64,000 nt of DNA from Candidatus Coprovivens sp. GTDB taxonomy: Bacteria; Bacillota_I; Bacilli_A; RF39; UBA660. The stretch lies in NCBI GenBank assembly GCA_051892935.1, contig JBJFGS010000010.1, forward strand, positions 4,820-68,819. Direction: 5' to 3'. A program made the translations under genes and the position numbers. Positions 1-64,000 of this stretch are shown here, one piece after another; the stretch's first letter is position 1; each line of letters begins with the position of its first letter. The notes beneath the pieces were generated by a model. That model was not told the DNA's origin and did no database searches. It saw only the letters and a list, made by a program, of their open reading frames with translations.

Positions 1-611
1 TATAATAATGTTTTATAAATAATTATATTTTCATTTGTTTCTTTGACATAGCTAAATCTCGGAGCTTGTTTTATATTTATAACACTTATATAATCTATTA
101 AAAGTAATGCTAAAATAAAGATAATAAGATAACCTATATTAATAAATAATCTTTTAAAATAATTTAGTTTTTTTGTTATTTTAAAAATACCTATTAAAGA
201 AATTATACATCCAAGGATAGAATAAATACTTCCCCAACTACTTTCACTTGGAAATATAGTCATTGCTGAAATTGAAATCATTATTCCAAATATTATTAAA
301 ATAATACTAATATAATTATTCTTTTGTAATACCCTTTTATTAGTATAATCAATGGTACTAATAATATTTTCTTCTAATTTTTCTTGATATTTATCTTGTG
401 ATACTTTTTCACCACTTATTAAATCATTAATAGTAATATCTAGTTCTTCACATAATCCTTTAAATAATGATAAGTCTGGCATGTTTCGACCATTTTCCCA
501 ATTACTTATTGATTTATCTGATACTCCTAGTTTCTCGGCTAATTCAGATTGAGTTAGTTTTTTATTTTTCCTACATTCAGAAATAAATTTTCCTATTTTT
601 TCTTGATTCAT
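1..611 (-). CDS. XRE-family HTH regulator fused to a C-terminal membrane domain (3' end runs off the left edge)
   Basis: Absent from the ORF track because it is open at the window edge. Hand translation from ATG 611-609 gives MNQEKIGKFISECRKNKKLTQSELAEKLGVSDKSISNWENGRNMPD (Cro/C1-type HTH). Two hydrophobic segments follow (NYISIILIIFGIMISISAM; IYSILGCIISLIGIF). No stop down to position 3. RBS aaaggaga lies 7 nt upstream. Confidence 0.8.
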   Translation of the reverse strand, partial: MNQEKIGKFISECRKNKKLTQSELAEKLGVSDKSISNWENGRNMPDLSLFKGLCEELDITINDLISGEKVSQDKYQEKLEENIISTIDYTNKRVLQKNNYISIILIIFGIMISISAMTIFPSESSWGSIYSILGCIISLIGIFKITKKLNYFKRLFINIGYLIIFILALLLIDYISVINIKQAPRFSYVKETNENIIIYKTLL

Positions 612-808
612 AAAAAATTCTCCTTTTCATGATTTTATTATGCTGTTAATCAATAAATAATAACAGGAAATATAACTAGAGTTTTATTAATATATTTTAT
701 CATAAAAAAATTATTATGAGATTAGTGTATTCTATGTTATCAACTATAATAAAAATATAATAAAAATCTTAAAAGTATGATAAAATAAAAACATAAGGAG
801 TGATAGTT

Positions 809-1051
809 ATGTTAGGTGAATCAGAAAAACAGATTGATTCAAGAACAAAGTTTGTAGTTGGAAGCGAGGAATATAATAATTACTATTTTCCTATAATTGA
901 TAATTCTGATGATAAATTGATTTATGAAAAAAAAGATAGAATTACTTTAGAAGATACAGCAATTGATCCTAAGACAGGGTTTGTTATAGGAAGTGAAGAA
1001 TATAATAATTATTATTCTTCTGAAGTTGAAGACTTAGGAAGACATAGATAA
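809..1051 (+). CDS. small hypothetical protein with an internal duplication (KFVVGSEEYNNYY / GFVIGSEEYNNYY)
   Basis: The track ORF is 800..1051, but ATG 809 sits behind AAGGAG (795-800). No TM or signal peptide. A terminator follows. Divergent from the XRE gene. Confidence 0.5.
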   Translation: MLGESEKQIDSRTKFVVGSEEYNNYYFPIIDNSDDKLIYEKKDRITLEDTAIDPKTGFVIGSEEYNNYYSSEVEDLGRHR

Positions 1052-1062
1052 TAAATACTAAT

Positions 1063-1085
1063 AGCTATAATTATAGCTTTTTTAT
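1063..1085 (+). terminator. intrinsic terminator
   Basis: Palindrome agctataattatagct followed by a T-run, 12 nt after the stop codon. Confidence 0.6.
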
Positions 1086-1160
1086 AAAATCACTATAATA
1101 AAAGGGTATAAAAAATTTAAAATATATGATAAAACAATATAGAAAGGTAGTGTGATATGT

Positions 1161-2426
1161 ATGAATTATGAACAAAATAATTCTAATACACAAGGTAATA
1201 ATGGAATGCCTAATAATCAAAATATTCAAGTTAGTCAAAATCAACAGAATTATATGCAAAATAGCAATTTACAAACAGGTATGGAACAATTAAACACGTC
1301 AATCCAACAAAATGCAAATTACCCAAATAGTGTTGCTTATCAGCAGCCTACTACTAATGATACTAGTAATGATGATTTAATAAAGTTCTTTATTGGAAAA
1401 AATTATGAGAAAATAACAACTAGAAATTTCAATTTTGCAGGATTCTTTTTTGCAGGATTGTATATGTTTTATAGAAAAATGTTTCTATATGGTATTTTAT
1501 TTTACTTGATTTCTTTAACAGTTTCTCTAATAACTAATAATCTTTTTATAAGTCTATTGCTTAATATATTAGTTGGTCTTTTTGTAAATAAATTATATTT
1601 ATATTTTGTTAATAAAAGAATCGAAAAGATTAAAATTCAAAATCCTAATAAAAGTATAGATGATATAAAACTAATATGTATGTCTAAAGGCGGAACAAGT
1701 ATAGGTCTAATATTTTGGGGATTTTTTTCTTGTATTGGTATACAACTAATTGTGTCAGTAGCAATGATTATTATGGGATTTGGTGATGTTGTTAGTAAAT
1801 ATTTTAATATTAATAATTTTAAAGTAATAATAAATAAGAATGATTCTAGTTCTAATAATGACTCAGATAAGGAGAAAGATGATAATACTATATTAGCTGA
1901 AGATGTTAATATTATTGGTTATACTTGTATTCTTTCTAATTGCACTATTTCAATTGGAGAAATTGGTAATACTTTAGAATATAAATTAAAAGTTAATAAT
2001 GCTGATTTATTTAAAGAATTAAATAATTATAGTGATTATATTAGAATAGATGTTTATTATACACAAAAGGGTGATGTTCGTACTATTACTGATTTTAAAA
2101 TTTATTTAAAAATAAATAATGAAGAAATAAGTAATTCTTCAAGTGTAAATGAATTAAGAACTAAAATAGGTTTATATTTAGCTGGAACTCATTCAGATTC
2201 ACTCACATTAAAAAAAATTGGTAGTACAGGAATTGGTTATGATGGAGATTATTCCTATACTTATACAGAGTTTTTATTTGTAAGTAGTAAAAATATCGAA
2301 TACAAGATGAAATATATAAATTATAATAACTCCTTAATTTTGGTTGAAGGTAATACTTATAATGTTACTTTTGAAGTTATTGAAGAAGACTTGGAATATG
2401 ATTTTTATATTAAAGAAATTAAGTAG
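1161..2426 (+). CDS. membrane protein with Q/N-rich N-terminus, DUF2628-like TM core and unknown C-terminal domain
   Basis: FNFAGFFFAGLYMFYRKMFLYGILFYLI resembles the DUF2628 core. Several TM segments. Start uncertain: ATG 1161 preferred over GTG 1152. Confidence 0.65.
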   Translation: MNYEQNNSNTQGNNGMPNNQNIQVSQNQQNYMQNSNLQTGMEQLNTSIQQNANYPNSVAYQQPTTNDTSNDDLIKFFIGKNYEKITTRNFNFAGFFFAGLYMFYRKMFLYGILFYLISLTVSLITNNLFISLLLNILVGLFVNKLYLYFVNKRIEKIKIQNPNKSIDDIKLICMSKGGTSIGLIFWGFFSCIGIQLIVSVAMIIMGFGDVVSKYFNINNFKVIINKNDSSSNNDSDKEKDDNTILAEDVNIIGYTCILSNCTISIGEIGNTLEYKLKVNNADLFKELNNYSDYIRIDVYYTQKGDVRTITDFKIYLKINNEEISNSSSVNELRTKIGLYLAGTHSDSLTLKKIGSTGIGYDGDYSYTYTEFLFVSSKNIEYKMKYINYNNSLILVEGNTYNVTFEVIEEDLEYDFYIKEIK

Positions 2427-2443
2427 TTTATTATAATTAAAAG

Positions 2444-2472
2444 AAGCAAACTTTAGAAGTTTGCTTTTTTTG
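2444..2472 (+). terminator. intrinsic terminator
   Basis: aagcaaac-tttagaa-gtttgctt hairpin followed by T6. Confidence 0.7.
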
Positions 2473-2568
2473 ATTGTTATGATATTTAGAACACTTTATT
2501 TATTTTCTTTAATATTTTATACCATATATCCGCAAAAATAGCATTTTATGATTTTAAAAGTATATTTA

Positions 2569-2898
2569 TTATTTCAATTTATTCTTTATCCATTCATTGG
2601 TTTTGATTTTAGCTTCTTCAATTACATTTTTTATTGGATATACTAAATCTAATTTGGAAACTATGTTATTTCCTTTTAATATTTCTTCATAATTTTTCCA
2701 AGTATTTCTTAGATTTCCACCATTGCAAACTAGTAAATAAATATTTTTATTTTCTAATTTATTATCTAATAGAAAAGTATTTATTGGTGGCGCATAAGTT
2801 CCAAACCAACAAGGTGAATCTATAATGATATTATCATATTTAGATAAATCAATATTGTATTCCTCTAATTTAGGTTTTTTTGTCATATAAACCTGCAT
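2569..2898 (-). pseudogene. flavodoxin-like protein, C-terminal part only (probable 5'-truncated remnant)
   Basis: YDNIIIDSPCWFGTYAPPINTFL...YLLVCNGG matches the second half of short flavodoxin-family proteins. The N-terminal FMN phosphate-loop region (YYSxSGNT-type) is missing and is not encoded upstream in any frame. Confidence 0.5.
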
Positions 2899-3130
2899 AC
2901 TACCCCAAACAAATCTAAATAAACTTTTAGTTTTTTTCTTTCTTTTAAATATAAATCGATATTATTTATTAATAATTTAAGAATTAATAATTCTTGTGCT
3001 CCAGTTATATGATAATAGTTTTTTGTCCCATCTTTTTCTATTGATATTATTTTTTCATCAAGCAATAATTTCCTTTTTAATATCTTTTGTTAATTCAATT
3101 TTTAATTCAGTATACTCATCTTCAACATGC
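2883..3130 (-). pseudogene. frameshifted remnant of a small winged-helix (PadR/MarR-like) regulator
   Basis: A 24-codon ORF (MHVEDEYTELKIELTKDIKKEIIA*) abuts a shifted 60-aa ORF containing LDEKIISIEKDGTKNYYHITGAQELL, a wing-like motif. There is no intact recognition-helix region. Confidence 0.35.
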
Positions 3131-3277
3131 ATTTATATCACCTCAAATATAGTATGTACAAGACAAAAAGTATTATCAACACATTCGGTCACTTTTCTCT
3201 CATCCAAAATATAAAATTAAATATTTTTCTTATACAAACAAAAAAACGAACTAAAAAAGTTCGAATAAATATCAATA

Positions 3278-3364
3278 TGGTGCCTGTGGTGGGACTCGAA
3301 CCCACACGTTATTGCTAACACTGGATTTTGAGTCCAGCGCGTCTACCAATTCCGCCACACAGGC
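3278..3364 (-). tRNA. tRNA-Leu (anticodon CAA), CCA encoded
   Basis: Acceptor stem GCCTGTG/CACAGGC. Anticodon stem CTGGA/TCCAG with loop CTCAAAA. Long variable arm. T-arm GTGGG-TTCGAGT-CCCAC. 3' ACCA. Confidence 0.93.
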
Positions 3365-3428
3365 ATTACATAAATAATTATAACATATTTTATAGAAAAA
3401 TAAAGAAAAGATTTAGAAAATCTAAATC

Positions 3429-4007
3429 TTATTGTATAAAACCATACTTTTTAAAGGCATCTTTTAATGTATCAATATCTTTACTTCCTATTATTCGTGA
3501 ATCGGGGATTTCAATTCCATCTTGATAAAATATTGTCGTAGGTGTTCCGTTGGATTGAGTAATTTCTAAAATATTTTCATATTCATCTTCAGATAAGGTT
3601 AGTAAGTCTATTTCATAACCTGGAAGATTGTATGTATTTACTATATTATAGTATTTTGGTAAGTATTCTTGACAATGAGAACAAAGTGCTTGACTTATTA
3701 CAAGAATGAATGTTTCTTTATTATTTATCTTTTCTTGATATTCTGAAAATGTTATCTTATGACTATCTGTTGTTTCATCATATGTTTTATTATTACCATA
3801 CATTGTTTCATAATAATCTAGTTGATATTCTAATTCTTTAATTTCATTTTTATATTTTTTAACTTTTATTTTTTGTTCTGATATTTCATCTTCTAAATCA
3901 TCAATTATTTGGTTTCTTTTAGTTAATTCGATATATGAATATATATTACCTGTTACTAATAATATTGCTATTATAATAGCTATTATTTTTATTACTTTTT
4001 TGTTCAT
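3429..4007 (-). CDS. membrane-anchored thioredoxin-fold protein with CxxC motif (CSHC)
   Basis: N-terminal TM (IIAIIIAILLVTGNIY), coiled-coil linker, then FILVISQALCSHCQEYLP...GTPTTIFY, typical of thioredoxin-like proteins. Confidence 0.7.
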   Translation of the reverse strand: MNKKVIKIIAIIIAILLVTGNIYSYIELTKRNQIIDDLEDEISEQKIKVKKYKNEIKELEYQLDYYETMYGNNKTYDETTDSHKITFSEYQEKINNKETFILVISQALCSHCQEYLPKYYNIVNTYNLPGYEIDLLTLSEDEYENILEITQSNGTPTTIFYQDGIEIPDSRIIGSKDIDTLKDAFKKYGFIQ

Positions 4008-4017
4008 GGTACCACCT

Positions 4018-4611
4018 TTATTCTATTATTTCTATTCCAAGTAGTTTTGCTAAATCAATCGCTTGAAACTGATTTACTATTATTCCTTTTAGACATTTAC
4101 TTTCTAATTTTATTCCTTCTATATTACAGTTACTAAAATTAATACCAGATAATTTTGTTGATAGAAATTCGCTTGAATAAAAGTTGGTGTTATCTAATAT
4201 TGTTTTTTGTAATTCAACGTTATAAAAGTTGCTTTCTGTAAAATCTGATTTTGCTATTGTTAGTTCTTTTGTCTTTGTATCTACAATATTAATATATTTA
4301 CATAGTGAATTATTGATTATTACTTTTGTAGTATGACAATTATTTAAATTAGCTCCAATTAATTTGCAATTAAGGAATTCTACTTCTCGAAAATTACAAT
4401 CTATAAATTTTATATTTGATAAATCACAATTATTAAATATTATCTTTTCAAAATAAATATTTTCATATGTTGATGTTGTAAGGTCACATTTATCAAATTT
4501 GGTATTTACAATGCTTTTATTGTGTATTTCTACATTGGAAAATATTTCTTTTTGATATTCTTCGTTATATATATCTTCTTCATCTTCTAAATATAAACTA
4601 ATTTTGTTCAT
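4018..4611 (-). CDS. pentapeptide-repeat protein
   Basis: Continuous 5-residue periodicity, e.g. FNNCDLSNIKFIDCNFREVEFLNCKLIGANLNNC. Overlaps the scpB stop by 14 nt. Confidence 0.85.
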   Translation of the reverse strand: MNKISLYLEDEEDIYNEEYQKEIFSNVEIHNKSIVNTKFDKCDLTTSTYENIYFEKIIFNNCDLSNIKFIDCNFREVEFLNCKLIGANLNNCHTTKVIINNSLCKYINIVDTKTKELTIAKSDFTESNFYNVELQKTILDNTNFYSSEFLSTKLSGINFSNCNIEGIKLESKCLKGIIVNQFQAIDLAKLLGIEIIE

Positions 4612-5176
4612 TTTCTGTTTTTTCCTTGTAGATAGATGTGAATAACTCTGTTTCTTCTTCAGTAGGTTCTTCTTTGGTTAGTATTGTTGGTAGTTCGCTG
4701 ATTGAAGATAGTCCGAAGTAATCTAAGAATTCACTTGTTGTCGCATATAGGTTTGGGCGACCTGGCATAGTTGATTTTCCTGCTTCTTTTATAAGTCCTT
4801 TAGCAATTAGCTTTCTTATCATTTGACCATTATTAACGCCACGCATTTCATCTACTTCTAATCTAGTTATCGGTTGGTTATAAGCTATTATTGCAAGAAC
4901 TTCTAGAGCTGCTGGAGATAGAGTGTTGCTTTCAGGATTTTCGATTAATTTTTGATAGTATTCTTTATGCTCTTTTTTTGTTGTTAATTTAAACGCGTCT
5001 CCAAGATAACTTATTCTAATTCCTCTATTGTCAGCATCGTAACTTTTTTTTAGTTCCATAAGTAATCTCTTGGCTTCTTCTAAATCAATATTTAATATGT
5101 CACATATTTGAGTTAAAGTTACTCCTTCATCTCCAACTACAAATAGTATTCCCTCCAAAACTCCTAATAAATTCAT
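4598..5176 (-). CDS. scpB: segregation and condensation protein B
   Basis: LEGILFVVGDEGVTL...SPAALEVLAIIAYNQPITRLEVDEMRGV...GRPNLYATT. Directly follows scpA. Confidence 0.92.
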   Translation of the reverse strand: MNLLGVLEGILFVVGDEGVTLTQICDILNIDLEEAKRLLMELKKSYDADNRGIRISYLGDAFKLTTKKEHKEYYQKLIENPESNTLSPAALEVLAIIAYNQPITRLEVDEMRGVNNGQMIRKLIAKGLIKEAGKSTMPGRPNLYATTSEFLDYFGLSSISELPTILTKEEPTEEETELFTSIYKEKTENEQN

Positions 5177-5902
5177 TTACTTCACACTTTCTATCATGAT
5201 AGGACTAAAGTTATCTTCTTGTGTTAATGTTATTTCGTTGTTTTTGGTCATTTCTAATATTGAAAGAAATGTTACTACAACATTTTCTTTTGTAACTTCA
5301 GTAAAAAGTTCAATAAAATTAACTCTTTTCCTTACATTTAAAATATTTCTAATATCCTTTATTTTGTCTTCAACACTTAGTTCTTTTTTGGTTATTTTAG
5401 TATTTAAAGGTTTGGCTAATTTCTGCCTTTCTATAAATAGCTTATATGCATTAAATAAATCACTTATATCAAATTCGCCTTTTTGGATTCCAGTTTCTTC
5501 TATATATTCTTTTAGTGATTCTGGTAATTTAGTATATACTTCTCCTCTTTTTTCTTCTAATTCATGAAAACTTTGTGTCAATAGTTTATATTTTTCATAT
5601 TCGAGTAGTTTGTTTCTCAGATCTTCTTCTGATGTAAAAGAAAACTCATCTTCTTGAGATGATTCTTCATCTTTACGATTAACTAATAACTTACTTTTTA
5701 AATGAATTAGTTCTGAGGCCATTACAAGATATTCACTAGCTATATCAATGTTTTTTTCTTCAAGACTATGAATAAAATCTAAGTATTGATTTATAATATC
5801 ACAAATGTTTATTTCATAAATGTCCATTTTTGATTCTTTTACTAAGTGTAATAATAAATCTAATGGTCCTTCAAAATCTGTGGTGCAAAAGTTGTAAGTC
5901 AT
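5177..5902 (-). CDS. scpA: segregation and condensation protein A
   Basis: FEGPLDLLLHLVKESKMDIYEINICDIINQYLDFI is a kleisin N-terminal motif. Synteny with scpB. Confidence 0.92.
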   Translation of the reverse strand: MTYNFCTTDFEGPLDLLLHLVKESKMDIYEINICDIINQYLDFIHSLEEKNIDIASEYLVMASELIHLKSKLLVNRKDEESSQEDEFSFTSEEDLRNKLLEYEKYKLLTQSFHELEEKRGEVYTKLPESLKEYIEETGIQKGEFDISDLFNAYKLFIERQKLAKPLNTKITKKELSVEDKIKDIRNILNVRKRVNFIELFTEVTKENVVVTFLSILEMTKNNEITLTQEDNFSPIMIESVK

Positions 5903-5912
5903 AGTTATCCCC

Positions 5913-7016
5913 CTAGCTACATGTATATGCTTGTGATTCTAGTTCAAAAGATATTATATCTTTTGATTCGCCGTATCTAAAGAAACGGAATGTATTAAGT
6001 TCAGCTAATTGAGCTTCAGTTATTTTACTTAGTTCAAATTCATTAATCATTTGAAAATCTACATTTGTTTCTATGAATATTGAACTGAAGTTTGGTACAG
6101 TCTTATATTTTTCAGATAAACTTTGGTATTTAGCTTTACTACTAGCATAATCTTTGTTCTGATTTGAAGTTTCTTTATATACATCATATATTTTTACTAA
6201 TTTATCTTCTTTAAAATAGTATTTAATTGTATTGTTATGGTAAGTACATTTCATTACTTCGTACTCACCTTCTTTTTCAACTAAGTTTACTTTTGGATAT
6301 GAATATGTTGATAATTCTTCTATTTTAAAACGATTTGATTTTTTGAAAGCATTTTCTGTTATATTAAGTGTTATTGTTTGTGCTCCCATTGCTCCTATAG
6401 CTTCGTAAGAATATATTAAACTATGGAATAAGACGTTTTCGTTTTCATCATATAAAACAACATAATATTTTTTATCAAAGCGATATGTTCGTAAAGCGGT
6501 ATTTGTAATTGTAAATGAAATATGGTATTCATCGTTTGCACTTGATTTAACAAAGTTTGTAAATTCTAGGTCACCTATTTTAGCTCTTACTGATGATTTT
6601 TCAAAAAAGTAATACTCTCCTTCAGTTTCTTCCCCACTTTGTTGCACTTCATTTAGTGGTATAAAAGTAAAGTCAAAGTGTTTGCTTACATAAGGCAATA
6701 ATAATATACATGAGAATAAAATGGCAAAGAAAATGGCTGGTACAACTGGACTAGCTTCTTTTTCTGGCTTGATCTCGTAAAGTACTTTTTCAGTGCCGTT
6801 GTATTGAACTGGTTTTTTTTCTATTTTAGGTTGTTCTATGTTTTGCTCTTTAACTTCAGGTATTTCTTCTTTGCTATTAGGTATTTCAACTTTTTCTTCA
6901 GATGCAGCGCCAAATATTTGACTAAAATCAGCTTGTTGTTCTTTTCCTGGTTTAGGTAATTCTATTTCTTTGATATTTTGTTTTACTGAATCTGTTGTTT
7001 CACCTTTATTATCCAT
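5913..7016 (-). CDS. membrane-anchored hypothetical protein (E/K-rich N-terminus, one TM, extracytoplasmic domain)
   Basis: TM VVPAIFFAILFSCILLLPYV. No recognisable family. Confidence 0.6.
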   Translation of the reverse strand: MDNKGETTDSVKQNIKEIELPKPGKEQQADFSQIFGAASEEKVEIPNSKEEIPEVKEQNIEQPKIEKKPVQYNGTEKVLYEIKPEKEASPVVPAIFFAILFSCILLLPYVSKHFDFTFIPLNEVQQSGEETEGEYYFFEKSSVRAKIGDLEFTNFVKSSANDEYHISFTITNTALRTYRFDKKYYVVLYDENENVLFHSLIYSYEAIGAMGAQTITLNITENAFKKSNRFKIEELSTYSYPKVNLVEKEGEYEVMKCTYHNNTIKYYFKEDKLVKIYDVYKETSNQNKDYASSKAKYQSLSEKYKTVPNFSSIFIETNVDFQMINEFELSKITEAQLAELNTFRFFRYGESKDIISFELESQAYTCS

Positions 7017-7082
7017 ATAAATCCCTTCATTCTTTATACTTTATTATATCAAATATATGTTAAATAAAAAAGAGATTATTGA

Positions 7083-7433
7083 TTAATCTCTTATTTTACC
7101 AATGAAAGAAAATATAAATCCAAAAAAGATTGCTCCACTGATACCAGCACTTGTTGTACTTAGAATGTTATTAAACATTCCTATAAAACCATTTGTATTA
7201 TATCCTTCTAAGGCTGCTTGATATAAAGCATTGCCAAATGATGTTATTGGAATACTACTTCCTACTAGTGAGTATTCTCTTATTAAATCATATAATCCTA
7301 AGAAAGAAAGAATTGCTCCTATAATTACAAATATACTAGTTATATGCCCTGGTGTTAGATTAGTGTTATCTAATATTATTTGTCCTATCATGGAGATTAT
7401 TCCACATACTATGAATGCGTTTATATATATCAT
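7083..7433 (-). CDS. spoVAE: stage V sporulation protein AE (SpoVAEB-type)
   Basis: 116-aa polytopic protein. GQIILDNTNLTPGHITS...ITSFGN motifs. Overlaps the spoVAD stop. Confidence 0.88.
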   Translation of the reverse strand: MIYINAFIVCGIISMIGQIILDNTNLTPGHITSIFVIIGAILSFLGLYDLIREYSLVGSSIPITSFGNALYQAALEGYNTNGFIGMFNNILSTTSAGISGAIFFGFIFSFIGKIRD

Positions 7434-8404
7434 TTTATCACCTCTATACTAATAGCATGAGTTATACCTGGGATAGTTTTTTTAAGATTTACCATTAAGG
7501 GATTATGTAATGATCCTGTTGCTAATAAAAGTATCTTATGATATTTCTTTTCTTTTAATAGTTTTTCAAATAGTACTAAAGGAATTACTACAGGGCCACT
7601 TCCCCCTTGAAATGTTTCTTTTTGATCTTCTTTGTAGATTATACTAGCAGCATCCATGTATGATTTTGGAATAAAATTATACTTTTCTTTGATTAGAGTT
7701 AGAAATAACTTACTACCAAGTTTTCCTAAATCTCCAGTTACTATAAGATCGTAGTAATCTATTGTTCTATTTAATTCTTTTAAATGATTGTTTAATGTTT
7801 CTGCTGCACTCGGAGCCATTACTGCTCCCATATTTGAAGAATCTTTTATACCATAGTCTATAATTGTTCCTATTGTACTTGATTCTAGTTTTATGTTAGT
7901 CGGTTCATTTGATAAAAGTGTACATACTGCACCGGTAGTAGTAAAGGTACTATACTTTTTCTTTTGTGAACCATATTCTACTGGGAAACGATATTGTCTT
8001 TCAGCATTAAGGTTGTGACTTGAAGTAATAGAAAGTCCTTCTTTTATATTATTATTTTCGATAAAGTTTGCTAGTATAATTAGTGATTCATTAAATGTGG
8101 CACATGCATTATATACTCCTAGAAAAGGAATATTTCTATTAGATATATTATATGATGTTATAGCTATTTGATCTATTAAGTCGCCACCTATTAATAATTC
8201 TATTTTATTATTAAGTTTGTTTCTTTTACATATGTTGTTTAAGCAGGTATTTTGCATTTTTATTTCAGCATCTTCTATTTTTTCTTCATTATAGTAATAA
8301 TCTTTTATTGTATTAGGAAATTTTATATTTCCTTGAGATTCTTTTGGTCCAACTATTGTTTCATAGTCTTTTATATAGACATTGTTATATTTAAAACTAG
8401 ACAT
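7430..8404 (-). CDS. spoVAD: stage V sporulation protein AD
   Basis: 324-aa thiolase-fold-like protein (GVYNACATFNESL...GGSGPV). Sits between spoVAC and spoVAE. Confidence 0.88.
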   Translation of the reverse strand: MSSFKYNNVYIKDYETIVGPKESQGNIKFPNTIKDYYYNEEKIEDAEIKMQNTCLNNICKRNKLNNKIELLIGGDLIDQIAITSYNISNRNIPFLGVYNACATFNESLIILANFIENNNIKEGLSITSSHNLNAERQYRFPVEYGSQKKKYSTFTTTGAVCTLLSNEPTNIKLESSTIGTIIDYGIKDSSNMGAVMAPSAAETLNNHLKELNRTIDYYDLIVTGDLGKLGSKLFLTLIKEKYNFIPKSYMDAASIIYKEDQKETFQGGSGPVVIPLVLFEKLLKEKKYHKILLLATGSLHNPLMVNLKKTIPGITHAISIEVIK

Positions 8405-8825
8405 TTAATAGAACCTTTATAATTGTTAAGATGATAGCAGTTACTATGCCATATAGTATAACTGATCCTGCTAGTTTAAAGGTGTTGGAACCAATGTTTA
8501 TAAATCCTTCTTTTTTATAATCTACGATGCATGAAGAAATGGAATGAGCGAATCCTGTTATTGGGATTATTAAACCACATTTAAAGATTGTGAATAGAGT
8601 GTCTGCTTTACCTAATGCTGTTATAAAAGATGTTACTATTATAAGTATTAATAACATAAAAGAAATAGATAGTTCTTCATTATAAGTATTATTTAATTGA
8701 TTAAATAGAAGTGTACCTATTAATCCAATAGTTCCACCACTTATAAATGATATGAACATATTATAGAGTCTATTTTCTTTTGGTGTTATTTGTTCTACTA
8801 ATTCTTTGTATTTTTTGTTATTCAT
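8397..8825 (-). CDS. spoVAC: stage V sporulation protein AC
   Basis: 142-aa four-TM protein (FISGGTIGLIGTLL...ITGFAHS). First gene of the spoVAC-AD-AE triplet. Confidence 0.88.
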   Translation of the reverse strand: MNNKKYKELVEQITPKENRLYNMFISFISGGTIGLIGTLLFNQLNNTYNEELSISFMLLILIIVTSFITALGKADTLFTIFKCGLIIPITGFAHSISSCIVDYKKEGFINIGSNTFKLAGSVILYGIVTAIILTIIKVLLNV

Positions 8826-8849
8826 ATTTAACCTCCAATATTATGATGG

Positions 8850-9494
8850 CTAAATACTTAGATAATTATACATTTTTGATAAGCTTTTTTTCTCATATCG
8901 TGATACTGTTACTTGAGACATTCCTAAGATACGAGCTGTTTCTGATTGGGTATAGTCTTTGAAGTATCGATAGTTTATGATATCTTGTTCTTCTTTAGTA
9001 AGAGTCTTTATTGAGTCTTTAAGATCTATTGATGAAGGGTTTATTGAATCTTTTAGAGAAGGTATTGTTTCGTATATTGGTCTTTCTGTTTCTGTATCTA
9101 AGCTCATAATAGATGAAGTTGCTGTTTCGATTTCACTAATAAGTGTCTCTTCAATTCCTAGAAAGGAAGATATTTCAGTGGTACTAGGATAATAGCCTAA
9201 TTTTTGAGCTAATAAATATTTTGCTTGTTCAATTTTTTTATATAATTTTAAGATATTTTTATTTAGTTTTATGCTTCGCATATTGTTAGCAAAATCGTAC
9301 ATTTCACCAAATATATAGTTATAAGCATAGGTAGTAAATTTGGTCGTTTCTGAATAATTATAGTTGTTATATGCTTTTATTAAACCTATTATTCCTGATT
9401 GAAATAAATCTTCTTTATCTATATCATGGAATTTAGATGCTATTTTATATATTAGTTTTTTATGTAATTCAATGATAGTATCTAATTCTGTCAT
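8850..9494 (-). CDS. group-3 sporulation-type sigma factor (SigF/SigG-like)
   Basis: Region 2 (DLFQSGIIGLIKAYNNYN...FTTYAYNYIFGEM), region 3, and region 4.2 HTH (QSETARILGMSQVTVSRYEKKSL). ATG 9494 sits behind AGGTGA; the track starts at GTG 9503. Directly upstream of spoVA genes, as sigF is in Bacillus. Confidence 0.8.
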   Translation of the reverse strand: MTELDTIIELHKKLIYKIASKFHDIDKEDLFQSGIIGLIKAYNNYNYSETTKFTTYAYNYIFGEMYDFANNMRSIKLNKNILKLYKKIEQAKYLLAQKLGYYPSTTEISSFLGIEETLISEIETATSSIMSLDTETERPIYETIPSLKDSINPSSIDLKDSIKTLTKEEQDIINYRYFKDYTQSETARILGMSQVTVSRYEKKSLSKMYNYLSI

Positions 9495-9577
9495 TTTTAT
9501 CACCTGTTATATTGAATATAGGTCTTGAATGACTATTTTTAAACAGTTTCGACAAAGATAGTAATAATTAGAGTGTA

Positions 9578-9610
9578 TAAAAAGAAAAAATACTGTAAAA
9601 TTACAGTATT
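9578..9610 (-). terminator. intrinsic terminator after the 9611..10993 gene
   Basis: aatactgtaa-(aa)-ttacagtatt hairpin abutting the stop codon, followed by a T-run on the minus strand. Confidence 0.75.
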
Positions 9611-10993
9611 TTATTCGTCTATATCTATTGTATATGGATTATCTATTGTACCTGCACCACTTACAGTTGTAGTTGAAGATATATTAATTACAGGTCTGAT
9701 ACCATAAGTGTTTGTTGTTGGAGCAGTACTAATTGCTCCTGTATTTGTTACGATAAATAAGTTTGCTGTATAGTTATAATAATCAGCACCTGTTATTGTA
9801 AAGAATGTTTCTCCGTTATATAGATAGTAGTTATAGTTGTTTGTGTTATATACACCTCCAGCTATTGCTACTTCATCGGCTGTTATTAGGCCTATTTTTT
9901 GTTTGTATATTCCACCAAAGTCTGCATTAGTAGTTGGACAAGTTATTGTTGGTCTTTTATCAGTTATAAGTCTTGTATAACCATTAAAATATGTATGATA
10001 ACTATTTACAAAGTTACTTGAATCATTACAGAATGATGAAGCTACTACATATTTATCTAGGTCTCTATCTATTATATTTGTTTTATACCATTGTTCTAGA
10101 AAATCATTAACATTATTGTTTATTACTTCATCATTGTATATATATTTTAAACCAGTGTAATCAATAGCATTTGTTTTATCGCTATAGTTCATTGATATAG
10201 CTGATTTTTCTAATATTATTTTTATAGAGTTATCAGGATTTATTCCTACTATACGCCATATATAGTTGCCAAATTTAATATAGTTGTTGTTTACTATTCC
10301 ACGATAATAATAACTATTTCCGTCTTCTGATTTAATTTGGTATAAGCCTTCTGTAGTATATGAAGATGTACTATAATCAATAGAATCAGTTACTACTTTT
10401 GTATTGTTAAGTAAGACTTCACTAAATGATGCTTTTATTGTAGAAGCGGTATCTATTAGTTCAAATTGAGCTTTAAAAATATCTTCTTTGTTTAATTCAG
10501 GAGATTTTTTTTCATCAAACCATAGTTTTATATTTGTTCTAATAGTTTCGTTTGGCTTGATTGTAATTTTACCAATTAACTTACTAATTTTAACGTTTTT
10601 ATCTTTGGTTTTAGCGTTAGGTAAATTTTTATAAAGAATTGTATCTTGTTCTATATTACCGGCAGTTTCAATAGTTAGGGCTGTTGTATCAAATGTTGTT
10701 TCTGATAATACGTTTAAACGAATTTGTAATTCTTTTGTTTCTTCACATATATTTGTAATTGTTAATGTATAAGGACTAGTTTCTTTTCCTTCGTCATTAA
10801 CAACAGGATTTATATTTTTTAATTCTATAATATCACTATGAGAAAAATAAGCTTTAAAGCAATCTAGTGTTGTGGCATTTCTCTCATTTTTTACAGATGT
10901 TGAGAGGTATAGACCATAACCTGTACCAATAGTTAATGTTAAAGCAAAAAGAATTCCTATTACTATTAGTGAAAGTATATATTTTTTCTTCAT
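9611..10993 (-). CDS. secreted or membrane-anchored hypothetical protein
   Basis: N-terminal anchor or signal KKKYILSLIVIGILFALTLTIG. C-terminal region YIWRIVG...GIRPVINIS. ATG 10993 preferred over GTG 11002. Confidence 0.6.
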   Translation of the reverse strand: MKKKYILSLIVIGILFALTLTIGTGYGLYLSTSVKNERNATTLDCFKAYFSHSDIIELKNINPVVNDEGKETSPYTLTITNICEETKELQIRLNVLSETTFDTTALTIETAGNIEQDTILYKNLPNAKTKDKNVKISKLIGKITIKPNETIRTNIKLWFDEKKSPELNKEDIFKAQFELIDTASTIKASFSEVLLNNTKVVTDSIDYSTSSYTTEGLYQIKSEDGNSYYYRGIVNNNYIKFGNYIWRIVGINPDNSIKIILEKSAISMNYSDKTNAIDYTGLKYIYNDEVINNNVNDFLEQWYKTNIIDRDLDKYVVASSFCNDSSNFVNSYHTYFNGYTRLITDKRPTITCPTTNADFGGIYKQKIGLITADEVAIAGGVYNTNNYNYYLYNGETFFTITGADYYNYTANLFIVTNTGAISTAPTTNTYGIRPVINISSTTTVSGAGTIDNPYTIDIDE

Positions 10994-11099
10994 CTTTATC
11001 ACTCTCTATTCTATTATATATATTAAATATATAATATTTGTTTTTGATAGTCAATAATTGAAAGATTATTACATTAAAAAATAGTCTTTTCAGACTACT

Positions 11100-11954
11100 T
11101 TATGATAATGTTTTTGTCATACTTATCATTTTTAATAATTCATTCATTGTTGTTGTATCTTGAGCGGTTTTAATGTTTGTGTTTGTAATTGTTATGATGA
11201 AACATTCTGTTGAACTAGCTTGTGTAATAATTAGCATTGATGGTTGATTATCTTGCATTAGTTCTAATACCAAGCAGTCTTTTCCTTCAATAATTTGATC
11301 ATACATGTTTGTTACTGTTATTCCACGATTTGTATATGTTGATTTTAATGATTCTTTTTGATTACGATATCCTTCTATCGTTGCTCTATTAATACCAATC
11401 CATCCAGTTCCACCTGTTTTTAAATTTAGTAATGATATACCTCCTGATTGTTCAATTACTGTAGCAACGTAGTCTTCATCTACGAAGAAAACGTAATTTT
11501 GACTTACTTTGGGATATGTTCCTTCAGGTATTTCAAAGTTATATTTTTCTTCTTCGGCACTTATAACTACTTGATTAGAATTGTTTGTATTATCTTGAAT
11601 CTTATAATTTGATTCTACAGCTGATGTAGAATTTAATTTTATTTTTTTCCTTAACGATACATTATCTGCTGCTAAATATATAGATAATACTAGAAGTAAA
11701 ATAATTACAGCTATACTAATTGGCTTATAATGTTTTTTTAAGTTTTCTAATATTTTATTTGCTTTTTTGGAAGATTTAATTGGAGCTGTTTGTTGGACTT
11801 GTTGAAATTGTACTTGTTGAACAGGTTGTTGAGCTTGTTGGACTTGTTCTGTTTGGCTGTTATTAACATAGGCTATTTCAACAGTTGCACCACATTTTTG
11901 ACAGCTTTGTTCTGCATCAGCTACTAAATTTCCGCATTTTTGACATATTTTCAT
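11100..11954 (-). CDS. zinc-ribbon / Q-rich linker / TM / extracytoplasmic-domain protein
   Basis: MKICQKCGNLVADAEQSCQKCG (CxxC...CxxC), QQ-rich spacer, TM ISIAVIILLLVLSIYLAA. Confidence 0.65.
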   Translation of the reverse strand: MKICQKCGNLVADAEQSCQKCGATVEIAYVNNSQTEQVQQAQQPVQQVQFQQVQQTAPIKSSKKANKILENLKKHYKPISIAVIILLLVLSIYLAADNVSLRKKIKLNSTSAVESNYKIQDNTNNSNQVVISAEEEKYNFEIPEGTYPKVSQNYVFFVDEDYVATVIEQSGGISLLNLKTGGTGWIGINRATIEGYRNQKESLKSTYTNRGITVTNMYDQIIEGKDCLVLELMQDNQPSMLIITQASSTECFIITITNTNIKTAQDTTTMNELLKMISMTKTLS

Positions 11955-11966
11955 ATTTTCACCTCA

Positions 11967-12599
11967 TTATTTTTTAGGATTAATACCTAACATTTTTATG
12001 TCTTTAATAATATACTTAACAGTATTAGTAATGAATATTTCAATATCATTTGTGTCAAATAAGAATGTTTTTTCTTCTTTACTTTCTTCAATTATTATTC
12101 CCATTTTATCGATTAAGATATTTAATTTGTCTACGGGAATTTCTGTTATCTTACTAGTTGGTAAATCCCATTCATTACTGAATATATCTAATGGTAGCAT
12201 GTATTTATCTATAAGACTGATATTTATGTTTGTATAATCATTATATATCAAATCTCTTAATGCTGTATAGGTTATTTTTTTCTTTGAATTATTTTTAGTA
12301 TATCTTTCTATGTAATTATAAACATAATCTCTAAACCAGTATTTATCACTAAGTAAGTGAATAAAGTATCCCATTTCAAATGGTTTGTCTAATTCTGTTC
12401 GATATTTTTGGAGAAATCGATCAATATTTGGAATATCATCTTCATTGGTATGATCTAAGAAATGAGATATTTCTTTAGTTTCTCCTATTTGTTTGGAAAT
12501 GTCTGGAGCTATTGAACCTAGTAGTAATTCATTTAGATTCATATTTAAATATTTATTCACTTCTTTAGCTATGCATAAATGTATAACAGCTGATGCCAT
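11967..12599 (-). CDS. hypothetical metal-dependent hydrolase-like protein (zinc phospholipase-C-like His motifs)
   Basis: MASAVIHLCIAKE...SHFLDH...FIHLLSDKYW histidine-rich pattern. Assignment is tentative. Confidence 0.4.
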   Translation of the reverse strand: MASAVIHLCIAKEVNKYLNMNLNELLLGSIAPDISKQIGETKEISHFLDHTNEDDIPNIDRFLQKYRTELDKPFEMGYFIHLLSDKYWFRDYVYNYIERYTKNNSKKKITYTALRDLIYNDYTNINISLIDKYMLPLDIFSNEWDLPTSKITEIPVDKLNILIDKMGIIIEESKEEKTFLFDTNDIEIFITNTVKYIIKDIKMLGINPKK

Positions 12600-12644
12600 A
12601 CTATCACCTATTTTAATTATAACATAGTATATTGTATTTATTTT

Positions 12645-13463
12645 CTAATTTTTTTGTTTTTTTAAAATAAAATTGTCAATAAATTTATATTTGTCTCTAT
12701 TTAGGACATATAAATAACCAAATATACTAAAGCAAATTGCTCCAATGAAGTTTACCATTAAATCTTTCATTGTATCTATAAGACCAATATCTAGGTATCC
12801 TCCTTCGATTTTTTGTTCTACTATTTTACCATTTTTGTCTTTAGAATATACAATTGTATATTCTATGTCATCAATAACAATAGGAACGTTTTCACCTTCT
12901 GGATTAAGTTTTACTGAGCGTATTGTGCTTACGATACGATCTTTTTGCATATCCGTTCTTATAAGATTATCTGCGCCATATTCAAAAAACTCCCAGAGAA
13001 CGCCAATTGTCATAGAAAAGCAGAAAGAAAGTATTGCCAAAAATAATGGAGAAAGTTGAATACTTTTCATATTGTTATTAAGTAAGTCAAAAATTGAAAA
13101 GCCAACTCCCGCTGCTAGGAATCCGTTTAAAGTATGGAGTATGGTATCCCAATAAGGAATAGCTCCATAAAAATTATTTATTTCTCCTAGTATTTCAGCT
13201 GAGAAAATAAATAACATTATTATTATTTCTAGAGTATTTGGTAAATCTATTTTAAATTTTCTTTCTATAAAGAAAGGCATTATTAATAAAACTAATGATA
13301 ATAAACATAAAAAGGCATTATTCAAGTCACCTCTTAAGAATTCTAGTATCATACAAATTATTACTAAAATACGTAATGTAAAGTATACAACAATGGAGCT
13401 TCTTCCATTTGTCTGTTGTTCTTTTTTTAATTCTTCATGAAATTTTTTCATTTTGTTATTCAT
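12645..13463 (-). CDS. polytopic membrane protein (possibly YjdF/DUF2238-like)
   Basis: Six or more hydrophobic segments. WDTILHTLNGF and LWEFFEYGADN motifs. Start uncertain (13463, 13451 or 13472). Confidence 0.55.
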   Translation of the reverse strand: MNNKMKKFHEELKKEQQTNGRSSIVVYFTLRILVIICMILEFLRGDLNNAFLCLLSLVLLIMPFFIERKFKIDLPNTLEIIIMLFIFSAEILGEINNFYGAIPYWDTILHTLNGFLAAGVGFSIFDLLNNNMKSIQLSPLFLAILSFCFSMTIGVLWEFFEYGADNLIRTDMQKDRIVSTIRSVKLNPEGENVPIVIDDIEYTIVYSKDKNGKIVEQKIEGGYLDIGLIDTMKDLMVNFIGAICFSIFGYLYVLNRDKYKFIDNFILKKQKN

Positions 13464-13545
13464 TTTTACCACACATCTTTTCTAATACTTTATATCTATT
13501 ATTATATTATATGTAAAAGAAAAAAAGAATTATTTTTTATAATTC

Positions 13546-15474
13546 TTAATTATTTTCTATAAAATTTTTAATATACGAACTTATTGCTATATTACTATTT
13601 TCTTTCTTTGGTTGGTTTTGACATATATTAGAAATATAGAGTATAGATTTTTTAAATTCTTGAATTAGTGATTCTTTCTTTTCTTCATTTGTCATATATA
13701 TATTTAAAGTTGAACTTATTAATGGAATATACTGGTTAATTAGATCTTTTATTATCTCAAAGTTTATATTATTATATTCGGCTAGTTCAGGACTTGGCAT
13801 CTTGGCTTTTGTAAAGGATACATCTTTTAGAGAAATAAAGTTACTAATAATTTCATGGGCTTTAGTATCATTTATTATTTCAATTACTATTTTAGATAAA
13901 ATACGATAATATGCTACTTCACATATAATGTTGAAATAGTCATTATATGATTTTATACATTTATTTTCTTCATCCATTATTCCACTATGAGAAATACCAT
14001 ATAAAGAGTTGTTGTAACGACCAGATGAATATATTGGTTCTTTGAAATATTTTTGATATTGACTATTATTTTTGATAATCTCTTCTATTATAGTTGTTTT
14101 TTCTATTATATCTTTTAAATTAGCAAATAGAATTGCTCCTTCTTTATTGTCTTTGTTATCACCTAGAGCTTTCATGTCGTAATTAAGATTGTTTTCAATG
14201 CATTTTGTAATGTATTCAGTTAAAATTGAAAATAGAATTGATTCTTGAACATTTAAATATATTCTAATAGTATATGGTTCGTTATCGTTACGAAATAAAG
14301 AATTCTTTCCAACACCAATGTGTTCTTTTTTTAAATCCATTGTTTCATTTATTGATTGTTCAATAAATAAATATAAGTTTTCGCTTAGTTTCATCTTTTT
14401 ACAAATATAGTGAGATGATTCGTATTTAGATATTAGTTCTATTATTTCTAATATTTCTTCTTTAGTTAGTGTTTCTAATCTTGATAAGTCTTCTTCTGAT
14501 ATTAGATTTAGATATTTTTCGTTTAAGTCATCAAATGCATAGTTATTAAATTTATCTAAAAAAATACTATATACTTTATATGCTAATCCGGATAATAATT
14601 CATTATAGTTTAAATCTTGTTCTTTATTAGATGGTTCTATTGATAGTGTTATTTCTCTAATATCAAAGTATCCATTATGGTAGCGTTGTTCTAATAGTTT
14701 ACTAAGAACTTGGCTATTATCTAAAGGATTTGTTAAATTATTAAATAGGTTTTTGATAGTATGTTCTTGTCTAGAAGTTGTTTCTTCTTTAGAGGTTGTT
14801 AAGATGTTACGAAGATTGATATCATATATTTCTGATAAGTATAATAATACTTTTAAATATCTTGTCTTATCATAATCAGTTAACTTATTTTTCTTTTCTA
14901 AGTAGTCTTGAATGATGTTTTCTATTGAATCATTTTCTATATCATATCCGATATTTTCTGCAAGTAGTTTTATCTCTTCAACATACATAATAGCTTCTTT
15001 TTGTATTTCCTTGAAATCTAGATTATTTGATGATGCTATTTCTTTTAATTCGTTGAATTCATCTACGTTGTTATTTGGACTTATATTATAACGACAAAAT
15101 TTATAGAATATTTCTTTTCTAACATTTGATGATGGATCTTTTTTCTTGTATGTTACATATCTTTCTAATTCTTCACGAAGGTTTATTTCATGTATTTCAG
15201 ATAATGTCATTAGTAGTTTTAGATAATTACTTTTTTCATCGTCTTCCATAGTATCTTTTTTGTTTATATATTCTTCTAACAAGTCACAAAAGGATTCAAA
15301 ATCAGCATTATATCCTAGTTTAGCAGTTTTTTCTTTTAATTTGGTTGTTAGTTTTATTGCACTTTCATTTATTTCATCAAATTTATCTTGTAACTTTTCT
15401 TTTATTAAATCTATATCTTCTTCTTTTTGTTCTGTAATATAAAAATGACATAATTTACGAAATTCACTATTCAT
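13546..15474 (-). CDS. 642-aa orphan cytoplasmic protein with an N-terminal internal duplication
   Basis: AGGTGA RBS. No TM or signal peptide. Repeat pair ...KLGYNADFESF..EYINKKDTMEDDEKSNYLKLLMTLSEIHEINLR / ...NIGYDIENDSI..DYLEKKNKLTDYDKTRYLKVLLYLSEIYDINLR. Confidence 0.7.
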   Translation of the reverse strand: MNSEFRKLCHFYITEQKEEDIDLIKEKLQDKFDEINESAIKLTTKLKEKTAKLGYNADFESFCDLLEEYINKKDTMEDDEKSNYLKLLMTLSEIHEINLREELERYVTYKKKDPSSNVRKEIFYKFCRYNISPNNNVDEFNELKEIASSNNLDFKEIQKEAIMYVEEIKLLAENIGYDIENDSIENIIQDYLEKKNKLTDYDKTRYLKVLLYLSEIYDINLRNILTTSKEETTSRQEHTIKNLFNNLTNPLDNSQVLSKLLEQRYHNGYFDIREITLSIEPSNKEQDLNYNELLSGLAYKVYSIFLDKFNNYAFDDLNEKYLNLISEEDLSRLETLTKEEILEIIELISKYESSHYICKKMKLSENLYLFIEQSINETMDLKKEHIGVGKNSLFRNDNEPYTIRIYLNVQESILFSILTEYITKCIENNLNYDMKALGDNKDNKEGAILFANLKDIIEKTTIIEEIIKNNSQYQKYFKEPIYSSGRYNNSLYGISHSGIMDEENKCIKSYNDYFNIICEVAYYRILSKIVIEIINDTKAHEIISNFISLKDVSFTKAKMPSPELAEYNNINFEIIKDLINQYIPLISSTLNIYMTNEEKKESLIQEFKKSILYISNICQNQPKKENSNIAISSYIKNFIENN

Positions 15475-15494
15475 ATTATCACCTATTATAAGTA

Positions 15495-15529
15495 TAACAA
15501 AAAAGATAACTTATTTTAAGTTATCTTTT
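15495..15529 (-). terminator. hairpin/terminator overlapping the proS stop codon
   Basis: aaaagataactta-(ttt)-taagttatctttt, followed by a T-run on the minus strand. Only ~20 nt separate it from the next start codon. Confidence 0.6.
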
Positions 15530-17208
15530 ACATATTTAATAATTTTTTCTACTATTTCATCTAATGATATTTCTTCTTGGTTACCTGTTTTTCTTTCTTT
15601 AAATTCTACTAAATTATCATTAATCTTTTTACCAACTACGATACGTGCTGGAATTCCAATAAGGTCCATATCTTTGAATTTTACGCCTGGTCTTTCGTCT
15701 CTATTATCAAATATAACTTCAATACCCACTGATGTTAATTTTTCATATATGTCGTTAGCTATCTTTGTTTGTTCTTCGTTGTTCATGTCTATTTGGATTA
15801 ATGCTATTTGATAAGGAGCGATATTCATTGGTAATATCAAACCATTTTCATCATTTGATTGTTCTATTAGACTAGCTATTATACGACCTGCTCCTATACC
15901 ATAGCAGCCCATTACAACTGTTTGTTCTTGGTTATTTTCATCTAGGTAAGTTAAGCCAAGCTTTTCTGCATATTTAGTTCCTAGTTTAAATAGATTTCCT
16001 ATTTCAATACCTTTTTTGAAATATAGTTTACCTCCGCATACAGGACATGTATCTCCTTCTTGAACATTTACTATATCTCCTACTATATCATATTTTATAT
16101 CTTTTATATTAGCATTTATATAATGATATTCTTCTTTATTTGCTCCACAACAGAAGTTTTTCATTTGTAATACTTCGTTATCTATTACAACTTTGGCATT
16201 TAAATTAATTGGCCCAGTATATCCAGGAACAGCATTTGATGTAGCGATTAGAGCATCATCAGCAAAGTTTATTTCGTTTATACCTAGAAGTTTACATACT
16301 TTGTTTTCGCATAGTTCGCGATCACCTCTTACGAATAGAACAACTAGTTCGCCGTTAGCATTCATTAATAAGGCTTTTACTGATTTTTTGACGTCTATAT
16401 TTAGAAAGTTACAAACATCTTCTATTGTTTCTTGATGTGGTGTTTTAACCATTTCTAGTTCTAGTTCTTCTTCTGTTGATATGTTATTACTTACAGTTTG
16501 AGCTATTTCAAGATTTGATGAAAAATCACAATGATCACATAGGACAATCGTGTCTTCTCCTATGTCGGTAATTGCTTGGTATTCTTCTGATAATGTTCCA
16601 CCCATTGCACCGCAATCAGCTTTTACTATTTTATAATCTACTCCAATACGATTGTAAATGTTATTATAAGCATTTTTCATTATATTATATGATTTATCTA
16701 ATCCTTCATTATCTCTATCAAATGAGTAAGCATCTTTCATTATGAATTCTCTAACGCGAATTAATCCATATCTTGGTCTTGGTTCATCTCTAAATTTATC
16801 GGCTTGTTGATATAGATTGAATGGTAGGTCTTTGTAGCTTTTTACCATAGCTTTGGCTGCTATTGTAAATAATTCTTCATGAGTTGGTCCTAGAACATGT
16901 GGTTTATTGTAACGGTCTTTTAAATTGAACATACTTTGACCGAATGCTTCTACTCGACCACATTTTTCGTAATATTCACTTGGAATTAAGCTTGGCATTA
17001 ATAGTTCTTGAGCTCCGGCTTTGTCCATTTCTTCTTTGATTATTCTTTTAACTTTATCTAGTACTCTAATTCCCATTGGCAAATACATATAGATTCCAGC
17101 TCCAACTTTTTTTATCATGCCACTTCGTACTAGTAGGTTTCCACTTTTACTTTCTTCATCTTTTGCATCTTCTCTTAAGGTAAAGAAATAACTATTATTT
17201 ATTTTCAT
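15511..17208 (-). CDS. proS: proline--tRNA ligase (bacterial type with INS editing domain)
   Basis: 565 aa. Class II motifs (FRDEPRPRYGLIRVREFIMKDAYSF; GCYGIGAGRIIA). Preceded by a T-box leader. Confidence 0.95.
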   Translation of the reverse strand: MKINNSYFFTLREDAKDEESKSGNLLVRSGMIKKVGAGIYMYLPMGIRVLDKVKRIIKEEMDKAGAQELLMPSLIPSEYYEKCGRVEAFGQSMFNLKDRYNKPHVLGPTHEELFTIAAKAMVKSYKDLPFNLYQQADKFRDEPRPRYGLIRVREFIMKDAYSFDRDNEGLDKSYNIMKNAYNNIYNRIGVDYKIVKADCGAMGGTLSEEYQAITDIGEDTIVLCDHCDFSSNLEIAQTVSNNISTEEELELEMVKTPHQETIEDVCNFLNIDVKKSVKALLMNANGELVVLFVRGDRELCENKVCKLLGINEINFADDALIATSNAVPGYTGPINLNAKVVIDNEVLQMKNFCCGANKEEYHYINANIKDIKYDIVGDIVNVQEGDTCPVCGGKLYFKKGIEIGNLFKLGTKYAEKLGLTYLDENNQEQTVVMGCYGIGAGRIIASLIEQSNDENGLILPMNIAPYQIALIQIDMNNEEQTKIANDIYEKLTSVGIEVIFDNRDERPGVKFKDMDLIGIPARIVVGKKINDNLVEFKERKTGNQEEISLDEIVEKIIKYVKDNLK

Positions 17209-17289
17209 TTTTATTCTCCTTTTCTAATATTTATTTTAATTTTAGCTTCGGTCGTTTTTTATTCCATTTCATTATTAACACCCCTTAAA

Positions 17290-17485
17290 ATAAAAAGGAT
17301 GGTACCTAAAGGAGTGCTTAAGCACGGTACCATCCTTATATACTCTTTTTTTATAACGGTATTTACCGGAAATATTTTCATATTTCATTCATGGGTAGGA
17401 ATATCTTAATATTATTATTTAGTTCTCACTATCCTAAATTCACTTTATATAAGGGAATAAGATATTATGTCCCAATCAACATATT
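17290..17485 (-). promoter_or_regulatory. T-box riboswitch leader (proline specifier) for proS
   Basis: Minus strand shows AAGGATGGTACCGTGC (T-box consensus-like GGUGGUACCGCG). It overlaps the 5' arm of terminator AAGGATGGTACC...GGTACCATCCTT+TTTTATTTT. Upstream loop TTCCTACCCATGAA offers CCU-A or CCC-A specifiers. AGTGAGA GA-like motif near the 5' end. Confidence 0.85.
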
Positions 17486-17491
17486 GCAAAT

Positions 17492-17520
17492 AATATAAAA
17501 CAATTACTATTGTTTGTCAA
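17492..17520 (-). promoter_or_regulatory. sigmaA-type promoter of the proS leader
   Basis: TTGACA, 17 nt, TATATT. Confidence 0.65.
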
Positions 17521-17544
17521 ATAGTAATTGTTTTTTTACACATT

Positions 17545-17865
17545 TTATTGTCTATTAGCCATTTGGCTTGCTGCTGATGCTTCTGCTGCGGCAGCAATTT
17601 GAACTAGTTTTACTTTGAAGTCTTTTTCTTCTTGGTCTTCTAATCCCATATGATCAATTCTTACTATTTGATTATGGTCAAATAATAAAGTTTGATCTGA
17701 ACTTAAAGATCCTTCTGGAAATAGTACTCCTGAATAATCATATATTTTATCTGGTTTATTAGCATCCATAGTGCAGAAACCATTAATCATTACTCTCTTG
17801 CTTCCATTTTGTAATAAAACTACTGTTCCAACTGGTAAATATTTTTCTCTTATTTGTCCGTTCAT
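17545..17865 (-). CDS. DUF4176-like small protein
   Basis: YLPVGTVVLLQNGSKRVMINGFC...YDYSGVLFPEG pattern typical of DUF4176. A-rich C-terminal tail. Confidence 0.6.
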   Translation of the reverse strand: MNGQIREKYLPVGTVVLLQNGSKRVMINGFCTMDANKPDKIYDYSGVLFPEGSLSSDQTLLFDHNQIVRIDHMGLEDQEEKDFKVKLVQIAAAAEASAASQMANRQ

Positions 17866-17897
17866 AATATCATTCCTTTACTCTTTTTCTATTAATT

Positions 17898-17926
17898 ATT
17901 ATACTATAATTTATTTTGAGTGTCTA
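17898..17926 (-). promoter_or_regulatory. sigmaA-type promoter
   Basis: TAGACA, 17 nt, TATAAT upstream of the DUF4176 gene. Confidence 0.5.
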
Positions 17927-17935
17927 GAATAATAT

Positions 17936-17961
17936 AAAAAGATTGCAACGGCAATCTTTTT
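17936..17961 (-). terminator. intrinsic terminator
   Basis: aaaaagattgc-aacg-gcaatcttttt overlapping the stop of the 659-aa gene. Confidence 0.75.
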
Positions 17962-19939
17962 ATATTCCTAGTTCTTGTATAGATTTTTTTAATTCATCTG
18001 TACTAACTGTTCCTCTATAAGCTTTTTGAACTTTTCCATCTTTTATTAAATAAATTGCTGGATAGTTTTCACATGCTGTATTAGCAGTAGTTGTATTACA
18101 AGTATATTGAACACCTTGTACTAATGTTTCAAAACCACTCATATCGGTTATAAAATATGTATCTAAGAAATAGGAATTAAAATTTAATTCACTTTGCACG
18201 GAAATAAGATTTGCTAGCATACTAGATGCATCTGCTTCGGTATAAGAATAATAATCTTCACCTACATATAATACTTTTGGAGTAGTACTAGTCAATATAC
18301 CGGCCATATCTTCCATTTCTTTTTCTACCATATTATTGTAGTTTAATTTTGCTTCTGTATTATTAACTATGTTTTCTTTTTCAGCTAAATCGTATATTCC
18401 TTGTAAAACAGAATCATTTTTAACTCTTTTTTCAAGCTCTTCTTCAACTTTAGTGAAGTCGTATTCTTCAGCATTTACGGCATTTTTAGTGTTTACTAAT
18501 TCTAGTTCTTTAGCAGTTGATATACCATAGTTACCTTTTATACCAACATATTTATCTTCTAATTCAACTTTTAATTCGTATTTACCAGAGATGTTTTTAT
18601 CTTTTTCAGTAGCGCTTAGATAGATATGAGCTTTTATTTTTTCACCATCAGCATCAACTTCTAAAGTCATATCAATTACTTCTTCAGTTAATTCTTTAAT
18701 TGTACCAGTAACAATTTTTTGATCATTATATTTTACTGTTAATGCTTGTTCTTTACCATCTTCTTCAATAGTAATTACTACTTTTGTTTTATCGTATCCA
18801 TCACTATGATTATCTAAAATAAATTTAGCATTTTTACCATCTACTACATATGTTAAATATTCTTTTCCATCATATTCAATACCGAATCCTACTGCACTAT
18901 TAAATAGTCCTTTAGTATATATATTGATTGATATTTCATCTTCGAAATCAATATCTTTTAACTCGTCTTTTGCATCTTTTAACTCATCTTTTATTTCGCT
19001 TTTTTCCATTCCTGTAATTTCTGCTACTTTTTTAACAAAGTCTTTGTCATCAAGTAGATAATCAATTACATTTTCAGCTAATTTTCTAGTGGCTTTTTTA
19101 TCTAAAACATAAGAGTACTTTGTTACTTTTATAGTCTTATCGCCAACAGAGAATTCATCTTTGTCTTTTTTCATGTCTTCACTAGATAGTGATTTATTTA
19201 ATGCATTTTTTAGTGTTTTTACTACATATTTATAGTCTTCTGGTTCAAATTGAAATTCTTCTTCAGCTTCTTCAATTTCTTCTTTAATTGATTCAAAGTC
19301 TATGTTTAAATCTTCATTTATATATAGAACTTTATCAAATAAAGATGATTCAACATATAATTTTTCTTTAATTATTTGTAATGTTGCATCAAGTTTTTCT
19401 TTTTCACCTTTTACTTCTGCATCAAGACTTAGTGCTTCGTTTTTTAAATCGAATCCTAATTTGGCTCCAAAACTTAAACCATTAGCATTAAATCCTATTT
19501 TATCTTCTAGTTCTTTTACATTTGTTTCCAATTCTGCATCAAAATTTACTAGAATGGCATTTTTTTGAATGTCATAAGCTTTTGAGTATTCGTCGTATAA
19601 GTCGATAGCATTTTCTGCCTCTTTAAATACTTTATTAATACTTCCTTTAAATACATTCTTTGGTGATGCAGATACACCAAGGAAAATAATAGCAGCTATT
19701 ATTAATACTAATACTATACTAACAGCAACTATTGGCCCAACATTTTTTGAAAATAATTTAGATGTTTTATTACCATTAGGAAGATTATTTTCAATTGTTG
19801 TAGCCCCTACCATTGGTTCTGGAGTCATTGGTTGTGGAGACTCTGGAACAATTGTAGGTTGAACATTTGATTCTGTGAATGTAGGTTCCATTGGATTAGG
19901 AACTTGATTTCCAAAATCGTTTCCAACTTCATTTTTCAT
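17960..19939 (-). CDS. membrane-anchored protein: P-rich N-terminus, TM, large extracytoplasmic domain, C-terminal thioredoxin-like module without CxxC
   Basis: TM VGPIVAVSIVLVLIIAAIIFLGV. C-terminus ...PAIYLIKDGKVQKAYRGTVSTDELKKSIQELG. Central domain paralogous to 21264..23462. Confidence 0.65.
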   Translation of the reverse strand: MKNEVGNDFGNQVPNPMEPTFTESNVQPTIVPESPQPMTPEPMVGATTIENNLPNGNKTSKLFSKNVGPIVAVSIVLVLIIAAIIFLGVSASPKNVFKGSINKVFKEAENAIDLYDEYSKAYDIQKNAILVNFDAELETNVKELEDKIGFNANGLSFGAKLGFDLKNEALSLDAEVKGEKEKLDATLQIIKEKLYVESSLFDKVLYINEDLNIDFESIKEEIEEAEEEFQFEPEDYKYVVKTLKNALNKSLSSEDMKKDKDEFSVGDKTIKVTKYSYVLDKKATRKLAENVIDYLLDDKDFVKKVAEITGMEKSEIKDELKDAKDELKDIDFEDEISINIYTKGLFNSAVGFGIEYDGKEYLTYVVDGKNAKFILDNHSDGYDKTKVVITIEEDGKEQALTVKYNDQKIVTGTIKELTEEVIDMTLEVDADGEKIKAHIYLSATEKDKNISGKYELKVELEDKYVGIKGNYGISTAKELELVNTKNAVNAEEYDFTKVEEELEKRVKNDSVLQGIYDLAEKENIVNNTEAKLNYNNMVEKEMEDMAGILTSTTPKVLYVGEDYYSYTEADASSMLANLISVQSELNFNSYFLDTYFITDMSGFETLVQGVQYTCNTTTANTACENYPAIYLIKDGKVQKAYRGTVSTDELKKSIQELGI

Positions 19940-20038
19940 ATAAACTTCTAACCTCTTTCTATTTTGTAATTTTATTATAACATATAAAATAATTTATGAT
20001 GTAATAAAATATATGTTTTTTTCATAATTTTTATTAAG

Positions 20039-21187
20039 GTGATTTATTTGAAAAAAATTATTATTATATTTATTTTATTTTTTATTGGAATAATTAAAAT
20101 TAATGCACTAGAACTAACTAATTATAGTAAATCAGCAATATTAGTTGAACCAACAACAAATACTATTATTTATGATTTAAATAAAGATGAGAGATTTGCA
20201 CCTGCTTCGATGACAAAACTAATGACTTTGTTATTAATAATGGAAGCGGTTGATTCTAATAAGATATCTTTAGAGGATGAAGTTTTAATAAGCAAAAATG
20301 CCGCTGATATGGGTGGTAGCCAAGTTTTTTTAGAAGCTAATTCTAAAATTGATGTTGAACAATTATTAAAAGGAATTGCTATTGCTAGTGGAAATGATGC
20401 GGCAGTTGCTATGGCCGAGTATATTGCAGGTACGACAGATGTGTTTGTAAAAATGATGAATAATAAAGTTAAGGAGTTGGGGCTTAAGAATACTCATTTT
20501 GTAAATGTTCATGGTTTAGATGAAAATGATCATTATTCATCCGCTTATGATATGTCTCAAATAGCTATAGAATTATTAAAGCATGAAGCTATTCTTAATT
20601 ATACTTCTTTGTATGAAGATTACTTAATTAAACCAGATGGTTCTAAAACTTGGTTAGTTAATACAAATAAATTAGTAAGATTTTATGAGGGAATTGATGG
20701 ACTTAAAACAGGTTATACTTCTAATGCTAAGTATTGTCTAACTGCTACTGGTAAAAAAAATAATATTAGATTTGTTTCGGTGGTTATGGGTGTTGATACA
20801 TCAGAACATCGTAGCTTAGATACATCTAATATGTTTAATTACGCTTTTGCAAATTACAAATTAAATAATATCATAAACAAAAACGATGAAATAGCAGAAG
20901 TATCTGTAAAAATAGGATTGAAAGAAAAGGTTGTCCTTTATGCTAAGGAAGATGTAAATGATTTAATTAAGCAAAATGAAGTTAAAGAATATTCATATAA
21001 GATAGATAAAAGAAATATTACTGCTCCTATTAATGAAGGTGATGTTGTAGGTCGCTTAGAAGTATATGATAATAATGGTAACAATATAGGTATAGTTGAT
21101 TTAATTGTTAAAGAAAATATAAAGAAACATAATTTTGCAACTTTGTTTTTAAGTAATTTAAAAAATATTATTAATGGATATTTATAA
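20039..21187 (+). CDS. D-alanyl-D-alanine carboxypeptidase (PBP5/S11 family, DacB/DacF-like)
   Basis: SxxK (ASMTKLMT), SGN (ASGNDAA) and KTG (LKTGYT) motifs plus signal peptide. The true start may be TTG 20048 behind AAGGTGA. Confidence 0.88.
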   Translation: MIYLKKIIIIFILFFIGIIKINALELTNYSKSAILVEPTTNTIIYDLNKDERFAPASMTKLMTLLLIMEAVDSNKISLEDEVLISKNAADMGGSQVFLEANSKIDVEQLLKGIAIASGNDAAVAMAEYIAGTTDVFVKMMNNKVKELGLKNTHFVNVHGLDENDHYSSAYDMSQIAIELLKHEAILNYTSLYEDYLIKPDGSKTWLVNTNKLVRFYEGIDGLKTGYTSNAKYCLTATGKKNNIRFVSVVMGVDTSEHRSLDTSNMFNYAFANYKLNNIINKNDEIAEVSVKIGLKEKVVLYAKEDVNDLIKQNEVKEYSYKIDKRNITAPINEGDVVGRLEVYDNNGNNIGIVDLIVKENIKKHNFATLFLSNLKNIINGYL

Positions 21188-21263
21188 TTTTAGTTATATC
21201 ATTATTCAATTCTTTATGTTATAATTTAATAGAATATGGGGATTATGATATATAAAGAAAGAA

Positions 21264-23462
21264 GTGATATCCGTGAATGAGCAAAATAGTTTAAATGGTA
21301 ATGTTGGTCAAGCACCACAACCTGCTCAAAATACTCAAATACCTCCAGCAACAAATCAAGTTCCTGCTTCTGTTGCAACAGAGCAGAATAATAATCAAGT
21401 AGTTAATGCTGAACAAAATGTAGCTCCAGTGCAAACAGTAGCTTCTGTTGAAACTCCTGTAGCACCTGTAGAACCTTCTGTTACTGAGCCAGTTACGCCA
21501 ACTGTTCAAGCTCCAGTGCAAAATTCTGTTGTTCCTGAAGCCACTGCAGTAGCTGCTCCTGTACAAGAAGCTGCTCCTGTACAAGTTGAAGCTGTTGCTA
21601 CTAATACTCAAGAAAGTGTTCCACAAGCTACACAACCGGCACCAACTCAAGTAGTTCAACAGCCAACAGCACCGCAACCAGTTGCTACTGTAGTAGAGCA
21701 ACCAGCTGCTCAAGTTACAAGCAATAGTGTTGAGCAACAATCTGTTCAAGTTAATCCTACAACGAGTCAACCCGCACAAACTGATATAGTTGCTCAAGCT
21801 CCTCTTAATCCTTTGGCAAACGAACCTACTGTAGTTACTCAAGCTGAAGTTAGTCCTGCTAATGTTGTAACACCACAAGGACAAAATGGTGTTATTACAC
21901 CAAGTGTTCCATTAACGGCTAATGGCGGAGCAATCGATTCGAGTAATGTTGGATTTGTTGCTGTTAGTGCTCCACCTAAAAAGAAAAAGAATAAACCTTT
22001 AATTATTACTATTGTTCTATTAGTGTTAGTTGGTTTAGCCTTATTAGGATATTTTGTTGTTTATCCTTTCGTTATTAATAAGTTCTTTAGTGATCCAAAA
22101 AAAGTATATGAAACTGTAATAAAGTCAGCATTTAACGAATTAAGTTCAAATGCAACAGAACTTATTCATGATAAAGTTAAATATGAATTAAATTTCTCTT
22201 TTGACTCAAATATACCTATTCTTAAGCCATATGGAGGATATACATATGGTTTAACTATTGGTGTTGATCCGAAAGAAGAAGCTGCTGAAACAAAATTTCT
22301 GGCAATTAATAAAAATAATCAAAGTGTAAGTTATGAGTCTTATCTAAAAGATGGTAAGAAATATTTAAAATATCATAATAAGAGTGATTATATATATGCT
22401 GGAGAAGCAAATTTAGAAGAGTTAGATAAACTTTTTAAAGTATTTAGTTTTAAAGATTTATTAGATGCTTCTGAAAATGTTAATAGTGAAGAAATTAGTT
22501 ATTTAGTAAATAAACTATCTGATTTATTAGTTACTAGTATAGATGATTCAAAATTAACTAAAGAAGAAGCAAGTATTAATGTAGATGGAAAAACATTAAA
22601 AGTAATTAATAACAAATATGTTATGGATGATGATACTGCTGAAGCAACTATTAAACATATATTAACTGGTATATCTGATGATGATAAAGCTGTGGATATC
22701 TTGGCTAAAATGGTTGAAATGGAATCTAGTACATTAAAAGAAAATCTAAAAAGTACTTTAGAGAATAATGATAATAAAGAAACTGATGAAAATGAAGATA
22801 ACATGGTATGTACATTTAGTATATATACAACAATGGGATTTACTCCTACTGTTATAGGTTATGGTTTAGTAGCTAATAATAATGAAGATACATATAATGT
22901 TCATTATTATTCTGCTGATAACTACTTTGAACTTAAAGCTGATTCTACATCAAAGGATACAGAAACTAATAAAGAAGTTACTAATAATTTTGATGTTATA
23001 GGAAGAACTTCTAATGGTAAAACTAAAGTATCTATATCTTTAGATGATAGTGAAATACTTACTTTAAATATTAAAGATTGGAATGAATCAACAAAAAACT
23101 TTGATTACACAATAAAGATAGATGATTTGTCTACTATAACAGGAAGTTTTAAATATACAAAAGATATTAATGATAAACGTTTGAAAAATTCATTAGAATT
23201 TTCATTAGAAATGGGTGATCAATTCGTAGCTTTAGTAATTGATTTTAATGAAGATTGGTCTTCAACTATTGCTAATATTGATACTACTAGTTCTGTTACA
23301 TTAAGTGATGATCAAATAAATGATTATCATAATGAGTTTTTAAATGATTTATACGAAACTCCTATTGGTGAATTGTTTAAGACTGTTTCTGGAGATGTTA
23401 CTCCTGCTATTGATGATTATTATAGTGATGATTATTCAGTGGATTTTGAATTTACTAATTAA
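21264..23462 (+). CDS. membrane-anchored protein: ~230-aa P/Q/A/V-rich N-terminus, TM, large extracytoplasmic domain
   Basis: TM PLIITIVLLVLVGLALLGYFVVYPFV. Domain collinear with 17960..19939. GTG start (21264 or 21273) uncertain. Confidence 0.65.
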   Translation: MISVNEQNSLNGNVGQAPQPAQNTQIPPATNQVPASVATEQNNNQVVNAEQNVAPVQTVASVETPVAPVEPSVTEPVTPTVQAPVQNSVVPEATAVAAPVQEAAPVQVEAVATNTQESVPQATQPAPTQVVQQPTAPQPVATVVEQPAAQVTSNSVEQQSVQVNPTTSQPAQTDIVAQAPLNPLANEPTVVTQAEVSPANVVTPQGQNGVITPSVPLTANGGAIDSSNVGFVAVSAPPKKKKNKPLIITIVLLVLVGLALLGYFVVYPFVINKFFSDPKKVYETVIKSAFNELSSNATELIHDKVKYELNFSFDSNIPILKPYGGYTYGLTIGVDPKEEAAETKFLAINKNNQSVSYESYLKDGKKYLKYHNKSDYIYAGEANLEELDKLFKVFSFKDLLDASENVNSEEISYLVNKLSDLLVTSIDDSKLTKEEASINVDGKTLKVINNKYVMDDDTAEATIKHILTGISDDDKAVDILAKMVEMESSTLKENLKSTLENNDNKETDENEDNMVCTFSIYTTMGFTPTVIGYGLVANNNEDTYNVHYYSADNYFELKADSTSKDTETNKEVTNNFDVIGRTSNGKTKVSISLDDSEILTLNIKDWNESTKNFDYTIKIDDLSTITGSFKYTKDINDKRLKNSLEFSLEMGDQFVALVIDFNEDWSSTIANIDTTSSVTLSDDQINDYHNEFLNDLYETPIGELFKTVSGDVTPAIDDYYSDDYSVDFEFTN

Positions 23463-23463
23463 T

Positions 23464-23497
23464 TAAAAAAATTCTCAAAAATGAGAATTTTTTTTTA
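23464..23497. terminator. bidirectional terminator between convergent genes
   Basis: A7-attctca-aaaa-tgagaat-T9. Confidence 0.8.
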
Positions 23498-25705
23498 TTG
23501 TTCAACTTTTTCTTTTTTCTTAGAAGATTTTTTTTCTTCTTTATCTTCTTTTATTTTTTCTTTCTTTTCTGGTTTTGGAAGAGCTGCTTTACGTGATAAA
23601 TTTAATCTATTACGATTATCATATCCTTCAGCTTTAACTATTATCTCATCTCCAACTTTAAACATATCTGATGGTTTTTCTACTCTTTCCCATGCTAATT
23701 GTGATACATGACATAATCCTTCACATCCAGGCCATAGTTCAATGAAACAACCAAAATCTTCAACTTTAACAATTTTTCCAGTATATACTTTTCCTTCTTC
23801 GACTTCACGTGCAACATTTTCTATCATTGATTTTGTTTTTTCAATAATATCTTTGTCTTGATGATAGATTAAGACTGTTCCATCGTCTTGAAGATCAACT
23901 TTAACAGCGTTGATGTCATTTACGCTTGTAACATTTGAGGCTTCTAAGATTATCTTAGTGATCATTTCGCCACCTTTGCCGATAACATCTTTAATCTTAT
24001 CTGGATTAATATGAAGTGTTTCAATTTTTGGCGCATATTTAGAAAGTTCTTTACGTGGTTCTGGAATGACTGATTCCATTAAATCTAGTATTTCCATACG
24101 AGCTTCTTTTGCTTGAGCTAACGCTTCTTTTAATATTTTTTCTGTTACACCTTTAATTTTAATATCCATTTGTAGAGCTGTTATACCTTTTCTTGTACCA
24201 GCTACTTTGAAGTCCATATCCCCCATATGATCTTCTAATCCTTGAATATCAGTTAAAATTGTATATTTTTTGCCGTCTTCGGAAGTTATAAGTCCCATTG
24301 CAATACCTGCTACTGGTGCTTTAATTGGAACGCCAGCTGCCATTAAACTTAGGCATCCAGCACATATTGTTGCCTGAGAAGATGAACCATTAGATTCTAG
24401 GATTTCTGATACTACGCGTACTGTGTATGGGAATTCTTTTTCATCTGGCATTACTTGAAGAAGTGCTCTTTCACCTAATGCACCATGACCGATTTCTCTT
24501 CTTCCAGGTGAACCATAACGTCCTACTTCACCTACTGAGAATTGTGGGAAGTTATAGTGTAACATGAATCTCTTTGTTGCTTCTAAAGTAAGTCCATCTA
24601 AGATTTGGTTTTCTTCTAAAGAGCCAAGAGTAGTTGTAGCTAATGCTTGAGTTTCTCCACGAGTGAATACCGCTGAACCATGTGTTCTTGGTAGTAAATC
24701 TATCATTGCTGATAGAGGACGAATTTCTTTCATTCCACGACCATCAGTTCTTTTTTTATCTTTAGTAACCATTCTTCTTAGAACGGTTCCTTCGATTTCA
24801 TTAACTACTTTCTTAACTTGATTTAATAATTCTTCACAATTTTCGTATTCACTATATATTTCAGCAAAATTTTCTAATGTCGCTTCTTTTACAGCATCGA
24901 TATCTGCATATTTTTCAAGTTTTTTCTTATCTGATGATAGTGCTTCATACATTTTTTCTGTTGCATATTCACGAACATCTTTTTCTAGTTGTTCATCAAT
25001 TTTAGCAAGTTCAACTTCTACTTTTTCTTTTCCTATTTCTTCACGAATCTTTTCTTGGAATTCACATAGCTTTTTGATGTGTTCATGACCAAACATTAAA
25101 GCTCCTAACATTTCTTTTTCTGAAACTTCTTTGGAACCTGCTTCTACCATACATATTGCATCTTTTGTACCTGCAACTGTTAAATGAATATCTGATTGTT
25201 CTTGTTCTTCTACTGTTGGATTTATTATATATTCTTTACCAATTTTACCTACGATTACACCAGCTACTGGTCCATCAAATGGAATATCACTGATTGTTAG
25301 TGCAAGTGATGATCCAAGTAAAGCTGCCATTTCTGGAGAGTTATCTTGGTCAACTGATAATACTGTATTGATTACTTGTACTTCGTTACGGAAGTTTTCG
25401 TCGAACATAGGACGTATTGGACGGTCGATTAATCTTGCTGTTAGTGTTGCTTGATCTGTTGGGCGCCCTTCTCTTTTAATAAATCCACCTGGTATTTTAC
25501 CTACTGAATATAATTTTTCTTGATATAGAACTGTTAATGGGAAGAAGTCTTGAGTAATTGGAGTATGTCCCATTACTGCTGCTGTTAAGATAACAGTGTC
25601 TCCATATCTTACTAAAACAGAACCATTAGCTTGTTTAGCTAGTTCTCCTGTTTCAACTGTAATTGTTTTTCCTAAAAAGTCTAATTCAAATACTTTTTTA
25701 GCCAT
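23495..25705 (-). CDS. pnp: polyribonucleotide nucleotidyltransferase (PNPase)
   Basis: Two RNase PH domains, KH domain and S1 domain ([18 protein letters not shown]). ATG 25705 ([10 protein letters not shown]) sits behind AAGAGG. The track's extension to 25735 runs into the rpsO terminator. Confidence 0.95.
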
Positions 25706-25723
25706 TTTTTTACCTCTTTTCCT

Positions 25724-25750
25724 AAAAAAAGACACTTAAAAATAAGTGCC
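25724..25750 (-). terminator. rpsO terminator / pnp leader hairpin
   Basis: ggcactta-tttt-taagtgtc followed by T7 on the minus strand, between rpsO and pnp. Confidence 0.7.
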
Positions 25751-25760
25751 TACTTTTCTA

Positions 25761-26030
25761 CTATTTTCTCAATCCTAGAGCTTCAATAGTATTTCTGTAA
25801 CTTACTACATCATTTTTCTTTAGATAATCTAGTAAACTACGTCTTTTACCAACCATCATTTGAAGTCCTCTCTTTGAGTGGAAATCATGAATGTGAGTTT
25901 TTAAATGTTCTGTTAAATTGTTGATTTCTTCTGTAAGAATAGCAATTTGAACTTCTGTAGCTCCAGTGTCTTTTTCATTTTTACCGAATTGTTTAACTAA
26001 TTCAGCTTTTCTTTCTTTTGAAATAGCCAT
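25761..26030 (-). CDS. rpsO: 30S ribosomal protein S15
   Basis: 89 aa. [48 protein letters not shown]. Confidence 0.96.
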
Positions 26031-26113
26031 GTGTAATTCCTCCTTTTTTATTTAACCGTTCAATCTTAGAATAGATTCGGAGAGTTCTAATCCAAGAATA
26101 AACTTTCTTGTTT

Positions 26114-26142
26114 AATATAACAGAAAATCCTTAATATATCAA
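26114..26142 (-). promoter_or_regulatory. sigmaA-type promoter of rpsO, followed by a ~75-nt leader
   Basis: TTGATA, 17 nt, TATATT. The leader could hold an S15 autoregulatory structure; this was not verified. Confidence 0.55.
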
Positions 26143-26151
26143 GTATTTTTA

Positions 26152-27006
26152 TTAATTTATAAACATTTTAAACGGTTTGGCTTTATTGGTATCACTATGA
26201 TATGTTTGATATATAGCAACTATTTTGTTTTTATATACTAAGCATGCTATATTATTTTTAAAGTTTTTATCAATAACCGAACCATTTTTTACTTTATTAT
26301 AAGTTTCTTCATTTATATTTATTGATTCTAGATTAGATAGTGTTTCCTCTATTGTTAGTAATTTATATTTATTGTTTTCTATATCTTCTATTGTATAAGA
26401 GTCTTCTATTTTAAAATTACCTTGTTTTGTTCTTATTAAGTCGGACATTGTTCCTACTGTATTTAATTTTTTACATATATCATCTACTAAGGCACGAATA
26501 TAAGTGCCTTTGGATACTGTTGTTTTAAATACTATTTCATCACTATTATAAGATATTAATTCTATATCTTTTATATGTATTTTTCTAGTTGGCAGTTCTA
26601 TTTTCTTTCCAGCTCTAGCATATTCATATAGTTTTTTACCATTAACTTTAACAGCTGAGTATATTGGTGTTTCTTGAATGGATTCTCCTAGGAAACTTGA
26701 TAGTACTTCCTTAATTTGAGCTTCTGTAATATCAAATGGTTTTGTTTCTATTATATTACCAGTTATATCTAAGGTATCTGTTTTTATTCCTAATTTTATT
26801 GTAGCAATATATTCTTTGTATTCGCTGGTTAGTATTTCACATAATTTTGTAGTATTTCCGATACATATTACAAGTACTCCTGTTGCTATAGGATCTAAAG
26901 TACCTGTATGTCCTATTTTTTTAATTTTAAATATGTGGCTTATTTTATTAACTACATCACGTGAAGTAAAGTCCTTTGGTTTGTTTACAATGAGAATTCC
27001 GTTCAT
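26152..27006 (-). CDS. truB: tRNA pseudouridine(55) synthase
   Basis: GILIVNKPKDFTSRDVVNKI...GHTGTLDPIATGVLVICIG (catalytic Asp motif). Confidence 0.93.
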   Translation of the reverse strand: MNGILIVNKPKDFTSRDVVNKISHIFKIKKIGHTGTLDPIATGVLVICIGNTTKLCEILTSEYKEYIATIKLGIKTDTLDITGNIIETKPFDITEAQIKEVLSSFLGESIQETPIYSAVKVNGKKLYEYARAGKKIELPTRKIHIKDIELISYNSDEIVFKTTVSKGTYIRALVDDICKKLNTVGTMSDLIRTKQGNFKIEDSYTIEDIENNKYKLLTIEETLSNLESININEETYNKVKNGSVIDKNFKNNIACLVYKNKIVAIYQTYHSDTNKAKPFKMFIN

Positions 27007-27010
27007 ATAA

Positions 27011-27724
27011 TCATTTCTTTCTAGTATAAAGGATTGGATAATCTAGTTCTTGTTCTCCTTCTAGTCTTTCTACTACTAGTGTACCATTATTATAATCTTC
27101 TAGTAAACGTTTTGTTTTGTTAATTACATAGTCTTGATACATTTCTGGAGTAACGTACATTCCCCAAGGTATATAATCAAAATGTGTACAGCCACACATT
27201 GCAATATAAAAGTCTTTTTGATTACGACATGCACTTTCGATGATTGTTTCAGTTGCACTACATGGTAAAATTGCTGTTACTAAATCAAATTCTTTGATAT
27301 GAGTTTTTGATGTAAAATCATCTTTATGAAGAGTCATGTTTTTATATTTTGGTTTAGTAATTCCTAGTAAAGGTTCATAAATTGTTACTGTTCCTTTTCC
27401 TATTTTTAATTGTTCATGAGCTAATAGATTAGCAAAAGATGGGATTATTCCTGATGCAACATCTAGGATGTTACATCTAATATCAAATTTTGTTTTTAAA
27501 TTATTAAGGTGTCTTTGATAAAAGTTTCCATTGATGCTTTCAATTCCTAGCTCAGTATATATTTGCATAAGTAAATCTGGAGCTCCTGGTGAGAAAATAT
27601 AAGTCCAAAAGTTTTCTTCGATATAATCCCATTCATCTTTTGTATATATTTTTTTGTATTTTTTACAAAATGATTCGTATAGTTTGGCAATTTGTTGTTC
27701 GTTTAAACCTTTTTTAGCTATCAT
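27011..27724 (-). CDS. hypothetical Rossmann/SAM-methyltransferase-like protein
   Basis: ATG 27724 behind AAAGGGGGA. NILDVASGIIPSF resembles methyltransferase motif I. 4-nt gap to truB. The track's extension to 27820 crosses a terminator. Confidence 0.55.
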   Translation of the reverse strand: MIAKKGLNEQQIAKLYESFCKKYKKIYTKDEWDYIEENFWTYIFSPGAPDLLMQIYTELGIESINGNFYQRHLNNLKTKFDIRCNILDVASGIIPSFANLLAHEQLKIGKGTVTIYEPLLGITKPKYKNMTLHKDDFTSKTHIKEFDLVTAILPCSATETIIESACRNQKDFYIAMCGCTHFDYIPWGMYVTPEMYQDYVINKTKRLLEDYNNGTLVVERLEGEQELDYPILYTRKK

Positions 27725-27749
27725 AATAATCCCCCTTTTATAATGGGGT

Positions 27750-27778
27750 ATTTTATCATTATATTTGTTTTTTGGCAA
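27750..27778 (-). promoter_or_regulatory. sigmaA-type promoter for 27724-truB
   Basis: TTGCCA, 17 nt, TAAAAT. Confidence 0.5.
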
Positions 27779-27803
27779 ATTAAAAGAAGGTTTACACCTT
27801 CTA
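27776..27803. repeat. 28-nt direct repeat, left copy (also a terminator hairpin on the minus strand)
   Basis: caaattaaaagaaggtttacaccttcta. 26/28 identical to 30498..30525. Stem agaaggt/accttct plus T-run on the minus strand. Confidence 0.8.
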
Positions 27804-27847
27804 ATTAATACATTGAACATTAATAAACTTGTATAAAAATGTTTTTT

Positions 27848-28288
27848 TCATTTTTTTATAAATATCTTTGCGTAAAGGTCACAATGTAGTTCTTCTTTTT
27901 CTAATTCACATGTTAATCCTAAGTTATCATCGGCTATAAAACGAACTCTATTCTTTTCTTCATTGTACTCAACTGTTCCATATACTGAATAGTCTGTTAA
28001 AGTCAAGGTAAAAGTTGAATCTGATTTTATATTTATGATATATGGTGATGGATTTGAATCCTGACAAATATGATTACCATTTTCATCAATCCCAATAGGT
28101 AAACAATATTGTGTTCCATCTGCAACATATATACCAATTATTTTTGATATATCGTTTTTCTTTTCAACTTCTTTTTTTGATTCAGAATTAGAACAAGCAG
28201 TTATAATTGTTAAAAATATAAAACAAAATATTATATATTTTTTTTTTTTTTTAACATGACCATAATACATTATCATCTGAGTTAACAT
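27848..28288 (-). CDS. lipoprotein
   Basis: KKKKKYIIFCFIFLTIITAC|SNSE, with lipobox ITAC. Probable start at ATG 28270 or 28276. The 5' end overlaps the upstream gene and contains an A15 run. Confidence 0.7.
   Translation of the reverse strand: MLTQMIMYYGHVKKKKKYIIFCFIFLTIITACSNSESKKEVEKKNDISKIIGIYVADGTQYCLPIGIDENGNHICQDSNPSPYIINIKSDSTFTLTLTDYSVYGTVEYNEEKNRVRFIADDNLGLTCELEKEELHCDLYAKIFIKK
28238..28252. repeat. homopolymer T15 (A15 on the coding strand)
   Basis: Counted directly. Encodes the K5 n-region of the lipoprotein signal peptide and includes two bases of the upstream gene's TAA stop. Confidence 0.9.
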
Positions 28289-29171
28289 TATAGCATAGTC
28301 CTTTCATATTATCCCAATTGCTGTATGAAGTATTCCAGTCAAATACACCACCTATACCACTAGGAGAAAATGTAAAATTATGTGAAGTATTAAGGGAGAT
28401 ATCGGTTACAGCATGTTGATATGATACAAATACTTTTGGAGAATATTCACTTCCTTCAGTTCCATATACCCATAATTCATTTTTTAATCCACTACTTACA
28501 TCATTAATAATATTTTGAGAAATACTCACTCCTCTTCCGGATTTATCTATTTTCATATTAGTTCCTTTATATCCATAATTAATTACCTGTTCAGTGGTAG
28601 AGGTATTAGTTTTATAATACTGATATCCATTAGCGCTAGTTAAATTAAACCCAATATAATATACACCAATCGAATCAAATGATTTAATTGAAGGTATATT
28701 TTTCCAAGTATTTTGAACATATATCGTATATTTATTCGAACCTATTTCATCAGAATACACTAGCAGAAGTAATCTTTTATAATTAGTCTCCCAACAGTCT
28801 TGAGCCCATACGCTTATTGTACAATTTCCAACAATTGCTTTAGAATTAAGAGTTGAATTATATATTTTTTTAGAAACTTCTTTTGAAGTGATTTTAGAAA
28901 CTTTGCCGAGTTCATCATATGCTGTCGTGGTTTCTATATATATCGATTGTACATAGATTTTAGTTTTTACTTTTCCCATTTCGTCAAACCAATTAGGATT
29001 TATTCTAAACGTTTCTTCTTCATATAATTCTTGTATATTATTTGGTAATTGTTTTAACAATTCTTCTATTTGTGTTTTTTCTATATTTTCTAGTTCAGTA
29101 TTAGTTTCTGCATATACGGATTGAAATAGCAAAGAATATAGAATAATAATTAAATATATATTTTTTTTCAT
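28251..29171 (-). CDS. secreted hypothetical protein
   Basis: Signal peptide MKKNIYLIIILYSLLFQSVYA|ETN. AAGGAAAG RBS. No family recognised. Confidence 0.7.
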   Translation of the reverse strand: MKKNIYLIIILYSLLFQSVYAETNTELENIEKTQIEELLKQLPNNIQELYEEETFRINPNWFDEMGKVKTKIYVQSIYIETTTAYDELGKVSKITSKEVSKKIYNSTLNSKAIVGNCTISVWAQDCWETNYKRLLLLVYSDEIGSNKYTIYVQNTWKNIPSIKSFDSIGVYYIGFNLTSANGYQYYKTNTSTTEQVINYGYKGTNMKIDKSGRGVSISQNIINDVSSGLKNELWVYGTEGSEYSPKVFVSYQHAVTDISLNTSHNFTFSPSGIGGVFDWNTSYSNWDNMKGLCYNVNSDDNVLWSC

Positions 29172-29272
29172 AATAACTTTCCTTTTCTTTTATTTTTATT
29201 TATATTTTTTTAATTTTATTTATCATAACTCCTTTGTAAATGTGTACTTTTCTATTTATTTAATGTAATAAT

Positions 29273-30115
29273 TTACTGTAATGATTCTTCTATTTTTTCT
29301 TTTAAGAATTCGCTTGTTTCTGTACCAGAAATAGTTTTGGTGTTTATATCATAAATTAAATAATTCCAGTTATTATTCTTTTTAGTATGAAAAATAATTT
29401 CATTTTGCTTTTTATCAATATCGTAAAGCGCTCTTATTTCATATATATCATTTTTGTAATTATAGTATAAATAGTTTGTAAAAGAATTAACAGAGATATA
29501 TTCATTATCTGATACTTTTTTTGTTAAACATTTTTGACATTCGTGTAATGGATTATCTATATTTTTAAATCCTTCTTCTAATAACTTTTGTTGATATGTT
29601 ATTTTTTCTTGATAGTTATCATAGTATGAAATTGATAATTCTTTTTCTGAAGATATGGAGTTATTTTTAGGGTTAATTAATTTATCATTAGTTAAGATTT
29701 TTTTACAATTGATTTTTATTTCTTCGATTTGTAATATACCATTGTTTTGATAATAAATTAGTAAATATAAGTTTTTTGTAATGTCATTTGTTAAACTTTC
29801 ATTTATAACTTCTTCATAGCCATATGATTCAATATAATTTTCATTAATTGTATTACTTCTTAGTAGTAAATAATGCTCATTATTTTTTAAAATTGTTAAT
29901 TCGTAAAATAATATTTCTTCTTTTGATATTATATTGCTCTTGATATTCCCTAATTTTATAATGTTGTTTATATTTGATAAAACTAGCAAACCGTCTTCAT
30001 AAATAAAACTTTCACTTTGACCATTTAGCTCATAAATTTTAATATTTTTATAATTATTTATAAAATATGTAAATAGAATACAAATTAACAGACTTAGGAA
30101 AAGTATTATTGTCAC
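29273..30115 (-). CDS. membrane-anchored hypothetical protein coupled to the XRE regulator
   Basis: GTG start overlaps the regulator's TGA stop (GTGA). N-terminal TM MTIILFLSLLICILFTYFI. Confidence 0.6.
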   Translation of the reverse strand: MTIILFLSLLICILFTYFINNYKNIKIYELNGQSESFIYEDGLLVLSNINNIIKLGNIKSNIISKEEILFYELTILKNNEHYLLLRSNTINENYIESYGYEEVINESLTNDITKNLYLLIYYQNNGILQIEEIKINCKKILTNDKLINPKNNSISSEKELSISYYDNYQEKITYQQKLLEEGFKNIDNPLHECQKCLTKKVSDNEYISVNSFTNYLYYNYKNDIYEIRALYDIDKKQNEIIFHTKKNNNWNYLIYDINTKTISGTETSEFLKEKIEESLQ

Positions 30116-30396
30116 AATAAAATAATTTTTTTTAGCTTTTTTTCCTTGAAATCTATATATTCGGTTATTATTTTCTCTTCATTTTTATTTTTTTCTCCGT
30201 TTAATAATTCTATAACAGAAATATCTAATTCTTTACATAAGTTATGAAAAATCGAATAGTCAGGCATTCCACGACCATTTTCCCATTTTGAAATAGCTTT
30301 GTTTGTTACTCCTAATTTGTCCGCCAATTCTTGCTGAGTTAATTTTTTTTCATTTCGACATTTTAATATGAATTTACCTATTTTTTCTTGATTCAT
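30112..30396 (-). CDS. XRE-family HTH transcriptional regulator
   Basis: MNQEKIGKFILKCRNEKKLTQQELADKLGVTNKAISKWENGRGMPD. Close paralogue of the HTH in the gene at 1..611. Confidence 0.88.
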   Translation of the reverse strand: MNQEKIGKFILKCRNEKKLTQQELADKLGVTNKAISKWENGRGMPDYSIFHNLCKELDISVIELLNGEKNKNEEKIITEYIDFKEKKLKKIILL

Positions 30397-30497
30397 AACT
30401 TATCTCCTTACATACTTATTATATAATGGAATATATTTTATTGGTTCTACTAAACGTAGACATTATTGTTTTGAGTTTATATATTTCTACAAAAGCT

Positions 30498-30525
30498 CAA
30501 ATTAAAAGAAGGATTTCACCTTCTA
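30498..30525. repeat. 28-nt direct repeat, right copy (also a terminator hairpin on the minus strand)
   Basis: caaattaaaagaaggatttcaccttcta. 26/28 identical to 27776..27803. Confidence 0.8.
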
Positions 30526-30565
30526 GTTTGTTATATCTTTGATATTTTTTTCTTTTATTTTAATT

Positions 30566-30685
30566 TTATCCCCATTTTTTTAGTAAATCTTTAAGCTTGA
30601 ATTTAAATAAATATTCTTCATTATTTATTACATCATCTATTAGTTTTCTGTATTTTTCGCTAGTAGAGAGATAAAATATTTTCAT
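30566..30685 (-). other. 39-codon ORF (MKIFYLSTSEKYRKLIDDVINNEEYLFKFKLKDLLKKWG), possibly a gene fragment
   Basis: Hand translated. Preceded by broken short ORFs (MIRIDKILEYFQEI* and others) within the 495-bp spacer. Confidence 0.25.
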
Positions 30686-30859
30686 TTTGACTTATTTGTT
30701 TTAACATCTATTAAATAATCAAGAGATTTTTTTGTGCTATATGTCCATTTTCCAATTAATTAATGAAGATATAGTAAGCGTCAGCTATATTTCTTGAAAG
30801 TATTCTAATATTTTATCTATTCTTATCATTCTATAACTCCTTAGGAATTAGAATATCAT

Positions 30860-30890
30860 TTTAAATAAAAAGGAACATTTAGTTCCTTTT
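30860..30890 (-). terminator. intrinsic terminator after the G5-domain gene
   Basis: aaaaaggaac-attta-gttcctttt abutting the stop codon, followed by a T-run on the minus strand. Confidence 0.75.
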
Positions 30891-30891
30891 C

Positions 30892-31974
30892 TTACCATGT
30901 TCCGCAAACAAATCCATACTGCGTACATACTTCTTTAGTAAGAGGTGCGCTTCCTCCACTAGATCCAGCTCTTGAATCAAAAAGATATTTTTTTCCATTG
31001 ATTGTTCCTGTGAAGCTATATCCGTATTCTGTTAATTTAATTCTTGTCATTCCTAAATTTTTACAAGCTGAATTATTGTTCTTACATATTGCATAGTATG
31101 TTCCACTTATTTCAAGTGCACTAAATTCTGCTGTGTTTTCTGAAATATCACAAGATTTTCCATCTATTGCTTCGTCGAATAAACAAATAAATCCCATAGC
31201 GCTACCACCTGTTTTATCAGTATTTAGATTATAGTCTGCTCCACCTTTTTCAACTATTTTATTAACTGCTTCTTTGGTAGTTTTTTCACTTATTTTTTTG
31301 CGTGATATTTCTTCATTTGTTGTTCCATCATAAGTTACTTCATAAGTAATTTCTTTTTCACCATTTACTCCATCTTGAACAGTTTTGGTTGTTCCTTTAC
31401 CAAGGTTATTATTTACTTTAGTTGTTGTTTCAAATTTAATTGTTTTTGTTTCTGTTACTTCTTTAGTATATGGTAAAACTTCTTCTTTTAATTCTCCTTT
31501 TTCTTCAATAGTTACACCAACGTAACCAATTGGTGTCCCTTCATCTGTTGTAATTGCAATATTATGGTCACCAATTTCTAAATCTAGTTCAGCTATTTTT
31601 TCTTCTAGTCCTACTATAACTGTTTCACCATCTACTTCTTCAACTTTGAAATATCCTAAGAATATAGGCTCTGAATAAATCCATACAGCTACTATATCTC
31701 CTTTTTTCAACTTTTCTTGTTCTTTAAATACTATTTTGTCTTTTGTTACTTCCTTTACTTCAGCTTCTTCTAGTTTGCTTTTTAATTCTTTTGTATTCTC
31801 GGCTGGTGAAGATTTTGGTGGTTCTTTCTCCTCTAGAATTTGTTTTTCAGTTTTTTGTTCTTCTTTTGGTGATAAATCTTTTTTGTCATTTGTTCCCAAG
31901 ATTAAAAATGCTGCTACTATTCCTATAGCAATTAGTAATACTAATGATATTACCAAAATTTTTTTGTTTTTCAT
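30892..31974 (-). CDS. membrane-anchored G5-domain protein with Cys-rich C-terminal domain
   Basis: TM ILVISLVLLIAIGIVAAFLIL. G5-like TETKTIKFETTTKVNNNLGKGTTKTVQDGVNGEKEITYEVTYDGTTNEEISRKKISEKTTKEAVNKIVEKG. Confidence 0.7.
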   Translation of the reverse strand: MKNKKILVISLVLLIAIGIVAAFLILGTNDKKDLSPKEEQKTEKQILEEKEPPKSSPAENTKELKSKLEEAEVKEVTKDKIVFKEQEKLKKGDIVAVWIYSEPIFLGYFKVEEVDGETVIVGLEEKIAELDLEIGDHNIAITTDEGTPIGYVGVTIEEKGELKEEVLPYTKEVTETKTIKFETTTKVNNNLGKGTTKTVQDGVNGEKEITYEVTYDGTTNEEISRKKISEKTTKEAVNKIVEKGGADYNLNTDKTGGSAMGFICLFDEAIDGKSCDISENTAEFSALEISGTYYAICKNNNSACKNLGMTRIKLTEYGYSFTGTINGKKYLFDSRAGSSGGSAPLTKEVCTQYGFVCGTW

Positions 31975-32067
31975 ATTATACTCCTTTTCTATATTTTATA
32001 TTATACTATATAATTTTTTTTATTACATATTTTTATTCTATTTTTTTAAAAATTTTATTGCATAATA

Positions 32068-32096
32068 AAAAGATACCGAATTATTCAGTATCTTTA
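32068..32096 (-). terminator. weak hairpin at the rbfA 3' end
   Basis: aaagatac-(11-nt loop)-gtatcttt includes the stop codon. T-tract is poor. Confidence 0.35.
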
Positions 32097-32434
32097 TCAT
32101 TTATTTTGTTTAATATTCTTTCTATGTTGTCACCATAAGCAATTGATTTATCGTATTGAAATCTTATTTTAGGAGTATGTCTTATTTCGATACGATCAGC
32201 TATTTTTGTTCTTAAGTATCCAGCTGTATCATCATTAAGTTGTTTTTCCAATTCTTTTGTATCTTCATCTTTTAAGGTAGTAAAGTATACTTTAGCTAGT
32301 CCTAAATCGTTTGTTACTTCAACACCAGTTATAGTGATTGCTTTTAGTAGTGAATCATGAGCTTCTTGAGCACATATGGTACTTAGTTCTTGAGCTATTT
32401 GAGAACCAATTCTTTTTAATTTTATTTGATTCAT
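32081..32434 (-). CDS. rbfA: ribosome-binding factor A
   Basis: KRIGSQIAQELSTI...ITGVEVTNDLGLAKVYF...LRTKIADRIEIRHTPKIRF. Confidence 0.92.
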   Translation of the reverse strand: MNQIKLKRIGSQIAQELSTICAQEAHDSLLKAITITGVEVTNDLGLAKVYFTTLKDEDTKELEKQLNDDTAGYLRTKIADRIEIRHTPKIRFQYDKSIAYGDNIERILNKINDKDTE

Positions 32435-34545
32435 CTTTTTACCTCAACGCTTTCGTATACTTCGATTGTATCTCCAACTCTAATATCAGTATAGTTTTCT
32501 AAAGTTAGACCACATTCATAGCCTTTTTTGACTTCTCTAACTTGATCTTTTTCTCTTTGTAAAGTAGATATTTTAGTATCTGTGATTACAATTCCATCAC
32601 GAATTAATCTTGCTTTAGCATCTTTTTTACAGATACCATCTGTTACATAGGAACCAGCTATGTTTCCTACTTTAGAGAATTTGAATATTTTCCTTATTTC
32701 AACTTGACCTATTGTTTTTTCTTCAAATTCAGGATCAAGCATTCCTTTCATAGCTGCTTCCATGTCTTCAACTAGTTTGTAGATTATAGTATAAAGTCTA
32801 ATATCTACGCCGTATTCTTTAGCTATTTCTTTTGTACTATTTGAAGGTGATACACAGAATCCTAAGATTAAGGCATTAGAGGCTTGAGCTAGAACAACAT
32901 CACTTTCTGTAATTGTACCAATACCGCTTCTAATAACTTTAACTTTAACTCCATCTACATCTATTTTTTCTAAAGCATTTTTAACTGCTTCTTCTGATCC
33001 TTTAACATCTGCTTTTAGAACAACGTTAATTTCTTTTGTTTCTGAGTCTATTGAAGCAAATAAATTATCTAAAGTTAATGTAGTTTTTTGGAATTTTTGT
33101 TCACGAGCTTGGATAGAACGTTTATCAGCAATGTCTTTTGCTTGGCTTTCTGTTTCAAATGCCATGAATTTGTCTCCAGCTGAAGGTGTTTGTGATAAAC
33201 CTGTTATTTCAACTGGTGTAGAAGGACCTGCTTCGACAATTGAATTGCCCAAGTCATCTTTCATAGTTCTTACTTTTCCATAAGATGTTCCAACAACAAT
33301 AGGATCTCCAATACGTAGTGTACCATTTTGAATAAGTAGTGAAGCTACGCCTCCAATATTTTTATCCATTTTTGATTCTATTACAGTTCCTAAAGCATAA
33401 CGAGATGGGTTAGCTTTTAAATCTTGCATTTCAGCAATTGCTAGAAGTGTTTCTAGTAGTAAGTCTATTCCTTGACCAGATTTTGCTGAAATATCCACAA
33501 ATGGAATATTTCCTCCCCATTCTTCTGGAGTGATGTTTCTTTCTGCCATTTCGGTTCTAATTTTATCTGGATGAGCGTCTGGTTTATCTATTTTATTTAC
33601 CGCAACAACTATCGGAACATTAGCTGCTAAAGCATGATCTATTGCTTCTTCTGTTTGAGGCATTACGCCGTCGTCAGCTGCTACTATAATAATTACGATG
33701 TCTGTTATACTAGCTCCACGAGCACGCATTTCTGTAAAGGCAGCATGTCCTGGGGTATCAATAAAGGATAGTTTGTGTCCTTTATGTTCTACTTGGTATG
33801 CACCAATAGCTTGAGTGATTCCGCCATATTCAGAATCAACTATTTTACTTTTTCTAATTGTATCAAGAAGTGTTGTTTTACCATGATCAACGTGTCCCAT
33901 TATAGTAATTACTGGTGGACGTTGTACTAAGTCTTCTTCTCTATCGTTAGCAACGAATTCTTCAAAGTTTGAAACGTCTTGTGTTTCTTCTTTCTTAAGA
34001 TTTTTATTGTAATCTAATACGATAACACTAGCTGTTTCATAATCAATAACGTTACTTAGGCTTAACATTAAACCTAGGCCCATAACTTTTTTGATTATTT
34101 CAGTTCCGCTTACTCCTAGAGCATCGGCAAGTGCTTGAACAGACATTCCTTCTTTGTATAATATAACGTTATCTTCGGTTGCATTTGTCATTAGTTTTTC
34201 TTTATGTTTATACATGTCTTTTCTTTTTGACATATATTCATCTTTTGAACTTTGTAATTGACTTTTCTTTTTTAACTTTTGTTTTTTATTATCTGGAGTA
34301 AATGTCTTATCTAAGTTATTTGCTTCAACTAAGTCTTCAACAACTTCATCCATTGCATCTTCATCTTCATAATCAGTTTCTTCTGCTGTACTTATTAAAT
34401 TAATTGTATTATCTAGAATAATGATATCATCTTCTGTTAAGTCATCATCACCACTTTGTACCTTTATTCCTAATTCATTACATTTTTTTAGAATTTCGGC
34501 AATGGAATGGTTTGTATCGTTTGCGTATTCTTTTACTGTCATCAT
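32431..34545 (-). CDS. infB: translation initiation factor IF-2
   Basis: G-domain [29 protein letters not shown]. 704 aa. Confidence 0.96.
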
Positions 34546-34576
34546 ATTACCTCACCTCTCACTTTCTTTATTTTTA

Positions 34577-34831
34577 TTAATCAACTAATTTTAACATTTC
34601 TTCGTATATTGTATCTGGTATTTCTACTTCTAGAACTCTTTCAAGAGTCTTTGTCTTTTGAGCTTTTTTTATTACTTCAGCATTTTTTTTTAAATATGCA
34701 CCTCGACCATTAGCTTTACCGGTTAAATCAACTGATACGTTACCTTCTTTATCGCGAACTACACGAAGTAAATCTTTTTTTAGTGTTTTTTCTTTTGTTA
34801 TAACGCATGTTCTTTCAGGCATTTTTTTCAT
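34577..34831 (-). CDS. ylxR: YlxR/RnpM (DUF448) RNA-binding protein
   Basis: PERTCVITKEKTLKKDLLRVV...GRGAYL. Positioned between nusA and infB. Confidence 0.88.
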   Translation of the reverse strand: MKKMPERTCVITKEKTLKKDLLRVVRDKEGNVSVDLTGKANGRGAYLKKNAEVIKKAQKTKTLERVLEVEIPDTIYEEMLKLVD

Positions 34832-34846
34832 TTAAATACCTTCTTT

Positions 34847-35998
34847 CTAGTTATTTCCTTCGGCATTAACTTGGTCTAGAGTTTTAACTTCTATTTTATA
34901 TTTTGTTAATTTAGATGCAAGTTTAATATTTGTACCTTTTTTACCAATTGCTAATGATAAGTTTTCATCATTAACTATAGCTAATGCTTCTTTCTTCATT
35001 GGATCTGTTATAGTTACAATTGCATCTTTAGCTGGACTAAGAGCATTTTTGATATATTCTTCAGGATTTGAACTATATAAGACAATATCAACTTTTTCTC
35101 CATTTAATTCTTTCAATATAGATCCTATACGTGAACCTCTTTCACCAATACATGCTCCGATTGCATCGATTTTTTCTTCAGTTGATTCAACAGCAACTTT
35201 ACTTCTAATTCCAGCTTCACGAGCAACAGCATGTAGAATTATAGTTCCATCTGCTAATTCTGGAATTTCTGATTCAAATAATCTTTTTACAAAACCATAG
35301 TGTTTTCTTGAAAGAAGAATAAGAGGTCCTTTAGTATTAGCTTCAACTTTTGTAACGTATACTCTGATATTAGAACCCATTTTTACTTCTTCACCTGGAA
35401 TCATTTCTGATTTAGGAAGAATACCTCTAGTACGACCTAGTTCTACATAGTAGTTTCTTGAGTCTTCCATTGCTAGTGTTCCAACTAGCATTTCATCTTG
35501 TTTATCAGAAAATTCATCTATAATAGAGTTTTTCTCAGCTTCTCTTATTTTTTGCATGATTACTTGTTTAGCAGTTCCTGCTGCTACACGACCAAAATCT
35601 TTTGGTGTAACTTCTTTTTCGATTCTTTCTCCTACTTCGATAGTTGGATCTAATTCGCGAGCTTCTTCTAATAGTATTTGAGCATCGATATTTATTTCTG
35701 GTGGTACATCTATTTCATTTCCTTCTTCATCAATAATAGTATCGCCTTCATCTATTTCATCAACTACGATATAATATGACATTACTTTTATTTCACCAGT
35801 TGTTCTATTAATGTCTACTCTAACATTTGTTTTAGAACCAAAATTTTTCTTATATGCTGTTGCTAGAGCAAGTTCCATAGCTTCAAAAACTACATCTTCT
35901 GATATTTCTTTTTCAGCTACAATACTTTTAACAGCTTTGATGAATGCAACTGGATCCATTTGGCCAGTTTCTTCAACAGTATTTTTCTTTCTTGCCAT
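34847..35998 (-). CDS. nusA: transcription termination/antitermination factor NusA
   Basis: NTD, S1 and two KH domains (GACIGERGSRIGSILKEL; LAIGKKGTNIKLASKLT). Confidence 0.95.
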   Translation of the reverse strand: MARKKNTVEETGQMDPVAFIKAVKSIVAEKEISEDVVFEAMELALATAYKKNFGSKTNVRVDINRTTGEIKVMSYYIVVDEIDEGDTIIDEEGNEIDVPPEINIDAQILLEEARELDPTIEVGERIEKEVTPKDFGRVAAGTAKQVIMQKIREAEKNSIIDEFSDKQDEMLVGTLAMEDSRNYYVELGRTRGILPKSEMIPGEEVKMGSNIRVYVTKVEANTKGPLILLSRKHYGFVKRLFESEIPELADGTIILHAVAREAGIRSKVAVESTEEKIDAIGACIGERGSRIGSILKELNGEKVDIVLYSSNPEEYIKNALSPAKDAIVTITDPMKKEALAIVNDENLSLAIGKKGTNIKLASKLTKYKIEVKTLDQVNAEGNN

Positions 35999-35999
35999 T

Positions 36000-36257
36000 T
36001 TATTCCTCTCCTTTTTCCTTACTTACTATATCTAAGATGTATGAATCATCTATTAAATCTAATTCATCAATTATTGGGTTTATTACTTCAGTTGCTGCTA
36101 CGATAGTATCTAAATCAATACCATTAACTTTGTCTAACTCAATTCTCAAGAAATTATAATTACCTTCTGTTTCATATTTTACTGAATCAACAATAATGTC
36201 CATTTTTTTCATTGGATCAGTAATTGCATCTCTTATAGCTTCTAATATTTTGTTCAT
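36000..36257 (-). CDS. rimP: ribosome maturation factor RimP, short form (N-terminal domain only)
   Basis: 85 aa. ...NYNFLRIELDKVNGIDLDTIVAATEVINPIIDELD. Stop is 1 nt before the nusA ATG. RimP is usually ~150 aa. Confidence 0.7.
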   Translation of the reverse strand: MNKILEAIRDAITDPMKKMDIIVDSVKYETEGNYNFLRIELDKVNGIDLDTIVAATEVINPIIDELDLIDDSYILDIVSKEKGEE

Positions 36258-36270
36258 GATTCACCTCTTT

Positions 36271-36304
36271 AAATAATAATAAAAGTGGGATATTACGCCC
36301 ACTT
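36271..36304 (-). promoter_or_regulatory. terminator-like hairpin in the rimP-nusA leader (candidate attenuator)
   Basis: Minus strand AAGTGGG-cgtaatat-CCCACTT followed by TTTATTATTATTT. Lies between the promoter and the rimP RBS (AAAGAGGTGA). Confidence 0.6.
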
Positions 36305-36319
36305 AAATCTGATACCTAG

Positions 36320-36347
36320 ATTATATCATAAATTTTAAAATATGCAA
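36320..36347 (-). promoter_or_regulatory. sigmaA-type promoter of the rimP-nusA-infB operon
   Basis: TTGCAT, 16 nt (with TGa extended -10), TATAAT. Confidence 0.65.
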
Positions 36348-36375
36348 CTTATTACGCATAAATATGCTGTTTTTT

Positions 36376-39300
36376 TTATATTTTTTTCATTCTAGGTTTA
36401 TATTTTTTTATTAATACTACTGATGTAGATGTTAGTATAAATAAGCCACTTATGGTAAATATTGCTATTATTGATGATGTGTCTGGGTTTTCTAGAGATA
36501 TTTCTATAAAAGAAACTTCAACTATGGTATCCTCTGTTACATGTTTTAATGGTTCTATTACCATTTGTTTTTTATCTGTTACTTTGTAATTTATGTTATT
36601 GATTTTTATTGTATCTATTATGTATCCATCTTCAGCAGATATTTTAATTGTGTTTGGTGTTGAATCATCACCATAGTAAAGTGTTTCATCTCCAATAATT
36701 GTACCTCCACCATTACTTACTACTTTAGTAGTTATATTTAAAGTTATTCTCTTATATTCGTATATAATTTCTTGTGTTTCTTCTGTATATGTGTAATTTT
36801 TATTTGTTGGTTCTTTAACAGCAATATATCCATTTTTATTTAAACTTGAACTTATATACTTATCACCAACTAGACCATTAGATATTGTGTCATTATTAAT
36901 TTTTTCTGTTGTATTTTCTAAATAGTGATGAACTATTATTTGTCCTGCTATTTTAATGTAAGTTACTTTTTGAGCTGTAGCAGTTCTTTCTTTATTATCG
37001 AGTTTTATTGTACTAGTTACTTCTGTAGCCATTGTCCTTGAAAGTGGATTTATATCTTCATAAACAATTTTTAAATTTTTTTCCTCACTAATTGTTTGAG
37101 TCGTTAAATCAGCATCAAGATTTGCTTTATTACTTATCCAAGTAATTGTTTTTTGGTCTTGGTTATAAATTCCTCCATCAAGTGATGATTTCGATTCATC
37201 TATAGAATACGGAAGACTCATTATTATTGTACTTGTAACGCTTGAAGAATAATAAGTTATTTTATTTTCGTAGTTTATTTTATAATTTACTTCTTCATCT
37301 TTTTTCTTTATTTCTTCTGGTCCATTTAAAGATATTGTTGTTTGAATTTGGCTATCTTTCTTTTGGTAATAATAAATTACTTCAATATTACTGTCATTTA
37401 CTATTCCTATATAATTATCTGTTTTTTGGTATAATTCATAATTATCAGGAATTTTTATTGATTCAGATGTTTCATAGTTTTCGCCAAAATTCTTTTGGAT
37501 AGTTTCTTGTGGTGCTATAACGTTATTTGTATTGTACTCAAGATATTTTGTGATTATTGTAGAGGTTTTTAGTTTGTAATAATATGTTACTACAACATTT
37601 CCCTTTATTGTTCCTGAACTATTTGAAGGAATTATTGATACTTCATAGTTAGAAGAAATATTAGTTGATGGAGAGGTTTTATATTCTTCACCCCAATAAA
37701 CTAATTTGTTTTCAGTGGCTGCTATTTCTGTTGTTGCTCCTTCAATATAATGTTGAATTGTTAGAGTAGCACTTTTTAATTTGTAGTAATAAATTACTAC
37801 TGTTGAACCTTGGATTGTACCTGTTGCATTTGTAGGTGTACTTACTAGTTCATAGTTTTCACTTATATCAGTAGATGGAGAGGTTTTATATGTATCTCCC
37901 CAATGGACTATTGTTATTTCTGATGGAGATAGTTCTGTAGTAGTCCCCTCGATATAGTGATGTACTATCAATGATGTTTCTTTTAAATTATAATAATAAT
38001 TTACTATGGTATCACCTTTTATTGTTCCACTAGCATTTGCGGGAGTTTTTGATAGTTCATAATTTATAGATATATCTGTTGCTGGTGATGTTGTATATAC
38101 ATCTCCCCAATGAACATTTTTTATAATTGTTTCAGACAATTCAACTTTTGTATTTTCTACATAGTGATGAATTGTTAAGGTAGCACTTTTTAATTTATAG
38201 TAATATGTTACTACTATATCTCCTTTTATTGTTCCTGTTGCATTACTTGGAGTGCTTACTAGTTCGTAGTTTTCATTTATATCTTTTGCAACTTCAGTTG
38301 TATATGCATCGCCCCAATGAACATTTTCTGTTGTAGTTTTTGATAACTCTGTAGTTGTTCCTTCGATATAGTGATGAACTGTTAAGGTAGCACTTTTTAG
38401 TTTATAGTAATATGTTACTACTATATCTCCTTTTATTGTTCCACTGGCATTTGTTGGTGTTCCCACTAGTTCGTAGTTTTCATTTATATCTTTTGCAACT
38501 TCAGTTGTATATGTATCTCCCCAATGAACATTTTCTGTTGTAGTTTTTGATAATTCTGTAGTTGTTCCTTCTATATAGTGATGTACTGTTAAAGTAGCAC
38601 TCTTTAGTTTGTAATAATATGTTACTACTGTGTCTCCTTTTATTGTTCCTGTTGCATTACTTGGAGTGCTTACTAGTTCGTAGTTTTCATTTATATCTTT
38701 TGCAACTTCAGTTGTATATGCATCGCCCCAATGAACATTTTCTGTTGTAGTTTTTGATAACTCTGTAGTTGTTCCTTCGATATAGTGATGAACTGTTAAG
38801 GTAGCACTTTTTAGTTTATAGTAATATGTTACTACTATATCTCCTTTTATTGTTCCTGTTGCATTACTTGGAGTGCTTACTAGTTCGTAGTTTTCATTTA
38901 TATCTGATGCAACTTCAGTTGTATATGTATCTCCCCAATGAACGTTTTCTGTTGTAGTTTCTGATAATTCTGTAGTAGTCCCCTCGATATAGTGATTAGT
39001 TGTTAATATTGCATCTTTTAATTTAATAACAGCATTAATATCACTTACTATTTCTTCTTCAGTAGTAGGAGAATTATTATGTTCTGTTATTAAAGATGTT
39101 TTTCCAGTTGTATCAGCTTTATTACTTCCTGTTAAAGATATTTCATAATCTTCTGGTATTTCAAATTTAATATAATAATTTCCCTTACTTATTTTTTCAA
39201 ATTTATAACTATTATTATTTGTTGTTGTAGTATCAACTAATTGATCATTTTCATCATATAAATTAACTGTTATAGTTGAGGGCATTCTGGTATTTTCATC

Positions 39301-42300
39301 AAAAGGAATAATACTTCCTTCAATAATACGATTTACAATAGTTGTTGATAAACTACTATTTTTTAGTATAGTTGTAGTACTATTACTAGTTAGATATGAA
39401 TTATAAGCAATAATGTCTTTAATTTCAGTATTTGAAGTATCTAATGTATATGAGTACTCAGTACTAGTATATGAATTTATAGATTCTATTTGTATTATAA
39501 GTATTGTTGCATTATTAGGAATGTTATTAGTGTCTAATATTTCAGTCCAATTTCCATCAGTTAGGTCAATATCTTGAGCTGAGTATTTATTGTCTTTTAT
39601 AGTTAAGTTTAAATCATTAAGAGATTTTGTTGTATAGTATACCTTTTGATTAGTATTTAAACTAATATTTTTTATTATATAGTTTCCTTTTATTTGACTA
39701 TTTAATATATTATCTTTAGGTAATATTTCAAGGATTCTTACCTTGTTTAATACAGAACTACTACTATTTCCTATTGTAGTAGTTATAGTTACATCTTCAC
39801 CAATGTCTATTACTTTTTTATCGACAATTTTAGATAGTTGACTTCCTGATAAATTTATTACTTTTATAGTAGATGTTGAACTACGATATGAATATTCATC
39901 TCGTAAATCACCATCTGTAAATATGACTGCTTTAGTTGTATATAATTGATTATTAATAGTATCAGATGATATTTCAGCATTAAATGTTATTTTCTCATAA
40001 TCCGGTGGAGAGCTATTAGTTGTCCAATCTTGATATAACCAAGTAACTATTGTTGTTCCATCTTCATTTATAGTTATGCTTTCAGGTTCTTTATTTGAAC
40101 TATTTTCGACATATGATAATCCTTTAGGTAAAGTTACATGTACAAATACTTCATCTACTATGTGGTTATTAGTGCTTTCCATTGTAGGAGTTACTTCATA
40201 GTTTACAATACTATCTTGAATATCATATGTTGTTTTTTCTTCATTATTTTCAATACTTTTTATTGAAATGCTACTTTGTTCTCCAGTTATTAAAATTGTT
40301 TTACCTATACCCCAATCATTTTCGTTACTTGTAATTTGTCCTAGCTCGTTGTATTTTGTTGGAATATAGTTCGACGTTCTAAAGTTATTTTTTTTAGTCC
40401 TTTCAGCATCTTCATAAGCATATACTTTAACTCTAAATGAGGCGGTTTTACCTATGTTTTCTTCTTTATCTAAAATTTTAAAATAATTATAGTATTTTCT
40501 ATTTGCATCATTTCCTACCATATCAGGATCATCGTAGAAAACAGCTGTTACTGTACCATTGGCAGATGCTTCATCGTATGTATCATACCATGTGAAGCTA
40601 GAGTAATATGAACTATTTAATTCTTGATATGATGTTAGACCACTAGTTGGATTAGCTGTATATATACCATAAGATACTGTTATATTTTCTTTTGAAGGTA
40701 ATTCTCCATTACCATAGGTATATACTGAATACCATGTTGTTCCAATTGATCTAATACCAATTTTATCTGCTTCCCATACTAGTAATACAGTTTGTCCACC
40801 TTCAAAATCGCCATCAATTAAACCATGTATGTTTGCTATATTAAAATATTGACCAATTTCTCTTGATGCATCTCCGTAATTGTTATCCTTTGTACCTAAG
40901 ATATTCCATTTTGTATCATAAGCCCATAACCCATAAGAATAGTTTCCACTTAAATAATTTTCAAATGATAAATTGTAATAATTATCTGATGAATCTGTAT
41001 CATTTATTGAATTTTCACCACTATCGATACTATAATTAGTTCCATCAAGAACTTGGTAACTTGCACTTTCAGCAGTTATATATAAATGATAATCATTTCT
41101 TTGAGTTTGATCGCCATAAAACGGAATGAATAATTCTACATTTCCAGCTAAAAAATAATAGTTATCAGGATTGAATGAATCAGTACTTGCATCATTTGAT
41201 GGTGTTGAAGGAAAAGTATTCCCAACTTTAAAATTATTGAAAGTTACATTTAAAATATTATTATTTAGTGAAGCAGTTATGGTACCTGAATCTACTACAC
41301 TGTTTTTTTCTGTTCCTAAGTCTAGTCTTCCATATGGAAGTCTATGGACTGTTGCGGTATCTTTGATGTTAGGATAATGGTTTTCATTTAACTCACCATT
41401 GATGCTATAAGCTTGAATCATAGTTCCGTTTAATATATCAATAGCATCTTCTGTTTCGGCAGTAATAGTCCCGCTTGTTCCATTTTCTATATTATATCTA
41501 TATTCTATTCCTAAGTTTACACTAAATGTTTCTGATGGATATTCTACTCCTCGTAAATCGGGCATTCCATCTAATTTAGTAAGAGCTACTCCTATTGGAA
41601 CGTTTTTATAACGTCCTTGAACATCTTGACCATTTATTGTCTTTGTACTCTTTTTTAATGTCCCATATTCAGGTTGTAAAACAATATTGTAAGATGGTGT
41701 ACCACTTATTATAAATGGATTTTGGGAATCTTTTATTTTCATACTATCAATTGATGATGATGTATTATCTGGTGAATTTCCTTCCATCCATACTTCAAAT
41801 TCTGGTAACATCGTTTGATCTACTGCTACTTTATGCCCTCCAACTAATACTGTAAATGATAATTCTTGAGTGGCATTTGTAATGTCAATTGTTGAAGGGG
41901 CATAGTATTCGGCTGTTATAATGGTTTTGTCTTCATTGTATTCTATATTATTCATCCAGGCATCTTCTACCCAAGTCAAGTTAATAAGATTTCCTTGATT
42001 TGGTAGTGTAGCTTTAACTTTAATTACTCCACCTGTTAAACCATTAGTTTCTTCTACTTTATTATCAGTATTATTTGGTGATATTGCAACTTCTAATTTA
42101 TATTTTACTTTATCAGATGTTCTAACATAATCATCTGAAGCTGAAATATCATTTCCATTTGTATCTGATGCTGGTGATTCATTAAATGGAACTGTTCCCG
42201 TTTCTCTTTGAACAATTTTGATTTCAGATATCATCATTTTGTTATATAATTCTTGACGATCACTACTTAGTTTTAAGTAATTGATGGTATTTTCAAATAT

Positions 42301-42402
42301 ATTGTTTATTTTTTCTTTATTAAGTATTACTATTGAACTAGTAAAAATTATTAACCCTATTAATATAATTATTTTTTTATTCATCTTTTTCACTAACATC
42401 AC
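36376..42402 (-). CDS. giant surface adhesin with MucBP-like repeats, a Cna-B/SdrD-B-like domain and a C-terminal sorting-signal-like tail
   Basis: About 2000 aa. N-terminal anchor or signal KKIIILIGLIIFTSSIVIL. Cna-B-like TVNLYDENDQLVDTTTTNNNSYKFEKISKGNYYIKFEIPEDYE. Nine HHYIEG...YYYK repeats. Tail NPDTS + hydrophobic segment + KKYKPRMKK. Start uncertain (42402, 42399 or 42384). Confidence 0.85.
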   Translation of the reverse strand: MMLVKKMNKKIIILIGLIIFTSSIVILNKEKINNIFENTINYLKLSSDRQELYNKMMISEIKIVQRETGTVPFNESPASDTNGNDISASDDYVRTSDKVKYKLEVAISPNNTDNKVEETNGLTGGVIKVKATLPNQGNLINLTWVEDAWMNNIEYNEDKTIITAEYYAPSTIDITNATQELSFTVLVGGHKVAVDQTMLPEFEVWMEGNSPDNTSSSIDSMKIKDSQNPFIISGTPSYNIVLQPEYGTLKKSTKTINGQDVQGRYKNVPIGVALTKLDGMPDLRGVEYPSETFSVNLGIEYRYNIENGTSGTITAETEDAIDILNGTMIQAYSINGELNENHYPNIKDTATVHRLPYGRLDLGTEKNSVVDSGTITASLNNNILNVTFNNFKVGNTFPSTPSNDASTDSFNPDNYYFLAGNVELFIPFYGDQTQRNDYHLYITAESASYQVLDGTNYSIDSGENSINDTDSSDNYYNLSFENYLSGNYSYGLWAYDTKWNILGTKDNNYGDASREIGQYFNIANIHGLIDGDFEGGQTVLLVWEADKIGIRSIGTTWYSVYTYGNGELPSKENITVSYGIYTANPTSGLTSYQELNSSYYSSFTWYDTYDEASANGTVTAVFYDDPDMVGNDANRKYYNYFKILDKEENIGKTASFRVKVYAYEDAERTKKNNFRTSNYIPTKYNELGQITSNENDWGIGKTILITGEQSSISIKSIENNEEKTTYDIQDSIVNYEVTPTMESTNNHIVDEVFVHVTLPKGLSYVENSSNKEPESITINEDGTTIVTWLYQDWTTNSSPPDYEKITFNAEISSDTINNQLYTTKAVIFTDGDLRDEYSYRSSTSTIKVINLSGSQLSKIVDKKVIDIGEDVTITTTIGNSSSSVLNKVRILEILPKDNILNSQIKGNYIIKNISLNTNQKVYYTTKSLNDLNLTIKDNKYSAQDIDLTDGNWTEILDTNNIPNNATILIIQIESINSYTSTEYSYTLDTSNTEIKDIIAYNSYLTSNSTTTILKNSSLSTTIVNRIIEGSIIPFDENTRMPSTITVNLYDENDQLVDTTTTNNNSYKFEKISKGNYYIKFEIPEDYEISLTGSNKADTTGKTSLITEHNNSPTTEEEIVSDINAVIKLKDAILTTNHYIEGTTTELSETTTENVHWGDTYTTEVASDINENYELVSTPSNATGTIKGDIVVTYYYKLKSATLTVHHYIEGTTTELSKTTTENVHWGDAYTTEVAKDINENYELVSTPSNATGTIKGDTVVTYYYKLKSATLTVHHYIEGTTTELSKTTTENVHWGDTYTTEVAKDINENYELVGTPTNASGTIKGDIVVTYYYKLKSATLTVHHYIEGTTTELSKTTTENVHWGDAYTTEVAKDINENYELVSTPSNATGTIKGDIVVTYYYKLKSATLTIHHYVENTKVELSETIIKNVHWGDVYTTSPATDISINYELSKTPANASGTIKGDTIVNYYYNLKETSLIVHHYIEGTTTELSPSEITIVHWGDTYKTSPSTDISENYELVSTPTNATGTIQGSTVVIYYYKLKSATLTIQHYIEGATTEIAATENKLVYWGEEYKTSPSTNISSNYEVSIIPSNSSGTIKGNVVVTYYYKLKTSTIITKYLEYNTNNVIAPQETIQKNFGENYETSESIKIPDNYELYQKTDNYIGIVNDSNIEVIYYYQKKDSQIQTTISLNGPEEIKKKDEEVNYKINYENKITYYSSSVTSTIIMSLPYSIDESKSSLDGGIYNQDQKTITWISNKANLDADLTTQTISEEKNLKIVYEDINPLSRTMATEVTSTIKLDNKERTATAQKVTYIKIAGQIIVHHYLENTTEKINNDTISNGLVGDKYISSSLNKNGYIAVKEPTNKNYTYTEETQEIIYEYKRITLNITTKVVSNGGGTIIGDETLYYGDDSTPNTIKISAEDGYIIDTIKINNINYKVTDKKQMVIEPLKHVTEDTIVEVSFIEISLENPDTSSIIAIFTISGLFILTSTSVVLIKKYKPRMKKI
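37359..39015. repeat. eight tandem 207-bp (69-aa) coding repeats inside the adhesin gene
   Basis: 38227-38442 is base-for-base identical to 38641-38856 (offset 414 bp, two units). Flanking units are progressively diverged. A ninth isolated copy lies at ~36745-36960. Confidence 0.9.
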
Positions 42403-42416
42403 TTCTATTCTTTTTT

Positions 42417-42445
42417 ATTATATCATCTGAATATACCTATTTCAA
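42417..42445 (-). promoter_or_regulatory. sigmaA-type promoter of the adhesin gene
   Basis: TTGAAA, 17 nt, TATAAT. Confidence 0.65.
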
Positions 42446-42476
42446 TAAAGCAGTAATTGATGTAGAAACAATAAAA

Positions 42477-42496
42477 ATGTAGTTTCGTAACTACAT
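42477..42496. terminator. isolated hairpin upstream of the adhesin promoter
   Basis: atgtagtt-tcgt-aactacat with A5 on one side and TTTC on the other. No gene ends here on either strand. Confidence 0.3.
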
Positions 42497-42656
42497 TTTC
42501 TATACATACTAACACTACCCTATTTTAAGTTATTTTAATATAGCAATATTATACTATATTAAAAAATAATCATCAAAGTAATTTTTAAATGATTCTTTTA
42601 TTGAGAATATGTTTATTTTGTAGTAATATTAAATGTAGAGGATAAGGAAGATATAA

Positions 42657-43688
42657 ATGAATAAACAATATATTACGATAATCTTATTATTATTTATTTG
42701 TGCTATTCTTAGTTTTTCGTTAATATCTAAAGATAGTAGTTCTGTTTCGCTTGAATGTGATGGAGATAGAGCTGCTAATTATGTCGTAACTGATTTTGAC
42801 GAATTAAACTATAAGGATTTTTTTGATGTTTCTGATTTTGGAGAAAATAGTTTAAGTAATATAGATATAGCTTCTAAATCATATACTAATAATTCAATTA
42901 CTGTTTTAGATAGTAGTTTCAAAATAAGTGATGAATTAGTAAATAATATAAATAATACTATAAATAGTTATGGAGCTAGTAGTTCTTTTTATATAGTTAG
43001 TTTAGATGATGGTATGAGTATTGGTTATAATATAGATAAAAAGTTTGAGACAGCAAGCTCGATAAAAGCTCCTTACGCTTTATATATCTATAAGGAAATA
43101 GATGCTGGCAATATTGATCCTAATCAACAAATTATTTATCAAGAAAAATATTATAATAAAGGTACTGGTGTGATTAAAAAATCAGATTTTGGTACTTCTT
43201 ATACGGTAAGAGATTTAGTTTATTATTCTTTATTTGAATCTGATAATATTGCTCATACTATGTTACATAGAACTTTTGGTGTAAAAGGATATAATAATAT
43301 GTTAAAAAATCTGGGGACTAAACAACTTTATTTAACTGCTGGTAATCCTTGGGGATATACTTCAGCCCGTAGTGCTGCTTTAGTTTGGCAAGAAATCTAT
43401 AATTTTTCAATTACTAGTGATGAGGGAATTACTTTTTTAAATATTTTATCTAATGGCAAATATAATTATTTTAAAGAAGTAATGCCTTCTATCCCTAGCG
43501 CTAGTAAAACAGGATTTGCTAGTAAGGATGTTGTTGAAACCGGTATTGTTTTTGGAGAACATCCTTATATTGCCATAGCTATTGCCAATAAGGGTGGAAA
43601 TATAGGAGCTTATACACAAGTACTAAAATTGGTTAGTCATATGAATGATATTATGAATGAATATGATAATTATTTGAAAGCAAAATAA
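42657..43688 (+). CDS. membrane-anchored class-A beta-lactamase-like serine hydrolase
   Basis: SxxK (ASSIKAP), SDN (ESDNIAH), KTG (SKTGFA). N-terminal TM. Confidence 0.75.
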   Translation: MNKQYITIILLLFICAILSFSLISKDSSSVSLECDGDRAANYVVTDFDELNYKDFFDVSDFGENSLSNIDIASKSYTNNSITVLDSSFKISDELVNNINNTINSYGASSSFYIVSLDDGMSIGYNIDKKFETASSIKAPYALYIYKEIDAGNIDPNQQIIYQEKYYNKGTGVIKKSDFGTSYTVRDLVYYSLFESDNIAHTMLHRTFGVKGYNNMLKNLGTKQLYLTAGNPWGYTSARSAALVWQEIYNFSITSDEGITFLNILSNGKYNYFKEVMPSIPSASKTGFASKDVVETGIVFGEHPYIAIAIANKGGNIGAYTQVLKLVSHMNDIMNEYDNYLKAK

Positions 43689-43709
43689 AGACTTCATTTT
43701 ATGAAGTCT

Positions 43710-44225
43710 TTATTTTATGAAACCATTTACAACTACTTTTGACTCGTTAACTACTATAAAGGCATTTTTATCAATATGTCTTAAAATACGTTTTAAATCA
43801 CCTAAATGACGACTATTTAGAGTTATAAAAAGAATTTTGCTGTTTTCTTCTGATAGATTGTTTATTGTATCGACAACTGAAACACCAAAACCTTCTAATC
43901 TAATTTTTTCAATATTTTCAGGAGTAGCTTTTGTCGTTATAACTTCAACGCTTATTAAGCTGTTTACGAATTTGTTTGATATAAATGATCCTAGCATAGT
44001 ACCTGTAGCATAGCCTCCGGCATAAGCAACAGCTATCCATATACTATTAACTCCTGTATTTAAAGCTTCTCTTGCTATTATAAACCAGATAAATACTTCA
44101 AAGAAAGCAATAATTCCCGCTGTTTTAGTTTTTCCTTTGACAGTATGAATCATTCTTATCGTTCCTAGTGTTACATCAATTATTCTTGCACAAAATATTT
44201 TTACGCATAGTAAGAATAATGTCAT
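43710..44225 (-). CDS. UPF0316 family membrane protein (DUF5698 + DUF2179)
   Basis: KIFCARIIDVTLGTIRMIHTVKGKT...IAFFEVFIWFI, and the C-terminal small domain. Confidence 0.75.
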   Translation of the reverse strand: MTLFLLCVKIFCARIIDVTLGTIRMIHTVKGKTKTAGIIAFFEVFIWFIIAREALNTGVNSIWIAVAYAGGYATGTMLGSFISNKFVNSLISVEVITTKATPENIEKIRLEGFGVSVVDTINNLSEENSKILFITLNSRHLGDLKRILRHIDKNAFIVVNESKVVVNGFIK

Positions 44226-44500
44226 TATTTACTCGCTCCTTTTATTATTGCTATTAATATTATTAGCAATAAAACTCCTATTATAAGAACTATTATGTTA
44301 CCAATTTTTTTATCGCTATTATAATTATCATTATTGGAAGCACTTTTATAAAATGCAGTATCTTTATTACGATATTGATTCCAACGTGGATCAAGCATTT
44401 CGCGCATTTCTTTTTGTTGAGAAATAGGAATCATTCTTCCGCATCCAGGGCATGCTCCACCTTTTGTTGGAAGGGCATGTCCACAATATTTACAGTTCAT
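44225..44500 (-). CDS. zinc-ribbon membrane protein
   Basis: MNCKYCGHALPTKGGACPGCG, and C-terminal TM IIVLIIGVLLLIILIAII. ATG 44500 behind AGGTGA. Stop overlaps the next ATG (TAATG). Confidence 0.65.
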   Translation of the reverse strand: MNCKYCGHALPTKGGACPGCGRMIPISQQKEMREMLDPRWNQYRNKDTAFYKSASNNDNYNSDKKIGNIIVLIIGVLLLIILIAIIKGASK

Positions 44501-44547
44501 ATATATCACCTAGAATAATTTTAACATAAAAAAAAGATTAGTGAATA

Positions 44548-45069
44548 CTAATCTTCAAAATCTTCGATGAACGTTTCACTTTTATGTGGCTCATTACATA
44601 GTAGATTGTTGTAGTTTTGTTGACGTAGGGCTTCATAAACCATTATTGCAACTGTATTTGATAAATTTAATGAACGAACCTTGTCCGTCATAGGCATTCT
44701 CATACAGTTTTCGATATGAGGTTTTAGTATATTGCGGGGAATTCCAGTTGATTCTTTACCAAATACAAAATAGATGTTTTCTTTTGAATCGCTATAATCA
44801 AATGAAGTATGTGGTTTGTGACCATATCTTGTTAGGAAGTAAAATACTCCATTATCTTTATTCTTTTCGTAAAAATCATCCCAATTTTTATATACTGTAT
44901 ATTCACAATTATCGATATAATTTACACCACTTCTTCTTATATATTTTTCTTCTAATGAGAAACCTAGTGGTTCTATTAAATGTAATTTTGTATTTGTTGC
45001 AACACAAGTACGCATTATATTTCCAGTATTACCTGGTATTTCTGGTTCAAATAAAACAACATTTATCAT
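44548..45069 (-). CDS. trmL: tRNA (cytidine/uridine(34)-2'-O)-methyltransferase TrmL (SpoU family)
   Basis: INVVLFEPEIPGNTGNIMRTC...FGKESTGIP...SLNLSNTVAIMVYEALRQ. Confidence 0.88.
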   Translation of the reverse strand: MINVVLFEPEIPGNTGNIMRTCVATNTKLHLIEPLGFSLEEKYIRRSGVNYIDNCEYTVYKNWDDFYEKNKDNGVFYFLTRYGHKPHTSFDYSDSKENIYFVFGKESTGIPRNILKPHIENCMRMPMTDKVRSLNLSNTVAIMVYEALRQQNYNNLLCNEPHKSETFIEDFED

Positions 45070-45084
45070 ATATATTCCTCCTAA

Positions 45085-45107
45085 ACAAAAAGACCATATT
45101 GGTCTTA
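45085..45107 (-). terminator. intrinsic terminator
   Basis: aagacca-ata-tggtctt followed by TTTGTTT on the minus strand. Overlaps the stop of 45105..45650. Confidence 0.55.
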
Positions 45108-45650
45108 TTCTTTTGCTACTCTATTTGATTCTAATAACTTTTCAAAATCACCAACATTCATTATATTATCATCAAGTCTTTCTATAATGTCAACCACTTT
45201 TCCATCGTTATAATAAATAATTGTTGGAACTTTTTTTACTTTTTTGTTTTCAAGATTTAAAGCTTTATTGATTTGATCAATATAATCTTCTTCATCTTTT
45301 ATATTAGATACATTTAGAAAATACATTGAGTCATTTAACGAGTAATCGTTAATCACTTTCTTTAAGTCTTTTTCCATATTATAAATTTCTTCAGAACCAG
45401 TGTAACTGATATACAAATAATAATTATCTGGTGCTTCTGAGAATACATCATTTACTTCATTTAATCCTTTTATTTCATTAGAAATAATTTTTTCTTTTAC
45501 TAAATATGATGTTGATACTTTGCTTTCTTTTAAAACTTTGTACCATTCAAATCCATATAGAGTTAAAAGAATCATTACGACAACTATAACAACAGCTAGA
45601 ACATAATTTTTAATTGGTATAAAACGTTCATTCTTTTTTACATTAGTCAT
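45105..45650 (-). CDS. membrane-anchored thioredoxin-fold protein lacking CxxC
   Basis: TM VLAVVIVVVMILLTLYGF. C-terminus ...YLYISYTGSEE...VPTIIYYNDGKVVDIIER. No cysteines at the active-site position. Confidence 0.6.
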   Translation of the reverse strand: MTNVKKNERFIPIKNYVLAVVIVVVMILLTLYGFEWYKVLKESKVSTSYLVKEKIISNEIKGLNEVNDVFSEAPDNYYLYISYTGSEEIYNMEKDLKKVINDYSLNDSMYFLNVSNIKDEEDYIDQINKALNLENKKVKKVPTIIYYNDGKVVDIIERLDDNIMNVGDFEKLLESNRVAKE

Positions 45651-45773
45651 AGCATCATACCCTTTCTATATCTATATTTTAACATATATTACTATTTTAT
45701 GCAAAAGCTATTTAGGATATTTGCCTATATCTTACTAATAATGTTTACATATTATATATCGGAGGTATTAAAT

Positions 45774-46169
45774 ATGTTTTTTGATGATATAATATTTGAT
45801 TTTAAAAATACTGATAATGTTGATTTATTTAGTTATGAAGATGGTTTTATGTATGGAAATATGTTTAAAAATGAATACGATTCGTATAAAAACTATAAAG
45901 TTGCTAGATTAGAAAGTAATACTGATAAGGGAGATTTACTTTTAAAGATATATCAATATGATTTTGCTTTAAATGATTTGTCTTTGTATTTGGATTTACA
46001 TCCAGATGATAAAGCTGTATATGAGTTGTTTAAAAAGTACACAGATAAACAAAATGAATATGTTAGTTTATATGTTAAAAAGTATGGTCCTATGGAGTTA
46101 GATGATTCACCATATAGTAGTTATATGTGGGATGAGGGGCCATGGCCTTTTATAGGAGGTGTATTTTAA
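45774..46169 (+). CDS. cotJB: spore coat protein CotJB with a CotJA-like N-terminal motif
   Basis: GGAGG RBS at 45761. LLLKIYQYDFALNDLSLYLDLHPDDKAVYELF...KKYGPM...WDEGPWPF (CotJB). N-terminal DGFMYGNMFKNEYDSYKNY resembles the CotJA GT(L/I)(W/F)P.LY.PY motif. Confidence 0.8.
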   Translation: MFFDDIIFDFKNTDNVDLFSYEDGFMYGNMFKNEYDSYKNYKVARLESNTDKGDLLLKIYQYDFALNDLSLYLDLHPDDKAVYELFKKYTDKQNEYVSLYVKKYGPMELDDSPYSSYMWDEGPWPFIGGVF

Positions 46170-46729
46170 TGTATAAATATATGAAAAAGTTGAATTATCC
46201 TGTTAATGTAAGAAGAAAGGATTTAAGAATGGCTAAATATTTGATTACACAATTAGGAGGTCCATCTGGTGAATTAGGAGCTGCTTTAAGATATTTTAGT
46301 CAAAAGTTTACTATGCCTGATGAAAAAGGACAAGCTTTGTTAAATGATATTGCTTGTGAAGAATTAGGACATTGTGAGATGATTGCAACTATGTTTAGTC
46401 AATTAGTTAGAGATGCTTCTTTAGAGGAAATCGAATGTGCTGGTTTAGGTGGATACTTTACTGATCATGGTAAAGGAGTTTATCCAGTTGATGCATCAGG
46501 CAATCCATTTAGTGCATTAACTTTTAGTTCGTCTGGTGATGTTTTAGCTGATTTAAGTGAAGATATGGCTGCTGAGGAAAAAGCTCGAGCTACTTATGAA
46601 AATTTAATTGATATGACTGATGATGAGTCTTTACGAGGTCCCTTACTTTTCTTAAGGCAAAGAGAAATTGTTCATTTTAATCGTTTTAAAGAATTATATG
46701 ATTATTATAAGAGAAAATTAAAAAAATAG
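46169..46729 (+). CDS. cotJC: spore coat protein CotJC (manganese-catalase family)
   Basis: ITQLGGPSGELGAALRYFSQKF...ACEELGHCEMIATMF...EEKARATYENL. ATG overlaps the cotJB stop (TAATG). Confidence 0.9.
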   Translation: MYKYMKKLNYPVNVRRKDLRMAKYLITQLGGPSGELGAALRYFSQKFTMPDEKGQALLNDIACEELGHCEMIATMFSQLVRDASLEEIECAGLGGYFTDHGKGVYPVDASGNPFSALTFSSSGDVLADLSEDMAAEEKARATYENLIDMTDDESLRGPLLFLRQREIVHFNRFKELYDYYKRKLKK

Positions 46730-46745
46730 CATTGCTATTTTTTTA
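46721..46745. terminator. bidirectional terminator overlapping both convergent stop codons
   Basis: aaaaaatagc-att-gctatttttt. Confidence 0.65.
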
Positions 46746-48501
46746 ATGTTTTTTTAGTCAATTCATTTGTTAACGTTAAAAATGATGATTCTTCTAAAAT
46801 AGATTGTGATACTAGTGATGGTATTAAATAAGACTTATTTCCTTGTACTTGTTCAAAATTACGTAAGAATTTTGGACGTGATATTATGATATCTCCTATT
46901 AGATAGATATTGTCTATTTGATATTCTTCATCCATAGCTTTTACGATATCGCTATCAACTATTGTTGTAATCTTATCTCCTGATAAGAAGTTTATACCAT
47001 ATGATGAAATTGTGTTTGGTAAATAGTCATCTAAACTTGAATCATCACAAATAAATTTGCTTTCAGCTGTAACTGATTTTTTTAAAAAATGACTCGATGT
47101 TTCATATTCTTCACCAATATTTCTAAAGATTATAATTCTCTTAATAGTATTTAAAGGGTTTTCTGTTTCACATATACTTATAAATAGTGATTCTGATATT
47201 TCATTTTCAAGTAATAAATCATAAATATTTATATACTCATAATGACACAATAAAAATATATAATTATTTTTTGTAAGTTTGTATTCTTTTAGTACTGATA
47301 AGATATTTTTTATTTCTTTTATATCTTTTAAAAGAATCCTATCATCATAGAAAATATTTTGAAAATCAATTATATTTTTTAATATTTCATAATTAGATAT
47401 TAATTGTTGATAATTAGAATCTATTATATCTAGATTTTCTGATAAAGTTTGTTTAGACAATATATTATTGTCTAATAGAAATGATAGTGTTTTTAATTTT
47501 TCATCATCTAAACTGATTATGTAATTATAATAAAGTGTTAAAACATTATTTAGTGGTAGTCCTAAAGATATTAAAAATTCTATTCTTTCTGTTATATTAG
47601 CAATTGATTCAAGTTCTGCTAGTTTTTCATTTAATGAATATGGATTTAAATTATGATTATATAAGTATGTTGTAAGTTTTGAACGATTTTTCTTACTTGT
47701 AATTTCTTGTTCTTCTATATCTAAATCTTTTTTCAGCTTATAAAGATTATCTAATACAATTTCGTATAATAGTTCTAGTAATCTTGGATCTAGAAATTGA
47801 TGCCAATCAGATGGAATTTCGTATATTCCCAGAATACTTTCATCATTTATTCCTTTTATTACTTCGGTAGTTACTTCAATTCTTTTACTAGATGCATATT
47901 GACGAAGTTCATGATCATCTGTATCTCTTTTTAAGATTTTTTGAGCAACATCTATAAAATTATAGAATCTACTATTTTTGTATATATTATTAATCAATTG
48001 AATTCTTTTTACCAATGGTAATTTTTTAGAATATTCTGGAAGATTTAAAAGTTCTTTTTTTAATTTTAAATATTCATACATACACATATATACTAATTTC
48101 ATATTGTATTCTGTGAATATTGGTGTTAATCCTAATTCAGTAATTATACTTAAGTACTTATAATCTTTTAACGATCCATCATCATTAATTCCATTTTGCA
48201 TTTCACTTAGACGATGACCATCTTTATCATAGGTCCATGAATTTACACTTTTTTTAACTTCTTCACAATATGATAATGTTTCGTCAAAGCTTAATTTATT
48301 ATCATTTACTAAAATTAAAAATGGAACAAATATATCGTAATTACTTAATTGACATAGTTCAGTTTTATCTGCTTTGGCAGCTCTTTTTAATACTTTTTCA
48401 ACATATTTTTTTACTTTTTCTGGTCCTTCTTCGGCTTTTATGATTTTTGCTTCTGTTAAAGTATCTTCAGCAATTTTTAGTATTTCGTTTATTTTTACCA
48501 T
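46735..48501 (-). CDS. 588-aa orphan cytoplasmic helical protein, second gene of a two-gene operon
   Basis: ATG 48501 lies 1 nt after the upstream TAA; the track uses TTG 48513. No TM or signal peptide. Leu/Ile/Asn/Lys-rich with repeat-like helical stretches. Confidence 0.7.
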   Translation of the reverse strand: MVKINEILKIAEDTLTEAKIIKAEEGPEKVKKYVEKVLKRAAKADKTELCQLSNYDIFVPFLILVNDNKLSFDETLSYCEEVKKSVNSWTYDKDGHRLSEMQNGINDDGSLKDYKYLSIITELGLTPIFTEYNMKLVYMCMYEYLKLKKELLNLPEYSKKLPLVKRIQLINNIYKNSRFYNFIDVAQKILKRDTDDHELRQYASSKRIEVTTEVIKGINDESILGIYEIPSDWHQFLDPRLLELLYEIVLDNLYKLKKDLDIEEQEITSKKNRSKLTTYLYNHNLNPYSLNEKLAELESIANITERIEFLISLGLPLNNVLTLYYNYIISLDDEKLKTLSFLLDNNILSKQTLSENLDIIDSNYQQLISNYEILKNIIDFQNIFYDDRILLKDIKEIKNILSVLKEYKLTKNNYIFLLCHYEYINIYDLLLENEISESLFISICETENPLNTIKRIIIFRNIGEEYETSSHFLKKSVTAESKFICDDSSLDDYLPNTISSYGINFLSGDKITTIVDSDIVKAMDEEYQIDNIYLIGDIIISRPKFLRNFEQVQGNKSYLIPSLVSQSILEESSFLTLTNELTKKTLKK

Positions 48502-48502
48502 A

Positions 48503-49522
48503 TTACTCACCAACCTTTTTTGATAAACTCATTCCATCTAATTGGGAAAAAATTTCTTCTACGAATTCAGCTTGCTCAATATGAAAGTCCGGATTATTGT
48601 AATTGTTTTCAATGTAGTCTTTGCATGAATAATATCGTGATAATGCTTCTTCATATTCATTAGATATCCTTGTTGATTTTTGTTTATCTTTCATAAAGAA
48701 AGAACATATTACAATGACATTTCCTGTTATAACATAAAGAATTCTAATACCATTAGGATGTTTATATTCATAGATTTTTTCTTGATATCCTTCAATAGGT
48801 TTAGTGTCTTTTGTTCTAAGAAAATAACCATCTACTATTTTTTCAAATATCAATCTTATTTCTTTATATCTTTCAGGATATTCTATAATGTCTTCATATA
48901 AGTAGGTTGATTTTTTATTGTTTGGTACCAATATAATATTTGAATATTCTTGTGAAAGTTCTAATGTGGTATTCTCTGCTTCTTCAAATTCTTTTATTGT
49001 TACCTCAAGTACCACTTCATATGTATTTAGTCTTTCTTGATATAAACTAATATCTGTTGTGGGATTTGTTAGAATTGTTTTTCTTATTTCTCTTTTTGTA
49101 TCAAGAATAAGTTTATATATTTGCAACTTTAGTAGTTTTAAATCATCTGGAGATAGACTTCTTAATATATTTTTACTTTCTTCTGAAAACGGATCATAAA
49201 TTATTTTGTTTATAATTTCTGATAAGTCTTTTACTTCTCTTGGTATTGGTATTTTTTTGGATGGTTTAATAATGAAAATAGTTGGAGTTGCAATTATAGC
49301 AGTTGCTCCTGTCATTGATTCTAACATTTTCTTATTACTTTCTCTTTTATTCTCGATGAAATCTAAATTGCTTAAAGCAATGGCTCTTGTACATTCTACT
49401 ATTTCTTGAAGAGTTGGATCTTCTATTTGATCATATAAAAAAGAAGTAGGATTACTTATGTATTCGTTACTATTTTCAATTTTTTTTTCAAATCTTTCTA
49501 CCCTATCAAATTCATTTGCCAT
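48503..49522 (-). CDS. 339-aa protein with a C-terminal RelE/ParE-superfamily (phage Gp49/HigB-like) domain
   Basis: KPIEGYQEKIYEYKHPNGIRILYVITGNVIVICSFFMKDKQKSTRISNEYEEALSRY fits the Gp49/HigB pattern. The N-terminal ~210 aa are unrecognised. AAGGGGGA RBS. Confidence 0.7.
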   Translation of the reverse strand: MANEFDRVERFEKKIENSNEYISNPTSFLYDQIEDPTLQEIVECTRAIALSNLDFIENKRESNKKMLESMTGATAIIATPTIFIIKPSKKIPIPREVKDLSEIINKIIYDPFSEESKNILRSLSPDDLKLLKLQIYKLILDTKREIRKTILTNPTTDISLYQERLNTYEVVLEVTIKEFEEAENTTLELSQEYSNIILVPNNKKSTYLYEDIIEYPERYKEIRLIFEKIVDGYFLRTKDTKPIEGYQEKIYEYKHPNGIRILYVITGNVIVICSFFMKDKQKSTRISNEYEEALSRYYSCKDYIENNYNNPDFHIEQAEFVEEIFSQLDGMSLSKKVGE

Positions 49523-49548
49523 ATTAATCCCCCTTTTTTGTTTGTTTT

Positions 49549-49576
49549 ATTATACTTATAGAATTGTTTTTGTCAA
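49549..49576 (-). promoter_or_regulatory. near-consensus sigmaA promoter
   Basis: TTGACA, 16 nt, TATAAT, about 25 nt upstream of the start codon. Confidence 0.7.
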
Positions 49577-49589
49577 TTTCACCACTAAA

Positions 49590-49612
49590 AAAAGGTCTTT
49601 TTAAGACCTTTT
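49590..49612 (-). terminator. intrinsic terminator
   Basis: aaaggtctt-aaaa-agaccttt followed by T5 on the minus strand, after 49623..50459. Confidence 0.8.
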
Positions 49613-49622
49613 ACGATTATTA

Positions 49623-50459
49623 TTAGATTCTACTGAATTTGTTATTTTTCTTAGCTAATGTTATAGCGCTTATTGCAATTAATGCACATGCAGCTAATAG
49701 AGCATATGAAGCAAATGCTCCTGTCTCAGCAAATGTTCCATCTTCTTTATAGTGAATTTCTTTACATTTATATTGTAGTTGTGTATCAGAACCACAATTA
49801 TTAGCATTAGTACCATCATTTCCACATGATGTATAGTCTGCATAATTTTCTTTTTCAGGAACTCTCCATACTTTTACACACACTTCACCACATTCGTTTC
49901 CTGTTGCATTTTCATCTAATCCAACAAGGATAGCACCAATAGTTCCATATCTATCTTGTAATATACCAGATTTTATACCAGTGTTCTTAATTGTACTTGG
50001 AGTAAATGCATTTTGAGTTACGCTATTTTTGGTATAGAATATACCGCAACCAAATGATGAAACTTTTATACTAGAAGATATGTTAGTATCATATGCACAA
50101 GAAAAACTTTTTAATTCATCAGGCATATCATCTTGTGGTGTTATTTGTGCCGTAGCTGATGTTGCGTCTGCCAAAGTAGAGTTTGAATTCGTTACTAAAT
50201 ATTGAGTTCCAACTAACTTTAAATATTTTGTTGTGTAAATATAGTTAATATATCCATTAACTGAAGCAGTTGCATCTTCAGATGGTACTCCAATGATATA
50301 ACATGTTGATCTTCCACCTTTTTCTACATTAGCTGGATCACAAACTATATCTGTGTTTGATAGCGAAAAACCTGCAGCTTTAACAGTTGTCATTCCACAT
50401 AGAATAAATGTGCTTATTGCTAGAATAGACAACATAAATAATTTTTTAAATTTTTTCAT
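49623..50459 (-). CDS. secreted Cys-rich protein with a C-terminal sorting-signal-like tail (FAETG)
   Basis: Signal peptide MKKFKKLFMLSILAISTFILCGMTTVKA|AG. Tail FAETG-AFASYALLAACALIAISAITLA-KKNNKFSRI. Confidence 0.75.
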   Translation of the reverse strand: MKKFKKLFMLSILAISTFILCGMTTVKAAGFSLSNTDIVCDPANVEKGGRSTCYIIGVPSEDATASVNGYINYIYTTKYLKLVGTQYLVTNSNSTLADATSATAQITPQDDMPDELKSFSCAYDTNISSSIKVSSFGCGIFYTKNSVTQNAFTPSTIKNTGIKSGILQDRYGTIGAILVGLDENATGNECGEVCVKVWRVPEKENYADYTSCGNDGTNANNCGSDTQLQYKCKEIHYKEDGTFAETGAFASYALLAACALIAISAITLAKKNNKFSRI

Positions 50460-50535
50460 AATAACCTCTCCTATAAATATTCTTCCTTATTCTGATTACA
50501 TTATAACATGTTTTTATATATTGTGTTAATTTTTT

Positions 50536-50563
50536 TTGAAAATTTTACATTTTATGGTATTAT
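50536..50563 (+). promoter_or_regulatory. sigmaA-type promoter of the sortase operon
   Basis: TTGAAA, 16 nt (TGg extended -10), TATTAT. Confidence 0.55.
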
Positions 50564-50601
50564 ATATTATATAGTATAGAATGGAATAATAGAGGTGGCA
50601 T

Positions 50602-52158
50602 ATGAAGAAGATTACAGTTTTAATTAAGGATAATACTCTTATATTTAAATATCGTACTAATAAACCGGTTGAACCTAATTTATTAAATACTAATGTTATA
50701 TCTAATAACGAGTTAGTGTTTAGTGATGAATATATTGCTAATAATACTAAAATAGTTGGATTATTTATTTCTGATTTAGCTAAAGAAAAAGAAATAAAAG
50801 ATATATCTGTATCTACTAACGAATTAGGTGAATTAGTTTTAGATGTATTAAAAAGATTATCTAATATAGATTCATTTATAGTTACTAGTGATGAAAATGT
50901 TTCTTATTCTTTATGTGACAAGATTATAAAAAATAGAAATATAAAAAAATTAAATTGTTATTCTATCCCTCAATTCTTAGTTGAAAATTTAGACAAACAT
51001 AATATTATGGTCGAATCGAGAAATGAAGTGTTATTTACAAGTAATTTTATGGCATGTAACAATTTAACATCTTATTCAAAAATATATTATAAAAATAATA
51101 TAAAAATAAATCCCGTTCTATCTGATGATGATTTATTAGATTTAAAATCTTTTTGTATTATTAATAAATACTTAAAAGTTATTCATTTTGAAAATTATTC
51201 TTTAGATAATATAAAGAAAGTTGTCGAAGTATTAAAAGAATGTAAAGAAAAAAATATTATTTTGGAGATACATGATGATTTAGATGATAACGAAGATATT
51301 TCTGAATTAAAGTCTTTAAATAAAGAATTAAAATCTAAATATAAAATTAAAATTTCTTTAGTATATTCTAAGGATTATTTAGAAAATAATTATTTACAAC
51401 AAATTATTTTTACAACCTTAAAAATATGTGCATTAATAATATTTGCTATAGTTGGTTCAGTATTTGGATATATTTTATATAATAATTACCAATCAGAATC
51501 GAAAATTAATTCTATTATGGAGGAACTTCACGTTATAAAAGATAGAGTTGATACTGATGAAGAAGTATCTGATAGTACAAATAGAATTATTATAAACTCT
51601 TATGATAAGCTACTAGAGGTTAATTCCGATATGGTTGGATGGATAATTGTTAAAGGTACTAAAATAGATTATCCTATTGTTAGAACGACTGATAATGGAT
51701 ACTATTTACAAAGGAATTTCTATAAAGAAAAAGATTATAATGGTTGGGTATTTATGGATTATCGTAATAATATTGATGTATTAGATGATAATACTATAGT
51801 ATATGCTCATAATAGATTTACTAGTGGTGTAATGTTTGGAACACTACCTAATATAAGAAAGAGTAATTGGTATAAAGATTCTTCTAATTATGATATAACT
51901 TTTAATACATTATATATGAATGGTACTTGGAGAATATTTTCGTATTATGGAATTGAAGTTACGAGTGATTATTTAGTAACTAATTTTTATGATAAGAACG
52001 AGTATCAAAACTTTTTAAATATGATTACTGATAGAAGTGAGCATAAATTTGATACGAAAGTTACAACTGATGATAAAATACTTACTCTATCTACTTGTTT
52101 AGATGATAATAAGAGGTTTGTTGTTCATGCAGTATTATTAACTGATAATAATTCTTGA
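50602..52158 (+). CDS. srtB: class B sortase with a ~270-aa N-terminal cytoplasmic extension
   Basis: C-terminal MVGWIIVKGTKIDYPIVRTTDNGYYL, VYAHNRF, TLSTC, RFVVHAVL. TM IIFTTLKICALIIFAIVGSVFGYILY at aa ~268-293. AGAGGTGG RBS. Confidence 0.85.
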   Translation: MKKITVLIKDNTLIFKYRTNKPVEPNLLNTNVISNNELVFSDEYIANNTKIVGLFISDLAKEKEIKDISVSTNELGELVLDVLKRLSNIDSFIVTSDENVSYSLCDKIIKNRNIKKLNCYSIPQFLVENLDKHNIMVESRNEVLFTSNFMACNNLTSYSKIYYKNNIKINPVLSDDDLLDLKSFCIINKYLKVIHFENYSLDNIKKVVEVLKECKEKNIILEIHDDLDDNEDISELKSLNKELKSKYKIKISLVYSKDYLENNYLQQIIFTTLKICALIIFAIVGSVFGYILYNNYQSESKINSIMEELHVIKDRVDTDEEVSDSTNRIIINSYDKLLEVNSDMVGWIIVKGTKIDYPIVRTTDNGYYLQRNFYKEKDYNGWVFMDYRNNIDVLDDNTIVYAHNRFTSGVMFGTLPNIRKSNWYKDSSNYDITFNTLYMNGTWRIFSYYGIEVTSDYLVTNFYDKNEYQNFLNMITDRSEHKFDTKVTTDDKILTLSTCLDDNKRFVVHAVLLTDNNS

Positions 52159-52174
52159 AAACGGAGGGCTTACA

Positions 52175-55100
52175 ATGAATATTAGCGATTTAAAAGACAT
52201 ATTAGAAGATTTGGTACATACTAAATTATATGTTTCTTCTATTACAACAAAGGAACAACAACATAAGTATAAAGAAATGAAAAAGTATTTGAAGAAAAGT
52301 GATAACTTATTAGAAGATATAAAAACTATTTTAGTTACGAGAAATAATGAAAACTTTTTTGCTTATGATGAATACATTACCGATTTTTTAGTTAATGCAA
52401 ATATAGATATAAAATTAGAAATTTTAAATAACCAATCTAAATACGAAGATATAATAAAAAATAATAATGTATATATTAGTATTTGGGACTCATTAAATAA
52501 TAAAGAAAGAATTACTTATTTAGAAAACAAGAAAAAATATACGGATATAGATATTTTATTAATTAATTATATTCTAAAAGATTCCGGAAATTTTAAAGAT
52601 AATATTGTATTATGTGAAGTACTTAATAATGCAGATATAAGAAATAAAATTCCTCCATTTTCTATTGAAATAAATTATACTTATAACCTACTTTCTTATA
52701 TTAATTTAAGTGATTTTGAAGTTTGTAGTATTCTAACAAAAGATTCATATACTAAACTATTATTAAAAAAATGTAAGAAATTTGATGACTTTCTACAGAT
52801 TTATGAAAGTAATAACGCAATATATAATTTAATACTTAATAATAGTTTGGTTTTTAATAATGCAGATAATAAAAGTATTTATAAGTTTATATTAGATAAT
52901 CCTAATTTTATAGGCAAGTTTAATAATAAATATTTGGATTTATTTAATATATTGGAGATTACTAAAATAAGTAAATTACCTACTTTAGATAATGATGCTT
53001 TTAGTGCTATTATTCAAAAATTATATAAGTTAAATCCTGATGAGGCAGATAACTATTTTAGTGAAATTAATCTAAAAAAATGTTCAAAACATAGTATTAG
53101 TATTTATCCTTTTGAATATATAAATAATGAATTACAAGAAAAGATATTTAATACTTATAATCTATTTAATAAGTTTATTGATACGATTATGATAGAAGCT
53201 ATTAATAATAGATTTGATGAAGAAGATATAGTTAATATATTGAGAAATGATACTTTTATAAATGATACTAGTTCATATGGTATTGAATTGTTATTAAATA
53301 AACTTAGCTTTAAGTCAGCTTTTAATATGTTGCAAAGAAAGAATATTTTTAACAAAATAAATAATCTACATGTAAAACTTGATACTAAAGATTCTATTTT
53401 CTTTAAAGGTTTCTTAGATAGTCCTGTTTTAGTTAAAAAATCAGAACATAATATGATATATGAAATGTTAGGATTATTAAATAAAGATGATGTTTTATAT
53501 TATATTACTCTTCCATATATTTTAAATGAACTAAGTAATTATGAAATAATTAATTTGGCAATTTCTAAAAACATAAAACTCACAGATTTATATGATAATA
53601 CTGAATTAAAAAATGTTTTAAATATAACAGATTTAATAAGTTATATAGATAAATTATTTGAAACTAATATTGATTTAAATATATTTAAAAATAAGTCTAT
53701 ATGTAAAAAGATTTTTAATTTAAGTGACAAACAATTTAATGATATTAATTTTGATGAAGTAAACTATTTATTTGAAACTGTAAGAATGAAATCTTTATTA
53801 TCAAAACAAGATACTAAAATAACTATATTAAGTTATAAGAGTGTTTTAGCTAGTTATTTAGTTTTAGGACTTGATGAGACAATAAAACTAGTTAATGATG
53901 GTAATAAAGATATTACTCTTGAAGAAATAAAACAATTACAAAATGAAATTGTAAGTGAAAAAATATTAATATTTAAAGAAAATAATTCAGCTATATTCCA
54001 AAATATGGCTAAAAAAATAATTTCTAATTTATATGATATTGGTGAATGCGAAGATATAAATGAGTTTTCTAGAAGAGTTAGAAAGAATGCTTATTTAGAT
54101 AATGTTATATATTTAATATTGGATAATAATTTTGATACTTATAATGGTGTTACTAATAAATTTTTTGGATTTATAAAATATAGAACATATGATGAATATG
54201 CTGCTAAAAAAGAGATATATGATTATAGTAAAGCTTTTACTGAATGTTATATATATAATAAAATTAAAGAATATAATGAGGAATTTGAAAAAATAATTCT
54301 TGTTAATTTTAAACCTAAAGAAAGTGTTATATATAGTAAGAGAAAAGAAATAGGTAAAGAATTCTTAAATAAATTAAAATTTAAATTATTTGTTAGAGCT
54401 CTTACTGATCCTAATAAAGATATATATGTTAATTATTTTAGAGATGGCTATCCTATTAATGAAGTGAAAAATAAATATATTAAGTATTTAGCTAATGAAG
54501 ATGTTGATTTTGAAAGTATTTTAGAACATGTTTTATTACCTATTGTTAATGATAGATTTGATAAAGAGAATTGTCTTTGTAAATTAGGAATTAATAAGCC
54601 TAAAAATACTGATGAATACTTAAAATACTTAGATGATTTAAAAACGGTAACTGAACTTAATACTTTAATAGATAAATATAAAATTAATTATAGCTTTGAA
54701 CAGGTAATATCTATTATGAATTATATTTGTTATGGTAATAAACTAGATGTTAAATTGAAGAAAAGAGAATTACTTAAGTTAAAAAAAGCTGCAAACTTAG
54801 TTTTGGGATTAACCGGGGAAATATATGTAGATAAGTCAGCTTCTAAGTTTATATATAAAGATAATATGGATGTATATAATATAGAAGAAATCATAGAATA
54901 TAGTAATTATTTAAAAATTCTTGATGATATAGTAAATAAAACTTATAGTTATGTTAGTAAAAATATGGATAGTGAGAAGATAAAATCAGCTTTTTCACAC
55001 GATTATTTTAATGCTATTAATACAGATAATTGTGTTTTTCCTATTTCTAGTAAATATTATGAACCTAGAAGAAGAGTTTTATCTATAAACGATTTAGAAG

Positions 55101-56353
55101 TTGTATTTAATGGATATGATCTTAGTATATATAAGGAATTAGATGATTCTTTAAAACATTTCTTATTTGAAGAAAAAAACCTTATTATGGTTGCTGATGG
55201 ATATTATAAAGGTATTGTAGATAATTTAGGTATTATTATTTCAAAATGGGATAAAATAATTGAATTTGTTAAGGAATTAGATGAAGATATTACAAAATTA
55301 ACTTTGATTAGTATCGAGAATATTTTATCTCTAATTAATTTTGAAGATAATATTTTAGCTAAATCAATTAGTAAAAATATTATTAAATCAATATATGAAG
55401 ATGGATATTATGAAGTTAATGATTTAAACAAAAGAATTAATATGTTAGTTGATTTATTTAGAGAGTCTTATAAAAGAGTTACTAGTACTGTTCCTTATCT
55501 ATGTTATAAAGATGATATATATAGAATTGAAATATTAGATAATTATAATCAAGATATACTTAAAACGATAAAAGGTTCTTTATATAAGGTTGGAACTATC
55601 GGAAATGATTTCTTACATTATTCGATATTAAATAAAAATGGTATACAAATTGGTATATATAAAGAAAATGAGCTAGTAGCTAAAATATTAGGTATAAGAA
55701 ATGGAAATACAGTATACTTAAATGCTTTAGAGGGAGAAAAAAATACTGAATATAATGAATTACTAAGATTATTTGCTAATGAACTAATTAGAATTACTAA
55801 AGATGATATAGAACCGATATTGTATGTTACTATAGTAAATAATGATGTTTATAGTAGTAGAAATGGATTAAAAATCGATACTACTATGTGCCCTATTATA
55901 AATAATCCTATTAATAAGGTGTATTATGATTACGAGAAGTTTACTGAATATAAGAATTTATTAGATATAGATGATATGTATACTAATTATAAGGATAATA
56001 TTAGTACTTTACTTGCTAGTGACAATGTTGTTGATAAAAATAATTTTAAATATTATGATGCTGATGATAAGTATTATAGAAGAAGAAATAGTATTGTTAG
56101 ATTGAGTAATAATATTGGAGAAGAATATTTAAATAAGATTGATACTATATTATATTTATGTAAATTAGAAGATGAAAGTATCGATATTAATAATATTACT
56201 TTAAGTATGATTAATACTATTTATTTAGGAGATGACTTTGTATTATTTGTAACTAATAGAGATAATATTTTGAAGTTTGTTTTACCATATGATGAAAGAG
56301 CGGCAAAAGAAGTTGAATTATTATTGATACAAATAAAAGAAGGAATTGTTTAA
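52175..56353 (+). CDS. 1392-aa orphan cytoplasmic protein
   Basis: GGAGGG RBS, 16 nt after the sortase stop. Uninterrupted ORF. No TM, signal peptide, P-loop or other recognisable catalytic motif. Extremely N/K/I/L/D-rich. Confidence 0.75.
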   Translation: MNISDLKDILEDLVHTKLYVSSITTKEQQHKYKEMKKYLKKSDNLLEDIKTILVTRNNENFFAYDEYITDFLVNANIDIKLEILNNQSKYEDIIKNNNVYISIWDSLNNKERITYLENKKKYTDIDILLINYILKDSGNFKDNIVLCEVLNNADIRNKIPPFSIEINYTYNLLSYINLSDFEVCSILTKDSYTKLLLKKCKKFDDFLQIYESNNAIYNLILNNSLVFNNADNKSIYKFILDNPNFIGKFNNKYLDLFNILEITKISKLPTLDNDAFSAIIQKLYKLNPDEADNYFSEINLKKCSKHSISIYPFEYINNELQEKIFNTYNLFNKFIDTIMIEAINNRFDEEDIVNILRNDTFINDTSSYGIELLLNKLSFKSAFNMLQRKNIFNKINNLHVKLDTKDSIFFKGFLDSPVLVKKSEHNMIYEMLGLLNKDDVLYYITLPYILNELSNYEIINLAISKNIKLTDLYDNTELKNVLNITDLISYIDKLFETNIDLNIFKNKSICKKIFNLSDKQFNDINFDEVNYLFETVRMKSLLSKQDTKITILSYKSVLASYLVLGLDETIKLVNDGNKDITLEEIKQLQNEIVSEKILIFKENNSAIFQNMAKKIISNLYDIGECEDINEFSRRVRKNAYLDNVIYLILDNNFDTYNGVTNKFFGFIKYRTYDEYAAKKEIYDYSKAFTECYIYNKIKEYNEEFEKIILVNFKPKESVIYSKRKEIGKEFLNKLKFKLFVRALTDPNKDIYVNYFRDGYPINEVKNKYIKYLANEDVDFESILEHVLLPIVNDRFDKENCLCKLGINKPKNTDEYLKYLDDLKTVTELNTLIDKYKINYSFEQVISIMNYICYGNKLDVKLKKRELLKLKKAANLVLGLTGEIYVDKSASKFIYKDNMDVYNIEEIIEYSNYLKILDDIVNKTYSYVSKNMDSEKIKSAFSHDYFNAINTDNCVFPISSKYYEPRRRVLSINDLEVVFNGYDLSIYKELDDSLKHFLFEEKNLIMVADGYYKGIVDNLGIIISKWDKIIEFVKELDEDITKLTLISIENILSLINFEDNILAKSISKNIIKSIYEDGYYEVNDLNKRINMLVDLFRESYKRVTSTVPYLCYKDDIYRIEILDNYNQDILKTIKGSLYKVGTIGNDFLHYSILNKNGIQIGIYKENELVAKILGIRNGNTVYLNALEGEKNTEYNELLRLFANELIRITKDDIEPILYVTIVNNDVYSSRNGLKIDTTMCPIINNPINKVYYDYEKFTEYKNLLDIDDMYTNYKDNISTLLASDNVVDKNNFKYYDADDKYYRRRNSIVRLSNNIGEEYLNKIDTILYLCKLEDESIDINNITLSMINTIYLGDDFVLFVTNRDNILKFVLPYDERAAKEVELLLIQIKEGIV

Positions 56354-56357
56354 ATTT

Positions 56358-64000: not shown

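Follow-up and report, generated by a model that had tools for sequence, protein, structure and literature searches.

Operon structure and expression signals

The window, by which we mean the whole 64,000-nt stretch of DNA analysed here, carries two adjacent genes on its minus strand. Gene A (48503..49522) encodes a 339-aa multidomain protein with a predicted HigB/Gp49-like domain inside, and gene B (46735..48501) encodes an acidic 588-aa protein that is predicted to be all-helical. The junction between the two reads GAG TAA T ATG, with the stop codon of A at 48503–48505 and the ATG of B at 48501, leaving a gap of 1 nt. B could also start at a TTG (48513), but the orthologues favour the ATG. 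Across 22 loci, the junction takes the form TAAnATG, TAATG or an overlap of 1–17 nt, and an SD-like AGGTGA or GGAGG is found 7–10 nt 5′ of the B start in 22/22 of them. In the window, the last codons of A (KKVGE; 48506..48520, minus strand) hold the Shine–Dalgarno (SD) site of gene B, AAGGTTGGTGAG.

Upstream of A lies a sigma-A type promoter, TTGACA-16-TATAAT (49549..49576, minus strand), which matches the consensus at 12/12 positions and is the sole 12/12 match within 7.5 kb. A match of 10–12/12 is kept in all 17 loci checked, namely the window and 16 others, a comparison that took in the remote homologue loci L017, L019, L021, L022 and L023. The −35 element sits at about −40 to −60 from the ATG of A, at a similar distance in the 16 other loci, and the spacer sequences vary between loci. 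A G-rich SD site or RBS for gene A (AAAGGGGG / AAAGGGGGA; 49528..49536, minus strand) was read from the sequence and is kept in orthologous loci. The upstream 278-aa gene ends in an intrinsic terminator (49590..49612, minus strand), a 10-bp perfect inverted repeat with a U-run whose RNA fold has an energy of −9.8 kcal/mol (z = −4.1), so A and B form a separate transcription unit. This terminator is the only inverted repeat in 49500–49640; no operator palindrome was found at the A–B promoter. The open reading frames, the 1-nt junction, the promoter and the G-rich RBS confirm the two-gene operon of the original prediction.

The GC content is 26.3% for A and 23.0% for B, with a window mean of 26.8%. 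The GC3 values (0.144 for A and 0.109 for B) fall within the range of the neighbouring genes (0.10–0.20), and neither GC nor GC3 gives a compositional sign of transfer. The impression that both genes are more AT-rich than their neighbours is therefore marginal: B is lower in GC, and A is close to the window mean.

Domain architecture of protein A

Homologues of protein A form 87 clusters at 90% identity and, a few fragments aside, nearly all are 323–357 aa long. Among 1.84 billion representatives there were 86 matches, mostly of 305–370 aa. The structure of A was predicted with AlphaFold2 (pLDDT 80, pTM 0.41). In the model, residues 1–72 (49307..49522, minus strand) form an acidic helical N-domain with helices at 2–17, 25–32 and 38–72 and a median pI of 4.7. 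It is followed by a poorly conserved linker, residues 73–100 (49223..49306, minus strand; mean pairwise identity 21%, pLDDT <50 at 80–92), and by a second acidic helical domain, residues 101–190 (48953..49222, minus strand; identity 38%, pI 4.7), with helices at 101–109, 114–122, 125–152 and 159–189. N52, in the long helix 38–72, is invariant (48/48 sequences). Designed coiled coils were the sole matches of the N-domain in a PDB profile search, and this domain probably has a coiled-coil or oligomerisation role around N52.

Pfam has no match in residues 1–192, which contain neither an LXG nor a WXG domain, and no signal peptide or TM segment is predicted in A. At the other end of the protein, residues 308–330 (48533..48601, minus strand) form an extra, very acidic helix (311–328 in the AlphaFold2 model; median pI 4.05). 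It carries the conserved motif NP(D/E)F.IEQ.E, with F313 kept in 42/48 and Q317 in 40/48 sequences, and is a candidate autoinhibitory or partner-binding element.

A predicted Gp49/HigB-type RelE fold

Residues 194–307 (48602..48943, minus strand) were assigned to a RelE/ParE-fold domain of the Gp49/HigB type using AlphaFold2, Foldseek, Pfam and hhalign. The model places strands at 195–198, 250–254, 259–266 and 269–277 and helices at 207–213, 216–231 and 286–307. The resulting topology is β1-α1-α2-β2-β3-β4-α3, with a long C-terminal α3 as in Gp49-like toxins. When the model was searched against the PDB with Foldseek, 44 of the top 50 matches were RelE/ParE-superfamily proteins. The best were HigB of S. 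pneumoniae (6af4_A) and HigB1 of M. tuberculosis (7awk, 7nbu_Y), with target TM scores of 0.58–0.63, and RelE, YoeB, YafQ and Cami1 were also matched. The best E-value, 1.2e-3, is borderline, and the structural evidence for the fold derives wholly from a predicted model with a pTM of 0.41.

In a lenient Pfam scan, Gp49 (PF05973) was the commonest weak match and the sole one to recur, occurring in 11/43 close and 3/10 remote members of the A family. Its best scores were about 16.5 bits (E 0.004 to 0.04), below the gathering threshold of 23.9 bits. The same scan of the B family, used as a negative control, gave scattered noise without recurrence. The window protein itself had no match to PF05973 even at E ≤ 10, and no Pfam, NCBIfam, PHROG or PADLOC model reached threshold for it. 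The Gp49 match that had been expected thus recurs among the homologues of A, always sub-threshold, and is missing from the window protein. The sequence profile of A had no RelE among its PDB matches. An hhalign comparison of A with M. tuberculosis HigB1, whose sequence was verified against 7awk, gave P = 4e-4 to 1.2e-3.

The RelE core is the best-conserved part of A, with a mean identity of 65% versus 21–38% in the N-terminal parts. It is neutral to basic (pI ~7.6–7.8; HigB1, 10.2). The predicted topology, the Foldseek matches, the recurrent sub-threshold Gp49 match and the profile alignment support the proposal that the C-terminal part of A is a Gp49/HigB-type RelE-fold domain set within a larger protein.

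Conservation of the active site

The pocket of HigB-TAC consists of K58, E66, R68, N73, R77, F93, K95, Q98 and K99 (PMC9098466). Alanine at K58, R68, R77, K95 or K99 abolishes HigB-TAC toxicity, and N73A reduces it strongly (PMC9098466). In the hhalign alignment, these residues pair with K241, E252, K254, N257, R260, F276, K278, Q281 and K282 of A, so that every pocket residue has a counterpart; judged from the alignment, these are putative catalytic residues. The alignment of A comprises 48 sequences with identities down to 15% and contains only three invariant columns, N52, R260 and K278. The latter two, the counterparts of HigB1 R77 and K95, are present in 48/48 sequences, and E252 is kept in 43/48, K/R254 in 38/48 and F276 in 41/48. 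The pairing of E252 and K254 with HigB-TAC depends on one gapped hhalign alignment and their register differs between two runs; K241, R260 and K278 alone are register-independent. We take R260 and K278 to be equivalent to R61 and R81 of RelE.

Protein B is a large, novel protein predicted to be helical

The homologues of B form 107 clusters, mostly of 569–630 aa. The AlphaFold2 model of B (pLDDT 90) is all-helical with one small β-hairpin at 532–541. B had no matches in the PDB by sequence or structure, in BFVD, in Pfam or in NCBIfam, and neither an HTH nor an RHH domain was detected in Pfam and PDB searches. These results support a large, novel, non-HTH protein, unlike a HigA-like antitoxin. 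B was rightly described as a 588-aa helical orphan that lacks TM segments and stands in place of an HTH antitoxin; the repeat-like helical stretches also ascribed to it did not hold up, as hhalign self-comparison found no repeats. The charge pattern of the pair, with a neutral to basic RelE domain, flanks of pI 4.0–4.7 and a B protein of pI 5.25, resembles toxin–antitoxin charge complementarity.

The pair is single-copy, syntenic and non-mobile

B lies directly 3′ of A in 16/16 close loci and in the remote loci L017, L019, L020, L022 and L023, and follows A at every locus with enough sequence. Homology between the B proteins is backed by hmmsearch or hhalign in 4/5 remote loci. B is an obligate partner of A, and the pair is single-copy. 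The 16 Coprovivens-clade loci share one gene order at protein identities of 37–68%, and the pair adjoins cotJC/cotJB wherever cotJ is present (14/16 of these loci). Remote pairs occupy other core chromosomal sites, at addAB/rplU, nusB-xseAB/spoIVB and rpsO-pnp, and one remote cluster includes a Mycoplasmatota MAG. The neighbours of the pair are cotJ, a SpoU methylase, a sortase, nusA/infB, addAB, rplU, xseAB and pnp. In L023 and L028, a gene for DUF4176, which is presumably T7SS-associated, lies 3′ of B. Narrow search patterns found the pair in 11 GTDB species, in a lineage known from MAGs only. The original prediction had named universal conservation next to cotJ, as of a sporulation or housekeeping pair, as something that would speak against it, and this is largely what we observed.

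No match to A–B was found in phages (50,697 records), plasmids (72,556 records) or IMG/VR. PADLOC-DB v2 gave no match at E ≤ 0.1 for A, B and three neighbours, and no defence, CRISPR or cas genes were seen near the pair in the loci examined. An association with defence islands was not borne out. The pair is non-mobile and vertically inherited in uncultured gut Bacilli. The 16/16 syntenic loci, the native composition and the lack of both an operator palindrome and phage, plasmid or viral matches speak against a mobile or accessory toxin–antitoxin (TA) or abortive infection (Abi) module.

Comparison with known RelE-type systems

Gp49-type HigB toxins (PF05973; Rv1955 HigB1/HigB-TAC, 7awk and 7nbu; S. 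pneumoniae HigB, 6af3/6af4) resemble A in predicted fold, with its long α3, and in being encoded first in their operon. They share with A the motifs (I/L)xE(L/Y)(R/K), then RiLF/Y, then F(M/Y)K..QK(T/S). Whereas HigB is a stand-alone protein of ~100–125 aa, the 339 aa of A include ~190 aa of additional N-terminal helical domains and one additional C-terminal helix. The RelE domain of A is also far less basic and falls below the Pfam threshold. The partner of HigB is the small XRE-HTH protein HigA, and that of A is a 588-aa helical orphan, with no SecB-like chaperone; HigB modules are patchy, whereas A–B is vertical and syntenic. As operons, type II higBA modules are bicistronic, toxin-first and tightly coupled, and so is A–B (1-nt gap in the window; a gap or overlap in 22/22 loci). 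However, their antitoxin is ~100 aa long with an XRE-HTH domain, and B has 588 aa and no HTH. They autoregulate through operator palindromes that overlap the promoter, whereas the A–B promoter has no such palindrome, and they are patchy, mobile and often found on a plasmid, prophage or island, whereas A–B is absent from the phage, plasmid and IMG/VR sets.

Cami1, a CARF-RelE protein and ribosome-dependent RNase ancillary to type III CRISPR (8phj, 8phb), is like A in having its RelE-fold domain at the C-terminus of a larger protein. According to the PDB title, Cami1 is bound to the 70S ribosome, which indicates that additional N-terminal sequence need not prevent binding to the ribosome. The N-terminal 190 aa of A are all-helical and therefore hold no CARF domain, and Foldseek alignments of Cami1 with A outside the RelE part are poor (rmsd 6–18 Å). 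Cami1 is CRISPR-associated and has no B-like partner, whereas the A–B loci lack CRISPR and cas genes.

A survey of multidomain BECR-fold toxins by Gerdes (2025) covers gp49-HTH fusions, PtuZ (PIN′-YoeB) of ptuXYZ, and ToxM (PMC11980606). Like A, these are larger proteins that contain a RelE/ParE-fold domain, and domains attached to it or next to it may regulate it (PMC11980606). The architecture of A, with its helical N-domain, Gp49 domain, acidic helix and ~600-aa helical partner, matches none of those listed in this survey, which began from Pfam family members, outside which the A family falls; it proposes its systems as defence modules, whose partners are antitoxins, ATPases or nucleases (PMC11980606). 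LXG/T7SS polymorphic toxins share with A–B a helical N-terminal region, a C-terminal BECR-type fold and a tightly linked downstream gene. They have an LXG domain, a polymorphic C-terminus and a small partner, whereas A has no LXG domain and a conserved C-terminus (65%), its partner is large, and its locus is vertical and single.

A proposed toxin-derived regulator and its alternatives

We favour, with modest confidence, a model in which A and B form a vertically inherited chromosomal module: a toxin-derived ribosome-dependent mRNA endonuclease, controlled by B, whose toxin domain has been kept for a cellular function. The pair would be transcribed alone from its conserved near-consensus sigma-A promoter, and its two genes would be translationally coupled. 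The effector would be the C-terminal Gp49/HigB-type domain of A, which appears to keep the basic and acidic residues of HigB toxins. In the A site of the ribosome, HigB toxins bind mRNA and cleave it, and from sequence and model we infer that A may likewise be a ribosome-dependent mRNA endonuclease. Acidic helical domains would flank its RelE domain on both sides, and the one at the N-terminus probably forms a coiled coil around N52. B would bind A and control it as a putative inhibitor, adaptor or signal sensor, taking the role of an antitoxin with neither antitoxin homology nor a detectable DNA-binding domain. The cellular function would most likely be conditional translation shut-off or mRNA surveillance.

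Fixation at one locus in the clade, pairing in distant lineages, strong expression and absence from mobile elements suggest that the toxin domain has been preserved because it serves the cell, and that the pair is not a selfish or mobile TA or defence cassette. Strong expression as such is not diagnostic, since classical TA promoters are strong too, and the long vertical persistence of A–B could in principle reflect addiction. A more far-reaching version of the model, which we hold only tentatively and think doubtful, is that domestication has turned a HigB-type A-site mRNA endonuclease into a core, constitutive, strongly expressed translation or mRNA-surveillance factor with a ~600-aa obligate helical partner of new fold, passed on vertically among uncultured gut Bacilli and Mycoplasmatota-like lineages, and that this factor is neither a TA system nor a defence system.

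Part of the original prediction, a fused or re-purposed toxin with a novel large partner, is upheld by the fold, the residues and the orphan nature of B. Its extension to a non-canonical TA or Abi system, in which A, as a HigB-type toxin, would arrest growth and B, as a giant antitoxin, would also sense phages and free A upon infection, seems unlikely. The toxin-first order and tight coupling as in higBA, the intact putative catalytic residues and the acidic partner of a neutral-to-basic RNase domain would fit such a system, and multidomain RelE-type defence proteins are known (Cami1; PtuZ and gp49-HTH fusions, PMC11980606). Against it stand the fixed, syntenic locus across 16 loci at 37–68% identity, the empty PADLOC search at E ≤ 0.1 for A, B and neighbours, and the absence of the pair from phages, plasmids and viral contigs and of defence genes near the loci examined. 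B also has no detected HTH or RHH, the promoter has no operator palindrome, and the composition is native. A regulated growth-arrest or defence role, if real, would be that of a vertically fixed chromosomal system.

Rather improbable, in our view, is a RelE-fold domain that is no longer a nuclease but a ribosome- or RNA-binding or structural module, acting with B in, for example, hibernation, ribosome rescue or assembly. In M. tuberculosis, HigB2 and HigB3 lack toxicity but may still contact ribosomes (PMC9098466). The domain of A is far less basic than HigB1, and an inactive domain would tolerate strong constitutive expression more easily. However, its two invariant residues, R260 and K278, fall exactly at what are presumably the RelE R61/R81-equivalent positions, and E252, K/R254 and F276 are also retained, a pattern expected under catalysis or precise mRNA phosphate binding. 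We consider it highly improbable that A is a polymorphic toxin destined for secretion, for instance an effector of the LXG/T7SS type that ends in a BECR toxin domain, and B its downstream immunity protein. The DUF4176 gene after B in L023 and L028 and a very weak Foldseek match to a T7SS chaperone (rank 48) hint at this, but the N-terminal part of A has no LXG, WXG or other Pfam match, a signal peptide and TM segment are absent, and conservation is highest, not lowest, in the toxin domain. B is moreover 3–5 times the size of typical immunity proteins, and the pair is single-copy, syntenic and vertical. There is equally little to recommend a chance or over-read resemblance, with the domain an unrelated α/β fold: the sequence statistics are all sub-threshold and the top Foldseek E-value is no better than 1.2e-3, but the fold search, the recurrent Pfam match, the profile alignment and the motif and active-site conservation are four independent lines that all lead to Gp49-type HigB, and the B control showed no such recurrence.

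Implications

To our knowledge, almost all RelE/HigB RNases described are either small mobile toxins held in check by small antitoxins that bind DNA, or effectors linked to CRISPR, such as Cami1. The A–B family departs from this norm in its 339-aa host protein, its large partner, which is invariably co-translated and has no detectable relatives in sequence or structure, its conserved near-consensus promoter and its vertical inheritance at core sites. Were A–B a TA or Abi system fixed in the chromosome, B would represent a novel type of antitoxin or sensor. If the domesticated reading is true, a toxin fold would do housekeeping work as an RNase associated with the ribosome. If A is active, the pair would show the taming of a toxin fold for a cellular function, B would be a new controller of a ribosome-dependent nuclease, and a lineage-specific player would be added to mRNA decay or translation control in these poorly known gut bacteria.

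Fold of the C-terminal domain of A

Neither A, a 339-residue protein, nor B, its 588-residue partner encoded directly downstream, gave a match above threshold in Pfam, NCBIfam, PHROGs or PADLOC, and the same was true of the two halves of A, including the C-terminal 147 residues. A profile of the A family returned no RelE from the PDB sequences, only designed coiled coils that matched the N-terminal helix. The structure of A was predicted with AlphaFold2 from a 43-sequence alignment (pLDDT 80). In the model, the N-terminal half is all-helical, while the C-terminal half comprises a strand (residues 195–198), two helices (207–213 and 216–231), three antiparallel strands (250–277) and a long helix (286–307), with an extra helix at 311–328.

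When the whole model was compared with the PDB using Foldseek, HigB of S. pneumoniae (6af4_A) and HigB1 of M. tuberculosis (7awk, 7nbu_Y) ranked top, with target TM-scores of 0.58–0.63, a probability of 1.0 and borderline E-values (best 1.2e-3). RelE, YoeB, YafQ, ParE and Cami1 followed, and RelE/ParE-type structures made up 44 of the best 50 matches. PF05973 (Gp49) was the commonest match in a lenient Pfam scan of individual family members (11/43 close and 3/10 remote sequences, all below the 23.9-bit threshold); the same scan of the B family yielded scattered noise only. Alignment of the A family with HigB1 by hhalign, using a HigB1 sequence identical to 7awk_A except for the K95A mutation, gave P values of 4e-4 to 1.2e-3 over 57–78 columns. 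Predicted fold, structural matches, recurrent Pfam match and profile alignment converge on a Gp49-type, HigB-like domain, as the original prediction had proposed for this part of A.

Conservation of the putative active site

The catalytic and mRNA-binding pocket of HigB-TAC is formed by K58, E66, R68, N73, R77, F93, K95, Q98 and K99; toxicity is abolished by alanine at K58, R68, R77, K95 or K99 and strongly reduced by N73A, and R68, R77 and K95 have been equated with K54, R61 and R81 of RelE (PMC9098466). By alignment, the counterparts in A are, in the same order, K241, E252, K254, N257, R260, F276, K278, Q281 and K282. Both hhalign runs placed K241, R260 and K278 identically; E252 and K254 rest on one gapped alignment.

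Within the close family, all nine positions are invariant or conservatively substituted, except K254 (T in 4/43) and Q281 (D or N in 5/43). Across a 48-sequence alignment reaching 15–20% identity, only N52, R260 and K278 are invariant, and E252 is retained in 43, K/R254 in 38 and F276 in 41 of the 48 sequences. The RelE core is the most constrained region of A, with a mean pairwise identity of 65%, compared with 38% for the helical N-terminal domains and 21% for the linker. Such constraint would be expected of an active nuclease or, at the minimum, of a protein that binds mRNA precisely, and we infer from the sequence conservation that the RelE-fold domain may be catalytically competent.

The partner protein B

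Members of the B family are mostly 569–630 residues long and are unnamed in every source. The AlphaFold2 model of B (pLDDT 90) is all-helical apart from one small beta-hairpin at residues 532–541. Profile searches against PDB sequences produced noise, Foldseek found nothing of probability above 0.35 in the PDB or BFVD, and Pfam gave no significant match. The original prediction was right to see a repurposed toxin domain beside a large, novel partner. A repeat architecture, mTERF-like or other, was considered and rejected: hhalign self-comparison revealed no repeats, and neither Pfam nor Foldseek returned an mTERF match. Most of the invariant positions in B hold hydrophobic or aromatic residues, suggesting that the protein is a scaffold and not an enzyme. 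B is acidic (median pI 5.25), as are the N-terminal domains of A (4.7) and its extra C-terminal helix (4.05), in contrast to a neutral-to-basic RelE domain. This distribution recalls the charge logic of toxin–antitoxin pairs, although it is only suggestive.

Operon anatomy and expression signals

A (48503..49522) and B (46735..48501; 588 residues when counted from the ATG backed by orthologues) lie on the reverse strand and are joined at GAG-TAA-T-ATG. A TTGACA-16-TATAAT promoter (49576..49549, reverse strand), the sole 12/12 match in the 7.5 kb scanned, precedes a ribosome-binding site for A, read in the sequence as AAAGGGGG. Since a terminator (49590..49612, reverse strand; a 10-bp hairpin and U-run) ends the preceding 278-residue gene, A and B form their own transcription unit. 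All 17 loci examined, including remote ones, carry a sigma-A consensus matching at 10–12 of 12 positions at a constant distance 5' of A, with varying spacers. In 22/22 loci, the B start is preceded at 7–10 nt by a Shine–Dalgarno sequence (AGGTGA or GGAGG), and the A stop and B start are arranged as TAAnATG, TAATG or a short overlap.

At its C-terminus, A ends in a disordered tail (KKVGE, KGGK and the like; 48506..48520, reverse strand) that is dual-coding in loci L001–L023; the tail is conserved because the Shine–Dalgarno site of B is encoded there. No operator-like palindrome was found over the promoter, no Rfam element was detected in 44000–52500 at E ≤ 0.1, and neither protein contains a TM segment. 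At the 3' end, only 5 nt separate the B stop from the convergent cotJC stop (46729..46735), leaving no space for separate terminators. The cotJB and cotJC genes overlap at 46142..46169, and no cotJA was noticed.

The GC content is unremarkable, at 26.3% for A and 23.0% for B, against a window mean of 26.8%. Horizontal transfer was rejected on compositional grounds, since the GC3 values of A (0.144) and B (0.109) resemble those of neighbouring genes (0.10–0.20).

Distribution and gene order

Searched exhaustively with an HMM, 1.84 billion representative proteins yielded only 86 relatives of A at E ≤ 1e-3. Most are 305–370 residues long and align end to end, those shorter sequences that were checked proved to be pieces of split genes, and a free-standing Gp49 protein of ~110 residues is not among them. 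Two candidates for short RelE-only versions, P0238 and P0256, were rejected: both are frameshift-split genes on contigs of low coverage, and B still follows them. A further, word-indexed search, seeded with the broad alignment of the A family, added nothing beyond the close family already known. Sources that bear a name include MAGs of Candidatus Coprovivens and "uncultured Bacilli" and, in one remote cluster, a Mycoplasmatota MAG.

One gene order is shared by 16/16 Coprovivens-clade loci, in which A identity falls from 68% to 37%: a 1392-residue orphan and a class-B sortase, both on the strand opposite to A and B; the 278-residue surface protein, A and B; then cotJC and cotJB (convergent on B), DUF6568 and a SpoU methylase. 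The sole exception is the absence of cotJ from L003 and L004. Remote homologues of A (E 1e-10 to 1e-4) occupy other sites, such as between addAB/LMW phosphatase and rplU-rpmA (L017), between nusB-xseAB and spoIVB/spoIIM (L022), or near femAB, tadA and rpsO-pnp (L023). Downstream of each lies an orphan of ~570–655 residues, homologous to B by hmmsearch in L023 (E = 1.6e-72), L019 (2.4e-27) and L020 (5.7e-25) and by hhalign in L017 (E = 6.5e-6 over 393 columns). Phage (50,697 records), plasmid (72,556 records) and IMG/VR collections yielded no relatives; the IMG/VR viral contigs were scanned with the A1 alignment of the A family. Screening metagenomes with the adjacent sortase, in search of sites lacking A–B, brought up only three loci, none of which was informative.

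Neighbouring genes

The secreted 278-residue protein (49623..50459, reverse strand) carries a signal peptide and, at the C-terminus, a conserved sorting signal, consisting of xxTG, then (A/N)F(A/T)SYA(I/L)LAAGALIAISA, then AKKNNKF-R(I/V). The divergent class-B sortase (50602..52158, forward strand; TIGR03064, E = 4e-50) bears an unexplained ~270-residue N-terminal cytoplasmic extension and a TM segment; the two are probably a dedicated sortase–substrate pair. The 1392-residue orphan (52175..56353, forward strand) begins 16 nt after the sortase, is very AT-rich (20% GC) and has no match in Pfam, NCBIfam, PADLOC or PHROG; in every Coprovivens-clade locus of sufficient length, its synteny with the sortase is preserved. 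A 94-residue protein (44225..44509, reverse strand) combines an N-terminal CxxC...CxxC zinc-ribbon-like motif with a C-terminal TM helix, and is kept as an 85–87-residue gene in syntenic loci. Further away, a 2008-residue protein (36376..42402, reverse strand) with MucBP and SdrD-B-like domains, flanked by the rimP-nusA-infB region and by a gene of the beta-lactamase family, is probably a surface adhesin.

In Candidatus Coprovivens excrementavium (L015, 2820..4713), B and cotJC are separated by ~1.9 kb of additional sequence, compared with ~5–20 nt elsewhere. In one remote clade, a gene for DUF4176, which we take to be T7SS-associated, lies directly 3' of B (L023, 11802..12095; L028, 5165..5455); none was seen adjoining the other A–B pairs.

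Discussion

The behaviour of the A–B pair is that of a vertically inherited core module. The original prediction of a toxin–antitoxin or abortive-infection-type defence candidate, in the sense of a mobile module, finds no support here; within the clade the pair is conserved next to cotJ, largely the outcome that the prediction had set against itself. A toxin–antitoxin or Abi system fixed on the chromosome, in which B serves as a giant antitoxin or a sensor, would agree with the charge distribution, and we regard it as unlikely but worth keeping in mind. That the domain has lost catalysis and merely binds ribosomes or RNA is a reading we find rather improbable, with the residues critical in HigB-TAC largely retained.

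A secreted polymorphic toxin with its immunity protein would suit the pairing of a toxin domain with a second gene, and deserves very little credence. Its LXG/T7SS form was rejected, as A has no LXG/WXG Pfam match and no signal peptide or TM segment, the toxin domain is the most conserved part, B is 3–5 times the size of typical immunity proteins, and the locus is single-copy, syntenic and vertically inherited. That the fold assignment is spurious, in spite of the four converging lines, seems highly improbable even with sub-threshold Pfam scores and borderline E-values.

In fold and motif, A is nearest to Gp49-type HigB toxins; in architecture, it is nearest to Cami1 (CARF-RelE) and to multidomain BECR toxins of the kind listed in the Gerdes catalogue (PMC11980606). 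That catalogue, which began from Pfam members and so from a set that does not include the A family, does not contain the architecture of A. The catalytic fold would be familiar from known toxins, and the apparent novelty of A–B would lie in its domain context, its partner and its atypical, non-mobile lifestyle.

The explanation that we favour, with slightly more belief than doubt and on the strength of sequence and model comparisons, is that A acts as a ribosome-dependent mRNA endonuclease derived from HigB. Both the acidic domains of A and B would gate this activity, and the A–B pair may serve these bacteria in conditional translation shut-off or mRNA surveillance.
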